Shown piece after piece: positions 1 to 64,000 of a DNA stretch of 64,000 nucleotides. The notes beneath the pieces were generated by a model that did no database searches, was not told where the DNA came from, and worked only from the letters and a program-made list of their open reading frames with translations. Both the position numbers and the translations under genes were made by a program. Position 1 is the first letter of the stretch; the number at the start of each line of letters is the position of its first letter. The stretch is taken from the sequence record MN871451.1; one strand, written 5' to 3'.

Positions 1-297
1 GTTGTTAACCAAGAAGAAAAGAGTGTTACTGCGAGCTACGGCGGGAAAACGCTGATCGAACGTAACCCCGGTGACTGGTTTGTTCCGGGTAGTTTCCAGG
101 TGATTCAGTCAGCGTTGCGGTTGGCGTGGAAAACCAAATTCAAAGAAGCGTTACCGGCTGAATTCCAAACCAGTTTCTCTTTCAACGGGGGTTTCAGTAT
201 GGGCGGAAAACGCAATCTCTTTACTGCGCCACCGGCACGTCCGAAACGGGTCTCTAAACACGCTTCTGGGCAATCCAAAAAGAAAAAGCGTAAATAG
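1..297 (+). CDS. 5'-truncated hypothetical protein with basic C-terminal tail
   Basis: Frame 1 is open from base 1 to TAA at 295-297, so the gene starts before the window; it ends SKKKKRK and is followed by a hairpin. Confidence 0.7.
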   Translation, partial: VVNQEEKSVTASYGGKTLIERNPGDWFVPGSFQVIQSALRLAWKTKFKEALPAEFQTSFSFNGGFSMGGKRNLFTAPPARPKRVSKHASGQSKKKKRK

Positions 298-302
298 TAT
301 TG

Positions 303-328
303 TCTCCTGAGGCGAAAGCCTCAGGAGA
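303..328 (+). terminator. GAAA-loop hairpin, probable intrinsic terminator
   Basis: TCTCCTGAGGC-GAAA-GCCTCAGGAGA directly after the stop codon; the U-tract is weak. Confidence 0.6.
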
Positions 329-360
329 GCTTCTATGTACTTTTAATAAGGAGATATGGT

Positions 361-666
361 ATGCAGTTAGAACATCGTTTTGAGCTATTTGAAATCAAGT
401 CGTTTGGTTTCTTCCCAGAAAACAGCCAGATGACCGTGAAGGATTATCTGCGTGCTGTATTCGGCGCAGGTGAGTATAACACCTCTGCGTGGTTTAATGA
501 CTTCTACGCAGCTGATCGAAAAGGACTGATCCTGCACGTCAAACATCGCCATGAAAACGGAATGCTTTACGATTATTATTTCATCGGGGATTCGGTTGGA
601 ACCTGTATGGAAATGTTAGCGAACCGTTTTCCGTTTACTAACGAAGTTATCGATTACGAGGATTAA
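361..666 (+). CDS. hypothetical protein
   Basis: ATG preceded by AAGGAG; 101 aa. Confidence 0.75.
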   Translation: MQLEHRFELFEIKSFGFFPENSQMTVKDYLRAVFGAGEYNTSAWFNDFYAADRKGLILHVKHRHENGMLYDYYFIGDSVGTCMEMLANRFPFTNEVIDYED

Positions 667-668
667 AA

Positions 669-1037
669 ATGGCCAGAACAATGATCTTAGAAGAAATGGA
701 TTTTGTGGATTTTCAGCCTATGCGCGATGCCGACGCCACTTTCTATATTCGTGACGGTAAACGTTTTTATTACGTAGGTGACACGAAGATCGTCGTTACC
801 AGTGAAACCGAAGCAGAATGTAAAAAATCAACCGGCGATTCGGTGTTTGATTTTGATACGGTTTTCACTGCCGTTGTGTGGGAAGGGAAAGACATCAAAG
901 CAGAAGGGAAAATTGTTCAGCTGATGCAAGAAGAACGTTATTTTTGTATTGTTTTTGTACCGTACGATAGAGAGAATCACGCTGTCACGGTACTGAAAGT
1001 GGGTGACCTGACACCGGAGCTGCCGCATGAAAACTGA
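669..1037 (+). CDS. hypothetical protein
   Basis: 122 aa, tightly packed in the operon. Confidence 0.7.
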   Translation: MARTMILEEMDFVDFQPMRDADATFYIRDGKRFYYVGDTKIVVTSETEAECKKSTGDSVFDFDTVFTAVVWEGKDIKAEGKIVQLMQEERYFCIVFVPYDRENHAVTVLKVGDLTPELPHEN

Positions 1038-1539
1038 GTTTAAAAGTGATACTCCCAACGAGACGGGTTCTGTTGAGGGTCTCCTTCCGCTCCCGTTTGA
1101 CAAAATGCTGAAAACATTTAGTGCCCGCTATTGGGTGATTGTTGATAACGGCCAAGGACTGGAAATCTTAGGGGACAGCGCGACGTTTGTTATTCCGTCC
1201 AGGTGTTTAAACCTGGTTACCGACGAAATCAATGAAGCGGGTGAGGGTTACACGATCCAATTACAAGGCGTCGATAACAACAGTGTCAGAAACTATAGGG
1301 TTTATTACGACAGTAAAGGACGAGCAGTAGAAGCACAAGAAAGTTTCCGTGACTTTATTCGCAATAAAAACGTTTATCTCGGCAATGAGTACCTGACCCG
1401 GTCAATGACCGAAAAACGGTTTAAGAATGTAGGGGCCACAGAAGAAAGTACTGAAGCGGTTGAGGTAGAGAAAAACATTATTCCAGAAGAGAAGAAACCG
1501 AGTCTTTTTAAACGTTTCTTCTCGCTGTTCCGAAAATAA
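1027..1539 (+). CDS. hypothetical protein
   Basis: GGAG RBS, overlaps the upstream stop; ends in the amphipathic basic tail KPSLFKRFFSLFRK. Confidence 0.7.
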   Translation: MKTEFKSDTPNETGSVEGLLPLPFDKMLKTFSARYWVIVDNGQGLEILGDSATFVIPSRCLNLVTDEINEAGEGYTIQLQGVDNNSVRNYRVYYDSKGRAVEAQESFRDFIRNKNVYLGNEYLTRSMTEKRFKNVGATEESTEAVEVEKNIIPEEKKPSLFKRFFSLFRK

Positions 1540-1591
1540 ACCTCTTCTCATTTGTTTGAATAGAACCTATTTCACTGTAAAGGATAAAAGA

Positions 1592-3283
1592 ATGACTGAT
1601 CAAATTGTTGCTGTTAATACCGTCACCGAAGCTTCTGATCGTTTCTACGAAACCTTAGTAGACGTTATTGAACACAATCTTTCTCTGCACGATATCAACG
1701 ATGACATTTATCGTGTCGATGTTGAACACAGCACGGGGAAAAGTTTATATCAGCACTACCTGGAACTTTTCCCGGAAGAAGAACGTCAGCAGTATCGCTG
1801 CAAAACCTGTGAGCGTTGGTTGAACAAATACGGTCAATACGTAACGATTGTCGACGGGTTAGTGAAGTCGATGGCGTTCAACGTTGACGTGGAAGCAGAA
1901 GGCGAACCGACGAACAACGTCTACGCATTCGTGGCTGCGTTAAACAAAGTGATCTCAAAATGCCCGGTGGCAAACATCGTGGTTGAAAACGTCGCTGACT
2001 ATTCTTTCCCGCATTCCGGTAAATTCCGCCATTTCAACGGTACCCTGAACTGCGCGTCGAAAGAATTGATCTTCGTTTATCAGAACGACGAAGAGCGTCT
2101 GGGTAAAGAAGCAGAGGCGCGTGAGTTGGTGCGTATTCTTCAAAGCGGTCTGTTGCGCTGGGAATCGAATACCGTTCGCGCCGCTTATGAACTGTTTGAA
2201 TACGGTGAACTGAAGCACCTCACCAAGTTCAAAAACCAATTCATGAAGTGGCACAAACTCTACACCGCCTTCCATGAAACGAAAAACAACAATATCAAAA
2301 CCAACCTGGTTTGGGAAGCGATGGACTTTGATAACAAAGATATCATCCATTTCCACACTACGGCGGTTGGGGTGTTGCTCGACGATATTAAAGACGGTAA
2401 TCTGCGTTACGGGATTAACCAATTCCGCATCCGTACCGAAGGCGTCAACTACATGCGGGCAACCGAAGCCCCGACTGAAGAACAGCTGGAAAAAGCGAAA
2501 AAGCTCGTCGCTGAATTAGGGATTGAGTCGGCGTTCCGTCGCCGTTTCGCTACGCTGGCTGATATTCAGGAATGGTTCTGGCAACCGAAAGAAACAGAAG
2601 CGGCTACTGAAGCTAAGGGAAGTATTTTCGATGGCCTGAAAACCAAAGAGAATAAAACAGAGCCTCAGCGCTCGGTAGTAAGTGGCGGGGATATTTCACT
2701 GATGCAATTTATCGCGGAGGTGTTACCGAAGGCGAAAGCGCTGTTCGTTGAGTTAAGAGGCGGGCACTACGGCCGTTATAACTTTGCGCAATTCACCGCG
2801 CAGGCCGACCCGGATGCAAAACCGATCTATCGTTGGGACAGCGAAGAGAAACGTAACAGCGTAGCGAGCTACAGCTATCAGAACGGAAGCCCGATCGGTC
2901 AGTGGTCGGAGACAGCGGGTCAACGTGTCAAGGTAGTGGGTATTTCGCTCACGCCAGCAGTATGGGGCGGGAAAGAAACCTTCAGCTATCAGACACCAGA
3001 TCGCGGGATGCTCCTGGTACTTGAGGGCTGGAAAGATAACGTAGCGAAACAATCCGCATTGTTTGCTGAAGACCTCAATCACGAACTTCGTGACGTTCGT
3101 CGGGTTGTCGAAGCATTCTCTCAGGCGAATCCACTGGAGCAGGTCGAAGGGCAGGTTGTAGCCGGTCTGCAGATTCCGGGAAACACCGGTGTGGAGATCT
3201 ACCGCAGTACGGGTGAATTCCAACTGCTGGCGGAAAATGAAGACGGGGTAATGGTTCGCTATTCCCTGACGCGCCACTTCTAA
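1592..3283 (+). CDS. large conserved-type phage protein of unknown function with N-terminal CxxC
   Basis: ATG 1592 after AAGGA is preferred to TTG 1556; YRCKTCERW motif; resembles a widespread uncharacterised phage family (recalled, not searched). Confidence 0.75.
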   Translation: MTDQIVAVNTVTEASDRFYETLVDVIEHNLSLHDINDDIYRVDVEHSTGKSLYQHYLELFPEEERQQYRCKTCERWLNKYGQYVTIVDGLVKSMAFNVDVEAEGEPTNNVYAFVAALNKVISKCPVANIVVENVADYSFPHSGKFRHFNGTLNCASKELIFVYQNDEERLGKEAEARELVRILQSGLLRWESNTVRAAYELFEYGELKHLTKFKNQFMKWHKLYTAFHETKNNNIKTNLVWEAMDFDNKDIIHFHTTAVGVLLDDIKDGNLRYGINQFRIRTEGVNYMRATEAPTEEQLEKAKKLVAELGIESAFRRRFATLADIQEWFWQPKETEAATEAKGSIFDGLKTKENKTEPQRSVVSGGDISLMQFIAEVLPKAKALFVELRGGHYGRYNFAQFTAQADPDAKPIYRWDSEEKRNSVASYSYQNGSPIGQWSETAGQRVKVVGISLTPAVWGGKETFSYQTPDRGMLLVLEGWKDNVAKQSALFAEDLNHELRDVRRVVEAFSQANPLEQVEGQVVAGLQIPGNTGVEIYRSTGEFQLLAENEDGVMVRYSLTRHF

Positions 3284-3353
3284 GTTTGGGAACATAAGGC
3301 CGGTATAGGGGAGAAATCCCCTATACTTTTTATTTTGATTATAGGAGTACAAA

Positions 3354-3734
3354 ATGGAATTCAAATTCAAAGAAGCGGAACTCACTGAACGTTGGTTGAA
3401 ACATTGCCAAAAAGAATTAGGAGAGGGAGAGAAAGTAGCAGCAGCTTTCCACTTTCAAAGGGGGAGTGTTTATAACGGAAAGAATCCCTTCGACGGGATG
3501 ATCCTTGCCACTGGACCGGAATTGTCATTTCATGCGTTCCTCGATCGAGGGCAGACAAAGATATACCTCGGTAAACTAGAGCTCTCTACTGTCGGTCTGA
3601 AGCCTCCTCATATAGGGCTCGAAAGGCTGCGACAGACTGATGACCAATTATCCCTATTACAGTTGGTTTCTGACTTTGGTCCATTAGCTGAGGGAATACG
3701 TGAATATTTCCTTGTGCAGGGGAAAGATAAATGA
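3354..3734 (+). CDS. hypothetical protein
   Basis: AGGAG RBS after a hairpin; 126 aa. Confidence 0.7.
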   Translation: MEFKFKEAELTERWLKHCQKELGEGEKVAAAFHFQRGSVYNGKNPFDGMILATGPELSFHAFLDRGQTKIYLGKLELSTVGLKPPHIGLERLRQTDDQLSLLQLVSDFGPLAEGIREYFLVQGKDK

Positions 3735-4162
3735 AACCTTTAGAACCCGGTTGTCGGGCAATAGTCATCCGAGACTCTAAAAATCCAGAAAATGTCGGGA
3801 AAGAAGTCATTCTTGGCGTTAGTATTTCGCCAGGAAATATGCTTCAAGTCACCGTTAACGAAAATGGATTAGAGAATGTTGCAGAAGTTATCTCGGGACG
3901 GGAAGTTTGGATGGTTAATGGTAAAGTTCGGTCCTATGTGGAATTTCATTGGGGGTTAGTTGGTGGATGCTTTAAGGGATTAGCAGAATCTTTCTTAGAT
4001 TCAGGGGGTACTTATTTTAATGCTGCCTTTCGACCTCATCAACTCATGCGCATCGACGGTTTTTCCGACGAAGACAAACAAAAAGACCGCGAGCAGGAAA
4101 TCGGTCGAGGACTATTAACGCCCGTAGTATGGGTGGGTGATCAATACAGCAACATCGAATAG
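3731..4162 (+). CDS. hypothetical phage protein
   Basis: Start overlaps the upstream stop; N-terminal PGCRAIVI..PENVGKEV motif. Confidence 0.7.
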   Translation: MKPLEPGCRAIVIRDSKNPENVGKEVILGVSISPGNMLQVTVNENGLENVAEVISGREVWMVNGKVRSYVEFHWGLVGGCFKGLAESFLDSGGTYFNAAFRPHQLMRIDGFSDEDKQKDREQEIGRGLLTPVVWVGDQYSNIE

Positions 4163-4170
4163 GATATTAA

Positions 4171-4722
4171 GTGGACAAAGCTATGTTTACCGATATTAAG
4201 AAAATGCAGTTTAAGATCATCAAAGAAAACCAAGAGTATTTTGTTACCGGAATTCCTGAGGCAGAAGGACAAGTGTTCTTTAAAGCAAACTCTGACGTCG
4301 GGTTTAATTTGGTTGGTTTGGCGGCTGCTAGCGGGGAGTTAACATTCACCGATATGCAAATACGTACACTGTCAAATTTTGCGGTGGACAAAGTGCTCAT
4401 CCGTTACACTAAATTTAACGAAGATGGTGAACTCGAAAGTTCAGGTCACGTCGTTGTTCAGTACCCGCGTTTTCGCCCCACTCAGAATACGACGTATAAC
4501 TTCCGAGTATTCGATTTAGTCAACGGGACTGAAATCGATATACCGGGGCTGATCGATGATGCATTTATCTGCGTCGACGGGGAAGTTAACATTGAGACTT
4601 GTAATGCACGTTTCAAGATTACAGCCGAAGGTAATGAGCGGGTTAATCTGGAGGTCGTGGGTTTTACACTAGATGTAGAAACGGGTATTTACGTAAAGGA
4701 TACCGAAACCCAATCTGGTTAA
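4171..4722 (+). CDS. hypothetical protein
   Basis: GTG start after AGGA; 183 aa. Confidence 0.7.
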   Translation: MDKAMFTDIKKMQFKIIKENQEYFVTGIPEAEGQVFFKANSDVGFNLVGLAAASGELTFTDMQIRTLSNFAVDKVLIRYTKFNEDGELESSGHVVVQYPRFRPTQNTTYNFRVFDLVNGTEIDIPGLIDDAFICVDGEVNIETCNARFKITAEGNERVNLEVVGFTLDVETGIYVKDTETQSG

Positions 4723-4726
4723 CGTC

Positions 4727-4741
4727 TATATCACTCTAGTG
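4727..4741 (+). promoter_or_regulatory. putative early (virion RNAP) promoter
   Basis: TATATCAC-TCTA-GTG, a motif recurring at eight intergenic sites; resembles the phiKZ early consensus TATATTAC. Confidence 0.65.
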
Positions 4742-4837
4742 TAGAGACAACATCTCTACACTTTATATCTGAGAATCTAAAATTCTCTTATCTAACGTAA
4801 CGGGCCACTAACTGGTCACGAAGAAGGAAACTGTACG

Positions 4838-5644
4838 ATGATTATTTTACCAAATGAAGTCCAAAACACCAATGATACTGCTCTGGTGCACCCTTATACC
4901 CCAGAGTTCCGTATTAGGCTCGGCGAAGAACGTCCTGGGCTTAAAAATTATATTATGCCGGAACGAGATAATGAGAATTATAAAATTATCCCGGTGATTA
5001 CCCATGACAAAACAACCGATATGCGTTGGTTATCGATTGCGGAACGCGTGGATGACAATAACTTAATTATTCGTTTTATCAATCAGAAGCCCTATAGGCT
5101 TTACTCAAATATTGAAGGTCAAGAAGAGAAGTTCGTCTCTCAACTTGGGCGGGTTATGAATTGGTTCGGCGAATATATTTATTATTTTCTTGTAAACCGT
5201 CATGGCATTGGTTTCAAGAATGATAAGGTTATCGACGTTTATAATCAGTTACCGGTTAAGGTTGTTACTTTAAACCCATTCTTCGACGTAATTGCAGAAT
5301 TCTGTCACGAACGTAAAATAAATGTTCCTATTTTTGATGGAAGAAGATTCGAAGATGGGGTAGTCCTGAAACCAAAAATCTCTGTCGTCTTCTACGCGCT
5401 TTTTGCCGGAATTAAAACGAGGGTAATGTTAAAGGCGGGTGTTAGTTTTAACTCAGAAAACGGGCCTTCGTTTGGTTTTAATTCAAACCGAGTTTATACG
5501 ATTTCCCCTGCCGTAGGAGTGGATAATCTCGACCAGAATTATCGGTTACACATTGTTGAACCGGGGTTTGGTAGCAATGAACTTTCTTTACTGAATCAGG
5601 ACATCGTTAAAGCCTGGTTAAAAGCTGTGGTAGAGAGAATTTAA
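4838..5644 (+). CDS. hypothetical protein
   Basis: AAGGA RBS; 268 aa; first gene after the promoter motif. Confidence 0.75.
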   Translation: MIILPNEVQNTNDTALVHPYTPEFRIRLGEERPGLKNYIMPERDNENYKIIPVITHDKTTDMRWLSIAERVDDNNLIIRFINQKPYRLYSNIEGQEEKFVSQLGRVMNWFGEYIYYFLVNRHGIGFKNDKVIDVYNQLPVKVVTLNPFFDVIAEFCHERKINVPIFDGRRFEDGVVLKPKISVVFYALFAGIKTRVMLKAGVSFNSENGPSFGFNSNRVYTISPAVGVDNLDQNYRLHIVEPGFGSNELSLLNQDIVKAWLKAVVERI

Positions 5645-5757
5645 TTTCTCTTAGATGGGAAGCAATAACAACCCAAGAGAAAAATAAAAACGTTTAATGG
5701 CCTCATCGTCCTGGGAGAGACTATCTCCCAGGACCTACGCTATAAAGGATAAAATAA

Positions 5758-6123
5758 ATGGCGATCTTATTCCAATTCGGCGAACTCAAAGAAGACAGCG
5801 AGGACGGTAATAAACCTTTCGCACAGGTTCCCAGTACTTGTCCTCTGGATAACTCGTTATTCATTACCCACTCCAATTATCATTCGGTGGTCAATTTCAC
5901 TAACAATTATCTCAATATTGTTTTCAGTGGACAAGAAAAAGAGGGGATTCTCTACGGTAAAATAGATGAATTTTTCCTGGAGAAACTTCAATTACTGACC
6001 CGCTGGCCAATGACAGAAACACAACGCAATAACATTGGTTTTTCTGACTTTGAAGAATTTCTAAAAGTTGCGCGCTGGTGTGCCGATAATCTCGACAATC
6101 CTTATTGGGTTGCGATGCCATAA
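5758..6123 (+). CDS. hypothetical protein
   Basis: AAGGA RBS; 121 aa. Confidence 0.7.
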   Translation: MAILFQFGELKEDSEDGNKPFAQVPSTCPLDNSLFITHSNYHSVVNFTNNYLNIVFSGQEKEGILYGKIDEFFLEKLQLLTRWPMTETQRNNIGFSDFEEFLKVARWCADNLDNPYWVAMP

Positions 6124-6138
6124 GACGAGGGAATAAAA

Positions 6139-6864
6139 ATGATTCATTACGTTAACAATGACATTACAGACGAAGAGCTCAACCGATTCATTCTCGATAA
6201 AGAGGGTAATTTGAAAACGGTAGTTTCATTACCGTATCGGATCTTAGTCCATAAGTTAAAATTCCCTCTTCAGATGGCGATGGTACAGGAGAAGAAGATC
6301 AGCTTTACAGAAGCTGAAGCACTGCTCTTCCGCGATCTGAATAACCCGCCAGATTATCACGTTAATTTGCTCATTGATCTTCTGCAGAAAAATAAAAATC
6401 AGGTCTCCCTTTTCCGTAATACACCAGACGGCGTAAAGCAGTCGATTTTCACTGTTGGCTCGATTCTGTTCCTCGGTAATCTTTCACGTCAAGAAGTAGT
6501 ATTATGCAATAACAGTAATGGTACACAACCTCCTGAAAAACCAAAGGAAAAACCGAAAATGGCAAAAGCACGCAAACCTTCTACGCCGGGCGAAATTCTT
6601 TTGAAAGAATACCTGGAACCGAAAGAAATTTCTCCGACTGATTTCGCTGCGCATATCGGTCTGGCGACGGCAACGCTGTCTCGTCTGATCAACGGCAAAA
6701 CCAAACTGACGATCCGCACCGCGCACCGCCTGGCAAAGGCTACCAAAACCACCGTCGAATTCTGGGTTAATCTCCAGCAGGCGGTTGACCTCGCTGAAGC
6801 CAAAGCTGATAAAGAGCTGGCCGCCGAAGTGAAAGCGATCAAACTGCACCCGGCGTTTAAATAA
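6139..6864 (+). CDS. protein with C-terminal HigA-family (XRE/HTH_3) antitoxin-like domain
   Basis: C-terminal PSTPGEILLKEYLEP...LSRLINGKTKLTIRTAHRLAKA..TTVEFWVNLQ is the HigA signature; in-frame ATG 6559 has its own AGGA. Confidence 0.8.
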   Translation: MIHYVNNDITDEELNRFILDKEGNLKTVVSLPYRILVHKLKFPLQMAMVQEKKISFTEAEALLFRDLNNPPDYHVNLLIDLLQKNKNQVSLFRNTPDGVKQSIFTVGSILFLGNLSRQEVVLCNNSNGTQPPEKPKEKPKMAKARKPSTPGEILLKEYLEPKEISPTDFAAHIGLATATLSRLINGKTKLTIRTAHRLAKATKTTVEFWVNLQQAVDLAEAKADKELAAEVKAIKLHPAFK

Positions 6865-6889
6865 TTCCGCTTTTTTGGCGCAAATGTAG

Positions 6890-6917
6890 CCTAGGAGAAC
6901 CCGAAGGTTCTCCTAGG
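6890..6917 (-). terminator. C(UUCG)G hairpin terminator between convergent genes
   Basis: CCTAGGAGAACC-CGAA-GGTTCTCCTAGG; the loop reads TTCG on the - strand. Confidence 0.7.
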
Positions 6918-6943
6918 TCTATGTTTACTTTGTTTTTTTTTCT

Positions 6944-9250
6944 TTAAGCTATCTCATAATACCCCGCTACATCGTAGTAAATATAAGGCGCATTTCCAGC
7001 ACTAGTGTTCAGGTTTGCCGCGTTAAACGTGGTTGCCGAGACTCCGCTTAAAATTTTTAAGGTCGTATTTGTAATACTTGCCTTTAAATTCATTGCATCA
7101 GTCGCGCCGATAATGTTTTTAACCTCGATACTTGAAATCGAATTACCGCCACTTGCAACACTTACAGGTAAGTTACCTATAGTTATTGGACCAGAAGGGT
7201 AAGCCAACGCGCCGTTTTTAAATAGTTTTAGGGAGAAGAAGAAAATTTTACCTACAATCTTACCTGTACCTACAGCAGTTTCTAAATTAGTATATTCAAC
7301 CCCATTTACAAAAAGCGTTGGGATAAAACTTATTTTTCCAGCATAGACAAAATCCTCGTAAGAACCCAACGAACCATGAGGCAGTATCGCACGACTTTCA
7401 TTAATACTACCTATTATCCGATAACCGTTTTCATCAAAAATTGAAACTAAAAACGGATCTCTGGTTTGTTTTGCTCCTTTACTAGGATATGTAATAGAAA
7501 CCGAAAGCGGGTTATTCGTCCCTATCCCATTGGCAGAATATGCAGCTAGTTGACAGTTTGACGAGAGTACCACCTTGTCAGAATTGAACCCGTGTGCAAC
7601 TAAATAACCGATACCATAACCTTCGGGTCTATAAACATCTCGATTATCAACACCAAAGAAATTTCCAGTCGCAGAAGAACCCAAAGAACGTTGAATTAAA
7701 CCAACGCCCTCTAGATAAATATTATTGATAGAACAAAGATACGTCACTATCCCATTCTCGTTATTAAAGAAAAACGGTGCTCTATGAGGGCCTAAAACTT
7801 TGACTGATTTAATTTCGTAAGAAGCAGCTGCGCGACCGTAGCGAGAATAAACAGTAAGGACTCTCCCTACTACCCCACGATAAGGGCTCATTTTTGAAGC
7901 TGTCCCGCCGGTATTATTAGATAATCTCCCGCCTGCCGAAGTTTTTGCACTATTGGCGTTTTTGTAGAAATAAGTATCAAAATAAGTATCAACACTCTTA
8001 TGTCGATCACCGAAAGCTTGATCAACTTGCCCATAAACAACAAAATCAACTTTATAAAAATCGGTCCAACCTAATGACCATACGTCTGTCGCTGGATACG
8101 GCGGTAAATACGGGTTATTGTTACTATCATTTCTTTGCGTCCACCAACCACCGTGAATATCTCCTGTGTAGTTACCTGAGAAATGTAAGGTTCCGGCAGA
8201 ACAACGTTCAATGCCCTGAAATATACCGGCTATGGCGCAATTAGAAACTTTAATTTGTTCAAAGGATTGTTCTGCCGTTCCTTCTACTACTCTACCTATA
8301 AAGAAATTAGAAATATTGATATTAATTAAATTATATATTACAGTCCCTTGATATTTACTCCCAGCAGTAAAAAGAATACCAATCGGCTGATCGGTATCTA
8401 TAGGAGACGAATTTATTGACCAATTCCCTACAAATCCGTCTTTATTTACATCTGATCCGCGAATAGTTACTCTACCAGTTAATTTAAGGCACACTGGTTG
8501 CGTGTAAATAGTCTCCGGTGAGAGATTACTGTCCCCGTTATTTACCCATCCCGGATAAACAGTACCGTCATCTCCAGGAAGCGTTAAAGTAGTAGTTGTG
8601 CTGAAAATATTATAAAAGCCAGAAACAGTAATTTCACTCGCCGAGGCTTTTGATGCGTAATCAAATGCTTTTTGGACATAATTTGTCGAATCAAAAGTAG
8701 GTGATATTGAATTCGGGATTGCACCAAACATTGTTAAATCTAGTGATAATCTCTCTACGCGCTGCCAATAAAATCCGTTTCCTGCCGCGATTACACCACC
8801 GTCATCTGTAGCTGATCCGGTGAAACCCACAAATTCCCCTCCACCTAAAGCTTGACCTTCATGCCAACTGCGCAAATAAATTTTTTGCCCTGTTCTGAAA
8901 ACCGGCAGCGCGCGGAGAGCGGCAAAACTCCCTATTTCTTCAACAAAATTTACAGGTATATTCTGTTGAATTTTCCCGTAGGCGTCTAAAATCGTCACGC
9001 TGTAATGCGTTTCTACCGAAAGAGTAACTGTGTTACCTAAATTATCAACAGGTATCCCATTGCTGTTTAGAGCAATGGGTTGTGAAATAGTAGATACCGT
9101 ACCGTCTGTTTTCATTGCGGTTACTGTCAATTGATTACTTAGCACCGTGGGGTCAGTATTAATCTTGCCGATATACAAAGAGCCTGAGTTGGCGGCTCTC
9201 CCGCTATCGATCAATCTAAACTGATTGGATGGCATCGAAATAATATTCAT
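6944..9250 (-). CDS. tailspike / polysaccharide depolymerase with P22-like head-binding domain
   Basis: N-terminus GSLYIGKINTDP...QLTVTAM..DGTV..ISQPIALNSNG..HYSVTILDAYG resembles the P22 tailspike head-binding domain; then GGGEF..TDDGG..WQR, LTMFGA and an Asn/Gly/Ser-rich beta-helix-like body; visibly AT-rich. Confidence 0.8.
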   Translation of the reverse strand: MNIISMPSNQFRLIDSGRAANSGSLYIGKINTDPTVLSNQLTVTAMKTDGTVSTISQPIALNSNGIPVDNLGNTVTLSVETHYSVTILDAYGKIQQNIPVNFVEEIGSFAALRALPVFRTGQKIYLRSWHEGQALGGGEFVGFTGSATDDGGVIAAGNGFYWQRVERLSLDLTMFGAIPNSISPTFDSTNYVQKAFDYASKASASEITVSGFYNIFSTTTTLTLPGDDGTVYPGWVNNGDSNLSPETIYTQPVCLKLTGRVTIRGSDVNKDGFVGNWSINSSPIDTDQPIGILFTAGSKYQGTVIYNLININISNFFIGRVVEGTAEQSFEQIKVSNCAIAGIFQGIERCSAGTLHFSGNYTGDIHGGWWTQRNDSNNNPYLPPYPATDVWSLGWTDFYKVDFVVYGQVDQAFGDRHKSVDTYFDTYFYKNANSAKTSAGGRLSNNTGGTASKMSPYRGVVGRVLTVYSRYGRAAASYEIKSVKVLGPHRAPFFFNNENGIVTYLCSINNIYLEGVGLIQRSLGSSATGNFFGVDNRDVYRPEGYGIGYLVAHGFNSDKVVLSSNCQLAAYSANGIGTNNPLSVSITYPSKGAKQTRDPFLVSIFDENGYRIIGSINESRAILPHGSLGSYEDFVYAGKISFIPTLFVNGVEYTNLETAVGTGKIVGKIFFFSLKLFKNGALAYPSGPITIGNLPVSVASGGNSISSIEVKNIIGATDAMNLKASITNTTLKILSGVSATTFNAANLNTSAGNAPYIYYDVAGYYEIA

Positions 9251-9378
9251 GTAGTTGGCACTCCAAACCGTGTGGATATAGCTTGTTTCTTGTCACAAGA
9301 AACGGGTTAATGCGAAGTCATCACCTCTATTATCACGCCAATCTAAATTATTTTGAACCCGCTATTAAGGAAATCAAC

Positions 9379-9918
9379 ATGTTATTTTCAATGATTGTCG
9401 CGCACGATCTCGATTACATTATCGGACAAGATGATAAACTTGCTTGGAAATCAAAAGAAGACCTTTCATGGTTTGTAAGAAAAACCAAAAATAAAGCCAT
9501 CGTCATGGGGTCTACTACGGCTAAGGGTATTGGCCGGGCTTTACCCGGACGAGCCCATTATGTTCTGACCTCTGATCCCAGTCAGTTTGAAAACACCCCC
9601 GAACTCCTCGCGTATAGCTCATTTGAAGATATCGCTGTAGACGCCTCTAGAAAAGGCTACAACGAGATTGTTATCTGCGGAGGGGTAAGTATCTACAAAC
9701 AACTATTAGATCGGGTACAGAAGCTTTACGTGACGGAAATCCCTATTCGCTCCAAAGGGAATGTTCCGCTCGACATTGATCTTATCCAAGAACTCAGTAA
9801 ACTATTCTCTTATACTACCGTTCACCGTGGTTGGACCCTTGAGTCGCATGAATTCGGGGAAGACGAGGGATGTCGTTTCTCTACGTTCGTGAAAATACAG
9901 AATCCAATAACACGCTGA
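9379..9918 (+). CDS. folA: dihydrofolate reductase
   Basis: MIVAHD...IIGQDDKLAW..KEDLSWF...IVMG..T...IGRALPGR..ICGGVSIY; ATG 9379 after AAGGA. Confidence 0.92.
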   Translation: MLFSMIVAHDLDYIIGQDDKLAWKSKEDLSWFVRKTKNKAIVMGSTTAKGIGRALPGRAHYVLTSDPSQFENTPELLAYSSFEDIAVDASRKGYNEIVICGGVSIYKQLLDRVQKLYVTEIPIRSKGNVPLDIDLIQELSKLFSYTTVHRGWTLESHEFGEDEGCRFSTFVKIQNPITR

Positions 9919-9966
9919 TAATATTTATTTTGAAGATTAAGATTTAACACTTTCAAAGGGGTTACA

Positions 9967-10830
9967 ATGTTTAAAGTTACGTTTGATGACCAACCGGTCC
10001 TTTATGAAAATTTAACTTTCCCGGGTGGCGAGGAACATATCGCCATTAGTCGTCATGGTCTACCGCCTCATGATATCGGTGTTGTTAAAATAGAAGGAAG
10101 TATCAAATCCTCCACCGAGGCAGTGCGTCTACTGTTACTGGTCGATGCCATTCGTCGTATTGGGAAATACACGGCGAAAACAGAACTCCATTTAGTTGTG
10201 CCTTATTTCCCGTACGCGCGACAAGACCGTGTCTGTAATGCAGGCGAATCGTTTTCACTCGGCGTTTTTGCTGAACTGTTCAACAGCCTGAAAGCAGACC
10301 GAGTGTTGATACACGATCCTCACTCTAACGTTACCCCGGCGCTGATAAAAAACCTCGTCGTCCTGGAACAGTCCAAAATTGTCTACAATTTATTGGCTAA
10401 TTGGATTCGGGAAAATAACGTCGTGTTAGTTTCACCGGACGGCGGCGCGGCGAAGAAAACTGAAGAGTTGGCAAAACTACTCGGCGGGGTGCCTATCGTT
10501 TACGCAAACAAAAAGCGCGATACTAAAACCGGCAACATTCTCGACATTACGTTATTGGACAATGACAATATCGAAGGTCGTAATTTGTTGGTTGTCGACG
10601 ACATCTGCGATGGTGGGTGGACTTTCACTGAGCTGGCGAAAAAACTCAATACCCAAAACCCGAAATCGCTCAGTCTCTTCGTGACCCATGGAATTTTTTC
10701 CAAGGGCCTGGGTGAACTCTCTATCGCTTTTGATCAGATTTTCTCAACCAACGTTTGGTGGGAAAATATCACTGACGACGGGTTACCAACCCAATCTTAT
10801 TTAACTGCTAAAGATGGACGTGTGAAATGA
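9967..10830 (+). CDS. ribose-phosphate pyrophosphokinase-like protein (candidate Adps)
   Basis: TFPGGE, PYFPYARQDR, DPHS, VSPDGGA and LVVDDICDGGWTF (PRTase loop) motifs. Confidence 0.9.
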   Translation: MFKVTFDDQPVLYENLTFPGGEEHIAISRHGLPPHDIGVVKIEGSIKSSTEAVRLLLLVDAIRRIGKYTAKTELHLVVPYFPYARQDRVCNAGESFSLGVFAELFNSLKADRVLIHDPHSNVTPALIKNLVVLEQSKIVYNLLANWIRENNVVLVSPDGGAAKKTEELAKLLGGVPIVYANKKRDTKTGNILDITLLDNDNIEGRNLLVVDDICDGGWTFTELAKKLNTQNPKSLSLFVTHGIFSKGLGELSIAFDQIFSTNVWWENITDDGLPTQSYLTAKDGRVK

Positions 10831-12608
10831 CCAACCCTTTACTGAAAGACCCAAAGTTCTATACTGAAGATCCGCTGGTTTTCCTGCTGTGCGACGCCTA
10901 CAAAACGGGGCACATCAATCAACAACCTCTGGGCACTGACAGCTTCTTTGAAAACCTGACGGCGCGTAGTCATACGTACTTCAATACGCCTCTGGACTTC
11001 GACGGTTCGGTGTTCATGGGAATGCAGCGCCTGGTTCTGCGTTGGTTGGTGGGAAGTTTCGATAACTTCTTTAAAGCGCCGTTCAACGAATCGGAGGCAG
11101 AATACCTTCAGTATATGGATGGTGTTCTGGGTAAAGGTGTGGTGAAATCCGCTCACCTGAAAGCACTTCACGAGCTGGGTTATCTCCCACTGGAAATCCG
11201 TGCGGTACCGGAAGGCTCACTCGTCCCTATTCGTGTTCCATTCCTGACGATTGAAAACACAGTGGATGGCTTCGGGTGGCTGACGGGTTATTTCGAAGAC
11301 CTCTGGAGTAACGAACTCTGGAAGCCATGTGTGCTGGCAACGAAAGCGTTGCACTTCCGTCGAGTGTTAGAGCAGTACGCTAACGAAACGGGTGCGGCAA
11401 AAGCCTTTATCGACTACCAATCTCATAACTTCGCACTGCGCGGTATGTCGGGTATGTTCGATGATGCCAACAGCTCAGTCGGTCAGCTGATCTACTTCAA
11501 AGGGAGCGATAGCTTCCCTTCGGTCTGGACAGCGAATCGCTTCTATAACCCAGAAGGCGATATGCCGATTTCTGAAATCGCCGGGAGTGTGCCCGCTACA
11601 GAGCACAGTGTAACCTGTTTGAACATCGCAGTCTATGTCGAGCAGTTACAAGCTACTCCGGGGTACAAGAATGCGACTGAAGCGGAACTGCTGTCGAAAG
11701 CGGAAGAACTTTTCCAACGTCGACTGATCACTGAAGTTTATCCGTCTGGCGTTTTCAGCTTCGTCAGCGATACTAACGACTTCTTCGATACCATCACCAC
11801 CAAAGCCATCGCTAATAAAGATGCGATTATGGCGCGTGACGGTAAACTGGTCTATCGCCCGGATAGCGGTAATCCGTATCACATCCTCTGCGGCTATACT
11901 TGGGATGGCGATAATCACCTTTCTGCTGGTATTTATCCCGACCCTCGAATTGGTGGAAAAACGCTCTACTCCGAAATAGGTCGAGAAAAGACGGAAGAGT
12001 TCCTTCGTCGTTTTTCTATTGAAAACGGATACGAGTGCTATTGTATCGACAACGTTTTCTATTCGACTGAAAGCGGTAAACCTATTTCTTTGGAAGAGAA
12101 AAAAGGGGCCGTGCAAATCCTTTTTGAAATCTTCGGCGGAACAACCAATGCTGCGGGTTACAAAGAACTGGATTCTCACGTCGGTTTGATTTACGGGGAT
12201 GCAATCACATTGACTCGCATGACTCAGATCCTTTCTCGTTTGAAAGCGAACGGGTTCTGTAGTTCCAACGTGGTCTTTGGTGTGGGCAGTTTCGAATTCC
12301 AGTATGTTACCCGTGACACCCTGGGCATCGCCATGAAGGCGACTGCTGGGAAGGTTAACAGTAAACATTACTCTATCGCGAAAAACCCGAAAACCGACGA
12401 TGGTACTAAGAAATCGGCGAAAGGTTATCTGATCGTTGCGAAGGGCGAGAACGGAAAACTCGAGCTACGTGATAACCTGACCCGTGAAGAGTATGAAGCG
12501 CTTCGCGGTAGTGAGGTTGACGCGATGCGGACTGTGTACCTGAACGGCGACGTGAAAGTACTGGAAAGTCTTCGTACTATTCGTCAACGTGCGGCGCAGT
12601 GGTTGTAA
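10827..12608 (+). CDS. nicotinamide phosphoribosyltransferase-like protein (candidate Namat)
   Basis: DAYKTGH, HNFALRG, SVPATEHSV, FVSDT, YRPDSG, IYGDAIT, FGVGS and RDTLGIAMKAT..K.PKTDDGTKKSAKG motifs; overlaps the Prs-like stop. Confidence 0.92.
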   Translation: MTNPLLKDPKFYTEDPLVFLLCDAYKTGHINQQPLGTDSFFENLTARSHTYFNTPLDFDGSVFMGMQRLVLRWLVGSFDNFFKAPFNESEAEYLQYMDGVLGKGVVKSAHLKALHELGYLPLEIRAVPEGSLVPIRVPFLTIENTVDGFGWLTGYFEDLWSNELWKPCVLATKALHFRRVLEQYANETGAAKAFIDYQSHNFALRGMSGMFDDANSSVGQLIYFKGSDSFPSVWTANRFYNPEGDMPISEIAGSVPATEHSVTCLNIAVYVEQLQATPGYKNATEAELLSKAEELFQRRLITEVYPSGVFSFVSDTNDFFDTITTKAIANKDAIMARDGKLVYRPDSGNPYHILCGYTWDGDNHLSAGIYPDPRIGGKTLYSEIGREKTEEFLRRFSIENGYECYCIDNVFYSTESGKPISLEEKKGAVQILFEIFGGTTNAAGYKELDSHVGLIYGDAITLTRMTQILSRLKANGFCSSNVVFGVGSFEFQYVTRDTLGIAMKATAGKVNSKHYSIAKNPKTDDGTKKSAKGYLIVAKGENGKLELRDNLTREEYEALRGSEVDAMRTVYLNGDVKVLESLRTIRQRAAQWL

Positions 12609-12623
12609 TTTAAAGACATAACG

Positions 12624-12653
12624 TTCCCTACAGCACCTGCGTGCTGTAGGGAA
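12624..12653 (+). terminator. hairpin after the NAD operon
   Basis: TTCCCTACAGCAC-CTGC-GTGCTGTAGGGAA, 13-bp stem. Confidence 0.6.
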
Positions 12654-12674
12654 TTATGCAATTTGTTTCATGTA

Positions 12675-12689
12675 TATATCTCAGTTATG
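12675..12689 (+). promoter_or_regulatory. putative early promoter (variant)
   Basis: TATATCTC-AGTT-ATG. Confidence 0.45.
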
Positions 12690-12751
12690 CAACATAGTTG
12701 AATGTATTAAATTCGATTTCATTTTTGTCAGTCTAGTATAGGAGAAATACA

Positions 12752-13123
12752 ATGAAACTTTATTCTAAAGAAGAATTTCTTAAATTACCTTCCGGGACAC
12801 TTTTTGTATTTGGACCAGCGGATTGGACAGAGGGGCAAATAGAGCCGGGTTATCTAGCTCTAAATGTTAAATACGAATCGCTACGCGATGACTTTGTGTT
12901 TAGACCCTTAATTGACATTGAAGTCAGATCCTCAGAAGAACGAGATGAACTCAATGATTTCATCCTAGGAGAGATGAAAACGTGTGACATTTCCTCCGAT
13001 ATTCCCATGGATCTTTTCGCAACGAGCCGCGATGGCTTATTTGAAAAAGATTCGACCTACCTTGTTCTCAGTAATGAGGAACTGAAAGCAGTTATTGCCT
13101 CGTTACAAACGTTAGTCAAATAA
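12752..13123 (+). CDS. hypothetical phage protein
   Basis: AGGAG RBS; starts MKLYSKEEFLKLPSGT. Confidence 0.75.
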   Translation: MKLYSKEEFLKLPSGTLFVFGPADWTEGQIEPGYLALNVKYESLRDDFVFRPLIDIEVRSSEERDELNDFILGEMKTCDISSDIPMDLFATSRDGLFEKDSTYLVLSNEELKAVIASLQTLVK

Positions 13124-13154
13124 CTAAACCAGTAAAAGAAGAAGGAGAAATACA

Positions 13155-14705
13155 ATGATCCGTTTACAAGAAAACTTATATCTGCCGTATGAAGAACTGA
13201 GTCGCTTTCTGGAGCGTTTGCCCGAAGGAATGACCTATGACCTGCTCCAGTCTAAAATTCCTTCTCTACGCTCACTGAAGAAGAAAGAACTGGATATCTT
13301 ACTCAAGTACGTCATTGAGAAAAACAGAATCGTCGTAACGGAGATAACGCAAAAGGGTGTCAAGTGTGCACCGCTCCTTCGTCACAAAATGTTTACGGCG
13401 CCGATTAACGTCCTCGCACAGCCAGAGAAAGAACGTCCGTCTGGTTCAGTGGTTCATATCACCGGCGCAGGTAAACAAACCATTGTCACTAAGAAACGCA
13501 GTCGTCTGGAACGCATTATCCCGCCTATCAAAGAGGAGAAAGAAATGACCACCCAAGAAAAACCGGTTATCGCCAAAACTGTCGTTGATTTTGAATCGCT
13601 TCGCGCCGAACACCTGGTCGATGTAAAACTGATTAACGCGGCCGAGAAAATCAAAGCTTTTCTCCTCACTGACCCGAAAGGGTTTACTCGCACTGAGATC
13701 GATGAATCGGTCAAGGAGTATCGCTACTTGAAAGGAGCGCCTCGTCAACAAGTTCTTTCCTACCTGAAAACCTACGAAGGCGTAGTAGAGAAAGAATGGC
13801 AGCCGGAGAAATATAAGTATCCGGTCGGGCGCTTTGTTCACCCTGACTTCTCCAAACCTTTCCCTGCGTCTGAGCTATCTTTCGATCACTCGGCCCCAAC
13901 ACTGGCGTTGGATGATACTCAGACAAGTGGAAGCGACTATCGTTCGTCTGTCTACCAAAATACGGACATGACTGTACCTGCTTCTTCGACATTTCCTTTA
14001 AATAAAGTCGCGATCAGGGGCATGATCGTAGAATTACTGAAGGCGTCTAAGGGTTTACTTCCGATCTACCAGGTTTGGAACTATCTCCCTAACCTGCCGG
14101 AACTGAGTAAAGAAACGCGTTTCGCCATTTTGAACCCGTTAGTAGAAAAGGGTATTGTCTCCATCTACAGCGATGATCACCCTAACAAACCGGGCTGCCA
14201 CGTTAACTGGATTAAACTCAATGAAGAAGGGGATACGGTAGGGATTGTCCATCGGACGAAAACTGAAGCACCGACTGCAATGGCGGTGGCGGTGATGGAG
14301 GCGTTACAAAAAGGGCCGAAAGAAGGGGAATCTACGGTGGAAACTAATGCTTCGAAATACCCTAACCGGTTGGCGCATTTAGAGGCTAGACCGGTGAACT
14401 TAGCAACACTCCCTGAAATGGCCAACTCTGTACCAGACCCTATCACACCGATCGACTTTAAAGAGCAAACTATGGCACCCGCAACATCCACTGACGTCCG
14501 TAAACAGATTCTGGAACTCGAACGCGTTGCAATTGAGCTGGAACAGAAAGAGCGTAACGAGGCGTTGATTGCTGCTATCAAACCGTTACGTGATGAAATC
14601 GTCATGCGTTTCGCCGAAGCGCAGAAAGCCATTGACGCGCAGATTGACGCGCAGGCGGCGTTGGGGCTGGCGATTGAGAAACTGAACCAGGCTATTGGTC
14701 AGTAA
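13155..14705 (+). CDS. multi-domain protein with repeated winged-helix-like units and C-terminal coiled coil
   Basis: AAGGAG RBS; three similar helical segments separated by low-complexity linkers; C-terminal heptad-rich helix. Confidence 0.75.
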   Translation: MIRLQENLYLPYEELSRFLERLPEGMTYDLLQSKIPSLRSLKKKELDILLKYVIEKNRIVVTEITQKGVKCAPLLRHKMFTAPINVLAQPEKERPSGSVVHITGAGKQTIVTKKRSRLERIIPPIKEEKEMTTQEKPVIAKTVVDFESLRAEHLVDVKLINAAEKIKAFLLTDPKGFTRTEIDESVKEYRYLKGAPRQQVLSYLKTYEGVVEKEWQPEKYKYPVGRFVHPDFSKPFPASELSFDHSAPTLALDDTQTSGSDYRSSVYQNTDMTVPASSTFPLNKVAIRGMIVELLKASKGLLPIYQVWNYLPNLPELSKETRFAILNPLVEKGIVSIYSDDHPNKPGCHVNWIKLNEEGDTVGIVHRTKTEAPTAMAVAVMEALQKGPKEGESTVETNASKYPNRLAHLEARPVNLATLPEMANSVPDPITPIDFKEQTMAPATSTDVRKQILELERVAIELEQKERNEALIAAIKPLRDEIVMRFAEAQKAIDAQIDAQAALGLAIEKLNQAIGQ

Positions 14706-14709
14706 CGAT

Positions 14710-14737
14710 AAAGGGCGGTTTCCGCCCTTTTCTTTTT
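14710..14737 (+). terminator. intrinsic terminator
   Basis: AAAGGGCGG-TTT-CCGCCCTTT followed by a T-run. Confidence 0.8.
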
Positions 14738-14758
14738 AGATGAATTGGAGTAAATCAA

Positions 14759-15400
14759 ATGGGTAAGTTTAATTTAAAGTGGGAAGAGGTGCGCTTTGAA
14801 TTGGTCGAAGGAAATCTTTCTTTGGCATTCGAATTCAATCGTTTAACGAAAGGGAAGTACATTTCTAAACTGTTAGAATTCTTATCTATCAACGAAGAAA
14901 ATGTAACAGGTTCATTTGCGTTTCGTATTTTCGCGCACTTAAAAGTCGAAAATAACACTCAAATATTTACACCTAGTGATCTGACGGTAGAGATCAAAGA
15001 TGGAATTATCCTCTTCCAATCGGCGAGATTCAAAGGTATAGTTCCAAATATCGCCGTATCCGACTTCATTCAGTTCTTCGTCGATTTGGGGTACAGTGAC
15101 CCTCGACCAGAAATACAATGGAGAATTACTGAAATTTCACTTGATCATTTAGCAGCTCGGAAAGGTTACGTTCGTGAACCGAGTTGGCGTGAATTTCTTT
15201 ACCCGCGTGAAGGTCTTGAAGAACGTCGTTTCGTTAAAGACGGAGTTGTTCTTTATTTTGATACAGACGAAGACCGACGATATCATTTTAACGAAGAAGG
15301 ATCTTTTTCCTTCGATTCTTCTCGTAGACCACTAGGTGAAACTTATAAAGAAACTATCGAAGAAATTTGTAAAGGAATTAATTGGGATATTTGGGAGTAA
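14759..15400 (+). CDS. hypothetical protein
   Basis: GGAG RBS; 213 aa. Confidence 0.7.
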   Translation: MGKFNLKWEEVRFELVEGNLSLAFEFNRLTKGKYISKLLEFLSINEENVTGSFAFRIFAHLKVENNTQIFTPSDLTVEIKDGIILFQSARFKGIVPNIAVSDFIQFFVDLGYSDPRPEIQWRITEISLDHLAARKGYVREPSWREFLYPREGLEERRFVKDGVVLYFDTDEDRRYHFNEEGSFSFDSSRRPLGETYKETIEEICKGINWDIWE

Positions 15401-15405
15401 CAAAC

Positions 15406-15768
15406 ATGAAAAAGATGATTTTAGCAGTTTTACTGGCGGGTGTTTCTCTTAATGCGGTCGCTGTCGATTGCCGTGGCCATCTCAAATCTGTGATGGGTGA
15501 ATATTTCTCAGAGAAACTTCTTAATGGGGGTTCTGTGGAAAACCTTGCCTACCACAAATGGGTAGAGGTAACGGGTCCTCTCGAACCGGTAGGGGCCTAT
15601 TACCAGGGCGGTGTCAGGGTGAAAGAACACGTTAAAGTGTTGCCACTGGGATTATTGGCAATGGACAGGAATAGCAATAGCTTCACTGTCAACGCGGCCG
15701 TAGCATACAACGAAATCAGTTGCGAAGTTTACGGGATCGAAATTAATGAATTTAAGGCGGGGAAATGA
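15406..15768 (+). CDS. secreted/periplasmic protein with two Cys
   Basis: Signal peptide MKKMILAVLLAGVSLNAVA; ATG 15406 after GGGAG. Confidence 0.75.
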   Translation: MKKMILAVLLAGVSLNAVAVDCRGHLKSVMGEYFSEKLLNGGSVENLAYHKWVEVTGPLEPVGAYYQGGVRVKEHVKVLPLGLLAMDRNSNSFTVNAAVAYNEISCEVYGIEINEFKAGK

Positions 15769-16343
15769 CCATATCTATCGGGCAGGTATATAGGCATTAT
15801 AAAGGCGAAATTTACATTGTTAATAACGTAGCAACCTGCGCCGATAATTGTCGCAATGGGAAGACTACCGTTATTTACGCTAAAGCTTCTGAACCTGATA
15901 AAATCTATTCTCGTTTAGAAGAAGAGTTTTTTGAAATCCTATTGAGTCAAGATAAAATAGTTCCGCGTTTTACCTTGATCGAAAAAACAACGGCGTTCTA
16001 CAAACGCCTACATTTTATCCCTTCTAACAATACGATCCTTCCAATTTTCAATATTAATGAATTGAAAGAGTATTTTAGCGCGTTGGAAGAAATGGGGTAT
16101 TCTTACACCCCCGAAGTTAAAAGCGCAGCGGAAGAAAAGCTACTTTCCCTGCGGCCGAAGAAAAATCCGTCTCTTCTTGAATCATTTACGGGTCCGAGAA
16201 ATGCAGAGGCCATTCTTTTCAATCTAGACGGTGTTATTTCTCTGGTGGCGTTAAATGACGTGAAACAAGCTGTCGCTTTGGCGGAAAGGAATAAAATTAA
16301 CAACGTTATGGAAATAGCCCTGCTGAACAATAAAGGAGTTTAA
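15765..16343 (+). CDS. DUF1653-like N-terminal domain protein
   Basis: GQVYRHYKGEIY.V...A...VIY...IYSR..EEFFE motif. Confidence 0.75.
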   Translation: MTISIGQVYRHYKGEIYIVNNVATCADNCRNGKTTVIYAKASEPDKIYSRLEEEFFEILLSQDKIVPRFTLIEKTTAFYKRLHFIPSNNTILPIFNINELKEYFSALEEMGYSYTPEVKSAAEEKLLSLRPKKNPSLLESFTGPRNAEAILFNLDGVISLVALNDVKQAVALAERNKINNVMEIALLNNKGV

Positions 16344-17246
16344 ATGTTTCGAGACTTTATTTACGACAATGAATGGCATCCTGCGGGGGTAGAAGGGATT
16401 AACGTCACGGATGGAATGTTTTTGGGTGAGTATAACGGAGTGAGTGTCTATTATAACGACTACCGCTTTACGTTATTCAAGACATTGGAAACAGGGGTAT
16501 TGTTACGGTCCTATTTTTATTTGACAACCTTAATGTTTTATCAGAAAATATCCAAGGATGGTTTCCCTGAATGGTTCTCTGGAATTCTGGATATAGCGGT
16601 GGCCAAACTCTGGCATATCTTTGATGTGCCATTGTTGATAGACCTTTATGCGGACGGCGAGTTCCCTTCTAAAAAGGAAATTACTGAAGTTTATCCTGAA
16701 GGATATTGTTTAGACAACTACGAATTTAGAAGGGCTCAACGAGATTTATTTATTGAGCTCTATGGGTTCGTCCCTTTCAGTAAAGAAACGGAGGTTCAAT
16801 TAGTTAATATTTTAAAAGGGAAGAAAGTCTGTGAAGTGGGCGCTGGTAAAGGTTTGTTATCAAAGAAACTTTTTGATAATGATATCAGCATTATTGCGGT
16901 AGATAATTGCGAAGGGAACTATTCTTCTCAGTGGTGGACTGATGAATTACCAGAATGGTTTTTGAAAGCATCCGTAGACGATATCGCAATCAGTCATTAC
17001 GATGTGATCATCTCGGTATGGGCACCACTTGGCTCGCCTATGTTGACGAACACCGCTAAACGAATGCACGCCGGGCAACTTCTTTTCTGCCAAGGTGAAT
17101 ATCGGGGTTGTACGGCAGATGACGATTTCTTTCAGTTAGTCGATGAGGAATTTGAAGAGGATGAAGAACTAACGAAACTTCTTCGTGAGGGAAACGTCTC
17201 TTTTGAAGGCATTCACGATGACTGGTATGTTTACCGTAAACTCTAG
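16344..17246 (+). CDS. class I SAM-dependent methyltransferase-like protein
   Basis: VCEVGAGKG glycine loop, IIAVD, and a later GEYRGCTADDDFF motif; substrate unknown. Confidence 0.7.
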   Translation: MFRDFIYDNEWHPAGVEGINVTDGMFLGEYNGVSVYYNDYRFTLFKTLETGVLLRSYFYLTTLMFYQKISKDGFPEWFSGILDIAVAKLWHIFDVPLLIDLYADGEFPSKKEITEVYPEGYCLDNYEFRRAQRDLFIELYGFVPFSKETEVQLVNILKGKKVCEVGAGKGLLSKKLFDNDISIIAVDNCEGNYSSQWWTDELPEWFLKASVDDIAISHYDVIISVWAPLGSPMLTNTAKRMHAGQLLFCQGEYRGCTADDDFFQLVDEEFEEDEELTKLLREGNVSFEGIHDDWYVYRKL

Positions 17247-17259
17247 CAAGAAGATCGCT

Positions 17260-17373
17260 ATGGAACTCAACGAAAAAAATCGTAATATGGTAATTGAAAA
17301 AGCGAAAAAAGGAATCTCCTTCTCTGTCTGGCGAAACAAATTTGGTATCTCGGGGGTAATGTTAAGTGAATAA
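17260..17373 (+). CDS. small hypothetical protein
   Basis: ATG 17260; 37 aa; fills the gap and overlaps the next start. Confidence 0.45.
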   Translation: MELNEKNRNMVIEKAKKGISFSVWRNKFGISGVMLSE

Positions 17374-17665
17374 ACTTTTTCTTGTTCTGATACTGTTGTT
17401 CTCGCACGGGGCGTTAGCTGACACTATTACGGTGTGGGATGACCCCGATAATAACTATGCGGGGCGCTTCGAGAAGAAGTCTATGGATGATGGTTATTTA
17501 CGGATTATCGTCGATCACGCGACTGGTTGTGAGTACTTCTACGTAGAAGGGAGAAGCATTGCGCCTGTCTTAGGGGGAAGTTATGCTGCCCGTGATCCGT
17601 ATTGCCCTTCTGAGAACAAGTACACTCAGCAGACAGACAACGGCACGAAAGCGTATCGCAAATAA
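17366..17665 (+). CDS. secreted protein (DUF6440-like IIVDHATGCEY motif)
   Basis: Signal peptide MNKLFLVLILLFSHGALA. Confidence 0.7.
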   Translation: MNKLFLVLILLFSHGALADTITVWDDPDNNYAGRFEKKSMDDGYLRIIVDHATGCEYFYVEGRSIAPVLGGSYAARDPYCPSENKYTQQTDNGTKAYRK

Positions 17666-17719
17666 AACGGTAAGGGGTTTTATACCCCTTACTTATATTT
17701 TAAACAGAGGAGAAATATC

Positions 17720-18169
17720 ATGAATATCGAGACATTGAAAACTTTAATAAGTAACACTAATGAAAAATTCGTTCTCATTACAGGCAATAATGAAAAAGCG
17801 TTGTTGATGGGATTAAAGGAATTGGGGTTAGATCCTATAGACCATAATCGTAAAAATCAACTCATTGAACGTCATGGCGGTTTTGACATGGCGATCTATT
17901 ATAATCCGGACGATCGTTTCATTAGTGCATCGAGACAGCTTTCACAGATTTTCCCTTCTATTGGCGAGAGAAAAGGGTCGGTATTATTTCTTTCCGAAGG
18001 TTCATTTGCGCAGGGATTCTATCAAGATTACGCTTTCCCGGCCAAAACATTATTTGTAGCGGATATCATCGCGCATTTCGAGTTAAGCAACGGACATTTA
18101 ACGACTTTCGGCTTTGACCGCTCTGAAAGAAAAAGTAGCTTAGCTAAACTTAGTGGAGAAAATGAATGA
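17720..18169 (+). CDS. hypothetical protein
   Basis: GAGGAG RBS; 149 aa. Confidence 0.7.
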   Translation: MNIETLKTLISNTNEKFVLITGNNEKALLMGLKELGLDPIDHNRKNQLIERHGGFDMAIYYNPDDRFISASRQLSQIFPSIGERKGSVLFLSEGSFAQGFYQDYAFPAKTLFVADIIAHFELSNGHLTTFGFDRSERKSSLAKLSGENE

Positions 18170-18534
18170 CTTGTCAAGATACGTTGAATGCGGTGATGTG
18201 GCAGGAAAATAAAATTGTCCTGGTCATCGGGGAACTTGAGGATGATCTACTCACCTTCGCAGAAGACCAATTTGGACCGATCACGGGAAGATCTGTAAAG
18301 AAACTTTTTTCTGATTCTTTACCTGGGATACCGTCAACGGGAACGTTCGATAGCGTGACTCTGTTGTCACACCCTTCTCAACCGCAACCGGTACTCGCAG
18401 CTAATCGACAATTATGGTTGACGTTAGATGTAAGGGCACTCACTAACAAAACAAAATTCGCTGCCGATATTGTTATCAAAGTACAAAAAGGTAGCGGGGG
18501 TTTTGCCTGGACGGTCGCGCGACGTTCTGACTGA
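18166..18534 (+). CDS. hypothetical protein
   Basis: ATGA overlap with the upstream gene; 122 aa. Confidence 0.7.
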   Translation: MTCQDTLNAVMWQENKIVLVIGELEDDLLTFAEDQFGPITGRSVKKLFSDSLPGIPSTGTFDSVTLLSHPSQPQPVLAANRQLWLTLDVRALTNKTKFAADIVIKVQKGSGGFAWTVARRSD

Positions 18535-18636
18535 TCGCCTACGTTAACAAACTATTACACTATAGACAGGGTTACTCCTGTCTATTTTTTTATACTGTTT
18601 AATTTATTTGATTATTTACTTTTAAAGGATGGGGTA

Positions 18637-19164
18637 ATGAAAAGAACAAAAAATATTTCTAAGGCGAGATTCCGTAAAAGAATTATTCTGGCAGGTGGGG
18701 TGATTATCGCCAGCGCTTTCTTATCCGGGTGCGACGTCTCTGACGACACTTATCGCCCATACGGTTCGATCTCAGAATGTCAGAAGACACTCAACGACTA
18801 TTCCGCTAATTGCACCAACGCGTATAAGTCAGCAGTTGATAACGCAAAGGTAACAGGAAAACCCTATCGTACCAAAGAAGAGTGTGAGAAAGATAACGAC
18901 AACAATCGCTGTGAATACACGTCCCATGGTGGGTCGCATTTCTACCCATACCCGCATTATTATTCCTATGGCGGTACAGGGAGCTACGCACAGCCTTTCT
19001 ATCGATCACGAAATAGCGAAACCTTTCGTTCTCGTAGCGGTACAGAATTCGCGCCTACACGAACCTCTAATGGTTTCTCAGGCGTGAAAACAGTGACCCG
19101 TTCGGGATTTGGTTCGACATCTCGTTCGCATTCTTCTTTTTCCTCCCATTCTTTCGGAGGATAA
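18637..19164 (+). CDS. YgiB/DUF1190-family lipoprotein
   Basis: MKRTKNI N-terminus, LSGC lipobox, C..C spacing and TVTRSGFG...GG C-terminus match E. coli YgiB as recalled. Confidence 0.8.
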   Translation: MKRTKNISKARFRKRIILAGGVIIASAFLSGCDVSDDTYRPYGSISECQKTLNDYSANCTNAYKSAVDNAKVTGKPYRTKEECEKDNDNNRCEYTSHGGSHFYPYPHYYSYGGTGSYAQPFYRSRNSETFRSRSGTEFAPTRTSNGFSGVKTVTRSGFGSTSRSHSSFSSHSFGG

Positions 19165-19182
19165 AATCGTGGGGTAAAGCCA

Positions 19183-19650
19183 ATGTCAGAGTTGATACGG
19201 AATTTAGAGTTAATGAATTTCAATGCGCCCAGTGATTTCCGTAATGCTGATCAATACAATATTACACTTGATCGACTGGAATCCCAAATGCAGAAGATCC
19301 TGAACTTTGGCAGTATTGGTTACGTCACGTTCGCACAAGCCGATGATTGGGAAAAGTCCTTTTCGCGGAATCAAAGTGCAGGGTATCTAGTAGGATACGA
19401 GATCGTTAACAATTGTTCCAGTGGCGCCATCTGGCTTTATGCTGACATTGCGCTTTCCCCCGAGGCGATCGGATTCAGAAATCTTTTTCCAGACCTTTCT
19501 GGTTTTGCTATGCGTAGTCAGTCCCTTATCATTAATTCTGACTACGGTAGAATCGCCCAGATAGAATCAATCGAAGCGTTTGACTTCACCTTTACCAAAG
19601 ACAGTTCAATAAGGAACGAACCCGTTGAAAAACACAAAAGACGTCGCTAA
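19183..19650 (+). CDS. hypothetical protein
   Basis: 155 aa, in operon. Confidence 0.65.
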   Translation: MSELIRNLELMNFNAPSDFRNADQYNITLDRLESQMQKILNFGSIGYVTFAQADDWEKSFSRNQSAGYLVGYEIVNNCSSGAIWLYADIALSPEAIGFRNLFPDLSGFAMRSQSLIINSDYGRIAQIESIEAFDFTFTKDSSIRNEPVEKHKRRR

Positions 19651-19789
19651 AATGTTAGGCATCTCCCAATCCGCTGTTCGTATTCGCGTCAGTAAAGGGA
19701 AACTCCCTGCTCCCGATAAACGAGAGGGGAAAGAATTATTCTGGAAACTCGAAACCATTACCGGGGCTGTTGATGGCATACGTCCTTAA
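19625..19789 (+). CDS. AlpA/excisionase-like helix-turn-helix protein (54 aa, not in ORF track)
   Basis: TTG 19625, 9 nt after AAGGA; translates to MKNTKDVAKMLGISQSAVRIRVSKGKLPAPDKREGKELFWKLETITGAVDGIRP. Confidence 0.75.
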   Translation: MKNTKDVAKMLGISQSAVRIRVSKGKLPAPDKREGKELFWKLETITGAVDGIRP

Positions 19790-19967
19790 TACCTTACTTT
19801 GGTTACTGGTCTTATTGAGTGGTAACCTGATTTTCGCTTTTCTGTGGATTGCAATACGGGACGGTCTGAAAAAGAAAACGATGGCAGTTCTACAGTCGTT
19901 AGTCTGTGTCGTTGTCTTCGGCTGGTTGCATTATCTAAGCTTAATTACGTTTATCAAGGATTTCTAG
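19773..19967 (+). CDS. small two-TM membrane protein
   Basis: Two hydrophobic helices separated by RDGLKKK. Confidence 0.65.
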   Translation: MAYVLNTLLWLLVLLSGNLIFAFLWIAIRDGLKKKTMAVLQSLVCVVVFGWLHYLSLITFIKDF

Positions 19968-20381
19968 ATGACCCCCGTTAAACAGCTACTTATTCAGTTC
20001 TTAAAATCTCAGCATACCTTATCGATTATCGCTGAGACGTCGGATGCAGCGGAGCTTTTTCTGAAAGCGGTCGCCCCTGAATTGAAAGAGGAAGTCATCC
20101 TTTTCATTCACAGCGAGTACGGCAATTTAAACGCGAAAGACTTGATGGAGAAAATCAAGTCAGCGAAAAAGGACGCGGAACTTTCCGGGAAACGTATCGT
20201 CTTTGTCGCTGAAAAGAAAATGCCGGTTTACACGTTTGAAGCGTCGTGCGTGATCGAAGTTGAACAGATCGACTTAGGCGACGCACTCTTTAACTTAGGA
20301 AAAATCGCTTTCGATATCACCTTCGTTAAATGTCGCGGTTACACGGTAGATGGCTTTGAAGGCGTCACGTTAGTAGAATAA
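19968..20381 (+). CDS. hypothetical protein
   Basis: AAGGA RBS; 137 aa. Confidence 0.7.
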   Translation: MTPVKQLLIQFLKSQHTLSIIAETSDAAELFLKAVAPELKEEVILFIHSEYGNLNAKDLMEKIKSAKKDAELSGKRIVFVAEKKMPVYTFEASCVIEVEQIDLGDALFNLGKIAFDITFVKCRGYTVDGFEGVTLVE

Positions 20382-20438
20382 TCCTCTCCCTTCCTGCATT
20401 GGCAGGAAGGGAGAGGCTCTATGTCGTATCTTTCTTTT

Positions 20439-21029
20439 TTAGTACATCAAATTACCGTCCAGGAAGCGCGCTACACGTTTCCCTGAACTTTTCCTACCGT
20501 CAGTATGCTTTTCCACTGAACGGCCGTCACGGTGCTCTACTAGCGATTTGATAGGGTAATAGACAGGACCGTCCCACGCACTCCCGATAGCAAAGTCTGC
20601 CGGTTTTCGGTTATCAATTCCCTTTAGGATCTTTTCAATAGAACCCGGGGCGGGCGAATAACAGACACCGTGAATCAATTGATTTAACCGGATCGCTTCG
20701 CGCCCTAACCGTTTAGCGTTAAGAATTGAGTGCGTTACTAATTCCTGGTACTGCGGTGGTCGGCTCGTCCCTAGATAAAAACTGACGAATTGTTCCGGGT
20801 AAACAGTAAACCACTTTTCTGCTTTTTCAATAAAGCCCTCAACCGGAATAGCATCGTCTTCCATGATAACAACGCGTTCATCCTGTTGGACTGCCCATTC
20901 CAAAGCCTTGATGTGGTTAGCCAACGCCCCTGTCCCTACTGTGTCAAGAAACACTTCGCATGGGAGCACACTCGTAAGCTTTTCAATGACTATCTTCCTT
21001 GACACATGTCCTACTACCGCAATACGCAT
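20439..21029 (-). CDS. GT-A fold glycosyltransferase (GT25-like)
   Basis: VVIMEDDAIP, VSFYLGTSRP, LIHGVC, KPADFAI and SLVEHRD motifs; GAGG RBS. Confidence 0.8.
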   Translation of the reverse strand: MRIAVVGHVSRKIVIEKLTSVLPCEVFLDTVGTGALANHIKALEWAVQQDERVVIMEDDAIPVEGFIEKAEKWFTVYPEQFVSFYLGTSRPPQYQELVTHSILNAKRLGREAIRLNQLIHGVCYSPAPGSIEKILKGIDNRKPADFAIGSAWDGPVYYPIKSLVEHRDGRSVEKHTDGRKSSGKRVARFLDGNLMY

Positions 21030-21040
21030 AATAGTTACCT

Positions 21041-22498
21041 CTACTTGTGCTGCCAGAAAGCGATGTCGTTACCGTGACCGTTTCCTTTAAAGACGGTGTT
21101 GACAATCGGACCGTGTACCAGGTTCTCACCAAACTTGAAGGCTTCGATCCCGAACATTACCATATCTGTCGCTGATTCAGGGCCGGTTTCTTCTCGCCAG
21201 AAAATCTCTGATTTCATTTTCCAGACTTGCGCGATCATCCCGTGTGCCACTTTCATGACATCTTCACGTGAACCACCAATAATCCCAGCGTTGACAACCT
21301 GCTGATCTTTATTTTCCTGAATAAACTTTTTCAGGTATTTCTGGTGATTGACTTTATCAAACCACGGGTTACTGTAAGTGGTGTGTTCGTTACCGACGTA
21401 CAGTTTACCGGGCTCCATACTTTCCCATGGTTCTCTCAACATGATAACGTCAGTTCCGTCTGTGCACCAGACCTGTTCAATATCCGGGTTATCGCGGAGG
21501 TATTGGTAGATGTGCAGCCAGCGTAAGAAGTAAGGGGAAAGATTGTTGACTTCGGGAACCTTAATCAGATTCACACCCGTCATCGCTGAGAGTTGATCAG
21601 CAAAGACAATTTTCTCTGCGCCCTTGATACTGTTCGCCCACGCTTGTAATAAAGCGGGGGTCGCCTGCATGTGCTGATTACGCTGCGGGTCTACACAACC
21701 AGTGAGAAGACAAGTCATTACCACCCGACGTGGTTTACGGTACGGAGCGAAACCAGTATAACGCGCTCTCCGCCTGGCGCTATAAATCTTGACGTTACGT
21801 TCGACCTGTTGCTGGCGATCAGCTGGCGGGACTGAACGCGTCACTTCTTCATGTTCATCGAGTGAATAAATGAGTTTGTTACTGCCAACGACGTCGCCGA
21901 AAGGAAATGTTGTTAACCCCGCATTGTGAATTCTTAATGCTAAGTCAACGTGTTCATACATCCCGCGTTGGTAAATAGGATCAAAACCACCGACTTTATC
22001 AATTGCGGATTTATGGTAGTACAACATTACACCACGCTGACCCGAAAGCGCGAAGTGTTTACCGTCATTGAAGACCTCGATAGTATCGTTGATTTTCCTT
22101 TTACCGGCGAGGTCTTTAAATTGATAACCCAGATGCGGTTCAGGGGATTCCATATACGGCACCCACCAATTCTCTGCGATAGGGAAGGCGTCGTCGTCCC
22201 AGAGGTAAAGATGCTCACAGCCGGCGTCAATCAAAAGCTGAAGCGAAGTATTCTTTACCGCAACAATCCCTTCGCTTTTCTCGTGACGGTGCACCTGAGC
22301 CCATTCAGGACCTTTAACTGGGGTATCAGACCCATCGTCGACAATGTAAACCACGGCATTAGGTGGTAGAAACTTTTCGTGTTGCTCTAACGTTCGTTTA
22401 AGGACGTCGTGTCGGTTACGGGTGGAGATCGCTATCCCAATTTTCTTCTCTGCTTGTTCTTCTGGTATATAACGTTTACCATCAATGATTACGTCCAT
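21041..22498 (-). CDS. two-domain glycosyltransferase (GT2 plus a second GT-A-like domain)
   Basis: IAISTRNR, IVDDGS, LYLWDDDAFP, KVGGFD and EHVDLALR in the N-half; WCTDGTDV and NAGIIGG in the C-half. Confidence 0.88.
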   Translation of the reverse strand: MDVIIDGKRYIPEEQAEKKIGIAISTRNRHDVLKRTLEQHEKFLPPNAVVYIVDDGSDTPVKGPEWAQVHRHEKSEGIVAVKNTSLQLLIDAGCEHLYLWDDDAFPIAENWWVPYMESPEPHLGYQFKDLAGKRKINDTIEVFNDGKHFALSGQRGVMLYYHKSAIDKVGGFDPIYQRGMYEHVDLALRIHNAGLTTFPFGDVVGSNKLIYSLDEHEEVTRSVPPADRQQQVERNVKIYSARRRARYTGFAPYRKPRRVVMTCLLTGCVDPQRNQHMQATPALLQAWANSIKGAEKIVFADQLSAMTGVNLIKVPEVNNLSPYFLRWLHIYQYLRDNPDIEQVWCTDGTDVIMLREPWESMEPGKLYVGNEHTTYSNPWFDKVNHQKYLKKFIQENKDQQVVNAGIIGGSREDVMKVAHGMIAQVWKMKSEIFWREETGPESATDMVMFGIEAFKFGENLVHGPIVNTVFKGNGHGNDIAFWQHK

Positions 22499-22564
22499 AG
22501 AGTATTCAACCTGGTTATGTTCAGTGAAAAAGTCATAAGATTAATCTCCAATCTTTTTCATGTA

Positions 22565-22579
22565 TATATTGCCCGAGTG
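22565..22579 (+). promoter_or_regulatory. putative early promoter
   Basis: TGTA-TATATTGC-CCGA-GTG, followed by a hairpin and the AACTAAACC leader. Confidence 0.65.
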
Positions 22580-22638
22580 ATAAAGGAAAAGAATAACCCT
22601 TTTATCATACTTTTAACTAAACCAATAAGGAATATATC

Positions 22639-23271
22639 ATGACCACTTTCACTATTACTGTTTTCGCTAAAGACGCTAACTTTGATTTGACCCCGGACAT
22701 GCTGTCCGAGAATTTCGCCACATTCACGCCGCGCTTCGATTTTGAAAATTCTATCCCGGAAACGGCAGATTTAATCGTGGAGACTCGTATGAGTACGGGC
22801 GACCGTTTTTGGATGTACTGCGAAAATGGAGAGGCGTTTTCCACGATGTGCGACGAGCCAGAATTCCTGGCCAACTGGCCGTACAAACGCGAATACCTCG
22901 ACAGCACGATTCTTACTCCTGATGAACTCGCAGACTTCGAAGAAGATATGGATATTCTTTCTATCGTCTACGGACTAGAAGAGGTTATCGTTAACGTTAA
23001 GCGTTATCGCGAACAGAACCCTGTGAAAGTTATGCCGGGCGACTTCAGCTTTAATCCGGAAACGGATATCTTCATTGACGAAGTGGCTAAAACACAAAGC
23101 GGGGAACGTGAGCATTATCACATGATCATTCGTGACAATGTTATCTACCTCGATAAAACATTGTCGATTGTTAACATGACCGATTATGAACCGATCACTG
23201 TTACAACGATCAAATTCAAACACGCTGAAGATATTAAATTCAGTGCGAACATGGCGCCGTTCTTTAACTAA
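22639..23271 (+). CDS. acidic hypothetical protein
   Basis: AAGGA RBS; 210 aa; Asp/Glu-rich. Confidence 0.75.
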   Translation: MTTFTITVFAKDANFDLTPDMLSENFATFTPRFDFENSIPETADLIVETRMSTGDRFWMYCENGEAFSTMCDEPEFLANWPYKREYLDSTILTPDELADFEEDMDILSIVYGLEEVIVNVKRYREQNPVKVMPGDFSFNPETDIFIDEVAKTQSGEREHYHMIIRDNVIYLDKTLSIVNMTDYEPITVTTIKFKHAEDIKFSANMAPFFN

Positions 23272-23338
23272 TCAAGCACTTACCTGGCAGGGGAGTTCCC
23301 CTACCATTTATACAACTAAACTTATAGAGGAAAGTCAA

Positions 23339-23806
23339 ATGTCATTTTTAAAATCTACTGCTTTAAGCGTTTTTGCTAATCTGAAATACAGCCGTGAAGA
23401 ACGCGAACAGAAATTCCGTGACGCGGCGGCGGCAATGGTCAATGCCGTTAACGATATCGTCCTTCATCATGCCGGGGTTCTGCTTGAGGAGTTAGAAAAT
23501 TTCGATGAAGATAATTGGATTCTCGGCGATGAATGCGGTTCAGCTATCCTGATATTACGTGATCTGGGTCTTGAGCGCATCAATGACCTGGGTAAGTCGG
23601 AAGTCTGTATGAAAGAGACCGGTGAGATTTGGATGTTGATTCATCTGGACGGTGTCTTCAGTGATGACTTCGAACCTATGTTCTTACGTGGTAGGGAACA
23701 TACCGTCATTGAAAGACTGGCGGTTGGCGTTGATGAAGCCGTAGAGAAACTCGGTCTCGCTGGACTGAGACTCTACTTTAACGGTAGTGACATTTTAAAG
23801 AAATAA
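23339..23806 (+). CDS. hypothetical protein
   Basis: ATG 23339 after GAGG. Confidence 0.7.
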   Translation: MSFLKSTALSVFANLKYSREEREQKFRDAAAAMVNAVNDIVLHHAGVLLEELENFDEDNWILGDECGSAILILRDLGLERINDLGKSEVCMKETGEIWMLIHLDGVFSDDFEPMFLRGREHTVIERLAVGVDEAVEKLGLAGLRLYFNGSDILKK

Positions 23807-23870
23807 TACAGCCGGAGGAGGGGTGGTAACCCCTCTTCTTATTTTGTTTTTTAATAAAAGGAGAATCAAT

Positions 23871-24170
23871 ATGTCATTTGCTGATAACGACGCTACAATC
23901 AACGAACTCTCAACGGTCTTCCAGTCGCTCTTTTCGATTAAAGACGAACATGACCTTATCGAACGTCCTCTGTTAACGAGTCGCGCCATTGAACTCCTTG
24001 ATCGTACGATTCAGAGTTTAACTTTTCTGGCGGAACTGGCAGAAGTTCTTGATCCTGAAATCGCCAGTAAACATCGTGACGACATCAAATGTTTCACTGA
24101 GATGAAAACCAAGCTAGAAGCAACTCAGCAAGACGAATGTCGTTTCTGGCTCTCTAATTCTTTCCATTAA
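23871..24170 (+). CDS. hypothetical protein
   Basis: ATG 23871 after AAGGAG, downstream of a terminator. Confidence 0.7.
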   Translation: MSFADNDATINELSTVFQSLFSIKDEHDLIERPLLTSRAIELLDRTIQSLTFLAELAEVLDPEIASKHRDDIKCFTEMKTKLEATQQDECRFWLSNSFH

Positions 24171-24184
24171 TTGGTGTTATAAAC

Positions 24185-24541
24185 ATGAAAAAGATCATTC
24201 TTATTTTAACGTTGGTTTTCCCTTTCTTCGCTAATGCAACAGCGATTATGTTCGAGGATCAAAACTCTAAATGGACGATCACTGATAACCGCGCGGTCAT
24301 CTTTGCGAACGGCAAGAAGTACATCTGCACCGATCCAGAAATCGTCAATGACCAGGTCGATAACGATGGTTTTGTTTACTCCGCCGACACTTACGTTTGC
24401 GGGGATCGTTTTTACTTCGCACTGAAAAGCTATAACAAAACTAATTTATTCCTTTTACGTATTTACGACGGTAAACGTGAAAAAGTGGTCATTGAAAAGC
24501 TGGTAAACAAAAATCAATTCCGTTCTCTCTCCAGTTCTTAA
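24185..24541 (+). CDS. secreted beta-rich protein with two Cys
   Basis: Signal peptide MKKIILILTLVFPFFANA. Confidence 0.75.
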   Translation: MKKIILILTLVFPFFANATAIMFEDQNSKWTITDNRAVIFANGKKYICTDPEIVNDQVDNDGFVYSADTYVCGDRFYFALKSYNKTNLFLLRIYDGKREKVVIEKLVNKNQFRSLSSS

Positions 24542-24554
24542 AAAGGTGCTCAAC

Positions 24555-24893
24555 ATGAAAAAGTTTTTTCTCATTTGTTCGGCAGTTTTCTTAGCCGTTT
24601 TCACTACCTTCTCTGCACAGGCGGTGACTGAAACTTTTCGTAGCGGTCATAATCGTGTAACGGTATCTGGCGACAGAGCTTTCGGTGTTTTTGGCGGGAC
24701 TAACATAGGCTGCCAGTATATGGGCCAGCAAGGTAGTCAATATAAATGGAGTTGTAACAGCGATGACTACCAGTTGGTCTTAGAAAACCATGACAACGAG
24801 CAGGTGGCGGTATTAGGCTTATTCTACAACCGTATGGGTAAATACGTTTCTACAATGGAAGTCCCGTATACCCAAATTAAAACGGTAAGATAA
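24555..24893 (+). CDS. secreted beta-rich protein with two Cys
   Basis: ATG 24555 after AAGGTG; signal peptide ending SAQA. Confidence 0.75.
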   Translation: MKKFFLICSAVFLAVFTTFSAQAVTETFRSGHNRVTVSGDRAFGVFGGTNIGCQYMGQQGSQYKWSCNSDDYQLVLENHDNEQVAVLGLFYNRMGKYVSTMEVPYTQIKTVR

Positions 24894-24973
24894 AACATCT
24901 ACTGAAGGAGGCAAACGCCTCCTTCAGACCATCTCTATGTAATTTCTTTTTTTTGCCTCGAGGGTTTTAAACG

Positions 24974-25315
24974 ATGGAGAAACAACACGTTCTTGAAATC
25001 TTGATCGAGGATAAGGACCGTCTCGTCCTCAACAAGCAATACAAACTGGAACACTATGACCCCAATATCCTTTATACTGATTTCCTCAATCGGCTGATCG
25101 ATAACGACCCTGAACTAGAACCTTATCGTGAAACCATCGATTACTGGTTACAGGGCATTTTCACTGAGGTAAAAAGTAATTGGTTTAAAACCGTCCGTTA
25201 TTACGGCTGGTTATCGGGGATCAAGGTATTTTATCGCTATAAGCCAAAGGCACCTTTATGGTTACGAATTTTCTCTGGGTTCAGTTGGGGATTTAAACCC
25301 CTCATTCGAAAATAA
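24974..25315 (+). CDS. hypothetical protein
   Basis: GAGG RBS; 113 aa. Confidence 0.7.
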   Translation: MEKQHVLEILIEDKDRLVLNKQYKLEHYDPNILYTDFLNRLIDNDPELEPYRETIDYWLQGIFTEVKSNWFKTVRYYGWLSGIKVFYRYKPKAPLWLRIFSGFSWGFKPLIRK

Positions 25316-25420
25316 AGATTCCGTTGACTTTTTATGAACGTACAACTGTGGTTTATTTTGCATACCAAGAAAAAGCTCACTATCCGGTGAGCCTCTTTAA
25401 ACTCTGCTAAGGTGGTATCG

Positions 25421-26233
25421 ATGGGACGTCAAAAGAGTAACGCTAAATTGGATCGCGAAGTTCGTCGTGAGTCTCGCCGTAAACTCAATCAGCAACGCTC
25501 GCTATCGAATGAAGAAACAGCGGAACTTTTTCAGTTTGATAACAGAGGGAACAGCTTCCCTGTTACTCATATTGGGATGGAGAAAGAAAAGCGTGATCGT
25601 AGCCCGATAGAAGCCCGCAACGTCAATCAGGGTCTCTATATGGATGCATTACAGAGTCGGGATTTGATCGTCGCTACAGGATCTGCAGGGTCAGGTAAAA
25701 CGCTTTTGGCCACAGTCTATGCGGTCGATCAGCTCAGCGAGAAAAGCGTTGAAAAAATCGTTGTGACCCGGCCGATGTTGACAGCGGAAGAAGAGATGGG
25801 TTTCCTTCCGGGAACGCAATACGAGAAGTTCCTGCCCTACTTCCGTCCGGTCTATGATATTCTCCGTCGTCGGATGGGACCAAGCTTCCTTCAGTATTGT
25901 CTTCGTCCTGAGATCGAGAAGATCGAAGTTGCACCATTCAGTTTTATGCGCGGACGAACCTTTGACGATGCAGTGATTATTCTTGACGAAGCCCAGAACG
26001 TTACTGTCAACCAGATGCGTCTCTTCCTGACCCGTGTTGGTGACAATTCCACAGTCATCATTAATGGCGACTTAAACCAGTGCGATCTTCCTAAAGGCGT
26101 CAAGTCGGGGTTAGCAGACCTACTTGAACGGATAGAGCGTAAACAGTTAGATATCCCGGTGATTAACTTTACCGATGCTGACTGTGTACGTTCCCCGATT
26201 TGCCAAACCGCCTTAGCGATCTACGCAGAATGA
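25421..26233 (+). CDS. phoH: PhoH-family ATPase (enterobacterial PhoH type)
   Basis: GSAGSGKT Walker A, VTRP, GFLPG, RGRTF, ILDEAQN and NGD..QCDL motifs; MGRQK N-terminus as in E. coli PhoH. Confidence 0.93.
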   Translation: MGRQKSNAKLDREVRRESRRKLNQQRSLSNEETAELFQFDNRGNSFPVTHIGMEKEKRDRSPIEARNVNQGLYMDALQSRDLIVATGSAGSGKTLLATVYAVDQLSEKSVEKIVVTRPMLTAEEEMGFLPGTQYEKFLPYFRPVYDILRRRMGPSFLQYCLRPEIEKIEVAPFSFMRGRTFDDAVIILDEAQNVTVNQMRLFLTRVGDNSTVIINGDLNQCDLPKGVKSGLADLLERIERKQLDIPVINFTDADCVRSPICQTALAIYAE

Positions 26234-26287
26234 ATCTATGGAGAGTGGTAAAAGCCACTCTCCATTCTATTAAAAGGAGCATGGCGT

Positions 26288-26692
26288 ATGTTTAAAAGTA
26301 AACGCAATGACCCCGCGGTATTTGTCAAGGATAATACACTTGGAGATATTTTCTTATACTTACGCAGTGGAGATTTCGACGGGGGTTGTAAGTTGCATTA
26401 TTTGTTTTCTTTGGTGGAAAAGAAAGTAAAAGCAATACCTGACGACTTGTATCAATTAACGTACGGACCAGAAAGAAATTTACGTTTAGCAGATGTTAAA
26501 GACATTGATCCTCATGCCTATTATTTTTGCATCAAGACCCAGCGCCTTTTCCAAGGGTTTAATCGCGTAATGACTAACAATTTCCCTGTCCAATGGTCTG
26601 TGGTAGGGGCTTACGTTTCGTTAGTACGTGAAGCAGTGACGATCCCTGAACATGAATTTGTTTCCGAGTTTAAAAAGGTAGTAAGAGAATGA
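26288..26692 (+). CDS. hypothetical protein
   Basis: AAGGAG RBS; 134 aa. Confidence 0.7.
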   Translation: MFKSKRNDPAVFVKDNTLGDIFLYLRSGDFDGGCKLHYLFSLVEKKVKAIPDDLYQLTYGPERNLRLADVKDIDPHAYYFCIKTQRLFQGFNRVMTNNFPVQWSVVGAYVSLVREAVTIPEHEFVSEFKKVVRE

Positions 26693-26949
26693 ACGTATAC
26701 AAAAAGGTGCATGTCCTTTATTTGCCGGGGAATAAAGAACAGAACAAACTCGAATGGTCTTTCCCTTACTCCGATGACGATGTTAAGGTAGTAGAGGATT
26801 TTCACGCTTTAGATTTAAGTGCGTTAAGTGAACAAGAAAAACATCGTATCACTCAACTAGTAATTGAACTTCCTCGTTACGGGTTAGTGCGCACTGATTC
26901 TGCGGATCCTGTGTTGGGTTTGGTAGTGGTGGCATTAAAGAGAAAATAA
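26689..26949 (+). CDS. hypothetical protein
   Basis: ATGA overlap; 86 aa. Confidence 0.65.
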   Translation: MNVYKKVHVLYLPGNKEQNKLEWSFPYSDDDVKVVEDFHALDLSALSEQEKHRITQLVIELPRYGLVRTDSADPVLGLVVVALKRK

Positions 26950-26978
26950 AGGGTGGGCCAGATGGCCCACCCTTTATT
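26945..26978. terminator. bidirectional terminator between convergent genes
   Basis: AATAAA-GGGTGGGCC-AGAT-GGCCCACCC-TTTATT. Confidence 0.8.
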
Positions 26979-26983
26979 TATTT

Positions 26984-29221
26984 TTATTCATCTACTAGTA
27001 CGCCTATTCTAATTTCTTTAATGTAGTTATTGTTAACATTATTTGCCATAATGACCAATAACTCTAGTGCATTATCCATTCCGTTTGAAGATCCACGCAT
27101 AGTTACGTAACCGTTAGCGTAAGCCTCAGCGGAAGAGTTTGCTGTGTTAGAAGAAGGCTGGCAAACTAACGTTGTGTCTTGCGGATTCATTGTATTGTCG
27201 ACAGCTGATATTTTATTGTTCGTCAATTCCATGAGCATCGGATTACCGATGTTACCATCCCAGGATGGTAATCTACGAAGAGTCATGCTAAATGAAGTTG
27301 GTCCATTAGCATTTCCTGCAAGGCTATTCTTATTAAAAGTTAAAAATGCGCGGACATCTACAACTCCGTTAACGTATGACGGGATAGGTATTCGCATGAT
27401 AACATCATTTACGCCCGTCGCGATAAACCTTCCGTCGTATCTTAATAAATCGGCTGCCGGGGTAACAAGATACGCCGTAGGGGTAAAATACAAATAACCG
27501 ATTTTATACCCGCGAATTGTATTGTTTTGGAAGAAACCAAATGGGGTTTGTGTTTCTCGATAGAAAGGTTTTTGCGGTTTAAATTTGAGTACATTAAATT
27601 GGGCATTTGAGGTCCTAAAGTAAACGTCGTATATTACGTTGTTCACTTTCAAATCACTGAATATCCCGTACTTACCTGCAATACTGATTCCGTTATCCGA
27701 ATTATTCACCTCGATGTCGCTGAAAATATTCGGTTTACTTGCATCGTTGAAACTGGCATCGGAATAGAAAGTACTCAGTCCGTTCTTCGCGTTATTGACA
27801 TAGAGGCCACGAACAATACAACCTTTTGTATTATTAATTAACACCCCTTCAGAGGACGCTGAGCGACCGAGGTTATTAATCTGAATGTTCGTAAACGTTA
27901 CATCCTCGCAGAGATTCGTCGCTATCCCTGAACCATTTAATGTACCGTCTTTTAATGGTTTATACTGAATCGCCGTATCTACTGTGACATCAGTAGAGTT
28001 TGCAACAAAAACAAGACTATAGAATGTTTTATCTTGGTTAGGATTTAAACAGTACAGGTTATGGATGTTAACGCGGTAGCAAGACGGGGTTTCAGGGATA
28101 GTATCAGAGCCTACGTTAACTATCTCTGTCCACCCTTCGCCATAAATGTTTTTGATCTCTATATCCATTGCGTTGTTTAAGTTTATCCCATAACCACCGT
28201 TCAGGTTACTCCCTGTATAAACAGCAACTAAATATAAATTGGAAATAGAGCAGTTTGTGCACTGCGCCAAGTTTTGATTATCGCGGAGATACTGTTTCTG
28301 TCCAGGGTTAACGAAGGTGTTATCTGCAACATTTCCGCCGACGACTGTTCCGGATCGCCATACCGACATTCCTTTTACACGGTTAGCTTCGCGGGAACTT
28401 CCCATTACAAACCCACCGCGGCCTTTAGCCGATAACAAAGGGTTCTCAAAAATGACCTTACTTCCCATACCTTGTCCAATCATTTTCGTCTTATGGAAAA
28501 AGAAAACCGGGAAAGTAATCCGAAAGGCTACATCGGGAGATGGTACGTTTATAATGCCGCCACCGAATTGATAGGTACCGTACGTGGCCCCTTGGAAGGC
28601 GAAGTAATCGTCAGTAACACCGTCTCCTTTAGCGCCAAAATCATAGACTGAAAAAATACCTTTATCCGGTACTCGTTGCCAGACCCATTGATCGTCGTAT
28701 CTAACATGCGCACCATTGTCGTTTTCTACCGTACTGTTACGAATAGCTTTGAAGTTACCACCCCCTCGGCTGTTCCCTGAATAATAACCCCTCAAAAAAA
28801 TAACCTGTCCTTCAAAGGAGGGTTGAACAGAACTGATCTCTGAAAAGTTATCGACTTGAATTTGAATGTGTTTTAATAACGCGGGAATATAAATAATTTT
28901 CTTAGTTCCGCTTTTACCGATGACCGCATTCGCGCCAATGTTAGTTCGGACGTATTCGTTGACTGATAATTTGTTACTGTCGACATAAACGTAGAAGAGT
29001 TGGTTTTCTACCGTTGCAGCAATCCCCTCCTCCACTGTCTCAAAGGCATGGTCAAAATCAAAAAGATCCCGAACCTGGCTCAATGTGATTTTGTTCGTTG
29101 CCAAAGTACCGCTAGATAACGTCAAACTTAGCGGTAACTCTCCTGCCATATTCCCGCTAGTCAAACTGTTTAATTCACTGATCTTATTCCCGAAGTCACT
29201 CATTACCATTACCTTTCTCAT
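26984..29221 (-). CDS. tailspike / depolymerase (pectate-lyase-like beta-helix)
   Basis: GGGNF..DNG..WQR module; SVYDFGAKGDGVTDDYFAFQ beta-helix start; Asn-rich rungs. The true start may be an in-frame ATG near 29203 (MSDFGNKISELN). Confidence 0.85.
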   Translation of the reverse strand: MRKVMVMSDFGNKISELNSLTSGNMAGELPLSLTLSSGTLATNKITLSQVRDLFDFDHAFETVEEGIAATVENQLFYVYVDSNKLSVNEYVRTNIGANAVIGKSGTKKIIYIPALLKHIQIQVDNFSEISSVQPSFEGQVIFLRGYYSGNSRGGGNFKAIRNSTVENDNGAHVRYDDQWVWQRVPDKGIFSVYDFGAKGDGVTDDYFAFQGATYGTYQFGGGIINVPSPDVAFRITFPVFFFHKTKMIGQGMGSKVIFENPLLSAKGRGGFVMGSSREANRVKGMSVWRSGTVVGGNVADNTFVNPGQKQYLRDNQNLAQCTNCSISNLYLVAVYTGSNLNGGYGINLNNAMDIEIKNIYGEGWTEIVNVGSDTIPETPSCYRVNIHNLYCLNPNQDKTFYSLVFVANSTDVTVDTAIQYKPLKDGTLNGSGIATNLCEDVTFTNIQINNLGRSASSEGVLINNTKGCIVRGLYVNNAKNGLSTFYSDASFNDASKPNIFSDIEVNNSDNGISIAGKYGIFSDLKVNNVIYDVYFRTSNAQFNVLKFKPQKPFYRETQTPFGFFQNNTIRGYKIGYLYFTPTAYLVTPAADLLRYDGRFIATGVNDVIMRIPIPSYVNGVVDVRAFLTFNKNSLAGNANGPTSFSMTLRRLPSWDGNIGNPMLMELTNNKISAVDNTMNPQDTTLVCQPSSNTANSSAEAYANGYVTMRGSSNGMDNALELLVIMANNVNNNYIKEIRIGVLVDE

Positions 29222-29284
29222 GGGGTTATTGTCATAGGAAAATTACCGTTCTCTTTTCACTACCGTTCCAATTAGTTTGATACC

Positions 29285-29299
29285 TATATCACCCTATTG
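29285..29299 (+). promoter_or_regulatory. putative early promoter
   Basis: TATATCAC-CCTA-TTG. Confidence 0.65.
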
Positions 29300-29337
29300 C
29301 AGTTAACATCATTAACAAAAAATAAGGTGATTAAACA

Positions 29338-29418
29338 ATGTCTGATTTACTCGATTTACTGGTTTTGGTTTTACTGGGTCAAAGCAACGATGACAGCGAT
29401 GACGATGACGATGAATAA
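29338..29418 (+). CDS. 26-aa microprotein with hydrophobic core and poly-Asp tail (not in ORF track)
   Basis: AAGGTG RBS; MSDLLDLLVLVLLGQSNDDSDDDDDE; first ORF after the promoter motif. Confidence 0.6.
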   Translation: MSDLLDLLVLVLLGQSNDDSDDDDDE

Positions 29419-29430
29419 TTTGGAGGGAGT

Positions 29431-30018
29431 ATGGAAAAGACCGAATTTGCTTACGTGACAACGATAGGATCCACTGACTTAGGACAGGCGCACTTTTCGT
29501 TCTGTAAAGAGTTAGGATTCTTTCTTTGCGAACAGGGGTTCTCAATCCGCTCCGGGAAAGCACCGGGTGCCGACCAAGCGTTTCAATCTGGTTTTGAGAA
29601 CTCGCTTTCAGCAGCGGACTATATTCGTGACCCACAGATCTTTCTTCCGTGGAAAACCTTCGAGCGTGACAACGTCTTTGTCTCTGATCGCTACGATCGT
29701 TACGACTACAGCCCGGAAAGCATTGCGAAAGCAGAGGCTATTATCTCGACCGTTCACCCGGTCTGGGATCGTTTAACTGACGGCCAAAAGCGTTTCCATA
29801 TTCGCAACGTCTTTCAGATTCTTGGCGAAGACGTTGAATCGCCGTCAGCATTTTTGATCGCGTGTGCGCCAGAGGACTCTGAAGGGCTTCCGAAAGGCGG
29901 TACTCGGTCTGCCTTTAAAATTGCAAGGGATCGTGATATCCCTTGCATCAACATCTACGACCTTTCTCACCAGATCGTCTTTGATTGGTTAGAAAAAACA
30001 ATGGGGAGTTCACGATGA
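29431..30018 (+). CDS. SLOG-superfamily (DprA/Smf-like nucleotide-binding domain) protein
   Basis: TIGS, IRSGKAPGADQAF, IFLPW, RNVFQILG and GGTRSA.KIA....IPCIN motifs. Confidence 0.8.
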   Translation: MEKTEFAYVTTIGSTDLGQAHFSFCKELGFFLCEQGFSIRSGKAPGADQAFQSGFENSLSAADYIRDPQIFLPWKTFERDNVFVSDRYDRYDYSPESIAKAEAIISTVHPVWDRLTDGQKRFHIRNVFQILGEDVESPSAFLIACAPEDSEGLPKGGTRSAFKIARDRDIPCINIYDLSHQIVFDWLEKTMGSSR

Positions 30019-30359
30019 TCGCCAAACATTTAATCGAAGAATTTAAACGAGAGTTTTCCGATGCCAGCGCGGTCTACAAAGCTTACGCTGAAAATAATGA
30101 AAATACCCAAATGTACGGATGGGCAGGACATTACGAAGTCGCCGCCGAGGTGTCAGCAGATGCGTTGCGTATCAACATCACTCACCCTGACGGAACGTAT
30201 TGGACGGATGATCCAGCCACCCTCGCAGCAGACGTCGAAAAGTTGAAAGATTTATTGGTCGCCTTCTTACCGGAAAACGGCTATAAAACGGAAAGCGTTG
30301 TTGAACCTTCCGTGATTTCTTTCACTGTGCGTAAGAACACGGCGGGCGCTGCGCTATGA
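30015..30359 (+). CDS. hypothetical protein (paralog of the next gene)
   Basis: ATG 30015 after GGGAG. Confidence 0.7.
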   Translation: MIAKHLIEEFKREFSDASAVYKAYAENNENTQMYGWAGHYEVAAEVSADALRINITHPDGTYWTDDPATLAADVEKLKDLLVAFLPENGYKTESVVEPSVISFTVRKNTAGAAL

Positions 30360-30721
30360 CGACTTCGCCCTTATTACGTTCAATTGAATATCAAAAAACA
30401 TCCGACCGCATTTTTGATATTTTACGTAAACTGTTTGACCGCAAACAGAATGGGTCGGATGTCGATTCTGCTTCATTAAATAATACTGTGGCAGTAGACC
30501 TCGACAACGGTAGGTTGATCGTGCAGATTAAAAGTAATAATCGTTTTATTTGGGGTGGCAGCGAAGTCAATTATCGATTTGTCTTGGCAACCCAAATTAA
30601 TCTTCTGCGTCAACGTATCGGCGAGTTACTGAAAGAGATTGATCCGGAGTATGAATACCAGGGATCTTCAGAGTTGGACCCTGGACTTATCATATTCTTG
30701 TTTAAACGAAATGCAAAATAG
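30356..30721 (+). CDS. hypothetical protein (paralog of the previous gene)
   Basis: ATGA overlap; 121 aa. Confidence 0.7.
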   Translation: MTTSPLLRSIEYQKTSDRIFDILRKLFDRKQNGSDVDSASLNNTVAVDLDNGRLIVQIKSNNRFIWGGSEVNYRFVLATQINLLRQRIGELLKEIDPEYEYQGSSELDPGLIIFLFKRNAK

Positions 30722-30733
30722 GAGTTTAGTGAT

Positions 30734-31342
30734 ATGAACGCCACCCTCAATAAATACCTCCCTGACGATGCGGAATTAACTGCTATTGAAGTTAATTCGC
30801 TTCTTGAACTTTTTAACGATCTTGGTCGCAGCGGCATCGCACTCAGATCAAAAAATAATTTGGAAATTGTCTCTTTCACCGAATTGACCGGGATAAGTTT
30901 ACCTTGGTCTCAGGCGGTCGCTCTTGCTTTAGGTGAGAAAGAAGCTTTTTTACAATTCCCCACTGACCGTTGCGCAGCGCTGGCAAAAGATATCATTAGC
31001 GACCTTTGGTTGAAGTCATACGGGATCGTTGATGATAGTAAGCCTATGCCGTCTCCTTCCAGTTATTTTATTGGTGAAGACGCGGAACCATTCTCAGAAA
31101 AAGACATTGAATTCTTCTCTGAGGTTGAAGATAATGCCGACGAAAACAAATTCAGTTTCAGTTATCATGAGACCGGTGCCGCCGGCGGCGCGGTTGTTTA
31201 CGTGCGCTGGAAAGCTGTCAATCTCGTCGCACGAAATGATACGACCGTTTTTATCGACGATAAAGAAATTACCTTTCAAACAGAGAGCGCGGCCATTGCG
31301 TTTCACGCATGGGTCATTGAATGCGTAGATTATTACGGTTAA
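30734..31342 (+). CDS. hypothetical protein
   Basis: AGGAG RBS; 202 aa. Confidence 0.7.
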   Translation: MNATLNKYLPDDAELTAIEVNSLLELFNDLGRSGIALRSKNNLEIVSFTELTGISLPWSQAVALALGEKEAFLQFPTDRCAALAKDIISDLWLKSYGIVDDSKPMPSPSSYFIGEDAEPFSEKDIEFFSEVEDNADENKFSFSYHETGAAGGAVVYVRWKAVNLVARNDTTVFIDDKEITFQTESAAIAFHAWVIECVDYYG

Positions 31343-31356
31343 AGTAAGGAAAAAAG

Positions 31357-31632
31357 ATGACTTGGGCACCCAGTACGTATTTCTCGTTTGTGATGTTTTT
31401 CGTTATCCTCACTATCGCGGTGTTATCCGAAAAAATACACCAACTCAACCCCAGTCTATGGGCGGTTTTTACGATAGTGGGGGTGGGTCTTCTTTCATTG
31501 ATTTTCTGCGTATGGCGTGTTGATGCCGTAGGTAAAAACAACAAAAAAGAAAATCAGCGGCGATGGTATTATTTCACCGCCGTGATCTCTGGGTTGGTTG
31601 TGATATTAACTTTAGTAGCAGCAGGGGTGTAA
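31357..31632 (+). CDS. three-TM membrane protein
   Basis: AAGGA RBS; three hydrophobic segments. Confidence 0.7.
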   Translation: MTWAPSTYFSFVMFFVILTIAVLSEKIHQLNPSLWAVFTIVGVGLLSLIFCVWRVDAVGKNNKKENQRRWYYFTAVISGLVVILTLVAAGV

Positions 31633-31635
31633 TTG

Positions 31636-32223
31636 ATGTCAGCACTAGTGTTCCGATTTGGCAGTATGAATTCCAGTAAATCTTCAAATCTACTGCAAAC
31701 TGCGTACAACTACCGAGAAAGGGGGATGTCGGTTCATGTCTACAAACCGACGATTGATACTCGAGATAAAGTGGGTAAAGTTGTTTCTCGTATTGGGTTA
31801 GAAGGTAATTGTGTCATGCTAGGAAAAAACGATTCTTTCCTAAACGACATTTACAAGGATCGTAATTACCCTAAAGTCATTTTGGTCGACGAAGCCCAAT
31901 TCCTCGAACCATTCCACGTTTACGAACTTCGATCGCTCGTTGACCTTTACGACGTCACCGTTCTGTGTTACGGGCTGCGGACAGATTTTCAACGGAACAC
32001 TTTCCCGGCCAGTGCGATTCTTTTAGCCATAGCCGATAAACTCGAAGAGATACCGACAATTTGTTGGTGCGGGGTAAAAGCCAGATTTGTTCTGCGTTTG
32101 GATGGTGAAGGTAATGTTATAGTGGTCGGCCCTCAGGTACTCGTGGGTGGCAATGACCAGTATGTTTCTGTCTGTTCTAAACATTGGGCATTACAACAAC
32201 CTCGTAATCCGGACGTTGAATAA
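31636..32223 (+). CDS. tdk: thymidine kinase
   Basis: FGSMNSSKS P-loop, KPTIDTR, LVDEAQFL, YGLRTDF, ICWC and GG..Y.SVC..H motifs. Confidence 0.93.
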   Translation: MSALVFRFGSMNSSKSSNLLQTAYNYRERGMSVHVYKPTIDTRDKVGKVVSRIGLEGNCVMLGKNDSFLNDIYKDRNYPKVILVDEAQFLEPFHVYELRSLVDLYDVTVLCYGLRTDFQRNTFPASAILLAIADKLEEIPTICWCGVKARFVLRLDGEGNVIVVGPQVLVGGNDQYVSVCSKHWALQQPRNPDVE

Positions 32224-32225
32224 TC

Positions 32226-32507
32226 ATGAAGCGATTTTCACCCAGTACTAATGTTTCCTTCGTATTCTTGTTCATTCTGATCCTGGTTGGTTTCCTGTTC
32301 AAAATTTTTACTGGTATACGCCTCCCGCCTTCAGTGGCGGGGTGCTTTTTACTTGGGGGTCTGATATTGTCATTGATTTTCTCTTTTCTCCTGAAACGAG
32401 AAGGTCAACGTAAATCCCCATCTAGGTACGTTTTCAACTGGTGCTACCTGTACCTGATCATCGCTCTGACCATGATGAGCTGGTCACTCTTATTCGTGAG
32501 GTTATAA
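32226..32507 (+). CDS. three-TM membrane protein (paralog of 31357..31632)
   Basis: Shares the PST..SFV, PS, LSLIF and W.Y pattern. Confidence 0.7.
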   Translation: MKRFSPSTNVSFVFLFILILVGFLFKIFTGIRLPPSVAGCFLLGGLILSLIFSFLLKREGQRKSPSRYVFNWCYLYLIIALTMMSWSLLFVRL

Positions 32508-32508
32508 C

Positions 32509-33072
32509 GTGTCAGAACATACCGCTGAAACACTCAGAGAGATGTTCCTCTCTGACATTAAACAAATACTTCGATACTGTAACCGCAATACGGGAACGAA
32601 GGAAGAAGCCCTTTCGTTAGCAGGGTTCATGTTCTTAACGCTCATTGACGGGACAAGTAGCAACGGTATTCCTACTCCTATCGACATCGTGGTGACGGCC
32701 CATCCAGAAGAAGAGATTGAAGAACTTCTTTTAGACGAGCGGAGGGTTGTTAAGAAGGACACTGTCATTAATGGGGATTGTTATCTTCATAACCTTTTGG
32801 GCGATATTGGTTTGGTTCCAAAAACATTCTATCCCGCGATACTAGACCGGTATCGTAAAATGATTGAGAGTAACGCCGACAAGTTAGGAGAGGGTTATTT
32901 CTCTGCGTCGCATTTACTGTCGATGCTAGAGACCCTACGCGATGACCTGGAACAGAGTCTCTCCAAGAAACACCGTTGGCTGGGTTTCGTACAGGGTGTT
33001 CTTTGTACATCGGGTCTCACGACGGTGGACGCCGAACGGGACTTTACCCGCGGCCTTTTCAATGGCGTTTAA
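32509..33072 (+). CDS. two-domain hypothetical phage protein
   Basis: C-terminal HLLSML...KKHRWLGFVQGVL...ERDFTR motif typical of a small phage family. Confidence 0.7.
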   Translation: MSEHTAETLREMFLSDIKQILRYCNRNTGTKEEALSLAGFMFLTLIDGTSSNGIPTPIDIVVTAHPEEEIEELLLDERRVVKKDTVINGDCYLHNLLGDIGLVPKTFYPAILDRYRKMIESNADKLGEGYFSASHLLSMLETLRDDLEQSLSKKHRWLGFVQGVLCTSGLTTVDAERDFTRGLFNGV

Positions 33073-33098
33073 TTAAAAACAAATCTACGGGGGTTAAA

Positions 33099-33752
33099 AT
33101 GAATAAAAACAAAATCCATTTAGACGGTGCAGATCTCACCGAAAAAGAAAAGCAATTTATTCACGAAGTCACGCCTTTTCTCAACAGTAAATTACCGGCG
33201 ATAGTACTCAGTCGTTTCTCCTCTTTCTTAAAACAAAACGACTTCTACTCTGCGAACAATGCGCAATTGTTGTTGATGAATTTTATCAGGCAGGCGCAAG
33301 AAAAAGCGAACCTTCTCGAACTGTCGCCTAAGGTTGTCAGGGCGATTGAGTTACTCTCGATCAACCAATCTCCGCGACCATTAACCAATACCTTGGCTGA
33401 TTGGAAGTGGTCGAATTATTACGACCATTACGTACACCGTGGTTGCCACCGGTTGATCAGATATGAAATTGATGGCCCGATTTATTTCAATGACGCTATT
33501 CATCACTTTCCTAAACCTCAGTTCAAATACTGGCAAGGTTACAGTACGGCCCGGCTGGTGCGCGCGGATGAGTTCCCGATTAACCCGCTGACCAATGTCC
33601 ATCCGCAATACTACTACGCCGAGCCGTGGGATGGTCGTGGGGCAATAGAGGATAAAATCGCCAGTTCGACACTGCTGGAGTTTCCTGAGCACGCCGAAGC
33701 CTGGTTAGCGATTAAACGCACTCAGTTCGAATCTAACGAGTCACAAGACTAA
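33099..33752 (+). CDS. hypothetical protein
   Basis: ATG 33099 after GGGG. Confidence 0.65.
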   Translation: MNKNKIHLDGADLTEKEKQFIHEVTPFLNSKLPAIVLSRFSSFLKQNDFYSANNAQLLLMNFIRQAQEKANLLELSPKVVRAIELLSINQSPRPLTNTLADWKWSNYYDHYVHRGCHRLIRYEIDGPIYFNDAIHHFPKPQFKYWQGYSTARLVRADEFPINPLTNVHPQYYYAEPWDGRGAIEDKIASSTLLEFPEHAEAWLAIKRTQFESNESQD

Positions 33753-33766
33753 CAGAAGGGATTTCA

Positions 33767-34153
33767 GTGGATACGACCAAAAGATTGAACCTGATCGCAC
33801 AGAGCGTTGTTCGCATCAATGAGATTGATGTTACTCCGATCAGTTCTAAAGAAGCGTTGAGGGGTTGGCAGGCTATTATGCGTTCCTCTTACGGCGTGAA
33901 AGAGTATATTCTCGACGGGAATGCAGAACCCGACGGTTCGAACTTCTTCATGCTCCGTTGCGAAGTCAACACGTTGATTGATGAACCTAGTCGTTACTCT
34001 CAGGGGGTGATGAGAAACATCACTATTGCTTCTATCAGTAATGATTTTGATCGGATGCTAATGCAACTGGAATCGTTCCTTCAACTGAACACGCAGTATT
34101 TTGTGACGCATACCGACAAATACGGTCGGGTATATGGTAAACATAAAGGATAG
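33767..34153 (+). CDS. hypothetical protein
   Basis: GTG start after AAGGGA. Confidence 0.65.
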   Translation: MDTTKRLNLIAQSVVRINEIDVTPISSKEALRGWQAIMRSSYGVKEYILDGNAEPDGSNFFMLRCEVNTLIDEPSRYSQGVMRNITIASISNDFDRMLMQLESFLQLNTQYFVTHTDKYGRVYGKHKG

Positions 34154-34158
34154 AGATT

Positions 34159-34524
34159 ATGTACCTCAAAGATTTCGACAACGAGTTGTTTAATCGCCTT
34201 GTTCAGAATAAACAGGTCCTGACCTATTTCACCGATCTGCTCTACCTGAACAGTAGCGAAGCGAATACGTTACAACGTATCTACGACGGTGCGAAAGATC
34301 GTTGGAAAACATTAACGGTCCCTTTGGAAGTTATCGTCAAAGAGATCGAATCCACGATCATTGGGTATTCCGATAGTCGCATCGAGAAAGGCGCCAAAGA
34401 CATTGACGTAGAACTCTATCGTTCGGTACCGGCAGCTATTCAAGCTGTTGTACTTCCGGGTATCGAAGACACGAAGAAGCGCGCCTTTGTCGTGGATCTC
34501 CTCAACGGGAAAGTGGTTAAATAG
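34159..34524 (+). CDS. hypothetical protein
   Basis: AAGGA RBS; 121 aa. Confidence 0.7.
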   Translation: MYLKDFDNELFNRLVQNKQVLTYFTDLLYLNSSEANTLQRIYDGAKDRWKTLTVPLEVIVKEIESTIIGYSDSRIEKGAKDIDVELYRSVPAAIQAVVLPGIEDTKKRAFVVDLLNGKVVK

Positions 34525-34583
34525 CTTACCTGATAAAACTACTCATAGCTCCTCTCTCCGCCTTAGCGGAGAGAGGAGTACTT

Positions 34584-35879
34584 TTATTTCATTGCTTTTT
34601 TGGCCACATTCAGCTGGGCTTCGGCCACACGGAAGAAGTGGTTGATGAATTGCATCAACGGTTTCGTGTAAGCTTTGATGTACGCCCGGTTAACGCGATT
34701 AATCGCGGTTTGATACTGGGTGCTACTGATCCCGAATACGATAGAACTTGCCAAACCAAAGTCGGTGTGCGTAGTAAAGAAATCAACGTTAAACATGGTG
34801 CCGGTCACTTTGGTACGGGAGAGACTTCCCATCGTCCCTTTGACCATCTGGCAAAGACGGCGCACAGATTCTTTGTTTACGCCGGTCATTTCAAAGGCGC
34901 GACCGTCGGTGTTCCCGGCTAAGTAGATATCCGGTACGGACTCGCCAATGCTTTTCGAGACAGCGCGGAAGTCTTCGCTCTTTTCCAGTCTTTCGCCGTT
35001 AGAAATATAAATCCCGCCGAACGCTTTACCATCGGTAAAGGTACTCTGGAACAGTGCGTCTAAAGCCTCAGCATTAGCGATGAATTTTTTCGCGAGATCG
35101 TTACGACTGTTCGCTTTGGCATCACCGCGGCCTAACGAGGTATCAAAAGTCTTCTGTACCAGGTTAACGAATTCGTCGTGTTTGGTCAGGACTTTCTGGG
35201 AGTACGGACCGGAGAGCTCGGCGGTTTTCTTGGCGATCGTTTCTAAACCGGAAACGGCTTTGTCAAACGTTGTCGCGAAACTGTTATTGTCCCACGCAAC
35301 GTAAACCGAGGAAGATTCACTGACCGGAACACTGTCTTTAAACTCTGCATCGGTCGCTTTCTTCTCGACAGAAGACACCAGATTCTTCAGGGCTTCCAAA
35401 CGAGAGAACAGTCCTTTCACGTATTTCTTGAAAGACTCGCCGGCGTTCTTGACTAACTGAACTGCGCCTTTCATGAAATTACTGACGGTTTCGCCGAGCG
35501 ATTCGAGAGCAGGTTCAGACGCGCCTTTGATTTCAAATGCTTCCAGAGAAGGGATGACGGTTTCTACGGTTTCACCGGTGCCGTCAACTACGGCGTCGGT
35601 CGCTTGTTCGATAAGCGCAATTTCGGCCGGGGTGGCGACACGATCTTCGCCTACGACTTCGCTACCGATAAAATCTTTCAGGAGTTCACCGCGTTCGGAT
35701 TTGTCATCGAGAATCGCAGATTCATCGAGCTGATCGACCACTTCACCGGTCAGCTCATAAGCTTCGAGGGCCAGTAAACCTAACTCACCAGCGTCGCCTT
35801 CCGGGAGATCAATAAACGCTTGGGCTTCCAAAGAGGGGGTAGAAGCAAGGGCTTCGAGTACTTTACGAGTATGTTTCAT
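34584..35879 (-). CDS. virion head (internal) protein of the phiKZ-type paralog family with cleavable propeptide
   Basis: Acidic N-terminal ~125 aa with repeated S/A-L-E motifs (PSLEA, LALEA, PSLEA, PALES), then a basic mature region; isolated - strand gene. Confidence 0.7.
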   Translation of the reverse strand: MKHTRKVLEALASTPSLEAQAFIDLPEGDAGELGLLALEAYELTGEVVDQLDESAILDDKSERGELLKDFIGSEVVGEDRVATPAEIALIEQATDAVVDGTGETVETVIPSLEAFEIKGASEPALESLGETVSNFMKGAVQLVKNAGESFKKYVKGLFSRLEALKNLVSSVEKKATDAEFKDSVPVSESSSVYVAWDNNSFATTFDKAVSGLETIAKKTAELSGPYSQKVLTKHDEFVNLVQKTFDTSLGRGDAKANSRNDLAKKFIANAEALDALFQSTFTDGKAFGGIYISNGERLEKSEDFRAVSKSIGESVPDIYLAGNTDGRAFEMTGVNKESVRRLCQMVKGTMGSLSRTKVTGTMFNVDFFTTHTDFGLASSIVFGISSTQYQTAINRVNRAYIKAYTKPLMQFINHFFRVAEAQLNVAKKAMK

Positions 35880-36063
35880 TTTGGGTCATAACCTTTGCAA
35901 AGGGTGATAATACGGGCGTTCGTAACATAAGATATACCTTGCTCGGAGATCTTTTTACGCACTTCGCCTTTAGTCTGATAATAAGAAGAAAGTCGTTATT
36001 AAAACGCACAGAGAATACGCTTTATACAATCAATTAATCGAAAAATAAGCTAAGGAAACAAAG

Positions 36064-37299
36064 ATGAATTTACAGTCCCACTTCGAAGCGGAATTTGAAT
36101 TCGCTAAGCTCGATGAAGAAAGTCGTTCCGTATTACGTGCAGCGTTTGATATCTGGCATGATCAAGGGCACTCCGGTGGCAGCGCCGGGATTTTAATCGG
36201 TTCCCTCAAAGCCTGGCGAAAATCACTGACCCCTATAGACGATAATGCCTCACTACTTTCCGGTTTCAGTCGCTTGTTGTTTGAGAACCCTAATCTCGAC
36301 GATACTAAACGCGACCAGTTATTGGGACAATTCATTACCCTGGTGAGCTATCGTCCATTAACACCACTGACAGGTGAAGAGGACGAATGGACCGAACACA
36401 GCTATGGCTCCAAACAGAACAAACGTTGTAGCGCCGTCTTCATGGACGATGACGGAATTGCGCGTTTTTTAGACGGTAGAATTTTCTACACTCCTTCTTC
36501 CTACAGCAGTGACTTTATTGGTTACCACAATTTTTATTCATCGGTAGAAGTGACCTTCCCGTGGGTCCAGCCCGATGATATCGAGAAACACTTTTATGCC
36601 GATCGTGACGGTGCGTTAGAAATATCCCCTGAACACGCCGCCGCAATTTCCGACACCCGTGCTGTTACACAAGCCGCGGGGTTTATTAATGGTGACTATA
36701 TCAACCTTGAATCATTCTTTATTCATAAAGACCAACAGGAAGCACTCAGTGCGCTTTTTACTCGGTTTATTAAGCTGATGGGTACCTTTGATCACAAGAC
36801 CCGTAAAAGAGCGCTCATGAGTTTAGATAACGTTTATTGGACAGACGATTACGAAAACGGTAACGAAAATGTCCCTATCGGTGGAATGTTCCGTGGTGAA
36901 ACTCTCCCCCGTACACTAGTGGCACCTTTGACCCGACTGATCGCAATGATTCCACTGGACGCGAAATTGGCTGGAGATGAACTCGTTTGGTTTAGAGGGG
37001 CGCGTTTCGTGATTAATTTCACAAAACCTATGTTCCCGTCGCAAAAATTCCAATCTTGGGTCGAAGTTACCTCTAAGCGTTTTAATGATAAAGTAGTGGT
37101 GTCGTTAGTCAAGGCGTCGGATAAACCTGACGAGATCACCTATTTTGATCGGGTAGGCTATGAGGTAAAATACGTTGGTGATGATGAGAATTACCTTTAT
37201 CAGATGCGTAGGCGGTTTAAGATCAAACACCCTAAGGAGAAAGTCGCCGTCATCGATCAAACCTTGACGTCCGATAACGCTAACCCTGTTCAGGCGTAA
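36064..37299 (+). CDS. conserved-type phage protein, unknown function
   Basis: QGHSGGSA, RPLTPLTGEEDEW and QNKRCSAVF motifs. Confidence 0.75.
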   Translation: MNLQSHFEAEFEFAKLDEESRSVLRAAFDIWHDQGHSGGSAGILIGSLKAWRKSLTPIDDNASLLSGFSRLLFENPNLDDTKRDQLLGQFITLVSYRPLTPLTGEEDEWTEHSYGSKQNKRCSAVFMDDDGIARFLDGRIFYTPSSYSSDFIGYHNFYSSVEVTFPWVQPDDIEKHFYADRDGALEISPEHAAAISDTRAVTQAAGFINGDYINLESFFIHKDQQEALSALFTRFIKLMGTFDHKTRKRALMSLDNVYWTDDYENGNENVPIGGMFRGETLPRTLVAPLTRLIAMIPLDAKLAGDELVWFRGARFVINFTKPMFPSQKFQSWVEVTSKRFNDKVVVSLVKASDKPDEITYFDRVGYEVKYVGDDENYLYQMRRRFKIKHPKEKVAVIDQTLTSDNANPVQA

Positions 37300-37348
37300 T
37301 TCTCCGGATGGTTTGCTATGTTAACAATCGCGTTTAAAAGGTGTCAAC

Positions 37349-37972
37349 ATGGCAGACGATATTTCCGTTAAGATCTCAGAACTCAACCGAGTCAATACCA
37401 TTGCTGAGAAAGATATTATTCCTTTCTCTACTTCGTTAGTGGACGGAGCAGAAAGTACCCAAGCTGTCTCCGTCGCTATCCTACGAATGATTATGGCTAA
37501 CCCGACAGTTTACGACGATAGCGCTAAAGCGTTAGCCGATCTCAAAGCTGGTGATTATGCACTAATCTGGTCGGACTTCACTCGCTCCTCGGCGAATATC
37601 TTCAAATTCGACGGTAACACGTTAGCCCAATTACTTACTGAATCCGGTAAGGCGATTGAAATTCCGATCACCAGTTCCGCGACTGGGGTGGTGTTCCGCT
37701 ATACTGCTTTGGCAAACGAGTCGATCACTATTCCGAGTCGTTTAATCGGTACCACAGGCTATCACCGTATCATTGCGACGAACTTGACCTACCCTAATAT
37801 CTTCGGTGAGTACGTGGTAAACAAAGGGTTAGCGAGCGAAGCAATTGAGATGTCTTCAGCCATCGTTGAGAAGGAAGCTATGGTCGGGAAAATCCTGATT
37901 AATTGGCCTTCAAATATGGGTTTAGGAATGACCTTCGTTCAACAAGGTCAGTACGAAATTCGGATTTATTAA
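37349..37972 (+). CDS. putative tail-fibre/tailspike attachment protein
   Basis: N-terminal VKISELN motif shared with the 26984..29221 tailspike; CTATG upstream. Confidence 0.55.
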   Translation: MADDISVKISELNRVNTIAEKDIIPFSTSLVDGAESTQAVSVAILRMIMANPTVYDDSAKALADLKAGDYALIWSDFTRSSANIFKFDGNTLAQLLTESGKAIEIPITSSATGVVFRYTALANESITIPSRLIGTTGYHRIIATNLTYPNIFGEYVVNKGLASEAIEMSSAIVEKEAMVGKILINWPSNMGLGMTFVQQGQYEIRIY

Positions 37973-38041
37973 GCACAGAGAGAGGAGGGCAGCTGCCCTC
38001 CTCTCTTTCTATTTTACGTCCTGTGGAATTTATTTGAAGAC

Positions 38042-38056
38042 TATATCACTTTATTG
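38042..38056 (+). promoter_or_regulatory. putative early promoter
   Basis: TATATCAC-TTTA-TTG. Confidence 0.65.
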
Positions 38057-38081
38057 AAAGCTTACTCAGAGGGCCTTAGGA

Positions 38082-38786
38082 TTGAAAACTGAAGCGGAAC
38101 GAAAATTATATTCTGTTTGTAATCTGGTGGCGATGTCAACGCATTCTGCCACTGGGCAAAAAAGAAAAGGGTCTAACAAACCTTATTACATCCATCCGTT
38201 TTCCGTCAGTGAAACGCTCAAGGAAAATGACTACCCTATCACCGTAGTCTGCGCAGGTCTACTTCATGACGTGGTTGAGGATACCGAGATCTCTTTAGAG
38301 GATCTCCGTTTTATGCTGTTTACGTTTGATAGCATAGACGGTAATTACACCCAACTGGTTGATGAGACACTGAAACTCGTTGATTGGGTTACGGATCGCT
38401 ACACAACTAAAGCCATACAAGCGAACCGGAAAGACCGAACGATGTTAGAGGCGACTAAACTCCTTAACTCCGCTAACCCTGACGCGTGGGCGGTGAAATT
38501 GGCAGATATCCTCGACAACCTAAAAGACGTTGAAGGGATAGAAGTCACCTTCCTTAAAATTTGGCTCACGGAAAAAGATATCTTTACACAATTTCTTCCG
38601 AAAGGACGTTACTACGCACATCTTCACAAACTTGTCACTGACCGTATTACTGAGCTTGATAAAATCTATCATTTCCGTGATACGCAATGCTGGCACCGGT
38701 ACCGTGATGCCATGGAATTTTTCTTAGATGATAACAACCGCAAGGAGTTTGAAAATGCCTACCGAATCAATCCTGAATCTTGTTGA
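38082..38786 (+). CDS. RelA/SpoT-type HD hydrolase (small alarmone hydrolase/Mesh1-like)
   Basis: H..GQKRKGSNKPYYIHP, AGLLHDVVEDT and VKLADILDNL motifs. Confidence 0.85.
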   Translation: MKTEAERKLYSVCNLVAMSTHSATGQKRKGSNKPYYIHPFSVSETLKENDYPITVVCAGLLHDVVEDTEISLEDLRFMLFTFDSIDGNYTQLVDETLKLVDWVTDRYTTKAIQANRKDRTMLEATKLLNSANPDAWAVKLADILDNLKDVEGIEVTFLKIWLTEKDIFTQFLPKGRYYAHLHKLVTDRITELDKIYHFRDTQCWHRYRDAMEFFLDDNNRKEFENAYRINPESC

Positions 38787-39261
38787 TAAGTTTGTTGATT
38801 TTTACCGGGTCTATTTTTCCCGTGAATCGAAAGAGGATGCGATTAAACGGATTAACTCCGGGGATTGCGGGACGGCGGCAGTATGCATTGGTTTGGTAGC
38901 GAAGCAGTGGGGGCATGAAGTAATCTTCTACGATTGCGGGAACCATGCCTTTGTAAGTCTCTCCGGGGTTATTATCGACGCGGCTAATCCCCACGGTATT
39001 GAGCTGGAGAAACTCCTTTCTCAATATAGTGCAGATCGGGCGAATGAAGTAACCGTTGAAGAACTCATCGATGGCTACCTGGAAATCGATGCTCTGGGTT
39101 GCAGTTTCGCTAAACTCTTCCTCGAACACTTTAAAGAGCCTATCCCGGAGAAAATCCGTTACGTAACCGAACACATCGACGAGTTCGATTCGATAGAATG
39201 GGTACAACCGCACGTTGATCGTTTAACGGGGTATCTGAAAGGGGCCGATAATGAACACTGA
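38755..39261 (+). CDS. hypothetical protein with possible Cys-His protease/transglutaminase-like motifs
   Basis: ATG 38755 after AAGGAG; INSGDCGTAA, NHAFV and IIDA motifs. Confidence 0.65.
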   Translation: MPTESILNLVDKFVDFYRVYFSRESKEDAIKRINSGDCGTAAVCIGLVAKQWGHEVIFYDCGNHAFVSLSGVIIDAANPHGIELEKLLSQYSADRANEVTVEELIDGYLEIDALGCSFAKLFLEHFKEPIPEKIRYVTEHIDEFDSIEWVQPHVDRLTGYLKGADNEH

Positions 39262-39661
39262 TTTAAACAGATTCATTCGGGAAATAATCATTCTGAAAAA
39301 GGCCGATGTCGATAAGTACTCTCCGGACGCGGTCAGAAAATTCTTTGAACGTAAACACTCGTTTTTGGAATTAGGGGTATTGGAGAGACCAAAAGGCCCG
39401 ATGTCCAAGGAGGACTTCCAACGGTATGTGACAGTTAACCGCGACCAATGTCACTTTGTGACGAAGAACTACAAGTGGGACAGTGAAGGTAATCTCGTTA
39501 CGAGTATTACAAACTACAGTCCTATTCGTTCCGAGAAAGTAGCGGGTGCACTGATGAAGGAAACACTTCCTTTCGAGTTTGTCCCGCGAATTCTTCGTAA
39601 GCGAAATCAAGACGGTAGTTACCGTTTTGATATCATTACGTTCGATGTTTGCTGGAGGTAA
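39251..39661 (+). CDS. hypothetical protein
   Basis: 136 aa, overlapping operon. Confidence 0.65.
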   Translation: MNTDLNRFIREIIILKKADVDKYSPDAVRKFFERKHSFLELGVLERPKGPMSKEDFQRYVTVNRDQCHFVTKNYKWDSEGNLVTSITNYSPIRSEKVAGALMKETLPFEFVPRILRKRNQDGSYRFDIITFDVCWR

Positions 39662-39892
39662 ATGATGTACGAAGGTAATCTATTACGGTACGCTAACGCC
39701 AAAATTAAAACGGAGTTAGAGCAGGTCGAAGGGGTTGAGGTAACGGATCTCGATGAACCCATTTTCGATACCCTTTTCGATATAACCAGATTAGGGTTAG
39801 TGGTGGGTTGTGATCTGACCACCCTTAACGGTTTTCATTTGACAGCGAACACTGAAGAAGCGGAGGTCTGTCGTGGACTGCTTTTTAAATGA
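39662..39892 (+). CDS. hypothetical protein
   Basis: GGAGG RBS; 76 aa. Confidence 0.7.
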   Translation: MMYEGNLLRYANAKIKTELEQVEGVEVTDLDEPIFDTLFDITRLGLVVGCDLTTLNGFHLTANTEEAEVCRGLLFK

Positions 39893-40205
39893 TTCTGAGG
39901 CAATTTCTACTCATCAAAGACAGCGCCTTTTTGAACTTAAAGCAAATATCATCGCTCAAAGTTCGGTAGAGAAAGCACTAAATGCGCTTCGTGAGGAAGA
40001 ATATCATCTTCGTGAACTTATCCAAATGGATCTTCGTCAGACGGGTATTTACGAAGCGCATTTACGCGGGATACGCGACGAAGAGATCGCGCACTACGGC
40101 GATTATTCTGTCGGGTACGTCCAACGTTGCATTAAGTCCAAAGAAGCTGAGTTATACTCTCGGCGGACCGGTAACGCCATTATGATTCAATGGCCTGAGG
40201 AATAA
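39873..40205 (+). CDS. hypothetical protein
   Basis: GTG start after GGAGG. Confidence 0.6.
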   Translation: MDCFLNDSEAISTHQRQRLFELKANIIAQSSVEKALNALREEEYHLRELIQMDLRQTGIYEAHLRGIRDEEIAHYGDYSVGYVQRCIKSKEAELYSRRTGNAIMIQWPEE

Positions 40206-40646
40206 ATGATGATCACTACATTTAAAGGACGTAAAGGGATTTGGACCAAACGTAACAAAGCTGACTTCGGGGAATTTATTCAGGTCAGTGGCGATGATAA
40301 ACTACGAATCAATTTCGGGTTGTTTGTCAAGGCCAAAGACCGTTCCGTTGTTATTCATTTCCATGACCTGTTTCCAGCGGACAGTAGCATTGACAATGGA
40401 ACAGAGAAAAATAAAGCGCCGTACGTTCCTCTGTTCCATGTCACACCTGGTGTAAAAAGTACCGGTATTTGCTTCAGTCCAGAGTGTTTTTATATTTCAC
40501 TTTCTATTAAGTACTGGGCTGGACCTTCCCGCAATCTCAAATTAGGTGTCAATACTCTTCAATCCTTTATTGGCGGGTTAGGCGATATCTCCGGCGAGAA
40601 GCTCGGTGAAATTTTATTGGGGGTTGAAAAAGCCTATGCGGCCTAA
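40206..40646 (+). CDS. hypothetical protein
   Basis: GAGG RBS; 146 aa. Confidence 0.7.
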   Translation: MMITTFKGRKGIWTKRNKADFGEFIQVSGDDKLRINFGLFVKAKDRSVVIHFHDLFPADSSIDNGTEKNKAPYVPLFHVTPGVKSTGICFSPECFYISLSIKYWAGPSRNLKLGVNTLQSFIGGLGDISGEKLGEILLGVEKAYAA

Positions 40647-40730
40647 CGCTCTGCGGTACTACCGCCACTCTGAGATCATATTCTGCCCGTAGAGATGTTC
40701 TCTACGGGTGAACTCAGAGGATTTAAAACG

Positions 40731-40994
40731 ATGACTATTCGTGACCGCGCTTTTCGCCGTTTCAAACGTGCTATGAAGAAAAAGAAAGTTTCTCACTATT
40801 GGAACGCCAATGTCTATTTTAATGGGATGAAACCCCAAACCGATAAAGGCATTATCGGTCGTGTAGCGACCACACCTTGTAACTGTAGTTGCTGGATGTG
40901 CGGTCATCAACGTAAAGGGCACGGGTTTACCTATAGCGAAATTGTAGCGCGAGAAAAGGCAGACATTGCATTAGGTCTGTCAGAAAAAGACTAA
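40731..40994 (+). CDS. small basic Cys-rich phage protein
   Basis: ATG 40731 after GAGG; TPCNCSCWMCGHQRK motif. Confidence 0.7.
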   Translation: MTIRDRAFRRFKRAMKKKKVSHYWNANVYFNGMKPQTDKGIIGRVATTPCNCSCWMCGHQRKGHGFTYSEIVAREKADIALGLSEKD

Positions 40995-41040
40995 CACAGT
41001 AGGCGGGGCTAATCCCCGCCTACTTTTCAGAGGAAAGAAA

Positions 41041-41403
41041 ATGAGTAAGCAAGATGTTCCTGTACAACCGGATACCATGGAGACTTTTGGTCTGTGGGAG
41101 CTCGAGAAAGAAATTTACGAAAAAGAAGGGGTACGCGTGCTTTTCCGAGCACCTGCCAGGTTGTCACTGATTGGGAAACGCTATAACGAAATTTACACTA
41201 ACGTTTGTCCTGGTAATGCTCGGTTGACGGTGTTGACGAAACGAATTCAAAACGTCATCAAACAACTGATCGTGGCGAACCAGCGAGGGTTTCTTTCGAC
41301 TATCCCTAGTCATGAAATCACATTTGATTACGTCGACGGGAAAGGGAACTTTCCTAATGGCGGGCAATACCTGACTACCGTCCGTAACAGCTATTCGAAA
41401 TAA
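41041..41403 (+). CDS. hypothetical phage protein
   Basis: GAGG RBS; LEKEIYEKEGVRVLFRAP motif. Confidence 0.7.
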   Translation: MSKQDVPVQPDTMETFGLWELEKEIYEKEGVRVLFRAPARLSLIGKRYNEIYTNVCPGNARLTVLTKRIQNVIKQLIVANQRGFLSTIPSHEITFDYVDGKGNFPNGGQYLTTVRNSYSK

Positions 41404-41445
41404 CAGACAATTGGAGATGAACCCATCTCCAATTTTTTTAACATC

Positions 41446-41460
41446 TATATAGCTACAGTG
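41446..41460 (+). promoter_or_regulatory. putative early promoter
   Basis: TATATAGC-TACA-GTG, followed by a hairpin and AACTAAACC. Confidence 0.55.
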
Positions 41461-41511
41461 ATTTAGGAAAGATAAAACCTTTCCGTAAATAAAATAACTA
41501 AACCTATTGGA

Positions 41512-41931
41512 GTGCTATTAATGTTACTGACTGCGAAAACTATCGAAAACGTACAAAAAGCTATTAATAAAAGTTCTTATACCGTTAAAGAGATTAAAGT
41601 CAAAGCTATTTATACCACACCAAAAATTTCGGTGGCGCTTTACATTTTAGACGGCGAATTAGTTGCTAGTCAGCTGTATCCTTTCAAAGGGGCTAAAATG
41701 TCAAATCTCATTTTAGATGCAGCGGCCTTCTGCGACTACTATATACTAGAAGAGATTTATCGTGGTCTTGAAAAAGACGACACCGCAGAATTGATTGAGT
41801 CTTTATGGCCTTGCAACGATAAACGCAATGTCGTCGAGATCAGCTCTTTGAAAGAAAATAAAATTTCAAAGGAATCATTTAATAATCTCGCCAACAAATT
41901 CAACAACAACCATCAACGTCGCCGGAAATAA
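41512..41931 (+). CDS. hypothetical protein
   Basis: 139 aa; the start may be ATG 41521 after GGAG. Confidence 0.65.
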   Translation: MLLMLLTAKTIENVQKAINKSSYTVKEIKVKAIYTTPKISVALYILDGELVASQLYPFKGAKMSNLILDAAAFCDYYILEEIYRGLEKDDTAELIESLWPCNDKRNVVEISSLKENKISKESFNNLANKFNNNHQRRRK

Positions 41932-41942
41932 GAGAAACTAAA

Positions 41943-42314
41943 ATGAAACTACGCTTTGCTTTAATAGGGATTGTCTTCTTTGCGGCGAATGCCTCTGCTC
42001 ACTACTTCGGTCCAGTTAACCAAACTAACTCTATCGGCATGGACGGCTATTCTCAAATTGAGATGTACATCGATACGAAAGAATCCGGGGATTTTGTTTT
42101 TCGTGTCGGGAATAAGGTCATTGCAGATAAGAAAGGGATCCCCTACAAAAAATATGTTTTCGGTGGTGAAAGAGCGACCTTTCCGATGACCATCAATAAC
42201 AAATTTATCCAGCAGCACGATAACGGACAGAAATACGTCCCTATCTGCGCGATGCAGGTAATACCCAACGTGCAGTTCCAACCCGAGGTGTGCTTCAATG
42301 TCCATGTTGAATAA
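41943..42314 (+). CDS. secreted beta-sandwich-like protein, two C-terminal Cys (module gene 1)
   Basis: Signal peptide ending NASA; YVPICAMQ...PEVCFNV. Confidence 0.75.
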   Translation: MKLRFALIGIVFFAANASAHYFGPVNQTNSIGMDGYSQIEMYIDTKESGDFVFRVGNKVIADKKGIPYKKYVFGGERATFPMTINNKFIQQHDNGQKYVPICAMQVIPNVQFQPEVCFNVHVE

Positions 42315-42702
42315 AGTCTTACTCTTTGCAGTTACACTGGCTTGTTCAACAATGGCTTTTGCCGATGCGCCTTACATCATGAACAACACAGCTGAAAACC
42401 GAGGTCGCGTACAGAACGGTGATATCAGCTGTGAGGTCAGCCGACCGCAAGCAACGATTAACGTCGGGGCGTACGGAAATAACGGTATTCAGTATCGTTA
42501 TGCAGATAACGATAAAGGTGGATATGTTAGTATAAGTATCCCCTTAGGCGGTGACGATAAGATGGCCGAAAGCTGCGAGCGGTTAGCCGATCTTAGTCGT
42601 CGCCAAAAAGAATTACAGATCCGTCGTTTAGAGATGGAAATGGAACGCATGGAACAGAATCAGCAAATGGATTCTCAACGTGCGATGCGTGTCGATCCGT
42701 AA
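42298..42702 (+). CDS. secreted beta-hairpin plus coiled-coil protein (module gene 2)
   Basis: Signal peptide ending AFA; GDISC, YVSISIPLG, SCERL and RRQKELQIRRLEMEMERME. Confidence 0.75.
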   Translation: MSMLNKVLLFAVTLACSTMAFADAPYIMNNTAENRGRVQNGDISCEVSRPQATINVGAYGNNGIQYRYADNDKGGYVSISIPLGGDDKMAESCERLADLSRRQKELQIRRLEMEMERMEQNQQMDSQRAMRVDP

Positions 42703-42746
42703 ATTGTAGTAAAAAACCTTAACTCAATCTCTCTTTTGGAAAACAA

Positions 42747-43241
42747 ATGAAAAACGTAAAATTCGCTGTGGCTGCTCTGGTACTGTCTCTGTCTTCTACT
42801 GCGTTCGCTGCGCAGGAAATGGTATGGGATGCAGAATACACCCAAACTCAAATGTCATGTGGGATCGATTTTGCCAATGGTCAGCAGACCGGCGGGATCC
42901 TTCTGAAAGGCGAGCAAGGTACCGATAATCAAAAGGCGGTTAACTTCGTACTGAAAAGTAACACCGCTCGCCAGAGCTGGAAACTGACCGAAGCCAAACT
43001 GACCCAAAACACCGGGCGCTTCGCCTTCGCTGATAACCTCATGACCATCAGCGATCGTTCGCAAACTTCCGTATTCATCAACAACCAGGAATACGCGTGG
43101 TCCGCCGCTGCTCAAAATCAGCAGATCCAGGGTAACAACAAAACGCTGGCTATCGCGCCGAAAATCAATCTCGACGCACAAGAGATGCCGCTGGGCACTA
43201 CTCACATCCAGGGCAAAGTTGTCCTGACCTGCGAAAACTAA
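42747..43241 (+). CDS. secreted fimbrial-subunit-like protein (module gene 3)
   Basis: Signal peptide ending AFA; N-terminal SCGI and C-terminal PLGTTHIQGKVVLTCEN; followed by a hairpin. Confidence 0.75.
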   Translation: MKNVKFAVAALVLSLSSTAFAAQEMVWDAEYTQTQMSCGIDFANGQQTGGILLKGEQGTDNQKAVNFVLKSNTARQSWKLTEAKLTQNTGRFAFADNLMTISDRSQTSVFINNQEYAWSAAAQNQQIQGNNKTLAIAPKINLDAQEMPLGTTHIQGKVVLTCEN

Positions 43242-43308
43242 TCTACCTCTGTCTCCGGTTCTCTGAACCGGAGACGTTATAAAACGTTAACGTTAAGGAA
43301 GATATAAA

Positions 43309-43728
43309 ATGTTTTACTCGCTGACCCTACTTTCCAAAATACTCTCTTTGTTCTCCTGCTTCGCCCTGGCCATTCTTATTATTGCGAAAATCCCGTTATT
43401 AGAGGATGCAGTAATTTACTGGGTGATCACGTTGATCACAATACGCTTACTCTGGCTGGGTTTCCAGTTCTTCTCCTTCCCTGACCTCTCAAGAATAACG
43501 CTGACGCCAGAGAACAAAAGTAAACTTCGCCAAAAAATAGAGAAGCATCTGACTTTCACTGGCGGGATGAACGTTATGCTGCGTTTAATCGTGGCTGTGG
43601 TGCTATTCATTCTGCTCTGCGTTCACCATGAGTACTTATTAGGTATTCTGTCTATCGCTACTTTCTTTGTCCGAATGTTTTTCGAGATTGAAGCGATAAT
43701 CGAAATTGAATCGCTAAAACACGTATAA
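43309..43728 (+). CDS. four-TM membrane protein
   Basis: AAGGA RBS; four hydrophobic segments. Confidence 0.7.
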   Translation: MFYSLTLLSKILSLFSCFALAILIIAKIPLLEDAVIYWVITLITIRLLWLGFQFFSFPDLSRITLTPENKSKLRQKIEKHLTFTGGMNVMLRLIVAVVLFILLCVHHEYLLGILSIATFFVRMFFEIEAIIEIESLKHV

Positions 43729-43766
43729 AAAAGAGAGGGCGTTTGCCCTCTCTTTTTTTGTTTCTT

Positions 43767-44336
43767 TTACGGCGTTTGGAACGGGTTGATCAGAAATGCA
43801 AACTGGTATTTCTCAAATCCTTCTGCTTTCAGTTTCCACCCAATGTAAACCTTAAACCGACGTTTCTTCACGTGGTCGTCACGCATGAAGTAGACCATCC
43901 AGTAATGGGACTTATAGGTGCCTTTAACATCAAACCCTTTACCCTCTAAAACAGGTTGACGGAATTTGTCTTTTGGTGCACCTAACACGCTAATAGAAAA
44001 ACCGTACAACGGGTTGCGGTATAGCCAAAAGACACGGGCGACGTAAGTTTGCGCCCAATCAGGGAGTACCTTTACCCAGATAGAGTGTTTCTCTTTCCAA
44101 CCGGAATCCCCGTCTAAACTATTGTCCGGTGTGTCGAACCATTTCAGCCATTTCGGTAGTTTCCCGTCTTTCGTCGCAAACGCCGGTAAAAACGGTGTGA
44201 TAATGACGCAAATGATCAACGCTGCGAAGTAGATCAATAAAAAACTCAACCAGTGTAAGAAGCCCAATAACGGAATAGGATGTCCCCAAAGCGTAATTTT
44301 CTTCATCGTATTCAATCCCCAAGGTAGATGTTTCAT
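43767..44336 (-). CDS. membrane-anchored conserved-type phage protein
   Basis: N-terminal TM, then WLKWFDTPDNSLDGD and WLYRNPLYGF motifs; isolated - strand gene. Confidence 0.7.
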   Translation of the reverse strand: MKHLPWGLNTMKKITLWGHPIPLLGFLHWLSFLLIYFAALIICVIITPFLPAFATKDGKLPKWLKWFDTPDNSLDGDSGWKEKHSIWVKVLPDWAQTYVARVFWLYRNPLYGFSISVLGAPKDKFRQPVLEGKGFDVKGTYKSHYWMVYFMRDDHVKKRRFKVYIGWKLKAEGFEKYQFAFLINPFQTP

Positions 44337-44375
44337 AAAAACTTCAATAAATCGAAATGCAGTTTTTTTGATGTA

Positions 44376-44390
44376 TATATTGCTAAGGTG
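44376..44390 (+). promoter_or_regulatory. putative early promoter
   Basis: TGTA-TATATTGC-TAAG-GTG, followed by a hairpin and AACTAAACC. Confidence 0.65.
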
Positions 44391-44447
44391 AAATAGGAAA
44401 GGAAAAAGTCTTTTCCAAATAACTAAACCAATAAGAGGTAAAGTAAA

Positions 44448-44606
44448 ATGAAAGAAAGTATACTTTTATTAATTGTCACGCTCATTGCGTTGCTTTGTTT
44501 CGGCGTCTCGTTACCGATGGCCATCCTTTACGGATTCGTCTCTGTGCTCGTCTGGTATATCGTTTCACCGTTCGCTCTGTTAGTCACCGTTACCTATTTA
44601 CCCTAA
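44448..44606 (+). CDS. 52-aa membrane microprotein (not in ORF track)
   Basis: GAGG RBS; MKESILLLIVTLIALLCFGVSLPMAILYGFVSVLVWYIVSPFALLVTVTYLP. Confidence 0.7.
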   Translation: MKESILLLIVTLIALLCFGVSLPMAILYGFVSVLVWYIVSPFALLVTVTYLP

Positions 44607-44621
44607 GAAGGAGAAATCATC

Positions 44622-44792
44622 ATGACTTACTTCATCGCATTAATTCTCACCCTGCTGATCTGCACCTTCTTTGAACTGACTATCATCCCAACACTTCTGG
44701 TAGCTTTCATAGCAGGGGCCGCCGGAGCGTTTTTAGAAGAGCAAACTAACAAAGCCAATTTCAACGCAACCCATTCACCGGAGGCGTTGTAA
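44622..44792 (+). CDS. 56-aa membrane microprotein (not in ORF track)
   Basis: AAGGAG RBS; MTYFIALILTLLICTFFELTIIPTLLVAFIAGAAGAFLEEQTNKANFNATHSPEAL. Confidence 0.75.
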   Translation: MTYFIALILTLLICTFFELTIIPTLLVAFIAGAAGAFLEEQTNKANFNATHSPEAL

Positions 44793-44911
44793 TGAAAACG
44801 TCTTTCGCGGTACTGGGGATTATTTCCTCGGTACTTATTCTTGACCTGGCTTTACTCCCGGCCTGCGTTTTCGCCGTCGCCGTAGGGAGTTACTTAAAAG
44901 CGGTCAAATAG
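44792..44911 (+). CDS. 39-aa membrane microprotein (not in ORF track)
   Basis: GGAGG RBS, TAATG coupling; MKTSFAVLGIISSVLILDLALLPACVFAVAVGSYLKAVK. Confidence 0.7.
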   Translation: MKTSFAVLGIISSVLILDLALLPACVFAVAVGSYLKAVK

Positions 44912-44991
44912 TAGTAAGCGCTGCCTCTCAACAGCGTGAGTAGTGCACTCTCACCCGTAGTTAAAATATTCAATTCAAAAGGTAAATTATC

Positions 44992-45279
44992 ATGGAAAAA
45001 ATCAAAGCGTTCTTCTCTTTCTCTTTCACTGAGAAAACCAAAGCAATCTTTGCTTTCATCACCGACACCCTGATCGTTGCCGCGCTGGCAATCTTCGCCG
45101 CGTTCTGCATGGCCACTGCCATGGAAGTGGCGGCCTACGCTTTTGCGGTCTTGGTTATCTTCAGCTATATTCACGATAGCTACAACAACCTCAAAACCGT
45201 CATTTCTCCTGCCACTGACGGCGAGACTGCGACTGACGCAGGCGAGACCGACGTCTCTGACGCAGCGGTAACCGCTTAA
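44992..45279 (+). CDS. two-TM membrane protein with acidic tail
   Basis: AAGGT RBS; 95 aa. Confidence 0.75.
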   Translation: MEKIKAFFSFSFTEKTKAIFAFITDTLIVAALAIFAAFCMATAMEVAAYAFAVLVIFSYIHDSYNNLKTVISPATDGETATDAGETDVSDAAVTA

Positions 45280-45359
45280 GTCGTCACCTCACCCTTGGCA
45301 CACGAGATAAGAAGGAAACGCCTTACGATAAGCTAAATTAAATTCTCACACTCTCAAAC

Positions 45360-45563
45360 CGTTATAAGACGATATTTCTCGTTACTCACCCGACACCTGT
45401 AATCGAGGCTGTGGCGTTGTACCTACTGACTCTTCCGAAATCGAGGAAAGATCAGAGTTCAGGGACAATAGCAGTAAACCCTCTTACTGGTTCGGTAGTT
45501 GCAGAACAAATGACAGGCTTCGCCGTCTGGTTCTGGACATCGCCGTATGCGACTCTTATAACG
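45360..45563 (+). ncRNA. candidate structured non-coding RNA
   Basis: Closing stem CGTTATAAGA/TCTTATAACG encloses four hairpins within a 335-nt gap lacking a convincing gene; strand assumed from context. Confidence 0.5.
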
Positions 45564-45614
45564 CAAACAACTCTCTCACATCTAAGTCTACTCTTAAAGT
45601 AAAAGGAAAAAATT

Positions 45615-45887
45615 ATGTTAATCTTTACTATCGTAATGGGCTTATTAGCAGCGATAGCGATTATCATTGCAGTTGCCGTTGATCGTAATAAGTTATTCGA
45701 TATCGAAAAACGCAATGAGATCATTAAAGGTTGCTACATCTTCTCTTGCTTGGTCGGTATCTCTGCTCTGTTGGGCTGCGCGTTTGTACCGTATTACGCA
45801 ATCCTCTTTATCTTCGTGCCTGTTTCCGCGTTGGTTTTTAAATACGTAATTGAAGTAGAGTTGGAAATTAATAACTATTGGTGCTAA
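45615..45887 (+). CDS. three-TM membrane protein
   Basis: AAGGA RBS. Confidence 0.7.
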   Translation: MLIFTIVMGLLAAIAIIIAVAVDRNKLFDIEKRNEIIKGCYIFSCLVGISALLGCAFVPYYAILFIFVPVSALVFKYVIEVELEINNYWC

Positions 45888-45960
45888 GTAAAAATTGTCG
45901 TCGTTGAGTTCGTAGTTAAACTTTAAAAACTTTGTTCGCTAAAAATAAGGAGATATAACC

Positions 45961-46269
45961 ATGACTTTTTTAATCATTTTTGCTATTCTTGTTGTCATTG
46001 GTTTACTCTGTAGTGCATTTTTTACCATATTCTACCGCGGTAAGGTTGACGCCGACGTCGTTACCGAAGAGGTAACGACCGAAGCAGTTTGTACTACCGA
46101 AGAAATTGTTAACGAAGAGCCAATTGTTAATGATGTTCTTTTCTACGGTGAACCAACGGAAAGACAAAAAGAAAAACACAAACGTCATCGTAACCGCCAT
46201 CGCGTGTCCGGCAAGAACCACCGCACATGGCACGATAAATTTGATGATGCTGACTACCAACCGCTTTAA
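45961..46269 (+). CDS. single-TM membrane protein with acidic and basic tail
   Basis: AAGGAG RBS; KEKHKRHRNRHR stretch. Confidence 0.75.
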   Translation: MTFLIIFAILVVIGLLCSAFFTIFYRGKVDADVVTEEVTTEAVCTTEEIVNEEPIVNDVLFYGEPTERQKEKHKRHRNRHRVSGKNHRTWHDKFDDADYQPL

Positions 46270-46289
46270 AACAAACCGAGAGATACTCC

Positions 46290-46598
46290 ATGGAAATCTA
46301 TCTGCTCATTTCTGTTGTTACCTTTACTGTCCTAGCGCTGATCACTTTCTTAACTTACCTCGCTAACAAAAAGTTAACTGTAAAGTGCGCAACACCAGAA
46401 GTCCTTTACGATAATTCCTGGAAAGGTCGCTCGATAAGAAAACTCCGTGATTGGACTTGTTTCTTAAGTAAAATCGGCTACCTGATCAGTCATGTCGCTT
46501 TCTGGATCATGCGCGCTGTTTTTCAAGGTTTCGTTTATCAGAAAACAAGCGAAGCAGTAGCTAGAGAATCGTTTCATTACCGTAATTACTGGTACTAG
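46290..46598 (+). CDS. membrane protein
   Basis: N-terminal TM segment; 102 aa. Confidence 0.65.
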   Translation: MEIYLLISVVTFTVLALITFLTYLANKKLTVKCATPEVLYDNSWKGRSIRKLRDWTCFLSKIGYLISHVAFWIMRAVFQGFVYQKTSEAVARESFHYRNYWY

Positions 46599-46666
46599 TC
46601 CACTGACGCAGTTTCCTTGCCGTTCAACTATCTATCTATTTACATTAACTTAATAAGGTCTATCCC

Positions 46667-47137
46667 ATGAAAAAATTCATTGCTGCTTCACTCATCGCCC
46701 TGTCCTCTATCGCGTCCTTCAATGCCATGGCCATCGTCAATAATTGGACCGAATCTTATCAGCAGGGTACTCTGGAGTTCTACACCGAAAATAGCGACGG
46801 TTTCTCGCTCGCATTCTCTTGCCGCGATACTGGCGACCAATGGCCGGTTCAAGCGCTGTTTCTGAACGGTACTAATGGCAACTCGCTTTCCAGCGATGAT
46901 GATCGCTACGCGCTGGTTATCGAAATGGCCGGTCAGAAGTACCAGATGATCTCTCCTGCTTCTACAGTTGGGGCAAGTAACTGGCGCTTGTTCTTCGAAG
47001 GCGTTAAGAAAACCAAAGCAAAAACCGTTAAGGTTTACGTACAAGATCATCCGGAGACCTTCGTTGTTTTCTCAACCAACGGGCTCAAGAAAATCGTCGC
47101 CGAAAATAAAGGCGGTAACTGCTTCTATCTCGGCTAA
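46667..47137 (+). CDS. secreted/periplasmic protein with two Cys
   Basis: Signal peptide MKKFIAASLIALSSIASFNAMA; AAGG RBS; followed by a terminator. Confidence 0.78.
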   Translation: MKKFIAASLIALSSIASFNAMAIVNNWTESYQQGTLEFYTENSDGFSLAFSCRDTGDQWPVQALFLNGTNGNSLSSDDDRYALVIEMAGQKYQMISPASTVGASNWRLFFEGVKKTKAKTVKVYVQDHPETFVVFSTNGLKKIVAENKGGNCFYLG

Positions 47138-47250
47138 ACAAGTGGGTGGAGAGGGTAAACCCTCTCCGCTCCTAGATCTTTTTCTTTTTTAAGTTTATTC
47201 TGTCTTTCTTTGAGGCAAGCCGCCTAGAATAAAGAAAGGATAGCGTTACC

Positions 47251-47418
47251 ATGTCACAAACCACCCCTGAAAAGAAAGACGAAAGTCTGGATTTTGATTC
47301 ATTCACTCTGAGCGAAGAAGAAGCGGAATCGGCGTTAGCGAAAGCCGAAGCGTTTATCGAAGAACAACCCGAAATCGAAGCCAGCGATGACTGCGAAGGC
47401 GGGGCATGTAAAATTTAA
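47251..47418 (+). CDS. 55-aa acidic peptide ending in an NrdA-like redox tail CxxxxCKI (not in ORF track)
   Basis: AAAGGA RBS; MSQTTPEKKDESLDFDSFTLSEEEAESALAKAEAFIEEQPEIEASDDCEGGACKI; hairpins on both sides. Confidence 0.8.
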   Translation: MSQTTPEKKDESLDFDSFTLSEEEAESALAKAEAFIEEQPEIEASDDCEGGACKI

Positions 47419-47471
47419 TTCTAAGGGCGTTTTCGCCCTTATTTGTTTTGTTTCATGAAAGGGTATTCAAC

Positions 47472-47870
47472 GTGTTTAAACCGGCTAATGTTAGTAAACT
47501 AGTTAATATTTATCTCCCCTTACCGAACTACCTGCGCGCTGCCGATATCGAACGGTTATCAAGGGCGTTTAAAACCAGACAAGTTCTTGAGGGTGAACTT
47601 AATCCTCAATTAACTAAACTCGCTTGGGAAAATACTAACGAATTCTTCGCACGTTTTAGAAAGATCGTGACGCCTTCTCACTTCATCGGTAATTTCAGAC
47701 TGACCGACAAAGGGATCAAAGCCGATATCGCCATTACGGATAAAACTTTGATCGAATACGAAGGAGTGATAACCCTTAAACGCCGCACCTTCAATGACTA
47801 TTGGAAGTTGGGTGACAGTTACAAAGACGCCCCAGGATTCTTTGGGGTAGACATTTTCACACGGAGCTAA
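47472..47870 (+). CDS. hypothetical protein
   Basis: GTG 47472 after AAAGGG (the track starts at TTG 47448). Confidence 0.65.
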   Translation: MFKPANVSKLVNIYLPLPNYLRAADIERLSRAFKTRQVLEGELNPQLTKLAWENTNEFFARFRKIVTPSHFIGNFRLTDKGIKADIAITDKTLIEYEGVITLKRRTFNDYWKLGDSYKDAPGFFGVDIFTRS

Positions 47871-47872
47871 TC

Positions 47873-48106
47873 ATGGAAACTGAATGGGACCACATTCTTC
47901 TCACGTTACAACTGGCGTACAGCGAGCACAAAACTCAAACGGCTATCAAAACAGCCGCCCGGTTAATGGCGACTAAAGTCAAAGAAATTGACTGTTATAA
48001 CTGGCTGATGAAAGTGACACTCTCGCCGTCGCCATTGAAAGTTTTAGTCCGCGAACTCAAGGAGCGTCGCCCTGATGACTTACGATATTACCCGGGGGTC
48101 GCGTAG
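47873..48106 (+). CDS. hypothetical protein
   Basis: GGAG RBS; 77 aa. Confidence 0.7.
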   Translation: METEWDHILLTLQLAYSEHKTQTAIKTAARLMATKVKEIDCYNWLMKVTLSPSPLKVLVRELKERRPDDLRYYPGVA

Positions 48107-48476
48107 CCGATTTTTCGTTGAGTATCCGCCATTCATCCGGATACTCGCGAGTTATCACGGGATGGAAGTTTTTGAAACGCTAGGTCCTATTTTTAAGGCG
48201 CTACAAACGCTCTCCAGAAGTGATCTTCACCTTTCTGATGTAGATACCGAATTGTTCGTAGAAACGCTCTACGATATTTTAAATTGCGATTATGAAGGAT
48301 ATTTACTGGATATTCAAACTGAGACCAGTTGGTTAACTATCATTGAGGGAATTGAGTACTACAATCTCACGCCCTCAATTTTGAGATGGTACGAAACGCT
48401 TTCCGACTATTCTCGTTTTATCGATCACGGGTCTTTCCGACCGTTAAACAATTTTGGTTTTATCGTAACAGAATGA
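48075..48476 (+). CDS. hypothetical protein
   Basis: AAGGAG RBS; 133 aa. Confidence 0.65.
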   Translation: MTYDITRGSRSRFFVEYPPFIRILASYHGMEVFETLGPIFKALQTLSRSDLHLSDVDTELFVETLYDILNCDYEGYLLDIQTETSWLTIIEGIEYYNLTPSILRWYETLSDYSRFIDHGSFRPLNNFGFIVTE

Positions 48477-48643
48477 AAAATTTCACCGACGACGATTTCT
48501 TTGCCGCTATGAGCGAAATCGGGATTCACTTAGACAACGAACAAAAGAACCGCGTTTTAGAAGGAGAAGAAAATGAAAAAGATTACTTTGATGGCCATCG
48601 CTCTACTGTTCACTGCTACGACCGCCCAAGCTGCGCCGAATAG
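48473..48643 (+). CDS. small acidic hypothetical protein
   Basis: ATGA coupling at 48473; overlaps the next gene by about 70 nt. Confidence 0.4.
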   Translation: MKNFTDDDFFAAMSEIGIHLDNEQKNRVLEGEENEKDYFDGHRSTVHCYDRPSCAE

Positions 48644-48920
48644 CGCTTGTATCGATCGCGTCAACACTGAGGTTAAAAACGCGGTGACGTTGTTCCCTGG
48701 CGTTAACCCTAAAACCGTTCATGTCACCTTTATGCGTGCTAAGCCTTCTTCGCTTTCTGCCATGGAAGGTGAGGCGCAGACGCCAGGGTATAAAGTTTAC
48801 AGTACGGTCTCTTTCACGCAGAAAAAAGAAACCGTTCGTTGGTTGAATGAAAGCGGTGTTGTTTTTGACGGAGATGACACTTGTTCTGTACTTTACACTA
48901 ATCTGGATGTCGCGGGATGA
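48573..48920 (+). CDS. secreted/periplasmic protein with two Cys
   Basis: AAGGAG RBS; signal peptide MKKITLMAIALLFTATTAQA. Confidence 0.78.
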   Translation: MKKITLMAIALLFTATTAQAAPNSACIDRVNTEVKNAVTLFPGVNPKTVHVTFMRAKPSSLSAMEGEAQTPGYKVYSTVSFTQKKETVRWLNESGVVFDGDDTCSVLYTNLDVAG

Positions 48921-49168
48921 GTGATAGACGTTTAATTGATCACGAGATGATCGATCTTCTCGTTACATTAGCCATAGCCTTTCGCGAACACAACGGAAAA
49001 GCAAAAATCATGAAACGGGTCGCGGAACGGATTTTTAAACGTCTTCGTTTTGACGAGACGAAAAATATCTGCGAACAATTCATTGTTTATCCTGAAAAGG
49101 CCGAGTTTAAATTGAACGTCTTAACCCAAACGTTCTACGGTCGTCAGATTTTAAAAATCCTGGCCTAA
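48917..49168 (+). CDS. hypothetical protein
   Basis: ATGA overlap; 83 aa. Confidence 0.65.
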   Translation: MSDRRLIDHEMIDLLVTLAIAFREHNGKAKIMKRVAERIFKRLRFDETKNICEQFIVYPEKAEFKLNVLTQTFYGRQILKILA

Positions 49169-49215
49169 CTATCACAGAGGGGAAAATTCCCCTCTTTTAT
49201 TTTTTTGGAGAATTT

Positions 49216-50178
49216 ATGAATAATGAAATAATCGTTTATTACCACGACCTTTGCATGGACGGTTTCGCGGCAGCGGCAATCATGTATCAATATACAAGGC
49301 TGCAGACTTTCATCCCGGTAAACTACCGTGCTATGCCGGACTTAGAAAATGAGGAGCCGGTGCATATTGTTTTTGTCGATTTCACCCCACCGTTTGAATG
49401 GGTTGAGAAGAACGCGGCACGTATACGGTCTATCGTGATCCTCGATCATCATGCAGACAAAAAAGAAGAATGTGATAAGATCCAAAAATTCTTCGGGGCG
49501 ACGGTTGTTTATTTCGACACAGAACTTTCAGGGGCGGGTTTAGCATGGAAATATGTTAATTCTACCCCTATGCCAGAAGTGATTCGTTTAATCAATAACC
49601 GCGACCTCTGGATTGCAGAAGAGAGCGAACGGAATTACCACGAACTCTTTGTTCAGTATTTGAAGAAGGGGGATAAGGATGAAATTTTCCCACCTTTCAT
49701 TGAGTTGTTTAAATACAGCAAAGAACAAGTTGAAGAAATTCTCCGGCCGCAGGCCGAACTGTTAGTAAAAGGTCGAGATAAAAATATTGCGTTTCACCTG
49801 AATAAAGCAGTCATTATTGAAGAGGCGGCAGAAAGTCCTTTCTCAGTGGCGTATATTTCTGCTCCGTATTATTACGCTTCTGAAGCGGCCAGTACAATCA
49901 TGGCCCAAGACGACAAAGTTAATCTGGTCGTGAACGTAACGTTAAACCGGAACGGTCTCGGTTTGTCGTTCCGGTCACGCAAAGGGACAGGTTTGGCACA
50001 ACAGGCCGCGGTGCGATTTAACGGTGGAGGGCACGCTGAGGCTGCTGGCGGGGTCTTTGACCATCCTGTGCCTTTTACCGTGCTTCATGAGATGATTTTC
50101 TGCACTGATCCCCATGAGGCGTATCTTAACTTTTTACTCGATCAATACAGTGAACTGGGTACAAATAACAAAGGGTAA
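49216..50178 (+). CDS. DHH/DHHA1-family phosphoesterase
   Basis: YHDLCMDG, FVDF, ILDHH, LSGAGLAW, RDLW, SFRS and FNGGGHAEAAG motifs. Confidence 0.88.
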   Translation: MNNEIIVYYHDLCMDGFAAAAIMYQYTRLQTFIPVNYRAMPDLENEEPVHIVFVDFTPPFEWVEKNAARIRSIVILDHHADKKEECDKIQKFFGATVVYFDTELSGAGLAWKYVNSTPMPEVIRLINNRDLWIAEESERNYHELFVQYLKKGDKDEIFPPFIELFKYSKEQVEEILRPQAELLVKGRDKNIAFHLNKAVIIEEAAESPFSVAYISAPYYYASEAASTIMAQDDKVNLVVNVTLNRNGLGLSFRSRKGTGLAQQAAVRFNGGGHAEAAGGVFDHPVPFTVLHEMIFCTDPHEAYLNFLLDQYSELGTNNKG

Positions 50179-50183
50179 AACTG

Positions 50184-50684
50184 ATGGAAACTCTTTTACA
50201 ACGGATACAGTCGGATAAACTGTTTATCTCGACGACCAAGGGTGTTTACTACGTTGACCTTAACCGAATCAAAAACGTTGATAAAGCGCAGAGTTTAGGT
50301 ACGCTCTATCCGAAAACTTTTGTCTCGGTTATCGACCAGGATAACAACATCACTAACATCCAAACGCTTGACCTTGTAGAGGCGGAAACCGTCTTTAAAT
50401 ATATCATCTCGCAGTGGTCGGACTATCTTCTTCACGAAGGGGTCTTTGAGAACTCCTCAGAACACCCTAGAACGCGTTTTATTCAAGACCTTGAGATAAT
50501 GGTATATTGGGGACCTCATACGCTCCACATCGATCTGAGGAAGTTTAACGCCATTTCTTTATTCTGGCAAACTCTGGTCATTTCCGGGAGCGGCGGAACT
50601 TTTAAGTTGACCAGTCAAAACCAAAGCTTCCTTGAGAATCTCAAAGAGTCGCTGGAACTCTATATTCAACGTAAAGGTAAATGA
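50184..50684 (+). CDS. hypothetical protein
   Basis: 166 aa, in operon. Confidence 0.7.
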   Translation: METLLQRIQSDKLFISTTKGVYYVDLNRIKNVDKAQSLGTLYPKTFVSVIDQDNNITNIQTLDLVEAETVFKYIISQWSDYLLHEGVFENSSEHPRTRFIQDLEIMVYWGPHTLHIDLRKFNAISLFWQTLVISGSGGTFKLTSQNQSFLENLKESLELYIQRKGK

Positions 50685-51280
50685 TGGAAAAATTGATGTT
50701 CGTTTTCGATTTAGATGACACTAAATTCGAAACTGAAGTGGCGATGACTAATTGGATCAATCGGACCTTCAACTGTGGTCTGGTTTGGAAGAACCGTCTC
50801 TCGAGAACCGATCCGTTTGAAGCACCTTACCTCAAGGCGGTTTTAGAAGACGGCCATTTCATGGAAGAAGCAGAATGGGTTTCGGGCTTTGAGCAACTCC
50901 CTTCGCTCATTAAAGAAATGCAAACGGTCTTTGGGTCTCGCATTCAAACGATGTTCGCCACGCATCGCGGGTATCATCCTCGCGCAGCAGAGTTTACGCA
51001 GAAACAGTTTGATCGTCTGGGCATTGAGATGGAAGGGGTTTTCCTTGACCCTGCCATTGTGCCGTGTAAAAAGACGTGGTTAGACCAGAACCTTAAGGGG
51101 TATCAGTATTACCTCTTTGACGATAACCCGCACTGGAATGGTACTGATCGCAACGAAGTCAGTAACGTCTTTTTGATGGACAAGTTGTGGAACCAGAAAG
51201 AAACCGCTTACGAACGTCTGTTCACCTTCGATGACGTGAAGCAAAAAGTCTTCGATCTCGCGGTGAAGCATTTAGGGTAA
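50681..51280 (+). CDS. HAD-superfamily phosphatase (5'(3')-deoxyribonucleotidase-like)
   Basis: FVFDLDDT motif I, ATHRG, K, LFDDNP motif IV. Confidence 0.78.
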   Translation: MMEKLMFVFDLDDTKFETEVAMTNWINRTFNCGLVWKNRLSRTDPFEAPYLKAVLEDGHFMEEAEWVSGFEQLPSLIKEMQTVFGSRIQTMFATHRGYHPRAAEFTQKQFDRLGIEMEGVFLDPAIVPCKKTWLDQNLKGYQYYLFDDNPHWNGTDRNEVSNVFLMDKLWNQKETAYERLFTFDDVKQKVFDLAVKHLG

Positions 51281-51454
51281 AACACAAAGAGAGAGTCCAA
51301 ATGGACTCTCTCTTTTATTTATTCATCTTTTTTATTTTTGTCATCAAACAGGATAGAAATAACAAACGCTGTTGTAGCCATGGTGACAAGAATACCGGTG
51401 CAAATAATTATAACGTCAACACCGGTAAGAGTACTCACACCCATATCGCCTCGC

Positions 51455-52099
51455 TTAAAGCGGTCGGCGTTTTTCGATTAAACAACCTTCCGCATACATG
51501 TTGTAAATAACTTTAGCCACTTCCCCACGCGTAATCAACCCATCTTTGTTCACGTCGAGACCCTTGTTCTGGAGATAGGTCGTCGGACGCGTTTTACTGT
51601 CCCACATGACGTAAGAATCCGGTTTGGTCACGGCAACGGGCCAGAGAATTCTTAAATACCAAGACGGCAGATCGTTCAGTTTCCCTTTATAAGGGATATA
51701 CCATTTATACACGTAGTCTAGCTGTTGTACGTTGGTCATGGACTTCCACTGATCAAGTGTGATCCCGACGTCTTTGCAGAATGCGGCACCGCCCTGAATG
51801 ATTCCCCAGTAAGGCGCACCCGCACCATTTTTAATTGTGGGGCTAAAGGTACGGCCGGTTTCAAACGCCATGCACGACATCAAATGACTCGGATCACCGC
51901 CTAATTTTGCCACGATGTCTTTCGTCTTGTTGACAAACTCCAGTGAGGGGATTGCACTCCACGCGATGTCATACTTCTCGAAAGAAGCATCGAGTGCCGC
52001 TTGCGAGTTCTTACCCCATAAACCATCAACGCCTTTCGGGTCGAAACCGGCGTTCTTTAACGACTGCTGTAATTTTAATGCTGCGTTTTTATCAAACAT
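51455..52099 (-). CDS. modular endolysin: peptidoglycan-binding domain plus lysozyme-like domain
   Basis: LQQSLKNAGFDPKGVDGLWGKNSQAAL; LMSCMAFETGRTFSP..IQ; YLQNKGLDVNKDGLITRGE. Confidence 0.85.
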   Translation of the reverse strand: MFDKNAALKLQQSLKNAGFDPKGVDGLWGKNSQAALDASFEKYDIAWSAIPSLEFVNKTKDIVAKLGGDPSHLMSCMAFETGRTFSPTIKNGAGAPYWGIIQGGAAFCKDVGITLDQWKSMTNVQQLDYVYKWYIPYKGKLNDLPSWYLRILWPVAVTKPDSYVMWDSKTRPTTYLQNKGLDVNKDGLITRGEVAKVIYNMYAEGCLIEKRRPL

Positions 52100-52172
52100 A
52101 ATTCACCTCTCAACTATTCTTTCATAGGATGATTATTGCGGGCCGGCAAAATAAAAAACTTAAGAGAATAAA

Positions 52173-52200
52173 CCTCAAGGAACCCGAAGGTTCCTTGAGG
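52173..52200 (-). terminator. C(UUCG)G terminator after the tail tube gene
   Basis: CCTCAAGGAACC-CGAA-GGTTCCTTGAGG with a T-rich tail on the - strand. Confidence 0.8.
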
Positions 52201-52226
52201 AATCTATTTACTAAGGTATTGATGAC

Positions 52227-53102
52227 TTAGATCGCCACGCCAGGTTTAGACAGGCTCGAAACTAATTGTTCGATATACCCGTCGTCTCTTGCCGCCACGT
52301 CTGCTTCACGATCGCTCAGGAAGGCAGGTTGGGCGTTAAGATCGATGCCCGTCTGGGACGCACGGTCCAGCATCATCTGACCGAGTTTATCAACGCCGCG
52401 ACCTACCATCTGCAGACCGGTCATCGTCAGGGATACCTGGAGCTGTTCCGGTGAAGAGGTCTGATCTTTTGACATGCGCATTTCTGGGCCTTGGCCGGTC
52501 GGTTGCATGTTAGTGATCAGCGTAGAACGCAACGCGTAACGTTCGGTCGGATCCGGTTCCACAAACAGGATGGAGAAGGTGTTGTAATCCGGGTAAGTTG
52601 CGGCCGGGGTAATACCACCTTTACCAATAATCCCTGCGACGTTGGAGTTCGGTTCGCCCATGAAGTACAGGATGTAGTTGTTCCAGTAACGGGAAACCGG
52701 CATCCCTACTTTTTCTACCCAGGTAAAGACCGGGACAGAACGAGCGCGACGAACCTTGGACAGCGTTTGCATCATTTCGCCGCCGCCACCGAACGGGGTT
52801 TCAACGTGTTCTACTTCCAGCGTGTAATCGATACCGTCGATCGTACGAGCGTGCATCTCGATTAGCGCTTTCAGTGAACCGCCCCATTTTTCCGGGTCAT
52901 CGGTGTCTTTGAAGCAGTTAGGCAACTCCATCAGAAACGCGATGGTCGGGCGACGAGTATAATCGGCCGCAGCGTGGTAATAACGGAAGTCAGGGGTATA
53001 GCCATAGGGTGCTGGGATTTCCAAGTTCGTCACGGGACCATTGGCCCCGTTAGCGTACGAACTATTAGCACTCATGACTGTGTTCGGATCTTTCTTAGCC
53101 AT
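52227..53102 (-). CDS. tail tube protein (phiKZ gp30-like)
   Basis: Directly downstream of the sheath gene; 291 aa; LKALIEMHARTIDG..TLEVE and ILFVEPDPT motifs. Confidence 0.8.
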   Translation of the reverse strand: MAKKDPNTVMSANSSYANGANGPVTNLEIPAPYGYTPDFRYYHAAADYTRRPTIAFLMELPNCFKDTDDPEKWGGSLKALIEMHARTIDGIDYTLEVEHVETPFGGGGEMMQTLSKVRRARSVPVFTWVEKVGMPVSRYWNNYILYFMGEPNSNVAGIIGKGGITPAATYPDYNTFSILFVEPDPTERYALRSTLITNMQPTGQGPEMRMSKDQTSSPEQLQVSLTMTGLQMVGRGVDKLGQMMLDRASQTGIDLNAQPAFLSDREADVAARDDGYIEQLVSSLSKPGVAI

Positions 53103-55164
53103 TTGCTAATTCCTCTCTGGTGTATGCGACAGAAGACATATCCATTACGGTACGGAACGCGTTAGCACCGAAGTCAATGCGCATAGACCAAGAATAACCA
53201 CGTTCTTTATCGGCCTGGGTAATCTCAGAATGCGGCGTGAAGATCAGGCGGTTATCGAAGGCACCGGCACCGCGGGTGCTCACGATTTCGTCAGAGCGCT
53301 CAATCAACTGATCGTCGGTGAGTTTCTGAGTACCGCTCAGGTCACGCCACGCTTCGAAGGCGAAGCGGTTCAGGTTAGCCACGCACAGACCCACGATAGC
53401 CGCCTTCAGTACGGAACCTTGTTCGCTGTAGAACGACTGCTGGCCCGGGTAGAACTGCGAACCGGTATCGTAGTCTTCTACGTAAACCAGGTTGTTGTTC
53501 CACTGCGCACGACGAACGCGCCAGGATTTGTCGAGGTTGTTAATATTTTTAACCACCTGGACTTTCCGGTTCTCACCTTCATCCACCGCGTATTCCGGTT
53601 TGAGTACACCGTCAGAGGCTCCGGCATACTGGCAGTAAGCACGGAAACGGTCGAGGGTCAGCGGGACCGCCAGCTTACGCGTAGTTTCCGTGTAATAACC
53701 TGCACCACCTACGATCATACCACGGAACGCCGGGGTACCGAAATCAGAGGAGTCCGGGAAAGCGTTTACGCGAGACATCAGGGACAACGCGATCGATTCT
53801 TCTTCTTCATTGCTGTTGAAGTCGAGACTGATGTCCTGAGTCGACAGGGCGATCCAGGTGTCTGCACGCAGACCGATCAGTTGCGGAATCAGTTGTTTGG
53901 TCTTCAGGTCGAAACCGGAGTCCCAGAACGCATTGAACGGATAACGCGCGTAGTTACCGATATTGAAAGATGCGCCGCTGGACATGTTGGACAGCACCAG
54001 GTTAGCGGCAGCGTTGAAACTGGCGTTACCCAGCGTACCGTCACCACCGCCTTGCAGGTAGTTGGTGGAGGTTTCTGTCAGCGTGACGCCACCATCCAGT
54101 ACGCCCATAATCTGAACAGCGTGATACGGTACACCCTCTATCGTCTGCGCACCGAACAGGTTAATTGTGTAGAGATCCGCTTCATCGTCAGAAACCGTAC
54201 CGAAGGTGGATTCCACCGACTGTACTGCTTTCAGGACGGTATCGATGTTGGACTGATACAGGTACGGCGCATCGATCGGCGACATCAGGTAAGTCGACGG
54301 ATCTTCGTCGTTGTAACGACTTTCGATACGTTCTGCGAAATCGTAAACCACTTCGGTCTGCGGATCGACTAAGTTCTCACCGAAACCGACCGACAGAGAC
54401 GCTTCATTATAGATCGTCTCAAAAATAGTTGGTGAACTATTTTTATCGGTACGGGTCAGGAGCTGGAAGCGGTACAGGAACGATTTGATACGTTCTTGCA
54501 GATCGGCATCAGCGGCCTGAGTCGAATTGACGGTCGGTGCCCAAATACGGATCGCCGTATTCGCGCCGAGAGACGATTTATAACGGCAACGGAAATCGGC
54601 CAGTGGCGTGATCGTTGACGGGTTCTCAGCGGTACCGATTGTCCCCGCAGAAGCGGTACGTTTTTTGTACTGGGAAACGCCCGATTCGTCCGTCTCGATT
54701 TTAGAGAGAACAAAACGGAATTTGATCCCGTCTACTTGCGTGGCCAGCGGAATTTTGTCACCGTTGGTATCGGTTTTATAAGTTCCGTCGTCGTTACGCT
54801 CATAGTCGTCAATTTTGGTTTTCACCCAATCGACGGAGAGACCCAGTGTAGCAACGTCAGGGATATCTGCCGGTTCCAGACGCAAGGCCAGGAACTGGTT
54901 ACCCGCCGCAATCGCTTCCTTAATAAAAGGAGTACTGTGGGTTGCATAAACGCCGGAAAGGTTGGTAGTTTCGCTACCGTAAATGTCTTCGAATTTTACC
55001 GGATCGATCCAGGTAGGGACAGTTGGACCTTTCTGGCCGAAGAACATGATGAGCGGTCGATGAAGAGCCAGGGTCGTCGTTGAACCCGTAGAACGGGTGA
55101 ACGAAATATCCTTCGTACCGCGGTAATAAATTCTGGGTGTTGATCCCGTAATTTGTTCTGACAT
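53095..55164 (-). CDS. contractile tail sheath protein (phiKZ gp29-like)
   Basis: 689 aa; PRIYYRGTKD, FFGQKGP, YLQGGGDG, YPFNAFWDSGF and a C-terminal RTV motif; synteny with the tube and terminase genes. Confidence 0.88.
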   Translation of the reverse strand: MSEQITGSTPRIYYRGTKDISFTRSTGSTTTLALHRPLIMFFGQKGPTVPTWIDPVKFEDIYGSETTNLSGVYATHSTPFIKEAIAAGNQFLALRLEPADIPDVATLGLSVDWVKTKIDDYERNDDGTYKTDTNGDKIPLATQVDGIKFRFVLSKIETDESGVSQYKKRTASAGTIGTAENPSTITPLADFRCRYKSSLGANTAIRIWAPTVNSTQAADADLQERIKSFLYRFQLLTRTDKNSSPTIFETIYNEASLSVGFGENLVDPQTEVVYDFAERIESRYNDEDPSTYLMSPIDAPYLYQSNIDTVLKAVQSVESTFGTVSDDEADLYTINLFGAQTIEGVPYHAVQIMGVLDGGVTLTETSTNYLQGGGDGTLGNASFNAAANLVLSNMSSGASFNIGNYARYPFNAFWDSGFDLKTKQLIPQLIGLRADTWIALSTQDISLDFNSNEEEESIALSLMSRVNAFPDSSDFGTPAFRGMIVGGAGYYTETTRKLAVPLTLDRFRAYCQYAGASDGVLKPEYAVDEGENRKVQVVKNINNLDKSWRVRRAQWNNNLVYVEDYDTGSQFYPGQQSFYSEQGSVLKAAIVGLCVANLNRFAFEAWRDLSGTQKLTDDQLIERSDEIVSTRGAGAFDNRLIFTPHSEITQADKERGYSWSMRIDFGANAFRTVMDMSSVAYTREELANG

Positions 55165-55327
55165 GTCTTTTGCCTCTTAAAAAGAGTGGGTACCGCATAA
55201 ATTATGTAGCTACTTGATGACGCTAAATCCAAGCTTGGGTGGTTTTTAAACCATAGTTTACCGGTAATACGGAAACGTCGTCATATTAACATTCTATAGG
55301 TCACGGTCATTATCGGAGAATTAAGCA

Positions 55328-56266
55328 ATGTTTAAACACAGTTTTGACACCTCAGCCGGCAGTTCTATTTTTCCTGCGAGTCTACCCGGGAAGATGTTGG
55401 TGGCGAACGCAGAGGGTGCATTAACACCAATTAACCACTTTAAAGGGCTGTTCGCGGTACTGGAGAAAACCCCAGAGTTGGAAGCCATTCCTGTCTTTCG
55501 TCATCCCCTTTCTCAAGAAGTCCAAAGTATACCGTATACATATATTGATCTTCGCCCTTACCGCGGGACGTTAAAATTAAATGCAGACGGTACCACAGAC
55601 TTTGTTAATGAAGGTTCTGTCGGGATCATTTTCCGCCGTGCTGTTCTGGAGATGGCTTGGTCGGAAGGGAATATCGATGCGTTCTATTTCAACGTCGATG
55701 TCCCGTTGGCAATCTTTGCTAAGTGGTTAACTGGGCTGCTCAAAAACAAACTGAACTTGAATGAGCTGGTTGCAGAAAAACTCAAAGCGATCACTGCTTA
55801 TTATTACTACTGTTTACACTGCGACGCGAAAGACTTTAACGATCGCCGTCACGAGGTCTTCTGCGTGAAGATCAGTCGCATCCTGAATATCCCTTACCAG
55901 AAACTGGATCTGTGGTTGCGTCCGGTTGGCTACATGGCGAACCTCGATGACTACTGTAAAGCATTAGCTGAATTCGGCGAGAGCTTATCGCTGAAACGAA
56001 TTGACAAACGTATTCTCTGGACGCTGACATCAACCAGCTGGTTTGGTAGTTCAGAAGTCCGGGAGCAATTGGCCGTGGCGCTCGAATACCCGCCGATGTT
56101 TATTGCCATGATTTATTCAGCATGTGCCGGTGAAAAACAATACCGTAAAGCATGGTTAACGCAGTTGATTGACCGTGAAGGTCGTAATCTGAAAACCGAC
56201 GATTTCGTTGCTCGTGTTAACGACCTGATCGCATTGACGGCGAATCATCACGAGAAAACTTATTAA
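55328..56266 (+). CDS. conserved virion protein (phiKZ gp28-like by synteny)
   Basis: Divergent from the sheath gene; ALEYPPMFIAMIY motif. Confidence 0.7.
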   Translation: MFKHSFDTSAGSSIFPASLPGKMLVANAEGALTPINHFKGLFAVLEKTPELEAIPVFRHPLSQEVQSIPYTYIDLRPYRGTLKLNADGTTDFVNEGSVGIIFRRAVLEMAWSEGNIDAFYFNVDVPLAIFAKWLTGLLKNKLNLNELVAEKLKAITAYYYYCLHCDAKDFNDRRHEVFCVKISRILNIPYQKLDLWLRPVGYMANLDDYCKALAEFGESLSLKRIDKRILWTLTSTSWFGSSEVREQLAVALEYPPMFIAMIYSACAGEKQYRKAWLTQLIDREGRNLKTDDFVARVNDLIALTANHHEKTY

Positions 56267-56283
56267 AGTAGAAGGTGCGTGTA

Positions 56284-58833
56284 ATGAATTCCGTAACCGA
56301 AAGTTTCCTTCTCGATCATGCACGCACGAATTTGTGGTGTGCACCTATCCAGGATCGTCAGGTCATTCTCGACCTGACGCGAATCAGTCGAGACAGTGGT
56401 GCGAAAGTTTCCAGTACCATTCTCTGGGTTGATACTCCATTACCTACCGAAGACGACGTCTATCATCTTTATCAGATCGGGACAAACAGTCGTTGGCGTA
56501 CAGGTCTCCCTGACGTTCGCGGAAAATGGATGGCGTTAGGGCCTTACAGCGAAGCGACCGCGCTGATCATTGACCTCTATCTGGAAACGGGCGTTAAACT
56601 CCCGCTCTTTAGCAGTTACGTCCTGCGTACCTACGACGACAATTTGATCATTGCGATTAAAGAGCACGCTATCTTTGGCGAGTTAAGTGAAAAGAAAGCG
56701 TATCTCAGAATTTACAATAACGCCTTTTTCCGTTCAGCGCGAAGTAATAACATCGGTCAGAAAGTGGCTTATATCGGCAGAGAGATTACTAGGCAAACCG
56801 ATATCGCTGCGTTTATTAATGGGCTGCGACCATTGCAAACCTTAACCGGTGTAACCAATATTTACCATAATGGCGTGTGGAAGCCGGAAATCAAATCGAC
56901 TGATATTTCCATTGGTGACCTGGTTGAGGCAGTTTACGACGCTGCGGTGAGTCACGTAGTGGACTTCAAAGTCTCGTCGCTGTACGACTATACGTCGACG
57001 TTAGACAACCTGAAGAAGTATCTGCTGCACCCGAGTAAAAATACGCACGATAACGAAATCTATTACGTCGACGATATCGATTTGTTCATGTACAAAGTCG
57101 GCGCGAATGATTCAGTTTCAGGTCGCTATTATCACCGCAATAAAGAGAACAGTCTGCGTAACGTAACTCACGCCGATTACAGTATTCCTACAGGTTATGT
57201 TTCGGCTTATCTGAATGATGGCTGGACAACGTACGACAACCTTTATATTCGTCTTCATCTTCGTGAGTCCGGTTTTAAACGCCCTCTCATCGACGAGGTG
57301 AATCGGATTGAAACACTTTACCGTTTAAGCGACACTGACATTCTCAGAGCAATGATTGGACTCGATTCCACGTTGGCTGAGTGGCGTGTAGAGAACCTGG
57401 AAAACTCTCTTTATACGGCGATCATGCGAAACTTCTGGGGTTCGTTTACAGCGACGGATGTCATCAACGCCTACGGCTACAACGCATTAGCAAAGCTCTT
57501 TGCGTTAAACCCAACGAAGGTGACGCCTTCCTCGAACGGTGGTTTTGTCGATCTACCCTTTGGACTCTCGCTCTGTTCTACGCTCTTTGAGTACGACGAA
57601 GACGGGGTGTTGTTGGGCTGGAATCAGCACGGTTACTCGGAACGCTACTTCGTGAAGAATGAACGGGCAGCGCTGGTTGAGGGGTTCATGGGGTGGGGTA
57701 AGAAAGCCATTACCTGGTCGCCCAGTAACAACAACTACACGCTGGACGATAAGTACCAATACTACTTCTTTAAAGCGGCGATCAACAAAGGGGTTGTCTC
57801 CGACGTCTGGGTACCTGCCGTAGAAGGGACGGATTACACGGTCTTAAATAATGTCGTCACGTGGATTCACGTCAAGGCCAGAAACATGGGTCTGATCCTC
57901 AGTAGCTCTGAGGCGCTTGTATACGATCAGGTTGTAGGGAGTTCGGACGGGATCTTCCGCTTTACACTGACCTACGGTAAGACGCTCGGGACGATTCTTC
58001 CTATTCGGCCACAACAACTGCGCGTGTGGATGAATGGCCATCCGTTGATTGAAGGGCTCGACTATATCCTGGACGGAAATAAAGGAACGGTCATCACCAA
58101 TCGTTACTACGATGAAACGTTAGGTAACAGTCAAAACTTTACCTTTGCCTGTTTAGGTTGGGAAACACCAAGCGCGAAGTACAAAAGACCACTGAATATC
58201 GGATTCGTGGATCACGGTTATGTCAGTGTGAACGGTACGTTTGATATTCGTGACGACAAGGTTATACGTACGATTATTGACGGGAAAGTGGTTGACCCTT
58301 CAACGGTACCATTTATTGAAGACGCTGACGAAAAACAAATCCCGTTACTTCCTAACGGCTTACCTTACTGCGAAGAGACGGTTTTTGTTCCGCTGTACGG
58401 GATATCGACGAATGCGAACGCTGAGTTGATTCAAATGGGTGCCGAGAGCGATAAGCGTGTCAGTGACTACATGACGTTGAAGTACCCGGAGAAGGTCTTA
58501 ACCGGTCCTAACCCAATCAGCGAACGTTATCGGATGTTCTCGGTGGTGATCACACGACTGATCTTCGATCTTGATAACGGAACCATCACTGAGCCGTTGA
58601 ACGTTAATGACAAAGTCTCGCTTGACCGTGTCATGAAGAACTACAGCGAGTACCTCGATATTGACCCGTGCCGAAGCGTCTGGAATACAAACTACATTTT
58701 CATTGACGCACATCCGTTTAGCTCCGCCGTCGCGGTAACCACAAAGCGCTGGAAGTTCCTTCAGAACGTCAATCAGTATTACCTGAATAATCGTCTGTCG
58801 CTTAATAACTATTTCTTTATAAAGGAATCCTGA
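56284..58833 (+). CDS. virion/baseplate structural protein (phiKZ gp27-like)
   Basis: About 850 aa; LWCAPIQDRQ and VWMNGHPLIEGLDY motifs; synteny. Confidence 0.78.
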   Translation: MNSVTESFLLDHARTNLWCAPIQDRQVILDLTRISRDSGAKVSSTILWVDTPLPTEDDVYHLYQIGTNSRWRTGLPDVRGKWMALGPYSEATALIIDLYLETGVKLPLFSSYVLRTYDDNLIIAIKEHAIFGELSEKKAYLRIYNNAFFRSARSNNIGQKVAYIGREITRQTDIAAFINGLRPLQTLTGVTNIYHNGVWKPEIKSTDISIGDLVEAVYDAAVSHVVDFKVSSLYDYTSTLDNLKKYLLHPSKNTHDNEIYYVDDIDLFMYKVGANDSVSGRYYHRNKENSLRNVTHADYSIPTGYVSAYLNDGWTTYDNLYIRLHLRESGFKRPLIDEVNRIETLYRLSDTDILRAMIGLDSTLAEWRVENLENSLYTAIMRNFWGSFTATDVINAYGYNALAKLFALNPTKVTPSSNGGFVDLPFGLSLCSTLFEYDEDGVLLGWNQHGYSERYFVKNERAALVEGFMGWGKKAITWSPSNNNYTLDDKYQYYFFKAAINKGVVSDVWVPAVEGTDYTVLNNVVTWIHVKARNMGLILSSSEALVYDQVVGSSDGIFRFTLTYGKTLGTILPIRPQQLRVWMNGHPLIEGLDYILDGNKGTVITNRYYDETLGNSQNFTFACLGWETPSAKYKRPLNIGFVDHGYVSVNGTFDIRDDKVIRTIIDGKVVDPSTVPFIEDADEKQIPLLPNGLPYCEETVFVPLYGISTNANAELIQMGAESDKRVSDYMTLKYPEKVLTGPNPISERYRMFSVVITRLIFDLDNGTITEPLNVNDKVSLDRVMKNYSEYLDIDPCRSVWNTNYIFIDAHPFSSAVAVTTKRWKFLQNVNQYYLNNRLSLNNYFFIKES

Positions 58834-58834
58834 A

Positions 58835-60544
58835 ATGACCACATCGACCACGAGTAGTGGGGTGCGTTACGCATTAGCGTTAACGGACAGTACGCCGTCT
58901 GACGTCCCCATTTGGAACCCGAATGGATTATGGAAAGAATGGGACATGTCCGAGATCTATGTCGGACCAGCAGGGATTGGTAGCGGTAACAAAGGCCGGT
59001 TTGTGCCGAATGTTGGTAACCGTATCTTCGACAAAACTTCAGGTCTCTATATCGTTACCGAAGTCGATACCTCAACATTACTTTCTAAGTGGATTGCGTA
59101 CAACGTTCCTACTACGATTGATAACTCCATCGATATTCTGCTGGGAGTCGGTAGTCGTTACCCGCAACCTGGCTATTTCGTTTATGTCGACAATACCGTT
59201 TCACCACCGGAGATGGCGTTCGACAGTTTAATGAAAGCCTATCAACCTACTGCGACTTACGTGCGAGTTTTCTCTAACATGTCCAGTACCGGTAACCTCG
59301 AAGTACTTTCAGCGTATTACAACCAGTCCGGTGAACTCGAAAGTGATAAAATCCCTCTGATGACAATCGAAGGGGATGTAACCGGAAATTACCGTATTCC
59401 CGTGACTGCCAATGCTACGCGTAAAATCACTAACGGTGAGACCGTCCTGGTGGTGTTCTACGACGCTGCAGGGTTACCAACGTCCCGTTTCACAATGACC
59501 GTTGTTGACTCTGGTATTATTCGCCAATCGAATTCAGCGAAACGTTCTATTGACTCGGTCGCCTTGGTCAGCAGCTACCTGTCGGCAACCGACCCTAACC
59601 GCCTGAATGTCCCGGTCAATCTTTTGATGACCTCAATCGATGTCAGCGTGAAGGTAACGTACACCGATGGCAGCTCGGTCATTAAACCGGTGGACGGCAG
59701 TAAGATCTACCTGTCTGGTTTAGCGGAGTTTATCCCGACGCAATCGGGTCAAAACAGCCCACTGACGCTTTTCTATCAGCTCGACACGACAGAGAGCTTT
59801 AAAGGGACAACGACAGCTTCTGGAACGATCACGGTTCCCTATACGATCGAAACTGTAACTTTACCGAATGCCTATGCGGTTAAACTCTTCATGTTCCCGG
59901 AATGGCAGCGGAACGGTAACGGGTTTAAGCTCCGTCACTTTATGTATTCGCTCGATCGTCTGGCGATGTACGAAGTGACCGATATCATCGAAGCGTCGCC
60001 GGGTTCGGCGGTTTGGGACCCTACGCTTTACAACACCAAACAGCACATGATCTTTGCGCTTGATATTTCCAAAGTCTCTGCTTCGTTTGGCTCCTATCGT
60101 CATGTACAGAGCAACGACATCACCCTGATGGCCAATGGTGAATCGGGCGTTGATAGTCCGTGGTACGTCAACTACGAACTGGGTGACGAAGACTACGGCG
60201 GATCGTTAGAATGTCGTCTGAAATACATTTCGTCTCAGGTTTGGTCGACTGACCTTACCATGGGAGCCCAGACACAGAACGAATGGCTGGATCGGTTATA
60301 TTACCGTCTTCACCCGTTGTTTGACACTGAGACAGAAACGGAAGCGCCGATGCCGACGCACTTCATTCTTCAGGTGGATAACATTCGAGTCAGACAACCG
60401 ATCTCTGCCTGGAACACGACGTTTACCATTGCAACCGGTGGGCACGTAGGTGAATTGGCGCTTGTTCATTGGGTACGTTCAGTGAACGGGGTGGATTTAC
60501 AACTTGCGTCTTCCGGTTTGATCATACGTCAAACACTGAGTTAA
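58835..60544 (+). CDS. virion/baseplate structural protein (phiKZ gp26-like)
   Basis: 569 aa; YAVKLFMFPEW..NGFKLRHFMYSLDR motif; synteny. Confidence 0.78.
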   Translation: MTTSTTSSGVRYALALTDSTPSDVPIWNPNGLWKEWDMSEIYVGPAGIGSGNKGRFVPNVGNRIFDKTSGLYIVTEVDTSTLLSKWIAYNVPTTIDNSIDILLGVGSRYPQPGYFVYVDNTVSPPEMAFDSLMKAYQPTATYVRVFSNMSSTGNLEVLSAYYNQSGELESDKIPLMTIEGDVTGNYRIPVTANATRKITNGETVLVVFYDAAGLPTSRFTMTVVDSGIIRQSNSAKRSIDSVALVSSYLSATDPNRLNVPVNLLMTSIDVSVKVTYTDGSSVIKPVDGSKIYLSGLAEFIPTQSGQNSPLTLFYQLDTTESFKGTTTASGTITVPYTIETVTLPNAYAVKLFMFPEWQRNGNGFKLRHFMYSLDRLAMYEVTDIIEASPGSAVWDPTLYNTKQHMIFALDISKVSASFGSYRHVQSNDITLMANGESGVDSPWYVNYELGDEDYGGSLECRLKYISSQVWSTDLTMGAQTQNEWLDRLYYRLHPLFDTETETEAPMPTHFILQVDNIRVRQPISAWNTTFTIATGGHVGELALVHWVRSVNGVDLQLASSGLIIRQTLS

Positions 60545-60635
60545 AAGTACAAACCCTTGGTACAGGAGGCTTAATGGCCTCCTGTACCGCTATATTCCCT
60601 ATGATATTGTCTTTTCGTTGTCAGAGGGAAACTCT

Positions 60636-62810
60636 ATGACCTCCTCCATTATTCTAGAGAATGACTCGCGTCCTATTCTCCACCTTAGCGATTGGGATTA
60701 TCATCCCTCTGCTATCCCGGATTGGGATACACCAAACAAAGAATTCCTACGTTTTGTCGGTGTCTTACAAAACATGGGAATTAAAAACCACCACTGGCCG
60801 ATTGCACTTTTAAACCCGGACCTTGTCGGTGTCGATCCTTTCAGTCCCGATCTGACTGAAGAACAGATGATCGCAATTAAGATCGAAGCGGAATATAACA
60901 TCTGGTATTATCTCAGAGAGTGTCTTCGCGTTCCGCCGGTTGTCGGTGAAGAAGGTGATCTTTTAAGGGCAAACCGCGCGAACATGTCTTTGATCTGGTC
61001 GTACATGAACCATATCGATTACCTGTTGATACAACCCCGTCAGACTGGTAAGTCACTTATCTCTTATTGTCTTTACTCCTGGCTGCTGTATATGCGATAT
61101 ACAAAGGCCCGTATCTCACTCGTGACCAAATCAGACGAATTACGTTCTGAAACAACCACGATGATACGTCGTATCCGTGAATACTTACCACCTTATCTGA
61201 CAGTAACAGACCGTTCAGACACGATTGCTAACGAGAAGGTGACCTATAACACCCGTGGTAACTTGTTTGCGGTAGCAGTATCTCGTTCTGACCCAGGTGG
61301 TGCGAATAAAGTTGGTCGTGGTAACACCTCGCCTACGGTAGGCTGGGATGAAACCCCCTTCATCAACTATATCGAAATTGCGTTTAAAGCAGCAATGCCC
61401 GGTATGAACGCCGCGATTCAAAAAGCGAAAGCGAGAAACATGCCCTGGGGCAGTATCATGACCACTACCGCGGGTGACCAAACGTCTCGTGATGGTCGCT
61501 TTGTTTTCAAAATGTGGAACGAAGCTGCTCGGTGGTCTGAGCACTTTTACGACGCAGGGAGTCAAGAAGAACTTCGTGAGATCGTTCAGCGCAATCTGAA
61601 ATCCTCTGATGCGAAACTCTTAATCAACGGAACGTGGAGTCACAACCAGGTTGGGGTCTCTGACGAACAGCATTATGAGAACATGCGTCGTGCTATGGCA
61701 CGTGGTCCAGAAGCAGACCGTGACTTCTTTAACATTTGGACCGCAGCAGGGACGAACAACCCGATCGATAAAGAGCTGTTAGCGAAAGCCATTGCCTCAC
61801 AGCGTTATTCCGATTATTCTGAAATCTTCAGGAACGGTTACATTGTCCACTGGTATGTCTCCAAAGAATATCTGGATGCAAATCGTAAGACGATGACCTT
61901 TGTCATTGGGGCCGATACCTCAGAAGGCGGTGGACGAGATGCGCTGTCGTTGGTGTTCCTTGATCCTTATACCGCGGACGTTATCGGGATTTCAGTAATC
62001 AACGAGGCACTGATTCCTAAATACGCTGAGTTCTTAGGTGATCTGTTAATTTCTTATCCTAAGGCTGTCTTCATCCCAGAACGTAAATCCACCGGACAAA
62101 CGTTTATTGATTACCTCTGTCTGATATTGCACAGCAAGGGAATTGATCCGTTCAAACGAATCTTTAACTTAATTGTCGATAATAAGTCAGTGGACACCGC
62201 GGCGTTCCTTGAGCTGCAGGGTGACATGAACCGTCGTGATGACGCATTCTATATTCGTCGTAAAACGAAGTTTGGTTTCTGCACGGGAACCACCACCCGA
62301 CGGCAGCTTTACGAAACCGTTTTGAAGATCGCCATGCAGAAAGGGGCTACACGACTTCATGATAAAATTCTCATTGCGGAATTGACCGGGTTGGTCGAGA
62401 AGAACGGAAGAATTGACCATCCACCGGGTGGACATGACGATACCGTTATCGCCTACCTTCTGACCGTCTATCTGTTATTGTACGGGTCGAACTTAGACTA
62501 TTACGGGTTAGATTCCAGAAGGGTATTGACGGGGGCAGTAGATGCGTTGGCAGGGAATGCGCAGGAAATTGACGAGCAACAGGAAGAGATTGATTTCCTC
62601 CACCGTGAAATTGAAAAGACATTGTCAGCCATCGAAAATGCCGATAATCCAATTATCAGTATGAAGCTTGAACGACGTCTCAATTACCTTAACGAGTGTT
62701 TACAAGAGGCGGGTGCAGAGCCGATTAACGTGGCAGGTAAGATCGAGGAGATGAACGCTAATCGTCACGCTGACTTCCAAAAATACATGGGGACGAATTT
62801 CTATAGGTAA
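60636..62810 (+). CDS. terL: terminase large subunit
   Basis: PRQTGKS Walker A, VGWDE Walker B, TTTAG motif III, and GADTSEGGGRD and GGHDD nuclease motifs. Confidence 0.92.
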   Translation: MTSSIILENDSRPILHLSDWDYHPSAIPDWDTPNKEFLRFVGVLQNMGIKNHHWPIALLNPDLVGVDPFSPDLTEEQMIAIKIEAEYNIWYYLRECLRVPPVVGEEGDLLRANRANMSLIWSYMNHIDYLLIQPRQTGKSLISYCLYSWLLYMRYTKARISLVTKSDELRSETTTMIRRIREYLPPYLTVTDRSDTIANEKVTYNTRGNLFAVAVSRSDPGGANKVGRGNTSPTVGWDETPFINYIEIAFKAAMPGMNAAIQKAKARNMPWGSIMTTTAGDQTSRDGRFVFKMWNEAARWSEHFYDAGSQEELREIVQRNLKSSDAKLLINGTWSHNQVGVSDEQHYENMRRAMARGPEADRDFFNIWTAAGTNNPIDKELLAKAIASQRYSDYSEIFRNGYIVHWYVSKEYLDANRKTMTFVIGADTSEGGGRDALSLVFLDPYTADVIGISVINEALIPKYAEFLGDLLISYPKAVFIPERKSTGQTFIDYLCLILHSKGIDPFKRIFNLIVDNKSVDTAAFLELQGDMNRRDDAFYIRRKTKFGFCTGTTTRRQLYETVLKIAMQKGATRLHDKILIAELTGLVEKNGRIDHPPGGHDDTVIAYLLTVYLLLYGSNLDYYGLDSRRVLTGAVDALAGNAQEIDEQQEEIDFLHREIEKTLSAIENADNPIISMKLERRLNYLNECLQEAGAEPINVAGKIEEMNANRHADFQKYMGTNFYR

Positions 62811-62828
62811 TCGAAAACAATAGACGAA

Positions 62829-62843
62829 TATATCACTCTATTG
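62829..62843 (+). promoter_or_regulatory. putative early promoter
   Basis: TATATCAC-TCTA-TTG followed by an 11-bp hairpin. Confidence 0.65.
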
Positions 62844-62912
62844 AAATACGCAACAGAATGTCGGCGTTATTGCTGACATTCTTTTTATTATCCACACTAA
62901 AAGGAGAACGAC

Positions 62913-63959
62913 ATGGCAACGATAGAAACGTTTGTTTACAGTACCGTTTACGATAAGAAAACAGGGACTGATTTTCACTACGAAGGGGTTTTGGAGATCA
63001 GTAAAAAGGATCGTCTTTTTGGTTATCGTAACGAAAACGGATTTATCTTTACGGACAAGGACGACAATATTGTTTTACGGTTTAGCACTAACCCTACCTT
63101 AGAAATGAAACACCTTGTCTTCGTTACCGAAGGCGGCGATACTACGCGGTATCATTTCACTCAGGAAACGAAAAGCCCGTTTAGTTTCCTGGCGATCCAA
63201 CACGCTTTCCAAGGGTTTATTGGTCAGAAAGCGCGAGCACGGTTTATGCTCAACTGTCGTTTTAAAATTCATGTCATGCAGCGGACGTTGTTGATGAATG
63301 GTCGCCCGATCGCAGTCGGAACCATGGCCGACGACAAGAGTACGTGGACCGGTGACTTTTACGGCCGTACCTGGCAGAAACAACTGGGTGAAGATTTTAT
63401 CCTGTACATGCGGGAACACTTCGAATTAAGCTGGGCGCACAAAGTGGTTTGTCAACGCCGCGGTGAATACCAGTTTCTCCCGAACGTTGCCCTGTTCTTT
63501 GACAGCACAACCGACCTTGTTCTAAAGCTGATTAATCGATCCAACGATAAAGACACCTGTGAAGGCTTCTACGTAGGGTCAATACTCGGTAAGGGGTTTG
63601 GTTACCATATCGACGGAAACGTCGAGAAAATCCCGCTGATTGATTCTTACATGCGAAAAGCAGTGGAAGATATCATCGGTTCACCGTTGAGCGAAGAAGA
63701 GTTTAAAACCGATCGCTTTATCACGGACGTCGAATACCGGGAAGATCAGGGGCGTTGGGTGTTAACTTCCAGCGTAGGTGATATTGCCTATATGGTGAAA
63801 GGCCCACGACCCGAGAACACCTGTGCGGTACGCAAACACGTCACCTGGAACTACAACGTCTTTGGACAGAGTATCGCTTCCATTCCGCTTCTGGAGAATC
63901 TTCTGATCGACGCATTCTATCGTGGTTATTGCCGACTGGCGAAACAAATCGGGTTATAA
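62913..63959 (+). CDS. hypothetical protein
   Basis: AAGGAG RBS; 348 aa; followed by the AAAAGAGAGGG/CCCTCTCTTTT terminator. Confidence 0.78.
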   Translation: MATIETFVYSTVYDKKTGTDFHYEGVLEISKKDRLFGYRNENGFIFTDKDDNIVLRFSTNPTLEMKHLVFVTEGGDTTRYHFTQETKSPFSFLAIQHAFQGFIGQKARARFMLNCRFKIHVMQRTLLMNGRPIAVGTMADDKSTWTGDFYGRTWQKQLGEDFILYMREHFELSWAHKVVCQRRGEYQFLPNVALFFDSTTDLVLKLINRSNDKDTCEGFYVGSILGKGFGYHIDGNVEKIPLIDSYMRKAVEDIIGSPLSEEEFKTDRFITDVEYREDQGRWVLTSSVGDIAYMVKGPRPENTCAVRKHVTWNYNVFGQSIASIPLLENLLIDAFYRGYCRLAKQIGL

Positions 63960-64000
63960 CGAAAATATAAAAAGAGAGGGTTACCCCTCTCTTTTTTTTT

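Follow-up and report, generated by a model that had tools for sequence, protein, structure and literature searches.

Glycosylation of the virion has been reported for mycobacteriophages, and the glycans are described as a shield against antibodies. For other phages, the primary study on the subject reportedly noted little evidence of glycosylated virions. According to two citing papers, Che8, Corndog and Myrna have virions whose capsid and tail-tube subunits are glycosylated at their C-termini, a modification that requires gp110 in Che8 and gp38 in Corndog (PMC12363180, PMC12619734). The genome announcement of Rita does not mention glycans, and a literature search on virion glycosylation in phages of Gram-negative bacteria found nothing relevant. 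Here we describe a pair of glycosyltransferase genes in a Klebsiella jumbo phage, which probably form an O-glycosylation module for proteins of the phage's own virion.

Layout of the glycosyltransferase island

The window, i.e. the whole stretch of 64,000 nucleotides that was analysed, derives from Klebsiella phage KpYy_2_45, a phiKZ-like phage of 302 kb. The split RNAP genes and PhuZ of KpLz-2_45 identify the lineage as phiKZ-like, and a nucleus shell protein has been reported for FBKp24. An earlier note, made from the letters alone, had placed two co-oriented genes on the - strand at 20439-22498, opposite to their + strand neighbours. Both ORFs are present with exactly these boundaries, and the strand layout agrees. 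The two neighbouring genes (here GT-L and GT-S) are separated by 11 nt:

21041..22498, - strand: GT-L, predicted soluble glycosyltransferase with two GT-A domains (485 aa ORF; phrog_1579; Rita gp101)
21737..22498, - strand: N-terminal GT2-like GT-A domain of GT-L, residues 1-254 (D54-D55; D101-D102-D103 DxD)
21044..21736, - strand: C-terminal second GT-A-like domain of GT-L, residues 255-485 (conserved residues; Foldseek)
20439..21029, - strand: GT-S, minimal GT-A glycosyltransferase with E57-D58-D59 (196 aa ORF; phrog_854; Rita gp103)

Accessory genes (NAD salvage, PhoH, thymidine kinase) surround the island. The remaining - strand islands of the window encode tailspikes, an internal-head-like protein, and sheath, virion protein and hub.

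Properties of the two enzymes

The AlphaFold models of GT-L and GT-S (pLDDT 95.9 and 91.8, respectively), together with Foldseek searches, supported the view that the two genes carry three GT-A domains. All motifs picked out in the earlier note were found, starting at residues 53 (VDDGSD), 100 (WDDD) and 346 (TDGTD) of GT-L and at residues 57 (EDDA), 82 (VSFYLG), 118 (LIHGV), 142 (KPADFAI) and 162 (SLVEH) of GT-S, and the acidic ones are conserved. In 92 diverse homologs the acidic motif residues of GT-L were 92-100% conserved; the N-domain motifs reached 92-99% in the homolog alignment, and D270, D347-x-x-D350, E371, N403 and H484 of the C-domain 92-100% (92 homologs). E57/D58/D59 were invariant across 37 GT-S homologs.

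GT-L was matched over its full length by phrog_1579 (E 1e-203) and over residues 18-254 by phrog_2456. Foldseek aligned it with the tandem GT-A heparosan synthase 2 (PmHS2; E 1.7e-12, ~490 columns) and, also across both domains and ~490 columns, with K4 chondroitin polymerase (K4CP). A profile of the N-domain matched chondroitin synthase (2.7e-6) and heparosan synthase (1.9e-5) in the PDB, and the Pfam Glycos_transf_2 match of this domain (14.5 bits) was below the cutoff of 23.3. The C-domain gave no sequence match in Pfam or PDB. An origin of the three GT domains by duplication of one another was discarded (hhalign probabilities <1%).

GT-S was matched by phrog_854 (E 4.5e-47), and its model superimposed on Ardmore gp87 with a TM of 0.85. 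Its structural neighbours in the PDB, as found by Foldseek, were Mimivirus R655, LH3, COLGALT1 and POMGnT1, with TM values of 0.5-0.65 for COLGALT1 and giant-virus GT25 proteins. GT-S resembles GT25 in fold only and is not a member of that family, its Pfam Glyco_transf_25 match (E 0.066, 13.5 bits) lying under the cutoff of 24. In annotations of relatives the protein is named 'glucosyltransferase'. When GT-L and GT-S were searched singly, Pfam and NCBIfam gave sub-threshold matches only (GT2, TAGT, GT25, MftF), and the PDB gave noise. A hydrophobic segment is absent from both (maximum Kyte-Doolittle 19-mer 1.03 and 1.28), and both are predicted to be soluble.

Homologs and spread of the gene pair

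The likeness to mycobacteriophage enzymes, which the earlier note had pointed out, was borne out by full-length homologs in Cluster F (Rita gp101 and gp103) and in Myrna. GT-L aligned end to end with Rita gp101 at 45% identity (485 aa, E 7e-144), and GT-S with Rita gp103 at 29% (E 8e-19). In Myrna, gp234 matched 96% of GT-L at 37% identity, and gp238 is a full-length homolog of GT-S. Judged from shared genus and gene order, Rita gp103 appears to be the equivalent of Che8 gp110.

At least 80% of GT-L was covered in 383 phage records, and reciprocal tblastn with Rita gp103 recovered the same phage set. The pair moves together through siphoviruses and myoviruses of Actinobacteria, enterobacterial lambdoid phages and prophages, and the Klebsiella jumbo lineage; the genes are linked and co-oriented in the same order in the window, Rita, Myrna, mEp390 and three further loci (L178, L179, L188). 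Hosts of phages with the pair include Klebsiella, E. coli, Salmonella, Enterobacter and Citrobacter. In siphoviruses it lies between lysis genes and HNH/terminase or directly 3' of the capsid gene, and in lambdoid prophages immediately ahead of the terminase genes. The enterobacterial lambdoid phages and prophages, in which hundreds of clusters carry the pair at 55-59% identity, are the probable donor pool of the jumbo genes. No publication was found on the function of the pair in lambdoid phages.

With a GC content of 47.4% (42-43% in the flanks) and Enterobacterales prophage genes as its closest non-jumbo relatives, the island could be viewed as a functionless passenger recently acquired from an enterobacterial prophage. 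This is hardly credible, since both ORFs are intact with every catalytic motif present, and the pair is kept at the same locus in relatives at identities down to 62%, which argues for long-lasting purifying selection.

A function in glycosylating phage DNA bases, like that of the T4 glucosyltransferases or TET-associated glycosyltransferases, would agree with the faint Pfam TAGT match of GT-L (E 0.083) and with the annotation of GT-S in relatives. However, the TAGT score (13.2 bits) is far under the cutoff of 27.5 and places GT-L outside the family. No TET or hydroxymethylase partner adjoins the island, and none is annotated in the stretches of KpLz-2_45 that were examined. Only one member of the thymidylate-synthase family was found, a 459-aa 'thymidylate synthetase'; considered as a hydroxymethylase, it proved to be a genuine ThyA with an insertion (TIGR03284 score 189.6, cutoff 108.35). 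Moreover, HK97-like and Cluster F phages, which are not known to have a hydroxymethyl-pyrimidine pathway, carry the pair as well. A nucleus-forming phage would also wall its DNA off from cytoplasmic enzymes, and soluble enzymes in a phiKZ-like lineage would be expected to meet virion proteins rather than DNA. DNA modification is therefore very improbable.

The weak match of GT-S to GT25, an LPS family, the resemblance of the GT-L fold to capsular polysaccharide synthases, and the heavily capsulated host of a phage with many depolymerases would all suit enzymes that alter the glycans of the host envelope (LPS, capsule or ECA) for superinfection exclusion or as an aid to release, as in seroconverting prophages. 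Such a role is nevertheless improbable. The proteins lack transmembrane segments and GtrA/GtrB-like partners, and with neither a hydrophobic segment nor a Gtr Pfam match in GT-L or GT-S they fall outside the Gtr-type seroconversion systems. The jumbo phage is lytic, the lambdoid pair sits in the late operon beside terminase and away from the attachment site, and this module is shared with mycobacteriophages that are reported to have glycosylated virions. DNA and host-surface (LPS) targets are thus both disfavoured relative to virion proteins.

Upstream elements and predicted timing

The following elements flank the island:

22499..22638, no strand: divergent intergenic region with candidate promoter elements of the island (from sequence)
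22548-22569, - strand: ATATA..AAA..ATTGG block, candidate promoter element (conserved; recurs before the tailspike gene)
22534-22537, - strand: TATG, 36 nt before the ATG of GT-L
20383..20416, no strand: 15-bp GC-rich hairpin (terminator scan), between GT-S and the convergent + strand gene 19968-20381

The hairpin is likely to be a bidirectional terminator at the end of the island. The - strand TATG reported in the earlier note is present upstream, shifted by a single base from the position given there (22535-22538). In phiKZ, late promoters contain TATG with G as +1, and even there TATG is not sufficient (PMC4666361). TATG was found within 60 nt upstream of five of the seven - strand islands versus ~4 of 32 + strand genes, where only genes with an intergenic gap of 50 nt or more were counted; as a 4-mer it is, alone, weak evidence. 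The extended late-promoter motif YCTATGAM was not enriched in the whole window (4 found, 6.7 expected). The ATATA..ATTGG block had three matches in the window versus 0.17 expected; it is also located upstream of the tailspike gene 26984-29221 and is kept in two relatives (L178 and L179, 62-65% identical). One other intergenic region only has the same 13-mer, GCAATATATACAT. These promoter-like elements, common to the tailspike islands and present in relatives, are in keeping with the late-looking context described earlier, and short motifs and strand together suggest that the island may be expressed late.

A candidate C-terminal -[G/T]-Ser tag

In 80 GT-positive loci, -GS was the commonest C-terminal dipeptide among non-query ORFs (72 of 2041). 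Every capsid, tube and Ad1 family in these loci ends in -[G/T]S, with three exceptions in about 100 proteins, and no portal, terminase or protease has a C-terminal Ser. The pattern was replicated in Rita and in the independent lineage L188, and the Myrna cement protein gp98 also carries the tag. The proteins with this ending in GT-positive phages (capsid, tail-tube, adaptor, cement) are mutually unrelated. We propose that a C-terminal -[G/T]-Ser could function as the acceptor tag. In the GT-negative phages HK97, HK75, HK633 and HK544 the capsid still ends in -SGS and Ad1 in -EEGS. Capsid proteins of HK97 and HK75 are more than 94% identical to those of the GT-positive mEp390 and HK542, with ..FSSGS as the C-terminal peptide. 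This control rules out a strict link between tag and enzymes, and because the HK97 group retains the tag, it is not specific to GT-positive phages.

In the jumbo genome, seven of the 368 ORFs end in -GS (~1.4 expected). In FBKp24 and Centimanus, gp154, a DUF7941 virion protein, retains this ending despite an indel of two residues, and the small ORFs of the tail-fibre cluster retain it even without detectable sequence similarity. Since the gp154 family, consisting of phiKZ-type paralogs, falls in the PHROGs category 'head and packaging', gp154 may be internal. Homology between gp154 and Myrna gp98 was ruled out (BLASTP E 2.9).

The jumbo capsid (..PAS), sheath (..ANG) and tube candidate (..VAI) have no -[G/T]S tag. 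One alternative is that the virion link of the other phages fails to carry over to the jumbo phage, the targets being host proteins, non-structural phage proteins (e.g. nucleus-shell or defence-related ones) or a small molecule. The position of the island among accessory genes and the three of seven -GS ORFs without virion annotation (gp026, gp060, gp308) point in this direction. On the other hand, the enzyme pair is conserved with virion-glycosylating phages, strand and upstream elements are common to the island and the tailspike genes, and at least four of the proteins with the tag belong to the virion or the tail-fibre cluster. Non-virion targets are thus unlikely.

Discussion

Self-glycosylation of the virion, as put forward in the earlier note, is partly borne out and is the most probable reading: homology to the mycobacteriophage pair, gene order and the shared promoter-like elements support it, and the missing tag on capsid, sheath and tube candidate speaks against it. 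If correct, the pair would constitute a cytoplasmic module with three active sites directed at the phage's own virion proteins. GT-S presumably corresponds to the small enzyme reported to be essential in mycobacteriophages; with a host UDP-sugar as donor, it would begin the glycan on a Ser that forms or adjoins the free C-terminus of certain virion proteins. GT-L, with a two-domain build like that of bifunctional polysaccharide synthases, might then extend it by two more kinds of sugar or by a short chain of repeats. Transcription of the island from its own promoter alongside the tailspike and other structural islands would bring the enzymes together with freshly synthesised virion proteins in the cytoplasm, outside the phage nucleus. 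As in mycobacteriophages, the resulting coat may mask particle surfaces, for example from antibodies. Acceptor identity, the order in which the enzymes act, timing and biological benefit are what we infer from the comparisons above. A cryo-EM preprint on FBKp24 (4.3 A resolution) makes no mention of glycans; capsid and tail maps of this phage are deposited (EMD-13862 and companions).

Because the Klebsiella module matches that of the mycobacteriophages, phages of Gram-negative bacteria probably sugar-coat their particles too, the same enzyme pair now being pointed to in phages of enterobacteria. It is conceivable, although we hold this only tentatively, that one horizontally mobile O-glycosylation system extends across phages of Actinobacteria and Proteobacteria and reads a convergently acquired -[G/T]-Ser-COOH tag. 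If so, hundreds of enterobacterial prophages and the Klebsiella jumbo lineage would make glycan-coated virions, the HK97 capsid tag would be a leftover without enzymes, and in the jumbo phage the system would have switched to other acceptors, the DUF7941 virion protein and small tail-fibre-associated proteins. The proposed tag would be a simple sequence predictor of modified virion proteins, and naturally occurring GT-positive and GT-negative relatives (mEp390 or HK542 versus HK97) are available for comparison. In cryo-EM model building, glycan density at C-termini may be left unexplained. Klebsiella jumbo phages are therapy candidates, so a glycan coat would matter for immunogenicity and pharmacokinetics and could change how antibodies view therapeutic phages.

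Chlorovirus PBCV-1 A64R and giant viruses provide a precedent for virus-encoded cytoplasmic GT-A enzymes that glycosylate the virus's own capsid without host machinery. A64R is a weak structural match of GT-S (rank 48) and has no sequence homology to it; the host of that system is eukaryotic, and its linkages and acceptor sites are different. In predicted fold, both domains of GT-L align with Pasteurella heparosan synthase 2 and E. coli K4 chondroitin polymerase, and GT-S resembles the GT-A domains of LH3, COLGALT1 and GT25, but with identities of 10-15%, TM values of 0.3-0.6 and unrelated substrates this is likeness of fold, not membership.

The closest non-jumbo relatives of the pair (53-59% identity) are in lambdoid (Hendrixvirinae-like) phages and prophages of the same host order, among them mEp390, HK542, ENT39118 and ECP1. 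Those phages are temperate siphoviruses in which the pair lies between lysis cassette and terminase, with HNH genes interleaved, and in which capsid, Ad1 adaptor and tube alike end in -GS. Compared with the mycobacteriophage module (Che8/Rita, Myrna), the putative jumbo module belongs to a 300 kb nucleus-forming myovirus of a Gram-negative host. Its island lies among accessory genes, whereas the mycobacteriophage genes are at the genome end beside HNH and terminase; the two jumbo genes have no small ORF between them, and the jumbo capsid and tube are untagged. Both jumbo enzymes are nevertheless homologous to those of the mycobacteriophages, the large one having the same two-domain build; in both systems the genes are adjacent and co-oriented, the enzymes are predicted to be soluble, and virion proteins ending in -GS accompany them.

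The glycosyltransferase genes

Two adjacent open reading frames, 11 nt apart, were found exactly at the coordinates proposed in the earlier note:

21041-22498, minus strand: GT-L, 485 aa
20439-21029, minus strand: GT-S, 196 aa

Every sequence motif that had been read in them was present. The acidic motifs of GT-L were kept in 92-100% of 92 diverse homologs, and those of GT-S were invariant among 37. The AlphaFold models of both proteins were confident (pLDDT 95.9 for GT-L and 91.8 for GT-S). GT-L aligned over about 490 columns with enzymes having two GT-A domains, namely heparosan synthase 2 (E 1.7e-12), K4 chondroitin polymerase and LH3/COLGALT1; single-domain GT6 transferases also matched in the structure search. 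GT-S is a minimal GT-A enzyme, with Mimivirus R655 and R699, the glycosyltransferase domains of LH3 and COLGALT1, STIV A197, POMGnT1 and ppGalNAc-T as structural neighbours. The reading frames, conserved motifs, confident models and GT-A structural matches together show that the description of three GT-A-like domains in two genes was correct. Curated family models stayed below threshold (GT2, 14.5 bits vs 23.3; GT25, 13.5 vs 24; TAGT, 13.2 vs 27.5), and the PHROG families phrog_1579 (GT-L, E 1e-203) and phrog_854 (GT-S, E 4.5e-47) fitted strongly. The idea that the three domains are relatives of one another was rejected, as profile comparison showed no relatedness.

Relatives of the phage and of the GT pair

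The segment 19900-23300 was 100% identical to KpYy_2_45 (Serratia phage, MN871451.1; 302,439 bp, host Klebsiella pneumoniae) and 96.5-98% identical to nine further Klebsiella jumbo phage records, including the annotated KpLz-2_45 (genus Siatvirus). FBKp24 (Maaswegvirus) and Centimanus are remoter relatives. Several split RNA polymerase subunits of the beta type and a PhuZ tubulin are present in KpLz-2_45, and nucleus-shell and tubulin proteins have been reported for FBKp24 in a preprint (bioRxiv 10.1101/2021.03.02.433402); this makes the lineage phiKZ-like and, very probably, nucleus-forming. According to the relatives' annotation, the accessory genes near the GT island (9283-12608, 25412-26233 and 16344-17246) encode dihydrofolate reductase, PRPP synthetase, nicotinamide phosphoribosyltransferase, PhoH and a methyltransferase-like protein; with PnuC and NadR, located elsewhere in the relatives' genomes, they form an NAD-salvage set. 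KpLz-2_45 gp045, a thymidylate synthase of 459 aa encoded outside the window (L008:23994-25373, a KpLz-2_45 stretch), matched ThyA models in two stretches about 140 residues apart, which looks like an insertion.

The likeness to mycobacteriophage glycosyltransferases, put forward in the earlier note, was borne out. A tblastn search with GT-L matched 604 phage records, 571 of them from Mycobacterium/Mycolicibacterium phages, and at least 80% of the query was covered in 383 of the 604. GT-L was 45% identical end to end to gp101 of the Cluster F mycobacteriophage Rita (E 7e-144) and 37% identical to gp234 of the myovirus Myrna. GT-S shared 29% identity with Rita gp103 (E 8e-19), and the reciprocal search had the same Klebsiella, Escherichia and Cronobacter phages among the matches listed. 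For Ardmore gp87, which shares 96% identity with Rita gp103, the BFVD model superposed on GT-S with a TM score of 0.85. Passages in citing papers describe the virions of Che8, Corndog and Myrna as glycosylated, the glycans as a shield against antibodies, and the enzymes Che8 gp110 and Corndog gp38 as essential for glycosylation (PMC12363180, PMC12619734, PMC13445384). In a passage of another paper Rita, too, is said to be glycosylated (PMC11256854).

The closest non-jumbo relatives of the pair are genes of enterobacterial lambdoid phages, not of actinophages. These were 53-55% identical (mEp390, HK542, ENT39118, ENT47670, ECP1, FSL SP-016, AsXd-1 and others), and prophages with the pair are very numerous in Citrobacter, Salmonella, Enterobacter, Klebsiella and E. 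coli; exhaustive searching yielded 231 representative clusters at E <1e-30. In mEp390 the pair follows the lysis cassette and precedes HNH and terminase genes, in late-operon territory. The GC content of the island (47.4% vs 42-43% in the flanks) would fit its acquisition from the enterobacterial lambdoid pool. A large T4-like metagenomic phage, present in more than 100 collection blocks, also encodes a protein 46% identical to GT-L, next to a 213-aa ORF and with rIIB, RNA ligase and PhoH neighbours (L183/L184:10001-12099); the module has thus reached further phage types.

Promoter-like signals of the GT island

As the earlier note had it, the pair forms an island on the minus strand, with genes of the plus strand on either side. 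A divergent intergenic region of 140 nt precedes it, and two elements lie upstream and downstream:

22534-22537, minus strand: TATG, 36 nt before the GT-L start codon
20383-20416: perfect 15-bp GC-rich hairpin downstream of the island

The upstream TATG had been placed one base off, at 22535-22538. Its proposed likeness to structural islands held: TATG was found within 60 nt upstream in five of seven minus-strand islands, vs about 4 of the 32 plus-strand genes whose upstream gap could be used. The further minus-strand islands contain two tailspike/depolymerase genes, an internal-head-like protein, a DUF7338 protein and a block of sheath, virion-protein and baseplate-hub genes. The longer element ATATA-N5-8-AAA-N1-5-TTGG, which is more informative than TATG, occurred three times in the window (0.17 expected); one copy precedes GT-L and a second precedes the tailspike gene 26984-29221. 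The third copy (41429-41450, minus strand) has no obvious minus-strand gene downstream, and its TTGGAGAT part falls in an inverted repeat (TTGGAGATgggttcATCTCCAA).

In two metagenomic jumbo relatives (GT-L 62-65% identical) the pair lies at the same locus, again as an opposite-strand island, and the tailspikes are the sole other genes on its strand. GT-L and the tailspikes in both have an ATATA..ATTGG-type block and (C/T)TATGA 32-39 nt before the start. The possibility that the island is a dead passenger is unlikely, since the motifs are intact and the locus is conserved down to 62% identity.

The phiKZ late promoters contain TATG, with G as the start site; TATG is not sufficient, however, and some middle promoters have it too (PMC4666361). 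The GT island lies under promoter-like elements common to the tailspike genes, which supports their probable co-regulation; this much of the earlier 'late-looking' description stood, whereas that the island is late we infer. In addition, the divergent intergenic regions 22560-22629 and 44371-44435 both contain GCAATATATACAT and TAACTAAACCAATAAG in identical form, spaced by about 40 nt. These regions precede GT-L, the DUF7338 ORF (43767-44336, minus strand) and the plus-strand neighbours of each, and may represent a repeated bidirectional promoter or 5'UTR cassette.

A candidate C-terminal acceptor tag in GT-positive phages

Because the glycans, according to passages in the citing papers, sit on the C-terminal ends of capsid and tail-tube subunits (PMC12363180, PMC12619734, PMC13445384), C-termini were inspected. 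The capsid and major tail proteins of Rita and the capsid and tube of mEp390 end in -GS. At 80 GT-positive viral loci, 72 of 2041 ORFs end in -GS, which makes it the commonest C-terminal dipeptide once that of the query is set aside. It is carried by the head-tail adaptor Ad1, by capsid proteins from three or more unrelated families and by major tail proteins from three or more families. Counted per family, nearly every one of these proteins has -GS or -TS as its end, and portal, terminase and protease at these loci never had a Ser end. In an independent lineage (GT-L 33% identical) the Phage_capsid_4 capsid protein ends in ..PSGS and the next head gene in ..EGGS. At two viral loci GT-L directly follows a -GS-ending phrog_247-type major head (capsid) gene, a departure from its usual site before terminase:

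L050:8693-9640: GT-L directly after the -GS head gene
L057:8627-9610: the same arrangement

The Myrna capsid, sheath and tube are without the tag. The only -GS protein found there, in stretches covering 1-145000 of the 164602-nt record, was gp98 (..LAGGS; L177:2376-2921), whose gene immediately precedes the capsid gene and which was identified as a capsid cement/decoration protein (Phage_cement_3, PF23968, E 2.5e-99).

As a control, 58 loci with enough upstream sequence were seeded on the HK97-type capsid protein. In this phylogenetically clustered sample GT-L was present in 54 and the capsid ended in -SGS or -AGS in 56; three -SGS capsids and the single -SAD locus were without GT. Nine cos-ended contigs were GT-negative, among them the GenBank phages HK97, HK75, HK633, HK544, mEpX1 and HK446, which are absent from the GT-L match list. 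In these nine the capsid ends in -SGS in seven cases (-SAD in mEpX1 and HK446), and Ad1 ends in -EEGS and the tube in -TIS or -VTP in all nine.

HK97 (L128), HK75 (L132), HK633 (L124) and HK544 (L125), about 4028-5185: capsid gene
The same four, about 5219-5545: Ad1

As GT-negative phages of the HK97 group keep the -SGS capsid and -EEGS Ad1, prediction works in one direction only, from GT presence to the tag. Two explanations are open to this pattern: some other role of the tag, or recent loss of the enzymes from HK97-type heads. The end of the HK97 capsid may be a relic of glycosylation.

Candidate acceptors and target

None of the window's ORFs has a -GS terminus. KpLz-2_45, scanned in separate, unjoined pieces, had seven ORFs with this end among 368 (gp026, gp060, gp092, gp095, gp100, gp154 and gp308), vs about 1.4 expected. 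The jumbo capsid, sheath and tube candidate lack the tag (..VVPAS, in FBKp24 ..VTPAS; ..LANG; ..GVAI). The 178-aa DUF7941 protein gp154 belongs to PHROG 'virion structural protein' families and adjoins paralogs; the genome from which the window comes encodes the identical protein (100%) outside the window (MN871451.1 112728-113261). The FBKp24 and Centimanus homologs, 79% identical, keep the final -GS behind an indel of two residues (..DGFGS vs ..DGFSAGS). Small ORFs following tailspike genes encode gp092, gp095 and gp100. The FBKp24 counterpart of gp092, with which no sequence similarity was detected, has the end -SGS, that of gp095 (51% identity) -GQS and that of gp100 (99%) -EGS. On these sequences, the -GS proteins of KpLz-2_45 are predicted acceptors. 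Nearly all small ORFs (64-97 aa) after tailspike/depolymerase genes, whose products may belong to the hyperbranched tail-fibre apparatus, have a -GS end in both phages:

L009:12601-12810, 17213-17506 and 26507-26728: KpLz-2_45
L182:2758-2952, 7347-7640 and 19574-19795: FBKp24

Both enzymes of the pair are soluble, their three GT-A sites are intact, and they have homologs in phages reported to be glycosylated; we consider virion proteins, as originally proposed, the fairly likely target of the pair. The strongest rival is modification of a non-virion protein or a small molecule. Glycosylation of DNA is unlikely: the TAGT score is far under threshold, the relative's large 'thymidylate synthetase' is a true ThyA with an insertion, no TET or hydroxymethylase was seen beside the pair in the relatives' neighbourhoods, and HK97-like and Cluster F phages also have the pair. 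Neither enzyme has hydrophobic segments, Gtr partners are absent and the pair occupies a late-operon position in temperate relatives, making host envelope modification unlikely as well. If virion proteins are the target, GT-S would prime a serine at or near the free C-terminus, and GT-L, a tandem enzyme built like bifunctional polymerases, would extend the glycan with two sugar types or a short repeat. Newly made virion proteins would be glycosylated in the cytoplasm, and the glycan coat would mask the particle surface.

Comparison with known systems

In the literature searched, we found neither the pair in a Gram-negative nucleus-forming jumbo phage or in very many enterobacterial prophages, nor the C-terminal tag, which the original mycobacteriophage study may describe. 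The kind of system is already known from mycobacteriophages, whose module has the same order as the pair in the window: a large GT, in some a small ORF, and a small GT. In the siphovirus modules the small GT is followed by an HNH gene and then by the genome end.

Follow-up and report, generated by a model that had tools for sequence, protein, structure and literature searches.

The defining features of chaperone-usher fimbriae have been summarised previously (PMC13721041); they include a subunit with an Ig-like pilin fold, whose N-terminal extension donates a strand to the next subunit, a two-domain, PapD-like chaperone, an outer-membrane usher (a secreted beta-barrel of ~800 residues), and membership of a fimbrial family by sequence. 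Chaperones of the PapD type, such as Caf1M, DraB, and FimC, are ~200 residues long. In CFA/I, a class 5 system of the alternate chaperone-usher kind, the Sec-exported major subunit CfaB (PDB 4y2l, 4y2o) depends on an usher, CfaC, and on CfaA, a chaperone of two domains. Donor strands, such as those of the classical and archaic pilins (FimA/F/G, PapA/E/H, SafA, CsuA/B), carry alternating hydrophobic residues. Fibres of this general kind can also form without an usher; TasA (8aur) and the archaeal bundling pili (7ueg) are strand-complemented polymers in which no usher takes part.

Phages, too, encode small proteins that are sent to the envelope of the cell they infect. Examples are T4 Sp, T4 Imm, T5 Llp, and the spanins, the last of which use periplasmic coiled coils. 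These systems consist of one or two genes. The locus described here, in contrast, is a fixed three-gene unit (g1, g2, and g3; Table 1) that has no conserved lipobox or anchor, and its products have no match to these proteins in PHROGs, Pfam, or NCBIfam; none of them was returned in the searches. The locus is present in a window (the whole stretch of DNA that was analysed, 64,000 nucleotides of MN871451) from a phiKZ-like jumbo Klebsiella phage, which was deposited as "Serratia phage KpYy_2_45" and to which a 2.3-kb query from the window is 100% identical. A close relative, Klebsiella phage KpLz-2_45 (genus Siatvirus), is 98-99% identical to the window, and its genome encodes a PhuZ tubulin and split RNA polymerase beta subunits; thus, the phage can be placed among the phiKZ-like phages. 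Literature searches gave no account of the cassette or of pilin-like genes carried by phages. What appears to be new here is a protein with a predicted pilin fold in an undescribed three-gene, phage-only, envelope-directed context.

Table 1. Features of the three-gene cassette, in positions of the window
Feature	Position	Strand	Description
g1	41943-42314	+	123 aa precursor, ~104 aa mature, secreted
g2	42298-42702	+	134 aa precursor, ~112 aa mature, secreted
g3	42747-43241	+	164 aa precursor, ~143 aa mature, secreted
Stem-loop	43251-43275	+	11-bp stem, 3-nt loop, 3' of g3

Each of the three products begins with a type I signal peptide, composed of a basic n-region, an uncharged hydrophobic core, and a small-x-small site, as judged by a crude, home-made heuristic and by inspection of alignments. 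Cleavage probably occurs after residue ~19 of g1, ~22 of g2, and ~21 of g3. The mature parts show no additional hydrophobic segment, and each contains exactly two cysteines (C102/C117 in g1, C45/C93 in g2, and C38/C162 in g3) that are kept across the lineages examined. The 17-nt overlap between g1 and g2 makes translational coupling of these two genes probable. In the annotation of a close relative the same three CDSs are present, all as hypothetical proteins. The hairpin that follows g3 has a predicted free energy of ~-21 kcal/mol (z -3.65), and an equally good fold was seen in 0 of 200 shuffled sequences. It is without a clear U-run and is probably a terminator or an RNA-stabilising element. 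A stem-loop lies within 45 nt of the g3 stop codon in nine of ten lineages, and in phage Miami a terminator is annotated at the equivalent position. A k-mer search for a promoter motif common to the intergenic regions of the window found none. The arrangement proposed in the sequence-only reading, namely three adjacent genes for secreted proteins with two cysteines in each mature part and a hairpin at the end, is indeed present, as are the motifs that were quoted with it: SCGI at residues 37-40 of g3, VVLTC two residues before the g3 stop, and GGYVSISIPLG in g2. The genes form one tight operon for three Sec-exported, co-inherited proteins, each of which probably contains one disulfide.

Secreted-looking proteins are encoded by about 10 of the 91 gene-like ORFs in the window (again by a crude heuristic), and a run of three such ORFs would arise there by chance with p ~0.08; consequently, adjacency by itself counts for little. 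A unit is strongly supported instead by the strict co-occurrence of the genes in other phages. When 50,697 phage records were searched with tblastn, g2 and g3 were found in the same 24 records and in no others, and g1 was found in 21 of these. The remaining three records are Erwinia phages (Vequintavirinae), in which g1, the fastest-evolving gene of the three, is the ORF directly upstream. The triplet is therefore present, in the same order and closely packed, in every one of the 24 phage records with any one of the genes, which bears out the suggestion in the sequence-only reading that similar triplets occur in other phages. Four genera are represented among these records (Siatvirus, Miamivirus, Eowynvirus, and Henunavirus); metagenomic and IMG/VR contigs bring more lineages, whose genomes are as large as 375 kb, and the order g1, g2, g3 is seen on all of the metagenomic and viral contigs that have enough flank. 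Across the contigs, g1 and g2 overlap by as much as 17 nt or are separated by as much as 10 nt; for g2 and g3, the extremes are an overlap of 4 nt and a gap of 45 nt. The flanks vary by lineage, for example a tRNA array in an Erwinia phage, a thymidine kinase gene in Eowyn, and an ADP-ribosyl glycohydrolase gene in L017. Over nine lineages, the pairwise identities of g1, g2, and g3 are correlated (r 0.56-0.84).

Strict co-occurrence, constant order, and differing flanks together indicate that the triplet is a selected, horizontally exchanged, phage-specific cassette. No relatives were confirmed in 185,579 bacterial species genomes, in scans with g3 and g2 profiles that were limited to short peptide patterns, and tblastn found no g3 homologue on plasmids. 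The named hosts are mostly Klebsiella, Raoultella, and Erwinia; one record is labelled Stenotrophomonas. The triplet behaves as a self-contained cassette, an accessory of large lytic phages whose hosts are capsulated Enterobacterales. A distant g3-like gene (P0044, 23-26% identity) is found without g1 or g2 upstream, on a 2.6-kb contig.

Sequence and profile searches of Pfam, PHROGs, NCBIfam, PADLOC, and the PDB gave no meaningful match for g1, g2, or g3, whether these were used singly or as alignments. The matches in PHROGs were to families of unknown function only, at E ~3e-3 or weaker, and the matches of NCBIfam BhsA and YbiJ were confined to the signal peptide. A search of Rfam returned nothing relevant. 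In profile-profile comparison the three proteins align with one another through their signal peptides only, and therefore they are not paralogues; paralogues of the three genes were also absent elsewhere in the window.

The machinery of a chaperone-usher system was looked for directly. None of the window's ten largest ORFs matched an usher or chaperone family of Pfam; the largest ORFs encode tail fibres or depolymerases, NAMPT, the tail sheath, and other structural proteins. In the relative NC_061418.1, no usher or chaperone is annotated within the 295.0 of 296.7 kb that were examined (the final 1.7 kb is part of a tail-protein gene), and a crude screen of the 81 ORFs of at least 350 aa in this genome found none with a convincing signal peptide. 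An outer-membrane usher was thus found neither among these ORFs of the window nor in the examined part of NC_061418.1, in agreement with the earlier statement that no large usher gene is nearby. A two-domain PapD-like chaperone is absent as well, since g1 is a single domain of ~104 residues and no Pfam chaperone match was found among the proteins scanned. Finally, no fimbrial family of Pfam or NCBIfam is matched by g3 or its relatives at E <= 1, and PDB profiles returned nothing. The cassette does not belong to the chaperone-usher family. Because there is no family match, because g1 is generic, and because the fold of g3 is borderline (see below), "fimbrial system" is used here as a working analogy rather than as a classification.

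Several other assignments were considered and rejected. A curli-type family, for which CsgG/E/F had been named as a comparison and which uses amyloid subunits built from repeats and a lipoprotein channel of the CsgG type, did not hold: g3 is modelled as a beta-sandwich, g2 is not a lipoprotein, and g1, g2, and g3 have no match to a Csg family or, by sequence, to the PDB. Spanins have an inner-membrane anchor on one partner and a lipobox on the other, or carry both on a single chain; the present proteins are not spanins, given the cleavable type I signal peptides on all three, the lack of a conserved lipobox, and the lack of a PHROG spanin match. A known defence or exclusion protein was dismissed in view of the PADLOC and PHROGs searches, neither of which gave a match of such kind, and a lipoprotein exclusion factor in view of g2, which has no conserved lipobox. 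A virion protein was likewise rejected.

The likeness to fimbriae resides mainly in g3. An AlphaFold2 model made from 12 sequences (mean pLDDT 81.8) is an all-beta sandwich from residue 38 onward. The four best PDB matches to this model are chains of CfaB (best E 7.5e-4, probability 1.0 with Foldseek), a protein of similar size, and the next ten consist for the most part of other donor-strand subunits or fibres (the PapG pilin domain, SafA, FimF/G, FimA, Csu, TasA, and archaeal bundling pili). The classical and archaic pilins recur at ranks 6-14 and beyond, with E values of only 0.02-0.2, while TasA and the archaeal bundling pili stand at ranks 5 and 13. The TM scores to pilins are modest: 0.39-0.42 when normalised by the query, whose length includes a signal peptide and a floppy N-terminus of ~37 residues together, and 0.47 by the target; the latter value is for chain 4y2o_B of the CfaA-CfaB complex (0.42 by query), with which g3 shares ~10-13% identity and no sequence-profile signal. 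In BFVD, two unnamed phage proteins match the model at E 7e-8 and 2e-4 (A0A2I7S9Y1 and A0A482ID09).

The differences from the described systems are equally clear. Unlike CfaB, g3 has an N-terminal and a C-terminal cysteine and is carried by lytic phages rather than by a bacterial operon, and neither a CfaA-like nor a CfaC-like gene is found with it. The classical and archaic pilins differ in that g3 matches no Pfam pilin family and in that the cassette lacks a chaperone and an usher. TasA and the archaeal bundling pili belong to other organisms, with other partners and other secretion routes, and have no sequence relation to g3; as polymers that are complemented by a strand without an usher, they provide the logic of the explanation preferred below. 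Taken as a model-based comparison, g3 would resemble donor-strand pilins at the level of fold, and the match is borderline. The proposal that gene 3 encodes a fimbrial-subunit-like protein is consequently upheld as far as the pilin-type, Ig-like model and its best PDB matches go; it fails with respect to sequence, since no pilin family is matched, and the TM scores stay below 0.5.

Two further properties of g3 bear on what it might do. Conservation extends to the mature N-terminus (residues 24-33), which lies outside the sandwich in the monomer model. It shows an alternation of hydrophobic, small, and hydrophobic residues (W27, A29, and Y or I at 31), and this pattern, within residues 26-31, is kept even in the most distant homologue. 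In the model, then, residues 24-33 may look as a donor strand would. In addition, g3 ranks second of 71 in codon adaptation when phage structural genes are used as the reference, and its third-position GC is among the highest of the window's ORFs; g1 and g2 rank 31 and 35. From codon usage, g3 is probably the most strongly expressed of the three, and high adaptation of g3 together with the middle ranks of g1 and g2 fits one subunit and two accessory proteins.

A pilin-like fold with a strand-like N-terminus, in a phage that has no chaperone or usher, could also belong to a decoy. In that case g3 would mimic a subunit, enter the chaperone-usher pathways of the host, several of which are present in Klebsiella, and cap or jam them. 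However, g3 is without sequence likeness to the host pilin families, the constant co-inheritance of g1 and g2 would be left unexplained, and a common target would be needed in hosts as unlike as Erwinia and Klebsiella; this use of g3 is highly improbable.

The AlphaFold2 model of g1 (pLDDT 72.9) is all-beta, a seven-strand Ig-like sandwich of one domain with the cysteine pair at the C-terminal end. Its fold matches are generic (Ig, FnIII, and CBM folds, with titin, antibody, complement, and glycosidase accessory domains among them); the best has an E of 1.6e-3 in Foldseek, and none reaches E <= 1e-3. Chaperones come no higher than rank 11 (Caf1M), with DraB at rank 29 and FimC at rank 35. One Ig-like domain of these chaperones superposes on the g1 model, with a TM by query of 0.39-0.45, and this likeness is equalled by the titin, antibody, complement, and glycosidase domains; moreover, PapD-type chaperones have two domains, whereas g1 has one. 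The model thus suggests that g1 is a generic single Ig-like domain and is not specifically chaperone-like. It had been proposed that g1 could be a chaperone or an Ig fold: the second part agrees with the Ig-like sandwich, and the first part is not favoured by generic matches or by a length that is half that of the PapD type. Homologues of g1 are found upstream of g2 in every lineage.

Among the g1 fold matches are also a porphyran-binding module and GbpA, and the lower-ranked matches of g3 include sugar-binding domains. Together with the glycosidase accessory domains, these could mean that the sandwich of g3, of g1, or of both binds carbohydrate and targets the capsule or exopolysaccharide of the infected cell, or the export of this material. 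Most of the named hosts (Klebsiella, Raoultella, and Erwinia) are heavy producers of capsule or exopolysaccharide, and the phage encodes several depolymerase-like tail proteins. Fold matches of this kind are, however, typical of any Ig-like sandwich. No CBM family is found by sequence, and g2 would be left without a role. A module directed to glycans is improbable.

In g2, column-wise conservation reveals two strands with strict alternation of hydrophobic and polar residues (residues 53-59 and 76-83), which are linked by a Tyr-rich loop and flanked by C45 and C93. The second cysteine is followed by an amphipathic helix at about residues 94-130. The sole difference in length between lineages within this helix is exactly seven residues, or one heptad, as would be expected for a coiled coil. 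The earlier description of gene 2 as a beta-hairpin followed by a coiled coil is consistent with this pattern of conservation, from which both elements are predicted. The mature N-terminus is also conserved, and identity across lineages is 37-52%. A lipobox-like cysteine in the signal peptide is not conserved across lineages, and therefore g2 is not a lipoprotein. The OEP family matches g2 in two of seven members at E 0.02, a weak match that is probably driven by the coiled coil.

A true surface appendage can be imagined from these elements, with g2 oligomerised into a beta-barrel pore in the outer membrane, g1 serving as a mini-chaperone, and g3 exported and polymerised on the surface. The two strictly alternating strands of g2 are ~nine residues long, the loop between them is rich in aromatic residues, and the coiled coil might drive oligomerisation; the pilin-like fold and high codon adaptation of g3, and the presence of Caf1M, DraB, and FimC among the matches of g1, would fit as well. 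Nevertheless, apart from the weak OEP match, g2 has no similarity to outer-membrane families, and g1 does not match chaperones preferentially and is half their size. Such an appendage is very unlikely.

A periplasmic coiled coil in g2, as in spanins, is also what might be expected of a lysis accessory that helps in breaching the outer membrane or the peptidoglycan link at the end of infection, and in one metagenomic lineage genes for cell-wall hydrolases lie 2.5-3.5 kb downstream of the cassette. Against this, there is no membrane anchor, the lipobox-like cysteine of g2 varies, and in most lineages the neighbouring genes are unrelated to lysis. Of a part in lysis there is the faintest of chances.

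The explanation that we tentatively prefer, as a possible one, is that g3 assembles by strand complementation, with g2 as its base and g1 as its partner, and thereby alters the envelope of the infected cell. The Sec pathway would send three small, disulfide-bonded proteins into the envelope, beyond the inner membrane. The abundant product would be g3, an Ig-like sandwich of the donor-strand-complemented type with a conserved, strand-like extension at its N-terminus. The beta-hairpin and coiled coil of g2 would provide an oligomeric base or anchor, and the single Ig-like domain of g1 would serve as an assembly partner or cap. Complementation of g3 could be supplied by other copies of g3 or by a strand from g2 or g1, and the product would be a complex or short polymer located in the envelope. 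The pay-off would be a changed envelope of the infected cell, such that, for example, other phages are excluded or a receptor is masked; this suggestion is made by analogy with other phage envelope proteins. In favour of this explanation are the strict co-occurrence and order of the genes, the donor-strand proteins among the fold matches of g3, the conserved alternation at its N-terminus, its high codon adaptation, and the strands and one-heptad indel of g2. Speaking against strand complementation are the TM scores below 0.5 to pilins, the lack of any pilin-family signal in the sequence, the generic Ig domain of g1, and the distant g3-like gene with neither g1 nor g2 upstream on its short contig. 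The C38-C162 pair of g3 could merely staple a closed sandwich. Furthermore, all known carriers are lytic, with short infection cycles, and the use of a fibre to such phages is not obvious. In its strongest form, the explanation would describe a virus-encoded donor-strand system that dispenses with both chaperone and usher, in which three proteins suffice for an envelope fibre or lattice and for which there is no bacterial counterpart; this form is unlikely.

The main rival, which is itself doubtful, holds that the three proteins do not polymerise. They would instead form a soluble or outer-membrane-associated hetero-complex in the periplasm, which blocks a host envelope machine or a receptor and so acts in superinfection exclusion or receptor masking, and the pilin look of g3 would reflect a generic Ig-like binding scaffold. 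Periplasmic binders fit the signal peptides and the disulfide pairs. Many of the invariant residues of g3 are in stretches that have no regular secondary structure in the model, which fits a binding surface, and a TM to pilins of <0.5 and a generic Ig domain in g1 are as would be expected. Besides the triplet, about seven more small secreted proteins are encoded in the window, so that envelope-directed accessory genes are common in this phage. A complex of this sort, however, leaves unexplained both the enrichment of donor-strand proteins among the fold matches of g3 and the conserved, strand-like N-terminus of g3; in addition, the proteins have no similarity to described exclusion proteins.

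If g3 truly assembles by strand complementation, a module for pilin-type assembly would be known from a lytic phage for the first time. The cassette would then also be an example from nature of the minimal machinery for such polymers, and would bear on the long-standing question of what a chaperone and an usher are indispensable for. Even in a sober reading, the triplet is a conserved, exchanged, envelope-directed cassette without an annotated family or a homologue in the bacterial genomes scanned, and it represents an unexplored route to the remodelling of infected cells by large phages of Klebsiella and Erwinia, themselves candidate agents for therapy and biocontrol. In comparison with the near relative, the differences are mostly synonymous: g1 differs by 7 synonymous substitutions and 1 nonsynonymous substitution and g2 by 12 and 4, respectively, while g3 is identical.

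The three-gene cassette is preceded by a non-secreted open reading frame, g0, which is itself preceded by a terminator-like hairpin (see table). The end of g0 is separated by 11 nt from the first cassette gene, g1, and the two may be co-transcribed. The g0 gene is kept in FBKp24-type relatives; it was not found beside the cassette in the lineages checked, which are represented by loci L002/L003, L005, L011 and L015-L017 in other phages or metagenomic contigs. Immediately 3' of the cassette (positions 43309-45279) lies a series of small predicted membrane proteins, and this region also contains a strong terminator-like hairpin and a gene for a DUF7338 protein.

In Erwinia phage pEp_SNUABM_01, a 147-kb member of the Vequintavirinae, the cassette (L014, 4281-5504) sits within a long array of tRNA genes, with a tRNA-Arg gene close upstream and a tRNA-Cys gene 29 nt downstream. 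With this placement, the cassette looks as if it had inserted at an accessory-DNA hot spot. The only g3-like gene found standing alone is P0044, a distant relative of the predicted pilin-like third gene. No ORF, tRNA, or remnant of g1 or g2 was found in the ~1 kb that precedes it (L009, 575-1588), a stretch that could have decayed or could encode a structured RNA.

Organism names and hosts conflict in the phage records MN871447-MN871453 and OR529409.1. Several records titled "Serratia phage" give Klebsiella pneumoniae as the host, and the identities of the queries to "Stenotrophomonas phage BUCTxx100" are the same as those to Klebsiella phages YC1 and KPN8. Host labels across this group should be treated with caution.

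The phage also encodes an NAD salvage set, consisting of a NAMPT-like phosphoribosyltransferase, a ribose-phosphate pyrophosphokinase, a NadR-like adenylyltransferase, and a PnuC-like transporter. Beyond the cassette, a simple heuristic predicts Sec-type signal peptides for six more small ORFs in the window, and in most of these the mature part has two cysteines. The host envelope appears to be the destination of many proteins of this phage. Two of the six ORFs form an adjoining pair, the first of which (24185-24541) ranks top in the window for codon adaptation.

Features near the cassette and elsewhere in the window (window positions unless an accession is given)
Feature	Position	Remarks
NAD salvage set	10827-12608; NC_061418.1 37228-39273 and 291032-293673	NC_061418.1, close relative
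Small ORF, predicted signal peptide	17366-17665	weak DUF6440 match
Small ORF, predicted signal peptide	18637-19164	lipobox-like site; DUF1190 match
Small ORF, predicted signal peptide	24185-24541	first of pair
Small ORF, predicted signal peptide	24546-24893	second of pair
Terminator-like hairpin	41409-41434	T-run; 5' of g0
g0	41512-41931	139 aa
Predicted membrane protein	43309-43728	139 aa; first of downstream series
Terminator-like hairpin, strong	43727-43758	
DUF7338 protein	43767-44336	strand opposite to downstream series
Further ORFs of downstream series		52, 56, 39, 95 aa; after 43309-43728
Small ORF, predicted signal peptide	46667-47137	
Small ORF, predicted signal peptide	48573-48920

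Follow-up and report, generated by a model that had tools for sequence, protein, structure and literature searches.

The window analysed in our study, a stretch of 64,000 nucleotides, was found to be the last 64 kb of the ~302-kb genome of the Klebsiella jumbo phage KpYy_2_45 (MN871451), of the Siatvirus group (megablast, 100% identity). Ten records matched the window at 98–100% identity (megablast). The genome of Klebsiella phage KpLz-2_45 (genus Siatvirus) was 99.8% identical to the window (megablast) and is referred to below as the twin genome. The window contained an intergenic gap of 335 nt (45280..45614), situated between an upstream gene (44992..45279, + strand) for a small membrane protein of 95 aa and a downstream gene (45615..45887, + strand) for a small membrane protein of 90 aa. 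The upstream protein is an orthologue of gp278 of phage FBKp24, with 44% amino acid identity, and provided the synteny anchor. A gap of this size had been noted, and the limits of the two reading frames (44992–45279 and 45615–45887) bore it out. Across ~50 kb of the annotated twin genome it was the largest gap that is truly non-coding, as the next-largest "gaps", of 285 nt and 199 nt, were found to contain unannotated ORFs. The surroundings consisted of a series of small plus-strand genes, chiefly encoding membrane proteins. The proteins neighbouring the gap were small, and either had no database match or matched only DUF7338, YfjT, and DUF7740. No toxin, reverse transcriptase or defence-related gene was found to adjoin the gap among the annotated neighbours in the window and its relatives.

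The 285-nt "gap" in the RefSeq annotation of the twin genome was occupied by a membrane-protein ORF of 93 aa (32226–32507, + strand). An ORF of 39 aa (44792–44911) was annotated in LPKP23 and MJ359 and not in KpLz-2_45.

At 45360..45563 the 335-nt gap contained a structured element, the length of which was 204 nt in the window and 219 nt in the FBKp24 clade; it was provisionally assigned to the plus strand from its context and a modest G-U excess. In KpSz_1, KpXa_1, KpZh_1, KpZh_LPS_45, and KpLz_1_41, homology broke at the start codon of the downstream gene (45615..45887). Past the break, these five relatives contained a diverged allele encoding a membrane protein of 94 aa, followed by an extra gene of 199 aa (window 45615–45960 versus L003 2335–3237). 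As homology ended at this start codon in five relatives, the element forms the left border of a variable cassette. The element was retained while the downstream gene was exchanged among close relatives.

A sigma-70-like promoter match was found ~1 kb upstream of the element (44352..44381, + strand). The same hexamers and spacing were present in FBKp24, and the match overlapped a recurring promoter-like motif. The next convincing terminator-like hairpin was present at 47422..47441 (+ strand) and was taken as the probable end of the transcription unit. Consensus scans of the window and FBKp24 found no sigma-70-like or terminator-like site bounding the element on either strand. The element would thus be carried in a sense-strand early operon transcript, starting ~1 kb upstream and running into the genes of the small membrane proteins. 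The original prediction had proposed an early phage sRNA. Its non-coding, structured character stood, but the element appears to lie inside an operon, and an sRNA gene is not established because the scans revealed neither a promoter nor a terminator dedicated to it. The papers found on these phages, which deal with genomes, structures, and therapy use, contained no transcript data.

Direct checking confirmed that the nucleotides 45360–45369 are the exact reverse complement of 45554–45563, over 10 nt. A 10-nt repeat is common in this DNA, as inverted pairs of 10 nt or longer, spaced within 300 nt, numbered 104 in the window. Four hairpins had been drawn inside the repeat. All of their base pairs were possible as drawn, and the closing stem and hairpin 4 held, but hairpins 1 and 3 were replaced and hairpin 2 survived in part. 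The four-hairpin drawing had an energy of −45.7 kcal/mol, compared with −63.1 for the minimum free energy (MFE) fold and a mean MFE of −52.0 for shuffled sequences. The pairing probability was ~0 for hairpins 1 and 3, 0.2–0.99 for hairpin 2, and ~1 for the closing stem and hairpin 4; for the last two it stayed near 1 inside a context of 900 nt. Folding energy relative to shuffled controls had been named as a check on the structure, and on this sequence alone it did not set the element apart from chance: the z-score was −2.3 to −2.5 on either strand, and the GC-corrected rank was only 277 among 2552 windows of 204 nt. The single-sequence stability of the element was ordinary for this genome.

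The hexamer CTCACA had been noted in both flanks and was indeed present in both, but the right copy varied in the closest relatives (A/G at 45580), and only the C/U-rich block on the left was conserved. This G-free block of the 5' flank (45343..45355, + strand) includes the left CTCACA and was mostly common to the FBKp24 clade. Another block of the 5' flank (45290..45303, + strand) was identical at 13 of 14 positions between the window and the FBKp24 clade. The same 5-nt word was found directly flanking both ends of the repeat, at 45355–59 and 45564–68. The spacer of ~50 nt between the closing stem and the downstream ribosome-binding site was unstructured and was not conserved between the clades.

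Only six variable sites were found in the gap among ten close genomes and one Logan contig, and the close genomes were therefore little informative on the structure. The flanking gene families, DUF7338-like and YfjT-like, pointed to the next genus, Maaswegvirus, represented by FBKp24 and Centimanus. FBKp24, Centimanus, and four metagenome contigs each contained a homologous gap of 391–393 nt at the same place, behind an orthologue of the upstream gene and within an unchanged gene order. The gap identity between the window and the Maaswegvirus clade was ~55% overall, with several identical blocks, and BLAST missed the gap of the FBKp24 clade. The four contigs were retrieved with a profile of the upstream protein. 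Two of them, L090 and L091, differed at 28 sites of the element and formed a separate sub-lineage within the FBKp24 clade. The known occurrence of the element comprised only ~16 genomes or contigs in two genera.

The 5' flank was ~35 nt longer in the FBKp24 clade and contained a mini-ORF of 11 codons with a Shine-Dalgarno-like sequence (L014 3755–3800, minus strand; also present in L090 and L092). The first six codons of the mini-ORF were nearly conserved and the remainder was variable. It overlapped a hairpin, the arms of which covaried among three sub-lineages. The mini-ORF and its hairpin were absent from the clade of the window. The Moabite-like Serratia phages had two nearby genes in common with the window, but their gap of 283 nt gave no match to the covariance model. 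This gap, the closest comparable one in these phages (L016 3352–3634 in Serratia phage Moabite), contained a strong terminator hairpin and a similar promoter-like motif, and the minus-strand CDS of 40 aa annotated inside it looks doubtful.

When the two clades were folded separately, the same layout, designated P1–P6, was obtained. The tree edit distance between their independent MFE folds was 73, compared with 166 ± 22 for shuffles, and none of 300 shuffles reached 73. A covariance model built from the clade of the window alone scored the other clade at 35–40 bits (E ~1e-8), whereas its best score on 524 kb of unrelated loci was 10.6 bits. A sequence-only model gave 20 bits on the other clade and did not reach the ends of the element. 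The pairs that were doubly changed yet still paired numbered 18 in the window and two relatives and 21 in nine distinct sequences, compared with 0–3 in slid controls, in which the partner column was shifted by 1–3 columns in the model alignments. The share of paired cells was 87–92%, against 38–46% in the slid controls. In a plain MAFFT alignment P5 was fully kept (nine outer pairs), with four double changes. The 28 differing sites within the FBKp24 clade gave five doubly compensated pairs and three exchanges between G-U and Watson-Crick pairs. In the same clade, a block of 4 nt and a block of 6 nt ~100 nt away were found to be swapped with their complementarity kept. The stems varied by compensation, and several unpaired stretches remained identical.

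The comparison comprised, in effect, two deep lineages plus a single sub-lineage, which is short of what a formal test of covariation requires, and model-fitted alignments lean towards structure; within this scope, the conservation of the fold across the clades has strong comparative support. Covariation among homologs from related phages had been suggested as a check on the element, and compensatory changes were seen across the two genera. Selection acts on the fold in both of these genera of Klebsiella jumbo phages, in which the shape was kept rather than the sequence. We consider it very likely that the locus holds a structured nucleic-acid element maintained by selection, as opposed to a protein gene, a mobile element or a product of chance.

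The closing helix P1 was formed by the 5' arm 45360..45369 and the 3' arm 45554..45563 (+ strand), which are the inverted repeat described above, with a pairing probability near 1. In the FBKp24 clade, 4 of 9 pairs of P1 were doubly changed, and the helix contained 12 bp and one bulge. P2 (45369..45382, + strand), a hairpin of 4 bp stacked on P1, was weakly supported, as it showed no compensatory change and was partly broken in relatives. P3 contained five stacked long-range helices. Their 5' strands were located in 45390..45412 (45390–93, 45395–97, 45399–402, 45405–08, and 45409–12; + strand), where they supplanted the former hairpin 1, and their 3' strands in 45471..45495 (45471–74, 45480–83, 45484–87, 45489–91, and 45492–95; + strand), where they supplanted the former hairpin 3. 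Between the clades 7–8 pairs of P3 were doubly changed, and the contig L090 showed a complementary swap of a whole block. These compensated pairs identify the helices that replace hairpins 1 and 3 as conserved pairings.

P4 (45416..45469, + strand), the apical domain, included the former hairpin 2. Its apical loop (45437–45444) was nearly identical in both clades, whereas the register of its lower stem differed between them, and this stem is the least certain part of the structure. P5 (45498..45538, + strand) was a bulged hairpin consisting of the former hairpin 4 and three additional outer pairs. All nine outer pairs of P5 were kept in all nine distinct sequences; four outer pairs were doubly changed, and one U-G pair was invariant. 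P6 (45540..45552, + strand), a hairpin of 4 bp absent from the original prediction, contained a stem that was invariant across the clades, and a C-G pair was changed to U-G at 45543 in one relative. The conserved unpaired motifs included a 6-nt word that was found twice in both clades.

The view that the element resembles no tRNA or recognisable ribozyme core was upheld by the Rfam and ARAGORN searches, which were empty. The search against Rfam 15 (4227 models) gave no match in the whole window at the gathering threshold and none over 45000–45900 at E ≤ 10. The homologue in FBKp24 gave only a noise match of 19 bits against Rfam. ARAGORN found no tRNA or tmRNA gene in the window, and the eight tRNAs of the genome are located elsewhere in the record. 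When the element was compared with retron msr/msd RNAs, inverted repeats were present but no reverse-transcriptase gene was found alongside. When it was compared with type III toxin-antitoxin RNAs (ToxI-like), no family of direct repeats touched the gap, and no toxin-like neighbour was found.

The reading that we favour, tentatively and with a chance somewhat short of even for the statement as a whole, is that of a structured RNA domain of ~205–220 nt carried in the early operon transcript and acting in cis. In a speculative scheme, P1 would close a folded core on which the conserved unpaired motifs are exposed for binding by a factor, which may be a protein or a small ligand. The binding of this factor, or the fold itself, could then govern the neighbouring cistron through its stability, processing, readthrough or translation. 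Alternatively, and still in cis, the closed core might simply block nucleases, Rho or ribosomes. The element was always found ~50 nt upstream of a small-membrane-protein gene, which speaks for a role in cis, and the mini-ORF and covarying hairpin before the element in the FBKp24 clade fit leader-type control. Against this role, the mini-ORF and hairpin were missing in the clade of the window, and the downstream gene was exchanged among close relatives. With regard to riboswitches and other leaders, a conserved structured domain with covarying stems and a conserved unpaired core was present, but no expression platform was visible: in the window and FBKp24 no terminator followed P1, and no pairing hid the ribosome-binding site.

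Comparative genomics of phage and bacterial intergenic regions has yielded orphan structured RNA motifs, for example a set of 224 candidates (PMC5737381). Like these motifs, the element is defined by a conserved secondary structure, covarying stems, and conserved unpaired nucleotides, and it shares with them a narrow distribution, a position upstream of a gene, and the lack of an assigned function. Unlike the motifs catalogued in Rfam, it matched none of the 4227 models, and all its known carriers, the ~16 genomes or contigs counted above, come from the two genera. We regard the element as a new candidate RNA family of the orphan-motif kind with a narrow distribution. It resembles riboswitches and protein-binding mRNA leaders in its length of ~200 nt, in the enclosure of a multi-branch core by P1, in its conserved junction and loop nucleotides, and in its position just upstream of a cistron. 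It differs from riboswitch-type leaders in that it has no recognisable expression platform or ligand class and that its spacer to the gene is not conserved.

The best surviving alternative, possible but doubtful in our judgement, is a stable RNA acting in trans, which comes close to the original prediction. Host RNases would cut the single-stranded C/A-rich flanks, and the core closed by P1 would survive and bind a protein of the host or the phage as a decoy, sponge or scaffold. The compact, closed architecture with its unstructured flanks is consistent with such an RNA, as are the conserved unpaired motifs, including the repeated 6-nt word, and the retention of the element through the change of the downstream cassette. 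Against it, the element has neither a promoter nor a terminator of its own, no evidence of its processing was found, it resembled none of the known families of protein-binding RNAs, and it contained no repeats like those of RNA antitoxins.

The early mRNA of phage T7 contains RNase III processing hairpins between cistrons, and in phage T4 the stable "species 1 and 2" RNAs are cut from the tRNA operon transcript. Like these RNAs, the element would be a structured RNA within a polycistronic early transcript, with no promoter or terminator of its own, and it could be excised or could set the ends of mRNAs. It far exceeds a T7 processing hairpin in size and branching, and its P1 has only 9–13 bp. 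Unlike the RNAs of the T4 tRNA operon, it is located >200 kb from the tRNA cluster in the record. No sequence or model similarity was found.

A bolder version of either proposal, which we hold to be unlikely, would place the element in a new class of regulatory RNAs of phages. Such an RNA might be a sensor of a host metabolite or protein that switches the early membrane-protein genes, or a decoy, released by processing, that sequesters a host RNA-binding or RNA-targeting factor while the phage takes over the cell, and the conserved unpaired motifs would be its binding surface.

Given a selected structured element, the plus strand is probably the functional one. Two mirror models, consensus energies, counts of G-U versus A-C states, and within-clade changes were compared for the two strands; they gave no clear answer, and only the changes in the FBKp24 clade lean towards the plus strand. 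An antisense RNA gene, in which the minus-strand transcript of the region would be the functional molecule, is decidedly unlikely, and much of its case lies in these same tests. The minus-strand mirror model gave 40.4 and 37.2 bits, 26 double changes, and 89.9% paired cells, so that it fitted equally or slightly better, and the consensus energies slightly favoured the minus strand. In the FBKp24 clade the z-scores of the minus strand were more negative. P4 formed a cleaner hairpin on the minus strand, where some of its C-A mismatches would become G-U. Of the changes in the clade of the window, equal shares favoured either strand.

Several G-U states in conserved helices, however, exist only on the plus strand. 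Two U-G pairs of the plus strand were invariant in all nine sequences, and one pair in the FBKp24 clade showed the series G-C, G-U, and A-U on this strand. Two G-U pairs of FBKp24 were Watson-Crick pairs in L090, and P1 showed a change from U-A to U-G, as P6 did from C-G to U-G. The minus strand contained no promoter-like site to the right of the element and no terminator to the left of it in either clade, and the sole terminator-like hairpin of the minus strand sits within the element and would halve it. The plus strand is favoured because the neighbours are all on this strand, the operon promoter match is conserved, and the G-U states belong to it.

A feature acting at the DNA level is very unlikely. 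It would be either the relic of a miniature inverted-repeat element (MITE) or a replication or recombination signal in single-stranded DNA, bordering the variable cassette. Like MITEs, the element has a length of ~200 nt and exact terminal inverted repeats of 10 bp (45360–69 and 45554–63), directly flanked in the window by an identical 5-nt word. The homology break just after the gap in five relatives and the strand-symmetric pairing signal also agree with such a feature. Unlike MITEs, the element occurred only once in the 302-kb genome and occupied an unchanged site in every relative, and its internal helices covary. The flanking 5-nt direct repeat was absent in FBKp24 and its clade. The divergence of the element between the two genera, in which it occupies the same syntenic site, was similar to that of its neighbours.

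No copy was found by BLAST against plasmids and E. coli genomes. The terminal-repeat pattern gave only four chance matches without internal similarity over 185,579 species genomes. In IMG/VR and metagenomes, the DNA patterns found only the two known phages or chance matches in GC-rich contigs, which were negative with the covariance model. The identity as a MITE was rejected, as the element is a single copy at a fixed syntenic site in two genera and no copy was found in the other collections searched. Duplex DNA is not expected to extrude a fold that is nested and multi-branched and has its arms separated by 184 nt, and such a fold further argues against a DNA-level feature.

A leftover spacer without function, structured by chance, is highly improbable; it would agree with the ordinary single-sequence stability and the abundance of 10-nt inverted repeats, but is contradicted by the compensatory changes, the model scores, and the similarity of the folds across clades.

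A functional small protein of 63 aa (45411..45602, + strand) is scarcely conceivable: its frame is open, with a GTG start and a Shine-Dalgarno-like GAGG only 2 nt before it, but in FBKp24 the same frame ended after six codons, and none of the ORFs in that gap was longer than 37 aa. The ORF had no homologue among 5.8 billion proteins, was not called by any gene caller in the annotated relatives, and within the clade contained four non-synonymous changes and one synonymous change (codon positions worked out by hand). It was rejected as a gene, and the non-coding nature that had been proposed for the region held.

Klebsiella jumbo phages are being collected for therapy, yet the majority of their early genes, and every one of their non-coding regions, still lack an explanation. 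In our study, a blank in the annotation turned out to be a selected RNA fold common to two genera, with defined boundaries and helices, and it adds a candidate family missing from the current RNA libraries. If the element is truly a sensor or a decoy, it would reveal a novel means by which a large phage controls or protects its early programme.

Some further features of these genomes were observed outside the window or at a distance from the element. A stretch of 457 nt in the twin genome (NC_061418, L084 41092–41548), located outside the window, was unannotated and contained ORFs of 86 aa and 41 aa, and the 86-aa ORF abutted the adjoining annotated gene. This "gap" was rejected as an RNA candidate, since its ORFs are most likely missed genes. 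A gene for RNA 2'-phosphotransferase (kptA) was annotated in the twin genome at L084 28320–28883, also outside the window and distant from the element. The eight tRNA genes formed a cluster (L086 5526–6310; MN871451 ~55.2–56.0 kb) outside the window and far from the element.

The recurring promoter-like motif consisted of a T-run followed by an alternating T/A word, and five matches to it were found in intergenic gaps, compared with 0.35 expected. Its sites on the plus strand included 44365–44380, 22554–22569, 12664–12679, and 28149–28164, and it was absent from the gap at 45280–45614. In most cases a short hairpin came after the motif, and then a shared leader immediately ahead of the ribosome-binding site (repeat family D1; 44416–44448 and 13117–13149). 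The motif resembles an early promoter cassette belonging to the phage itself. Another repeat family, D2, contained near-identical G+C-rich hairpins between A-runs and T-runs (43727–43758, 49174–49203, and 63969–63998), which look like two-way intrinsic terminators.

Follow-up and report, generated by a model that had tools for sequence, protein, structure and literature searches.

A small phage peptide ending in an NrdA-type redox tail: a possible portable arm for the host ribonucleotide reductase

Ribonucleotide reductase (RNR) sets the supply of DNA precursors. Among systems that resemble the one described here, GrcA (YfiD) is a 'spare part' that reproduces, as a protein of its own, the C-terminal glycyl-radical segment of pyruvate formate-lyase, and the yeast proteins Sml1 and Spd1 are small disordered inhibitors that act on R1 and are linked to regeneration by its C-terminal tail. 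In RNR itself, the flexible tail of the alpha subunit swings into the active site, where its cysteine pair re-reduces the disulfide formed at each turnover, and is in its turn reduced by a redoxin, thioredoxin or glutaredoxin. For a place in the active-site pocket it has nucleotides and the beta tail as competitors (PMC11067019, PMC11903788), and work continues on the way in which it brings each turnover to completion (PMC11903788). The parts of the RNR redox relay are known to be modular, one case being a glutaredoxin (Grx) domain fused to NrdB (PMC6187632). Here we describe a phage-encoded peptide of 55 residues that ends in a copy of the alpha tail, its distribution among phages, and the roles that it may have.

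A 55-residue peptide with an NrdA-type C-terminus

The window, by which we mean the whole stretch of 64 kb that was analysed, corresponds to the last 64 kb of MN871451 ('Serratia phage KpYy_2_45', host Klebsiella pneumoniae), to which it is 100% identical, and is 99.8% identical to Klebsiella phage KpLz-2_45 (NC_061418, Siatvirus, 296.7 kb). KpLz-2_45 carries the PhuZ tubulin and split RNA polymerase beta subunits, and its gp315 (L010:18438-20339, - strand), annotated as 'hypothetical', matches the chimallin family PF25677 with an E value of 2.7e-21; taken together, these three features indicate a nucleus-forming jumbo phage. Another product of this genome, gp176, matches phiKZ internal head proteins. 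The records MN871447-MN871453 hold several near-identical, unannotated genomes that are titled 'Serratia phage' and have Klebsiella pneumoniae in the host field. The features of the locus are as follows.

47146..47192, + strand: terminator-like hairpin with a 10-bp stem, loop TAAA and a T-rich run, which closes the upstream gene 46667-47137
47196..47242, + strand: conserved 5' leader with a weak predicted hairpin, CUUUCUUU pairing with AAAGAAAGG of the ribosome-binding site
47235-47240, + strand: ribosome-binding site AAAGGA, read from the sequence, with the ATG 10 nt downstream
47251..47418, + strand: free-standing module with the RNR alpha tail, 55 aa and stop; gp267, 'hypothetical protein', in NC_061418
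47287..47310, + strand: residues 13-20, acidic/hydrophobic motif (D-F-D-x-F-x-L type), common to the N-terminal halves of the family in alignments
47314..47364, + strand: residues 22-38, the sole predicted alpha-helix (linker), from AlphaFold2 (AF2) with a 53-sequence alignment
47386..47415, + strand: residues 46-55, NrdA-type tail, with Cys48 at 47392-47394 and Cys53 at 47407-47409; CX4C, K-I and stop
47422..47451, + strand: intrinsic-terminator-like hairpin and T-run, directly 3' of the stop codon

The open reading frame (ORF) at 47251-47418 (+ strand) starts with ATG, encodes 55 residues and ends in DDCEGGACKI followed by TAA. On its upstream side, the stem at 47146-47169 and the T-run after it fold with -24.3 kcal/mol (z -4.1), and on its downstream side the stem at 47422-47441 and its T-run fold with -13 kcal/mol (z -5.0); in each case 0 of 200 shuffled sequences were as stable. 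Pairing in the upstream stem is kept in phage FBKp24 through compensatory changes. The leader at 47196-47242 is also near-identical in FBKp24 despite divergence elsewhere, and its predicted hairpin might possibly sequester the ribosome-binding site, with a fold that is no better than that of shuffles (z -1.9 in the window, -0.6 in FBKp24). A repeated phage promoter motif was ruled out as an explanation of the leader by its single occurrence within the window.

The encoded peptide has 17 acidic and 4 basic residues. In the AF2 model built on the 53-sequence alignment, pLDDT is about 85 in the helix and 52-57 at both ends, and the peptide is accordingly predicted to be largely disordered apart from residues 22-38. 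The first-pass annotation, made from the letters of the window, had described a 55-residue ORF with an AAAGGA site and hairpins on both sides, had taken it for an expression unit of its own, and had expected an acidic and largely disordered product; the reading of the sequence, the fold statistics of both hairpins, the residue counts and the AF2 model agree with each of these points.

Six small ORFs (39-102 aa) at 44448-46598 (+ strand), hypothetical in the relative, have strongly hydrophobic stretches that look membrane-spanning. The gene at 46667-47137 (+ strand) encodes a 156-aa protein with a signal-peptide-like N-terminus, 70% identical in FBKp24 and with no Pfam match; its product, if exported, would be unusual for a lytic jumbo phage. 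At 49216-50178 (+ strand) lies a DHH/DHHA1 phosphoesterase gene, with Pfam matches below the curated cut-offs and the annotation DHH phosphoesterase in relatives.

When searched with blastn, the DNA of the tail leads to the 3' end of E. coli nrdA, which translates to ...DDDCESGACKI at the C-terminus. Conversely, when E. coli NrdA was compared with the whole phage genome by tblastn, the tail of the peptide was the best match and only NrdA residues 747-761 were aligned. Across 120 enterobacterial NrdA clusters the last 12 residues are mostly QDDGCESGACKI. NrdA of Klebsiella spp. ends in DD[DG]CESGACKI, and that of Pectobacterium and Brenneria ends in CEGGACKI, which is exactly the end of the phage peptide; against NrdA of Klebsiella and E. 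coli, 7 of the last 8 residues match, also at the C-terminus. By a rough estimate that assumes uniform composition, the chance of a match of at least 7 of 8 residues placed exactly at the C-terminus is about 6e-9 per ORF. The likeness to the CX4C tail of NrdA that had been recognised in the first reading is therefore upheld by blastn, by tblastn and by the actual NrdA C-termini. In some NrdA proteins (locus L042) it reaches about 17-30 residues further upstream, over an RDG...EVVE...SDC stretch, so that the 3' end of an nrdA gene looks like the source of the peptide's C-terminal half.

With phmmer, the peptide failed to retrieve NrdA from among the PDB sequences, the match being too short. PDB chain 1qfn_B is the isolated 25-residue tail of E. 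coli R1 as a chain of its own, in an entry which we take to be the mixed disulfide of this tail with glutaredoxin 1; a free tail would thus be a competent redoxin substrate.

Like the tail of class Ia RNR, the end of the peptide is a flexible C-terminal segment with a redox cysteine pair, spaced CX4C as in Enterobacterales. The ten-stranded catalytic barrel of NrdA (PF02867) with its active-site cysteines is absent, no Pfam match above noise being found in the 55-aa product, and a profile search with the whole module gave no protein of NrdA length among its matches. A redoxin of the thioredoxin fold, with CxxC within the fold, was not found in the peptide either, in which Pfam and NCBIfam gave no match and AF2 predicts a single helix. 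For the N-terminal motif, mimicry of the C-terminal alpha-binding peptide of NrdB was considered and ruled out: in ungapped BLOSUM comparisons with the last 8 NrdB residues it scored z 2.9-4.1 over shuffles and reversed controls scored z 3.6-7.4. Since the reversed NrdB tails score as well or better, this likeness is unspecific and reflects composition and pattern only.

Conservation and portability of the tail among phages

The peptide of the window recurs with 100% identity in 10 phage records. A tblastn search with this peptide gave small ORFs that share its end in 40 records, and one with the Miami peptide gave them in 86 records, from phages of Klebsiella, Erwinia (42 records), Dickeya, Serratia, Salmonella, Yersinia and Proteus; the annotated small-ORF matches among those listed are all called 'hypothetical protein'. 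A profile search of 5.8 billion proteins gave 57 clusters at 90% identity, 43-94 aa in length and without a functional name; an exhaustive HMMER search of 1.84 billion representatives gave 50 clusters at 50% identity, and matched P0001, 98% identical to the window's peptide, with an E value of 3e-13. Neither Pfam nor NCBIfam has a match for the peptide, and the PHROG families that overlap it (phrog_10239, 14561, 24014 and 38753) match weakly and are pieces of the same family without a functional annotation. A protein-guided scan of IMG/VR returned known isolates only and no further members, and a search of 8.4 million papers and preprints found neither the family nor the letters of the tail described.

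Members follow a common plan, in which an acidic/hydrophobic Phi-D-Phi motif and one helix are followed by E-x-x-E-[AP]-[ST]-[DN]-[DE]-C, a second cysteine, two residues and the stop. The window's peptide shows all of it: a length within 43-94 aa, the motif, the helix, the cysteine pair and the two-residue end. Both cysteines are invariant in 57 of 57 clusters, and the spacing between them is usually CX4C, sometimes CX3C or CX2C; an invariant pair with a varying spacing agrees with selection acting on a dithiol/disulfide and not on a fixed shape. The two residues after the second cysteine vary as well, with the endings KI, KL, II, EI, MI and SI. In the last 13 codons, window and Miami differ by 7 synonymous changes, AGC versus TCC serine codons included, and 1 nonsynonymous change, and window and FBKp24 by 3 synonymous and 0 nonsynonymous changes. 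That the codon changes of the tail are mostly synonymous indicates that the protein is under purifying selection. Conservation in related jumbo phages, which the first-pass annotation had suggested looking for by tblastn, is thus observed, with the ORF conserved and both cysteines present in every cluster.

Outside phages, the core of the module was found on a single 2.4 kb MAG contig among the genomes of 185,579 bacterial and archaeal species (one each), and from this near-absence in cells we conclude that the family belongs to phages. The distribution bears on a reading that does without RNR, namely that the peptide is the precursor of a modified peptide, that its cysteine pair binds metal, or that it is the decaying remnant of a captured nrdA 3' end. 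An acidic 'leader' ahead of a Cys-containing end does superficially resemble peptide precursors, and one tail-bearing protein (L026) has a zinc ribbon. However, no maturation enzymes and no conserved neighbours are found nearby, the neighbouring genes varying by genus and holding no domain of the kind expected beside a RiPP precursor; a remnant would not match NrdA tails so exactly or be so well conserved; and the near-confinement to phages counts against this reading as well, which we consider very improbable.

A conserved partner gene beside the peptide was looked for and rejected, because neighbours differ between genera; the same holds for an HD/MYG1-like phosphohydrolase, which lies upstream in Miami and in the ENA contig L056 and is not general. 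On this 325 kb contig, a 47-aa family member starts one base after a MYG1-like (PF03690) gene (L056:9097-10144), and RND efflux pump genes and a nucleoside 2-deoxyribosyltransferase-like gene are also present.

Expression of a family member could be assessed in one published transcriptome, that of phage phiR1-37. Its gene g117 (L004:2989-3144) is annotated with a ribosome-binding site and a terminator of its own, and a sigma-type promoter ahead of it is marked in the RNA-seq supplement. Only 1-4 reads were assigned to g117, versus hundreds to tens of thousands for most of its neighbours; the neighbouring g116 likewise has 1-4 reads. The RNA had been purified on silica columns, which may lose a transcript of about 200 nt, so the low count for g117 is weak evidence in either direction.

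The tail is a portable element. When IMG/VR was scanned for the pattern of the tail followed by a stop codon, 30 loci were obtained, only 4 of which are a real nrdA adjoining nrdB; the others encode small peptides, or proteins of 123-372 aa with the tail at their end. In the exhaustive search, the whole module stands at the C-terminus of larger proteins in 13 of 50 clusters. The N-terminal parts that precede the module or tail fall into at least nine unrelated groups, one of them being the N4 gp49/Sf6 gp66 domain (PF13876). For the other fused domains no Pfam, PHROG or fold match was found, the AF2 model of family B (pLDDT 74) giving no fold match in the PDB, and no homologues of the fused domains were found in the window's phage or in PCH45. 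PF13876 proteins with an NrdA-type tail are encoded at L048:1193-1582 and L049:448-867, on IMG/VR contigs of about 70 kb.

A further case is Klyazma, an unrelated Klebsiella podophage of 50 kb, in which a 61-aa protein (L060:29494-29679, - strand) bears the tail; its last 10 residues are 100% identical to the E. coli NrdA query. The 61-aa protein is also present in the Klebsiella podophages KpnP_VR7901 and Asterion; a homologue in Citrobacter phage CVT22 aligns with it up to a point short of the tail. The Klyazma gene follows an endonuclease gene and is placed two genes downstream of that for the DNA polymerase. The tail has thus been grafted onto different scaffolds, and the same tail on unrelated scaffolds is the signature of a short functional motif.

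Such a distribution would also be expected if the tail were an address label or adaptor that recruits a binder of the NrdA C-terminus (a redoxin, NrdA or another protein) to the N-terminal part as its cargo; the cargo in Klyazma could then be the replication machinery, and the free-standing peptides would be the minimal form. The variety of at least nine unrelated N-terminal domains, PF13876 included, and the place of the Klyazma gene near that of the DNA polymerase speak for it. So does one N-terminal domain family (P0179, P0181, P0182 and P0187) that is entirely without cysteine, for which the tail cannot serve as a redox arm in cis. Nevertheless, the free-standing forms have little else to anchor, the window's phage and PCH45, which carry such a form, are without homologues of the fused domains, no conserved partner gene is found nearby, and the tail binds its known partners transiently and is not a stable tether; we hold this reading to be improbable.

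RNR genes of tail-bearing phages and candidate roles of the peptide

The 64-kb window holds no nrdA body, as the first-pass annotation had stated and as tblastn confirmed. In the whole KpLz-2_45 genome, neither the annotation nor tblastn with E. coli NrdA and NrdB revealed nrdA, nrdB or another RNR, and a Pfam scan of its ten largest unannotated proteins revealed no RNR domain of any class. RNR content was checked in three complete tail-bearing genomes, KpLz-2_45, Klyazma and PCH45, and nrdA is absent from all three. Klyazma has no RNR in its complete genome. In Serratia phage PCH45 (MN334766) the peptide is accompanied by an nrdB (L053:24783-25889) with 80% identity to that of E. coli, and nrdA is found nowhere in the 212.8 kb of the genome.

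These results decide the fate of a proposal of the earlier annotation, in which the peptide was the arm of a split RNR, supplied in trans to a tail-less NrdA encoded elsewhere in the phage genome. Although the tail is genuine and split phage nrdA genes exist, for example in Aeromonas phage Aeh1, no NrdA of any form, tail-less or truncated, was found in the whole of NC_061418; this 297 kb relative, 99.8% identical to the window, has neither nrdA nor nrdB, its ten largest unannotated proteins are free of RNR domains, and PCH45 and Klyazma are without nrdA too. The split enzyme is thereby refuted by sequence for the window's phage, and we assign it a negligible probability.

Other phages also carry host-like nrdB genes (73-76% identity), many of them nucleus-forming (Ea35-70, RAY, AH04, OBP, Kc263 and pEt-SU) and some of them 52 kb phages like phiEcoM-GJ1. 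None of these phages appears among the 60 best NrdA matches, and their nrdB genes may be orphan beta subunits that pair with the host alpha.

KpLz-2_45 encodes thymidylate synthase, DHFR, dUTPase, thymidylate kinase (tmk) and thymidine kinase (tdk), and also PRPP synthetase and NAD-salvage enzymes. As no RNR is found in this near-identical genome, the phage depends on the host for this step: it remodels nucleotide supply, yet must use host ribonucleotide reduction. Given the wide distribution of the tail, a booster of host RNR and a decoy for Trx/Grx, both named as alternatives in the first-pass annotation, become the main candidates.

Considering that: (i) the tail-bearing phages that were checked are without nrdA, (ii) PCH45 has added a beta subunit, and (iii) the cysteine pair is invariant while its spacing varies, we tentatively favour the view that the peptide is a trans-acting mimic of the host NrdA tail in the relay of re-reduction from redoxin to RNR, and a booster rather than a blocker of it, although we rate this at somewhat under an even chance. 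The peptide would be made in infected cells and reduced by host redoxins, as is the genuine tail; it would then serve host NrdA in trans as one more arm for re-reduction, and host RNR turnover would be raised when phage DNA synthesis needs it. It retains what both exchanges require, that is, two cysteines, an acidic flank and a free C-terminus. With the peptide and a host-like nrdB and no nrdA, PCH45 is already investing in the activity of the host alpha subunit. However, NrdA's own tail acts in cis at a far higher local concentration, so the gain from a tail in trans is unproven.

The module is anchored to RNR by its tail alone, and the features listed above would also suit a competitor that blocks re-reduction. 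A free tail could compete with that of NrdA for Trx/Grx or for the active-site pocket, and host RNR would be slowed or redoxins tied up in the manner of yeast Sml1. The sequence evidence for tail mimicry is the same for this reading, the protein is small, acidic and, by the model, disordered like known RNR regulators, and grafting onto many scaffolds is typical of motif mimicry. On the other hand, the checked phages, being without nrdA, need host RNR for genomes of 50-300 kb, and the host-like nrdB of PCH45 points to more, not less, host RNR activity. Moreover, a plug needs no universal cysteine pair with a spacing that is free to vary, and a decoy that becomes reduced is no lasting sink for redoxins. 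We therefore regard inhibition as unlikely, though less so than the adaptor.

Returning to the trans-acting arm, the presence of the tail, alone or fused, in many phages suggests a use in tapping the host's supply of DNA precursors. In its general form, which we put forward with more reserve than the mechanism for the single peptide, the proposal is that phages without RNR encode a portable 'swinging arm', a copy of that of the host RNR, with which they provide the host enzyme in trans. If true, a virus would add an element of the catalytic relay to a host enzyme while encoding neither the enzyme nor an inhibitor, and the 10-residue tail, borne by at least nine unrelated phage proteins, would serve viruses as a general handle on the redoxin-RNR relay of the host. 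A natural, conserved tail that stands free would demonstrate that this half-reaction is accessible to help or disturbance from outside the enzyme, and would explain how large phages that have no RNR or only nrdB meet their dNTP demand. The tail is, besides, a clear example of phages imitating a short motif of a host enzyme. It also gives a testable idea for a 'hypothetical protein' found in at least 86 phage genomes. Many of these genomes are those of phages of Klebsiella, Erwinia and Dickeya, hosts whose phages are often considered for therapy or biocontrol.

Comparison with described systems

The closest relative is the tail of E. coli NrdA itself (residues about 737-761), which has in common with the peptide the last 8-11 residues, the CX4C pair followed by two residues, the acidic flank and the disorder. 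Unlike it, the phage peptide is joined to no RNR body, and its upstream 35-40 residues, with the acidic motif and the helix, have no counterpart in NrdA.

GrcA offers a likeness of another kind: a large radical enzyme has its functional C-terminal segment duplicated in a small, separate protein, which is able to act on the enzyme in trans. GrcA, however, is cellular and folded and replaces a damaged segment, whereas the phage peptide is viral and predicted to be disordered, and the host enzyme keeps its own tail. Sml1 and Spd1 resemble the peptide in being small, disordered and directed at R1, but have no redox cysteine pair copied from R1; no sequence relation between them and the peptide was found (no Pfam match).

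Aeromonas phage Aeh1 is alike in that the large subunit of a phage RNR exists as separate polypeptides; Aeh1 has both halves of nrdA, while the phage of the window is without any other part of it. The Grx-NrdB fusion of Facklamia ignava (PMC6187632) shows that parts of the relay still work after moving between polypeptides; there the redoxin has moved onto beta, whereas in the phages the alpha tail is detached and carried by a virus. The RNR redox tail is thus an element of a known kind, and what is new is its detachment from the enzyme and its carriage by viruses.
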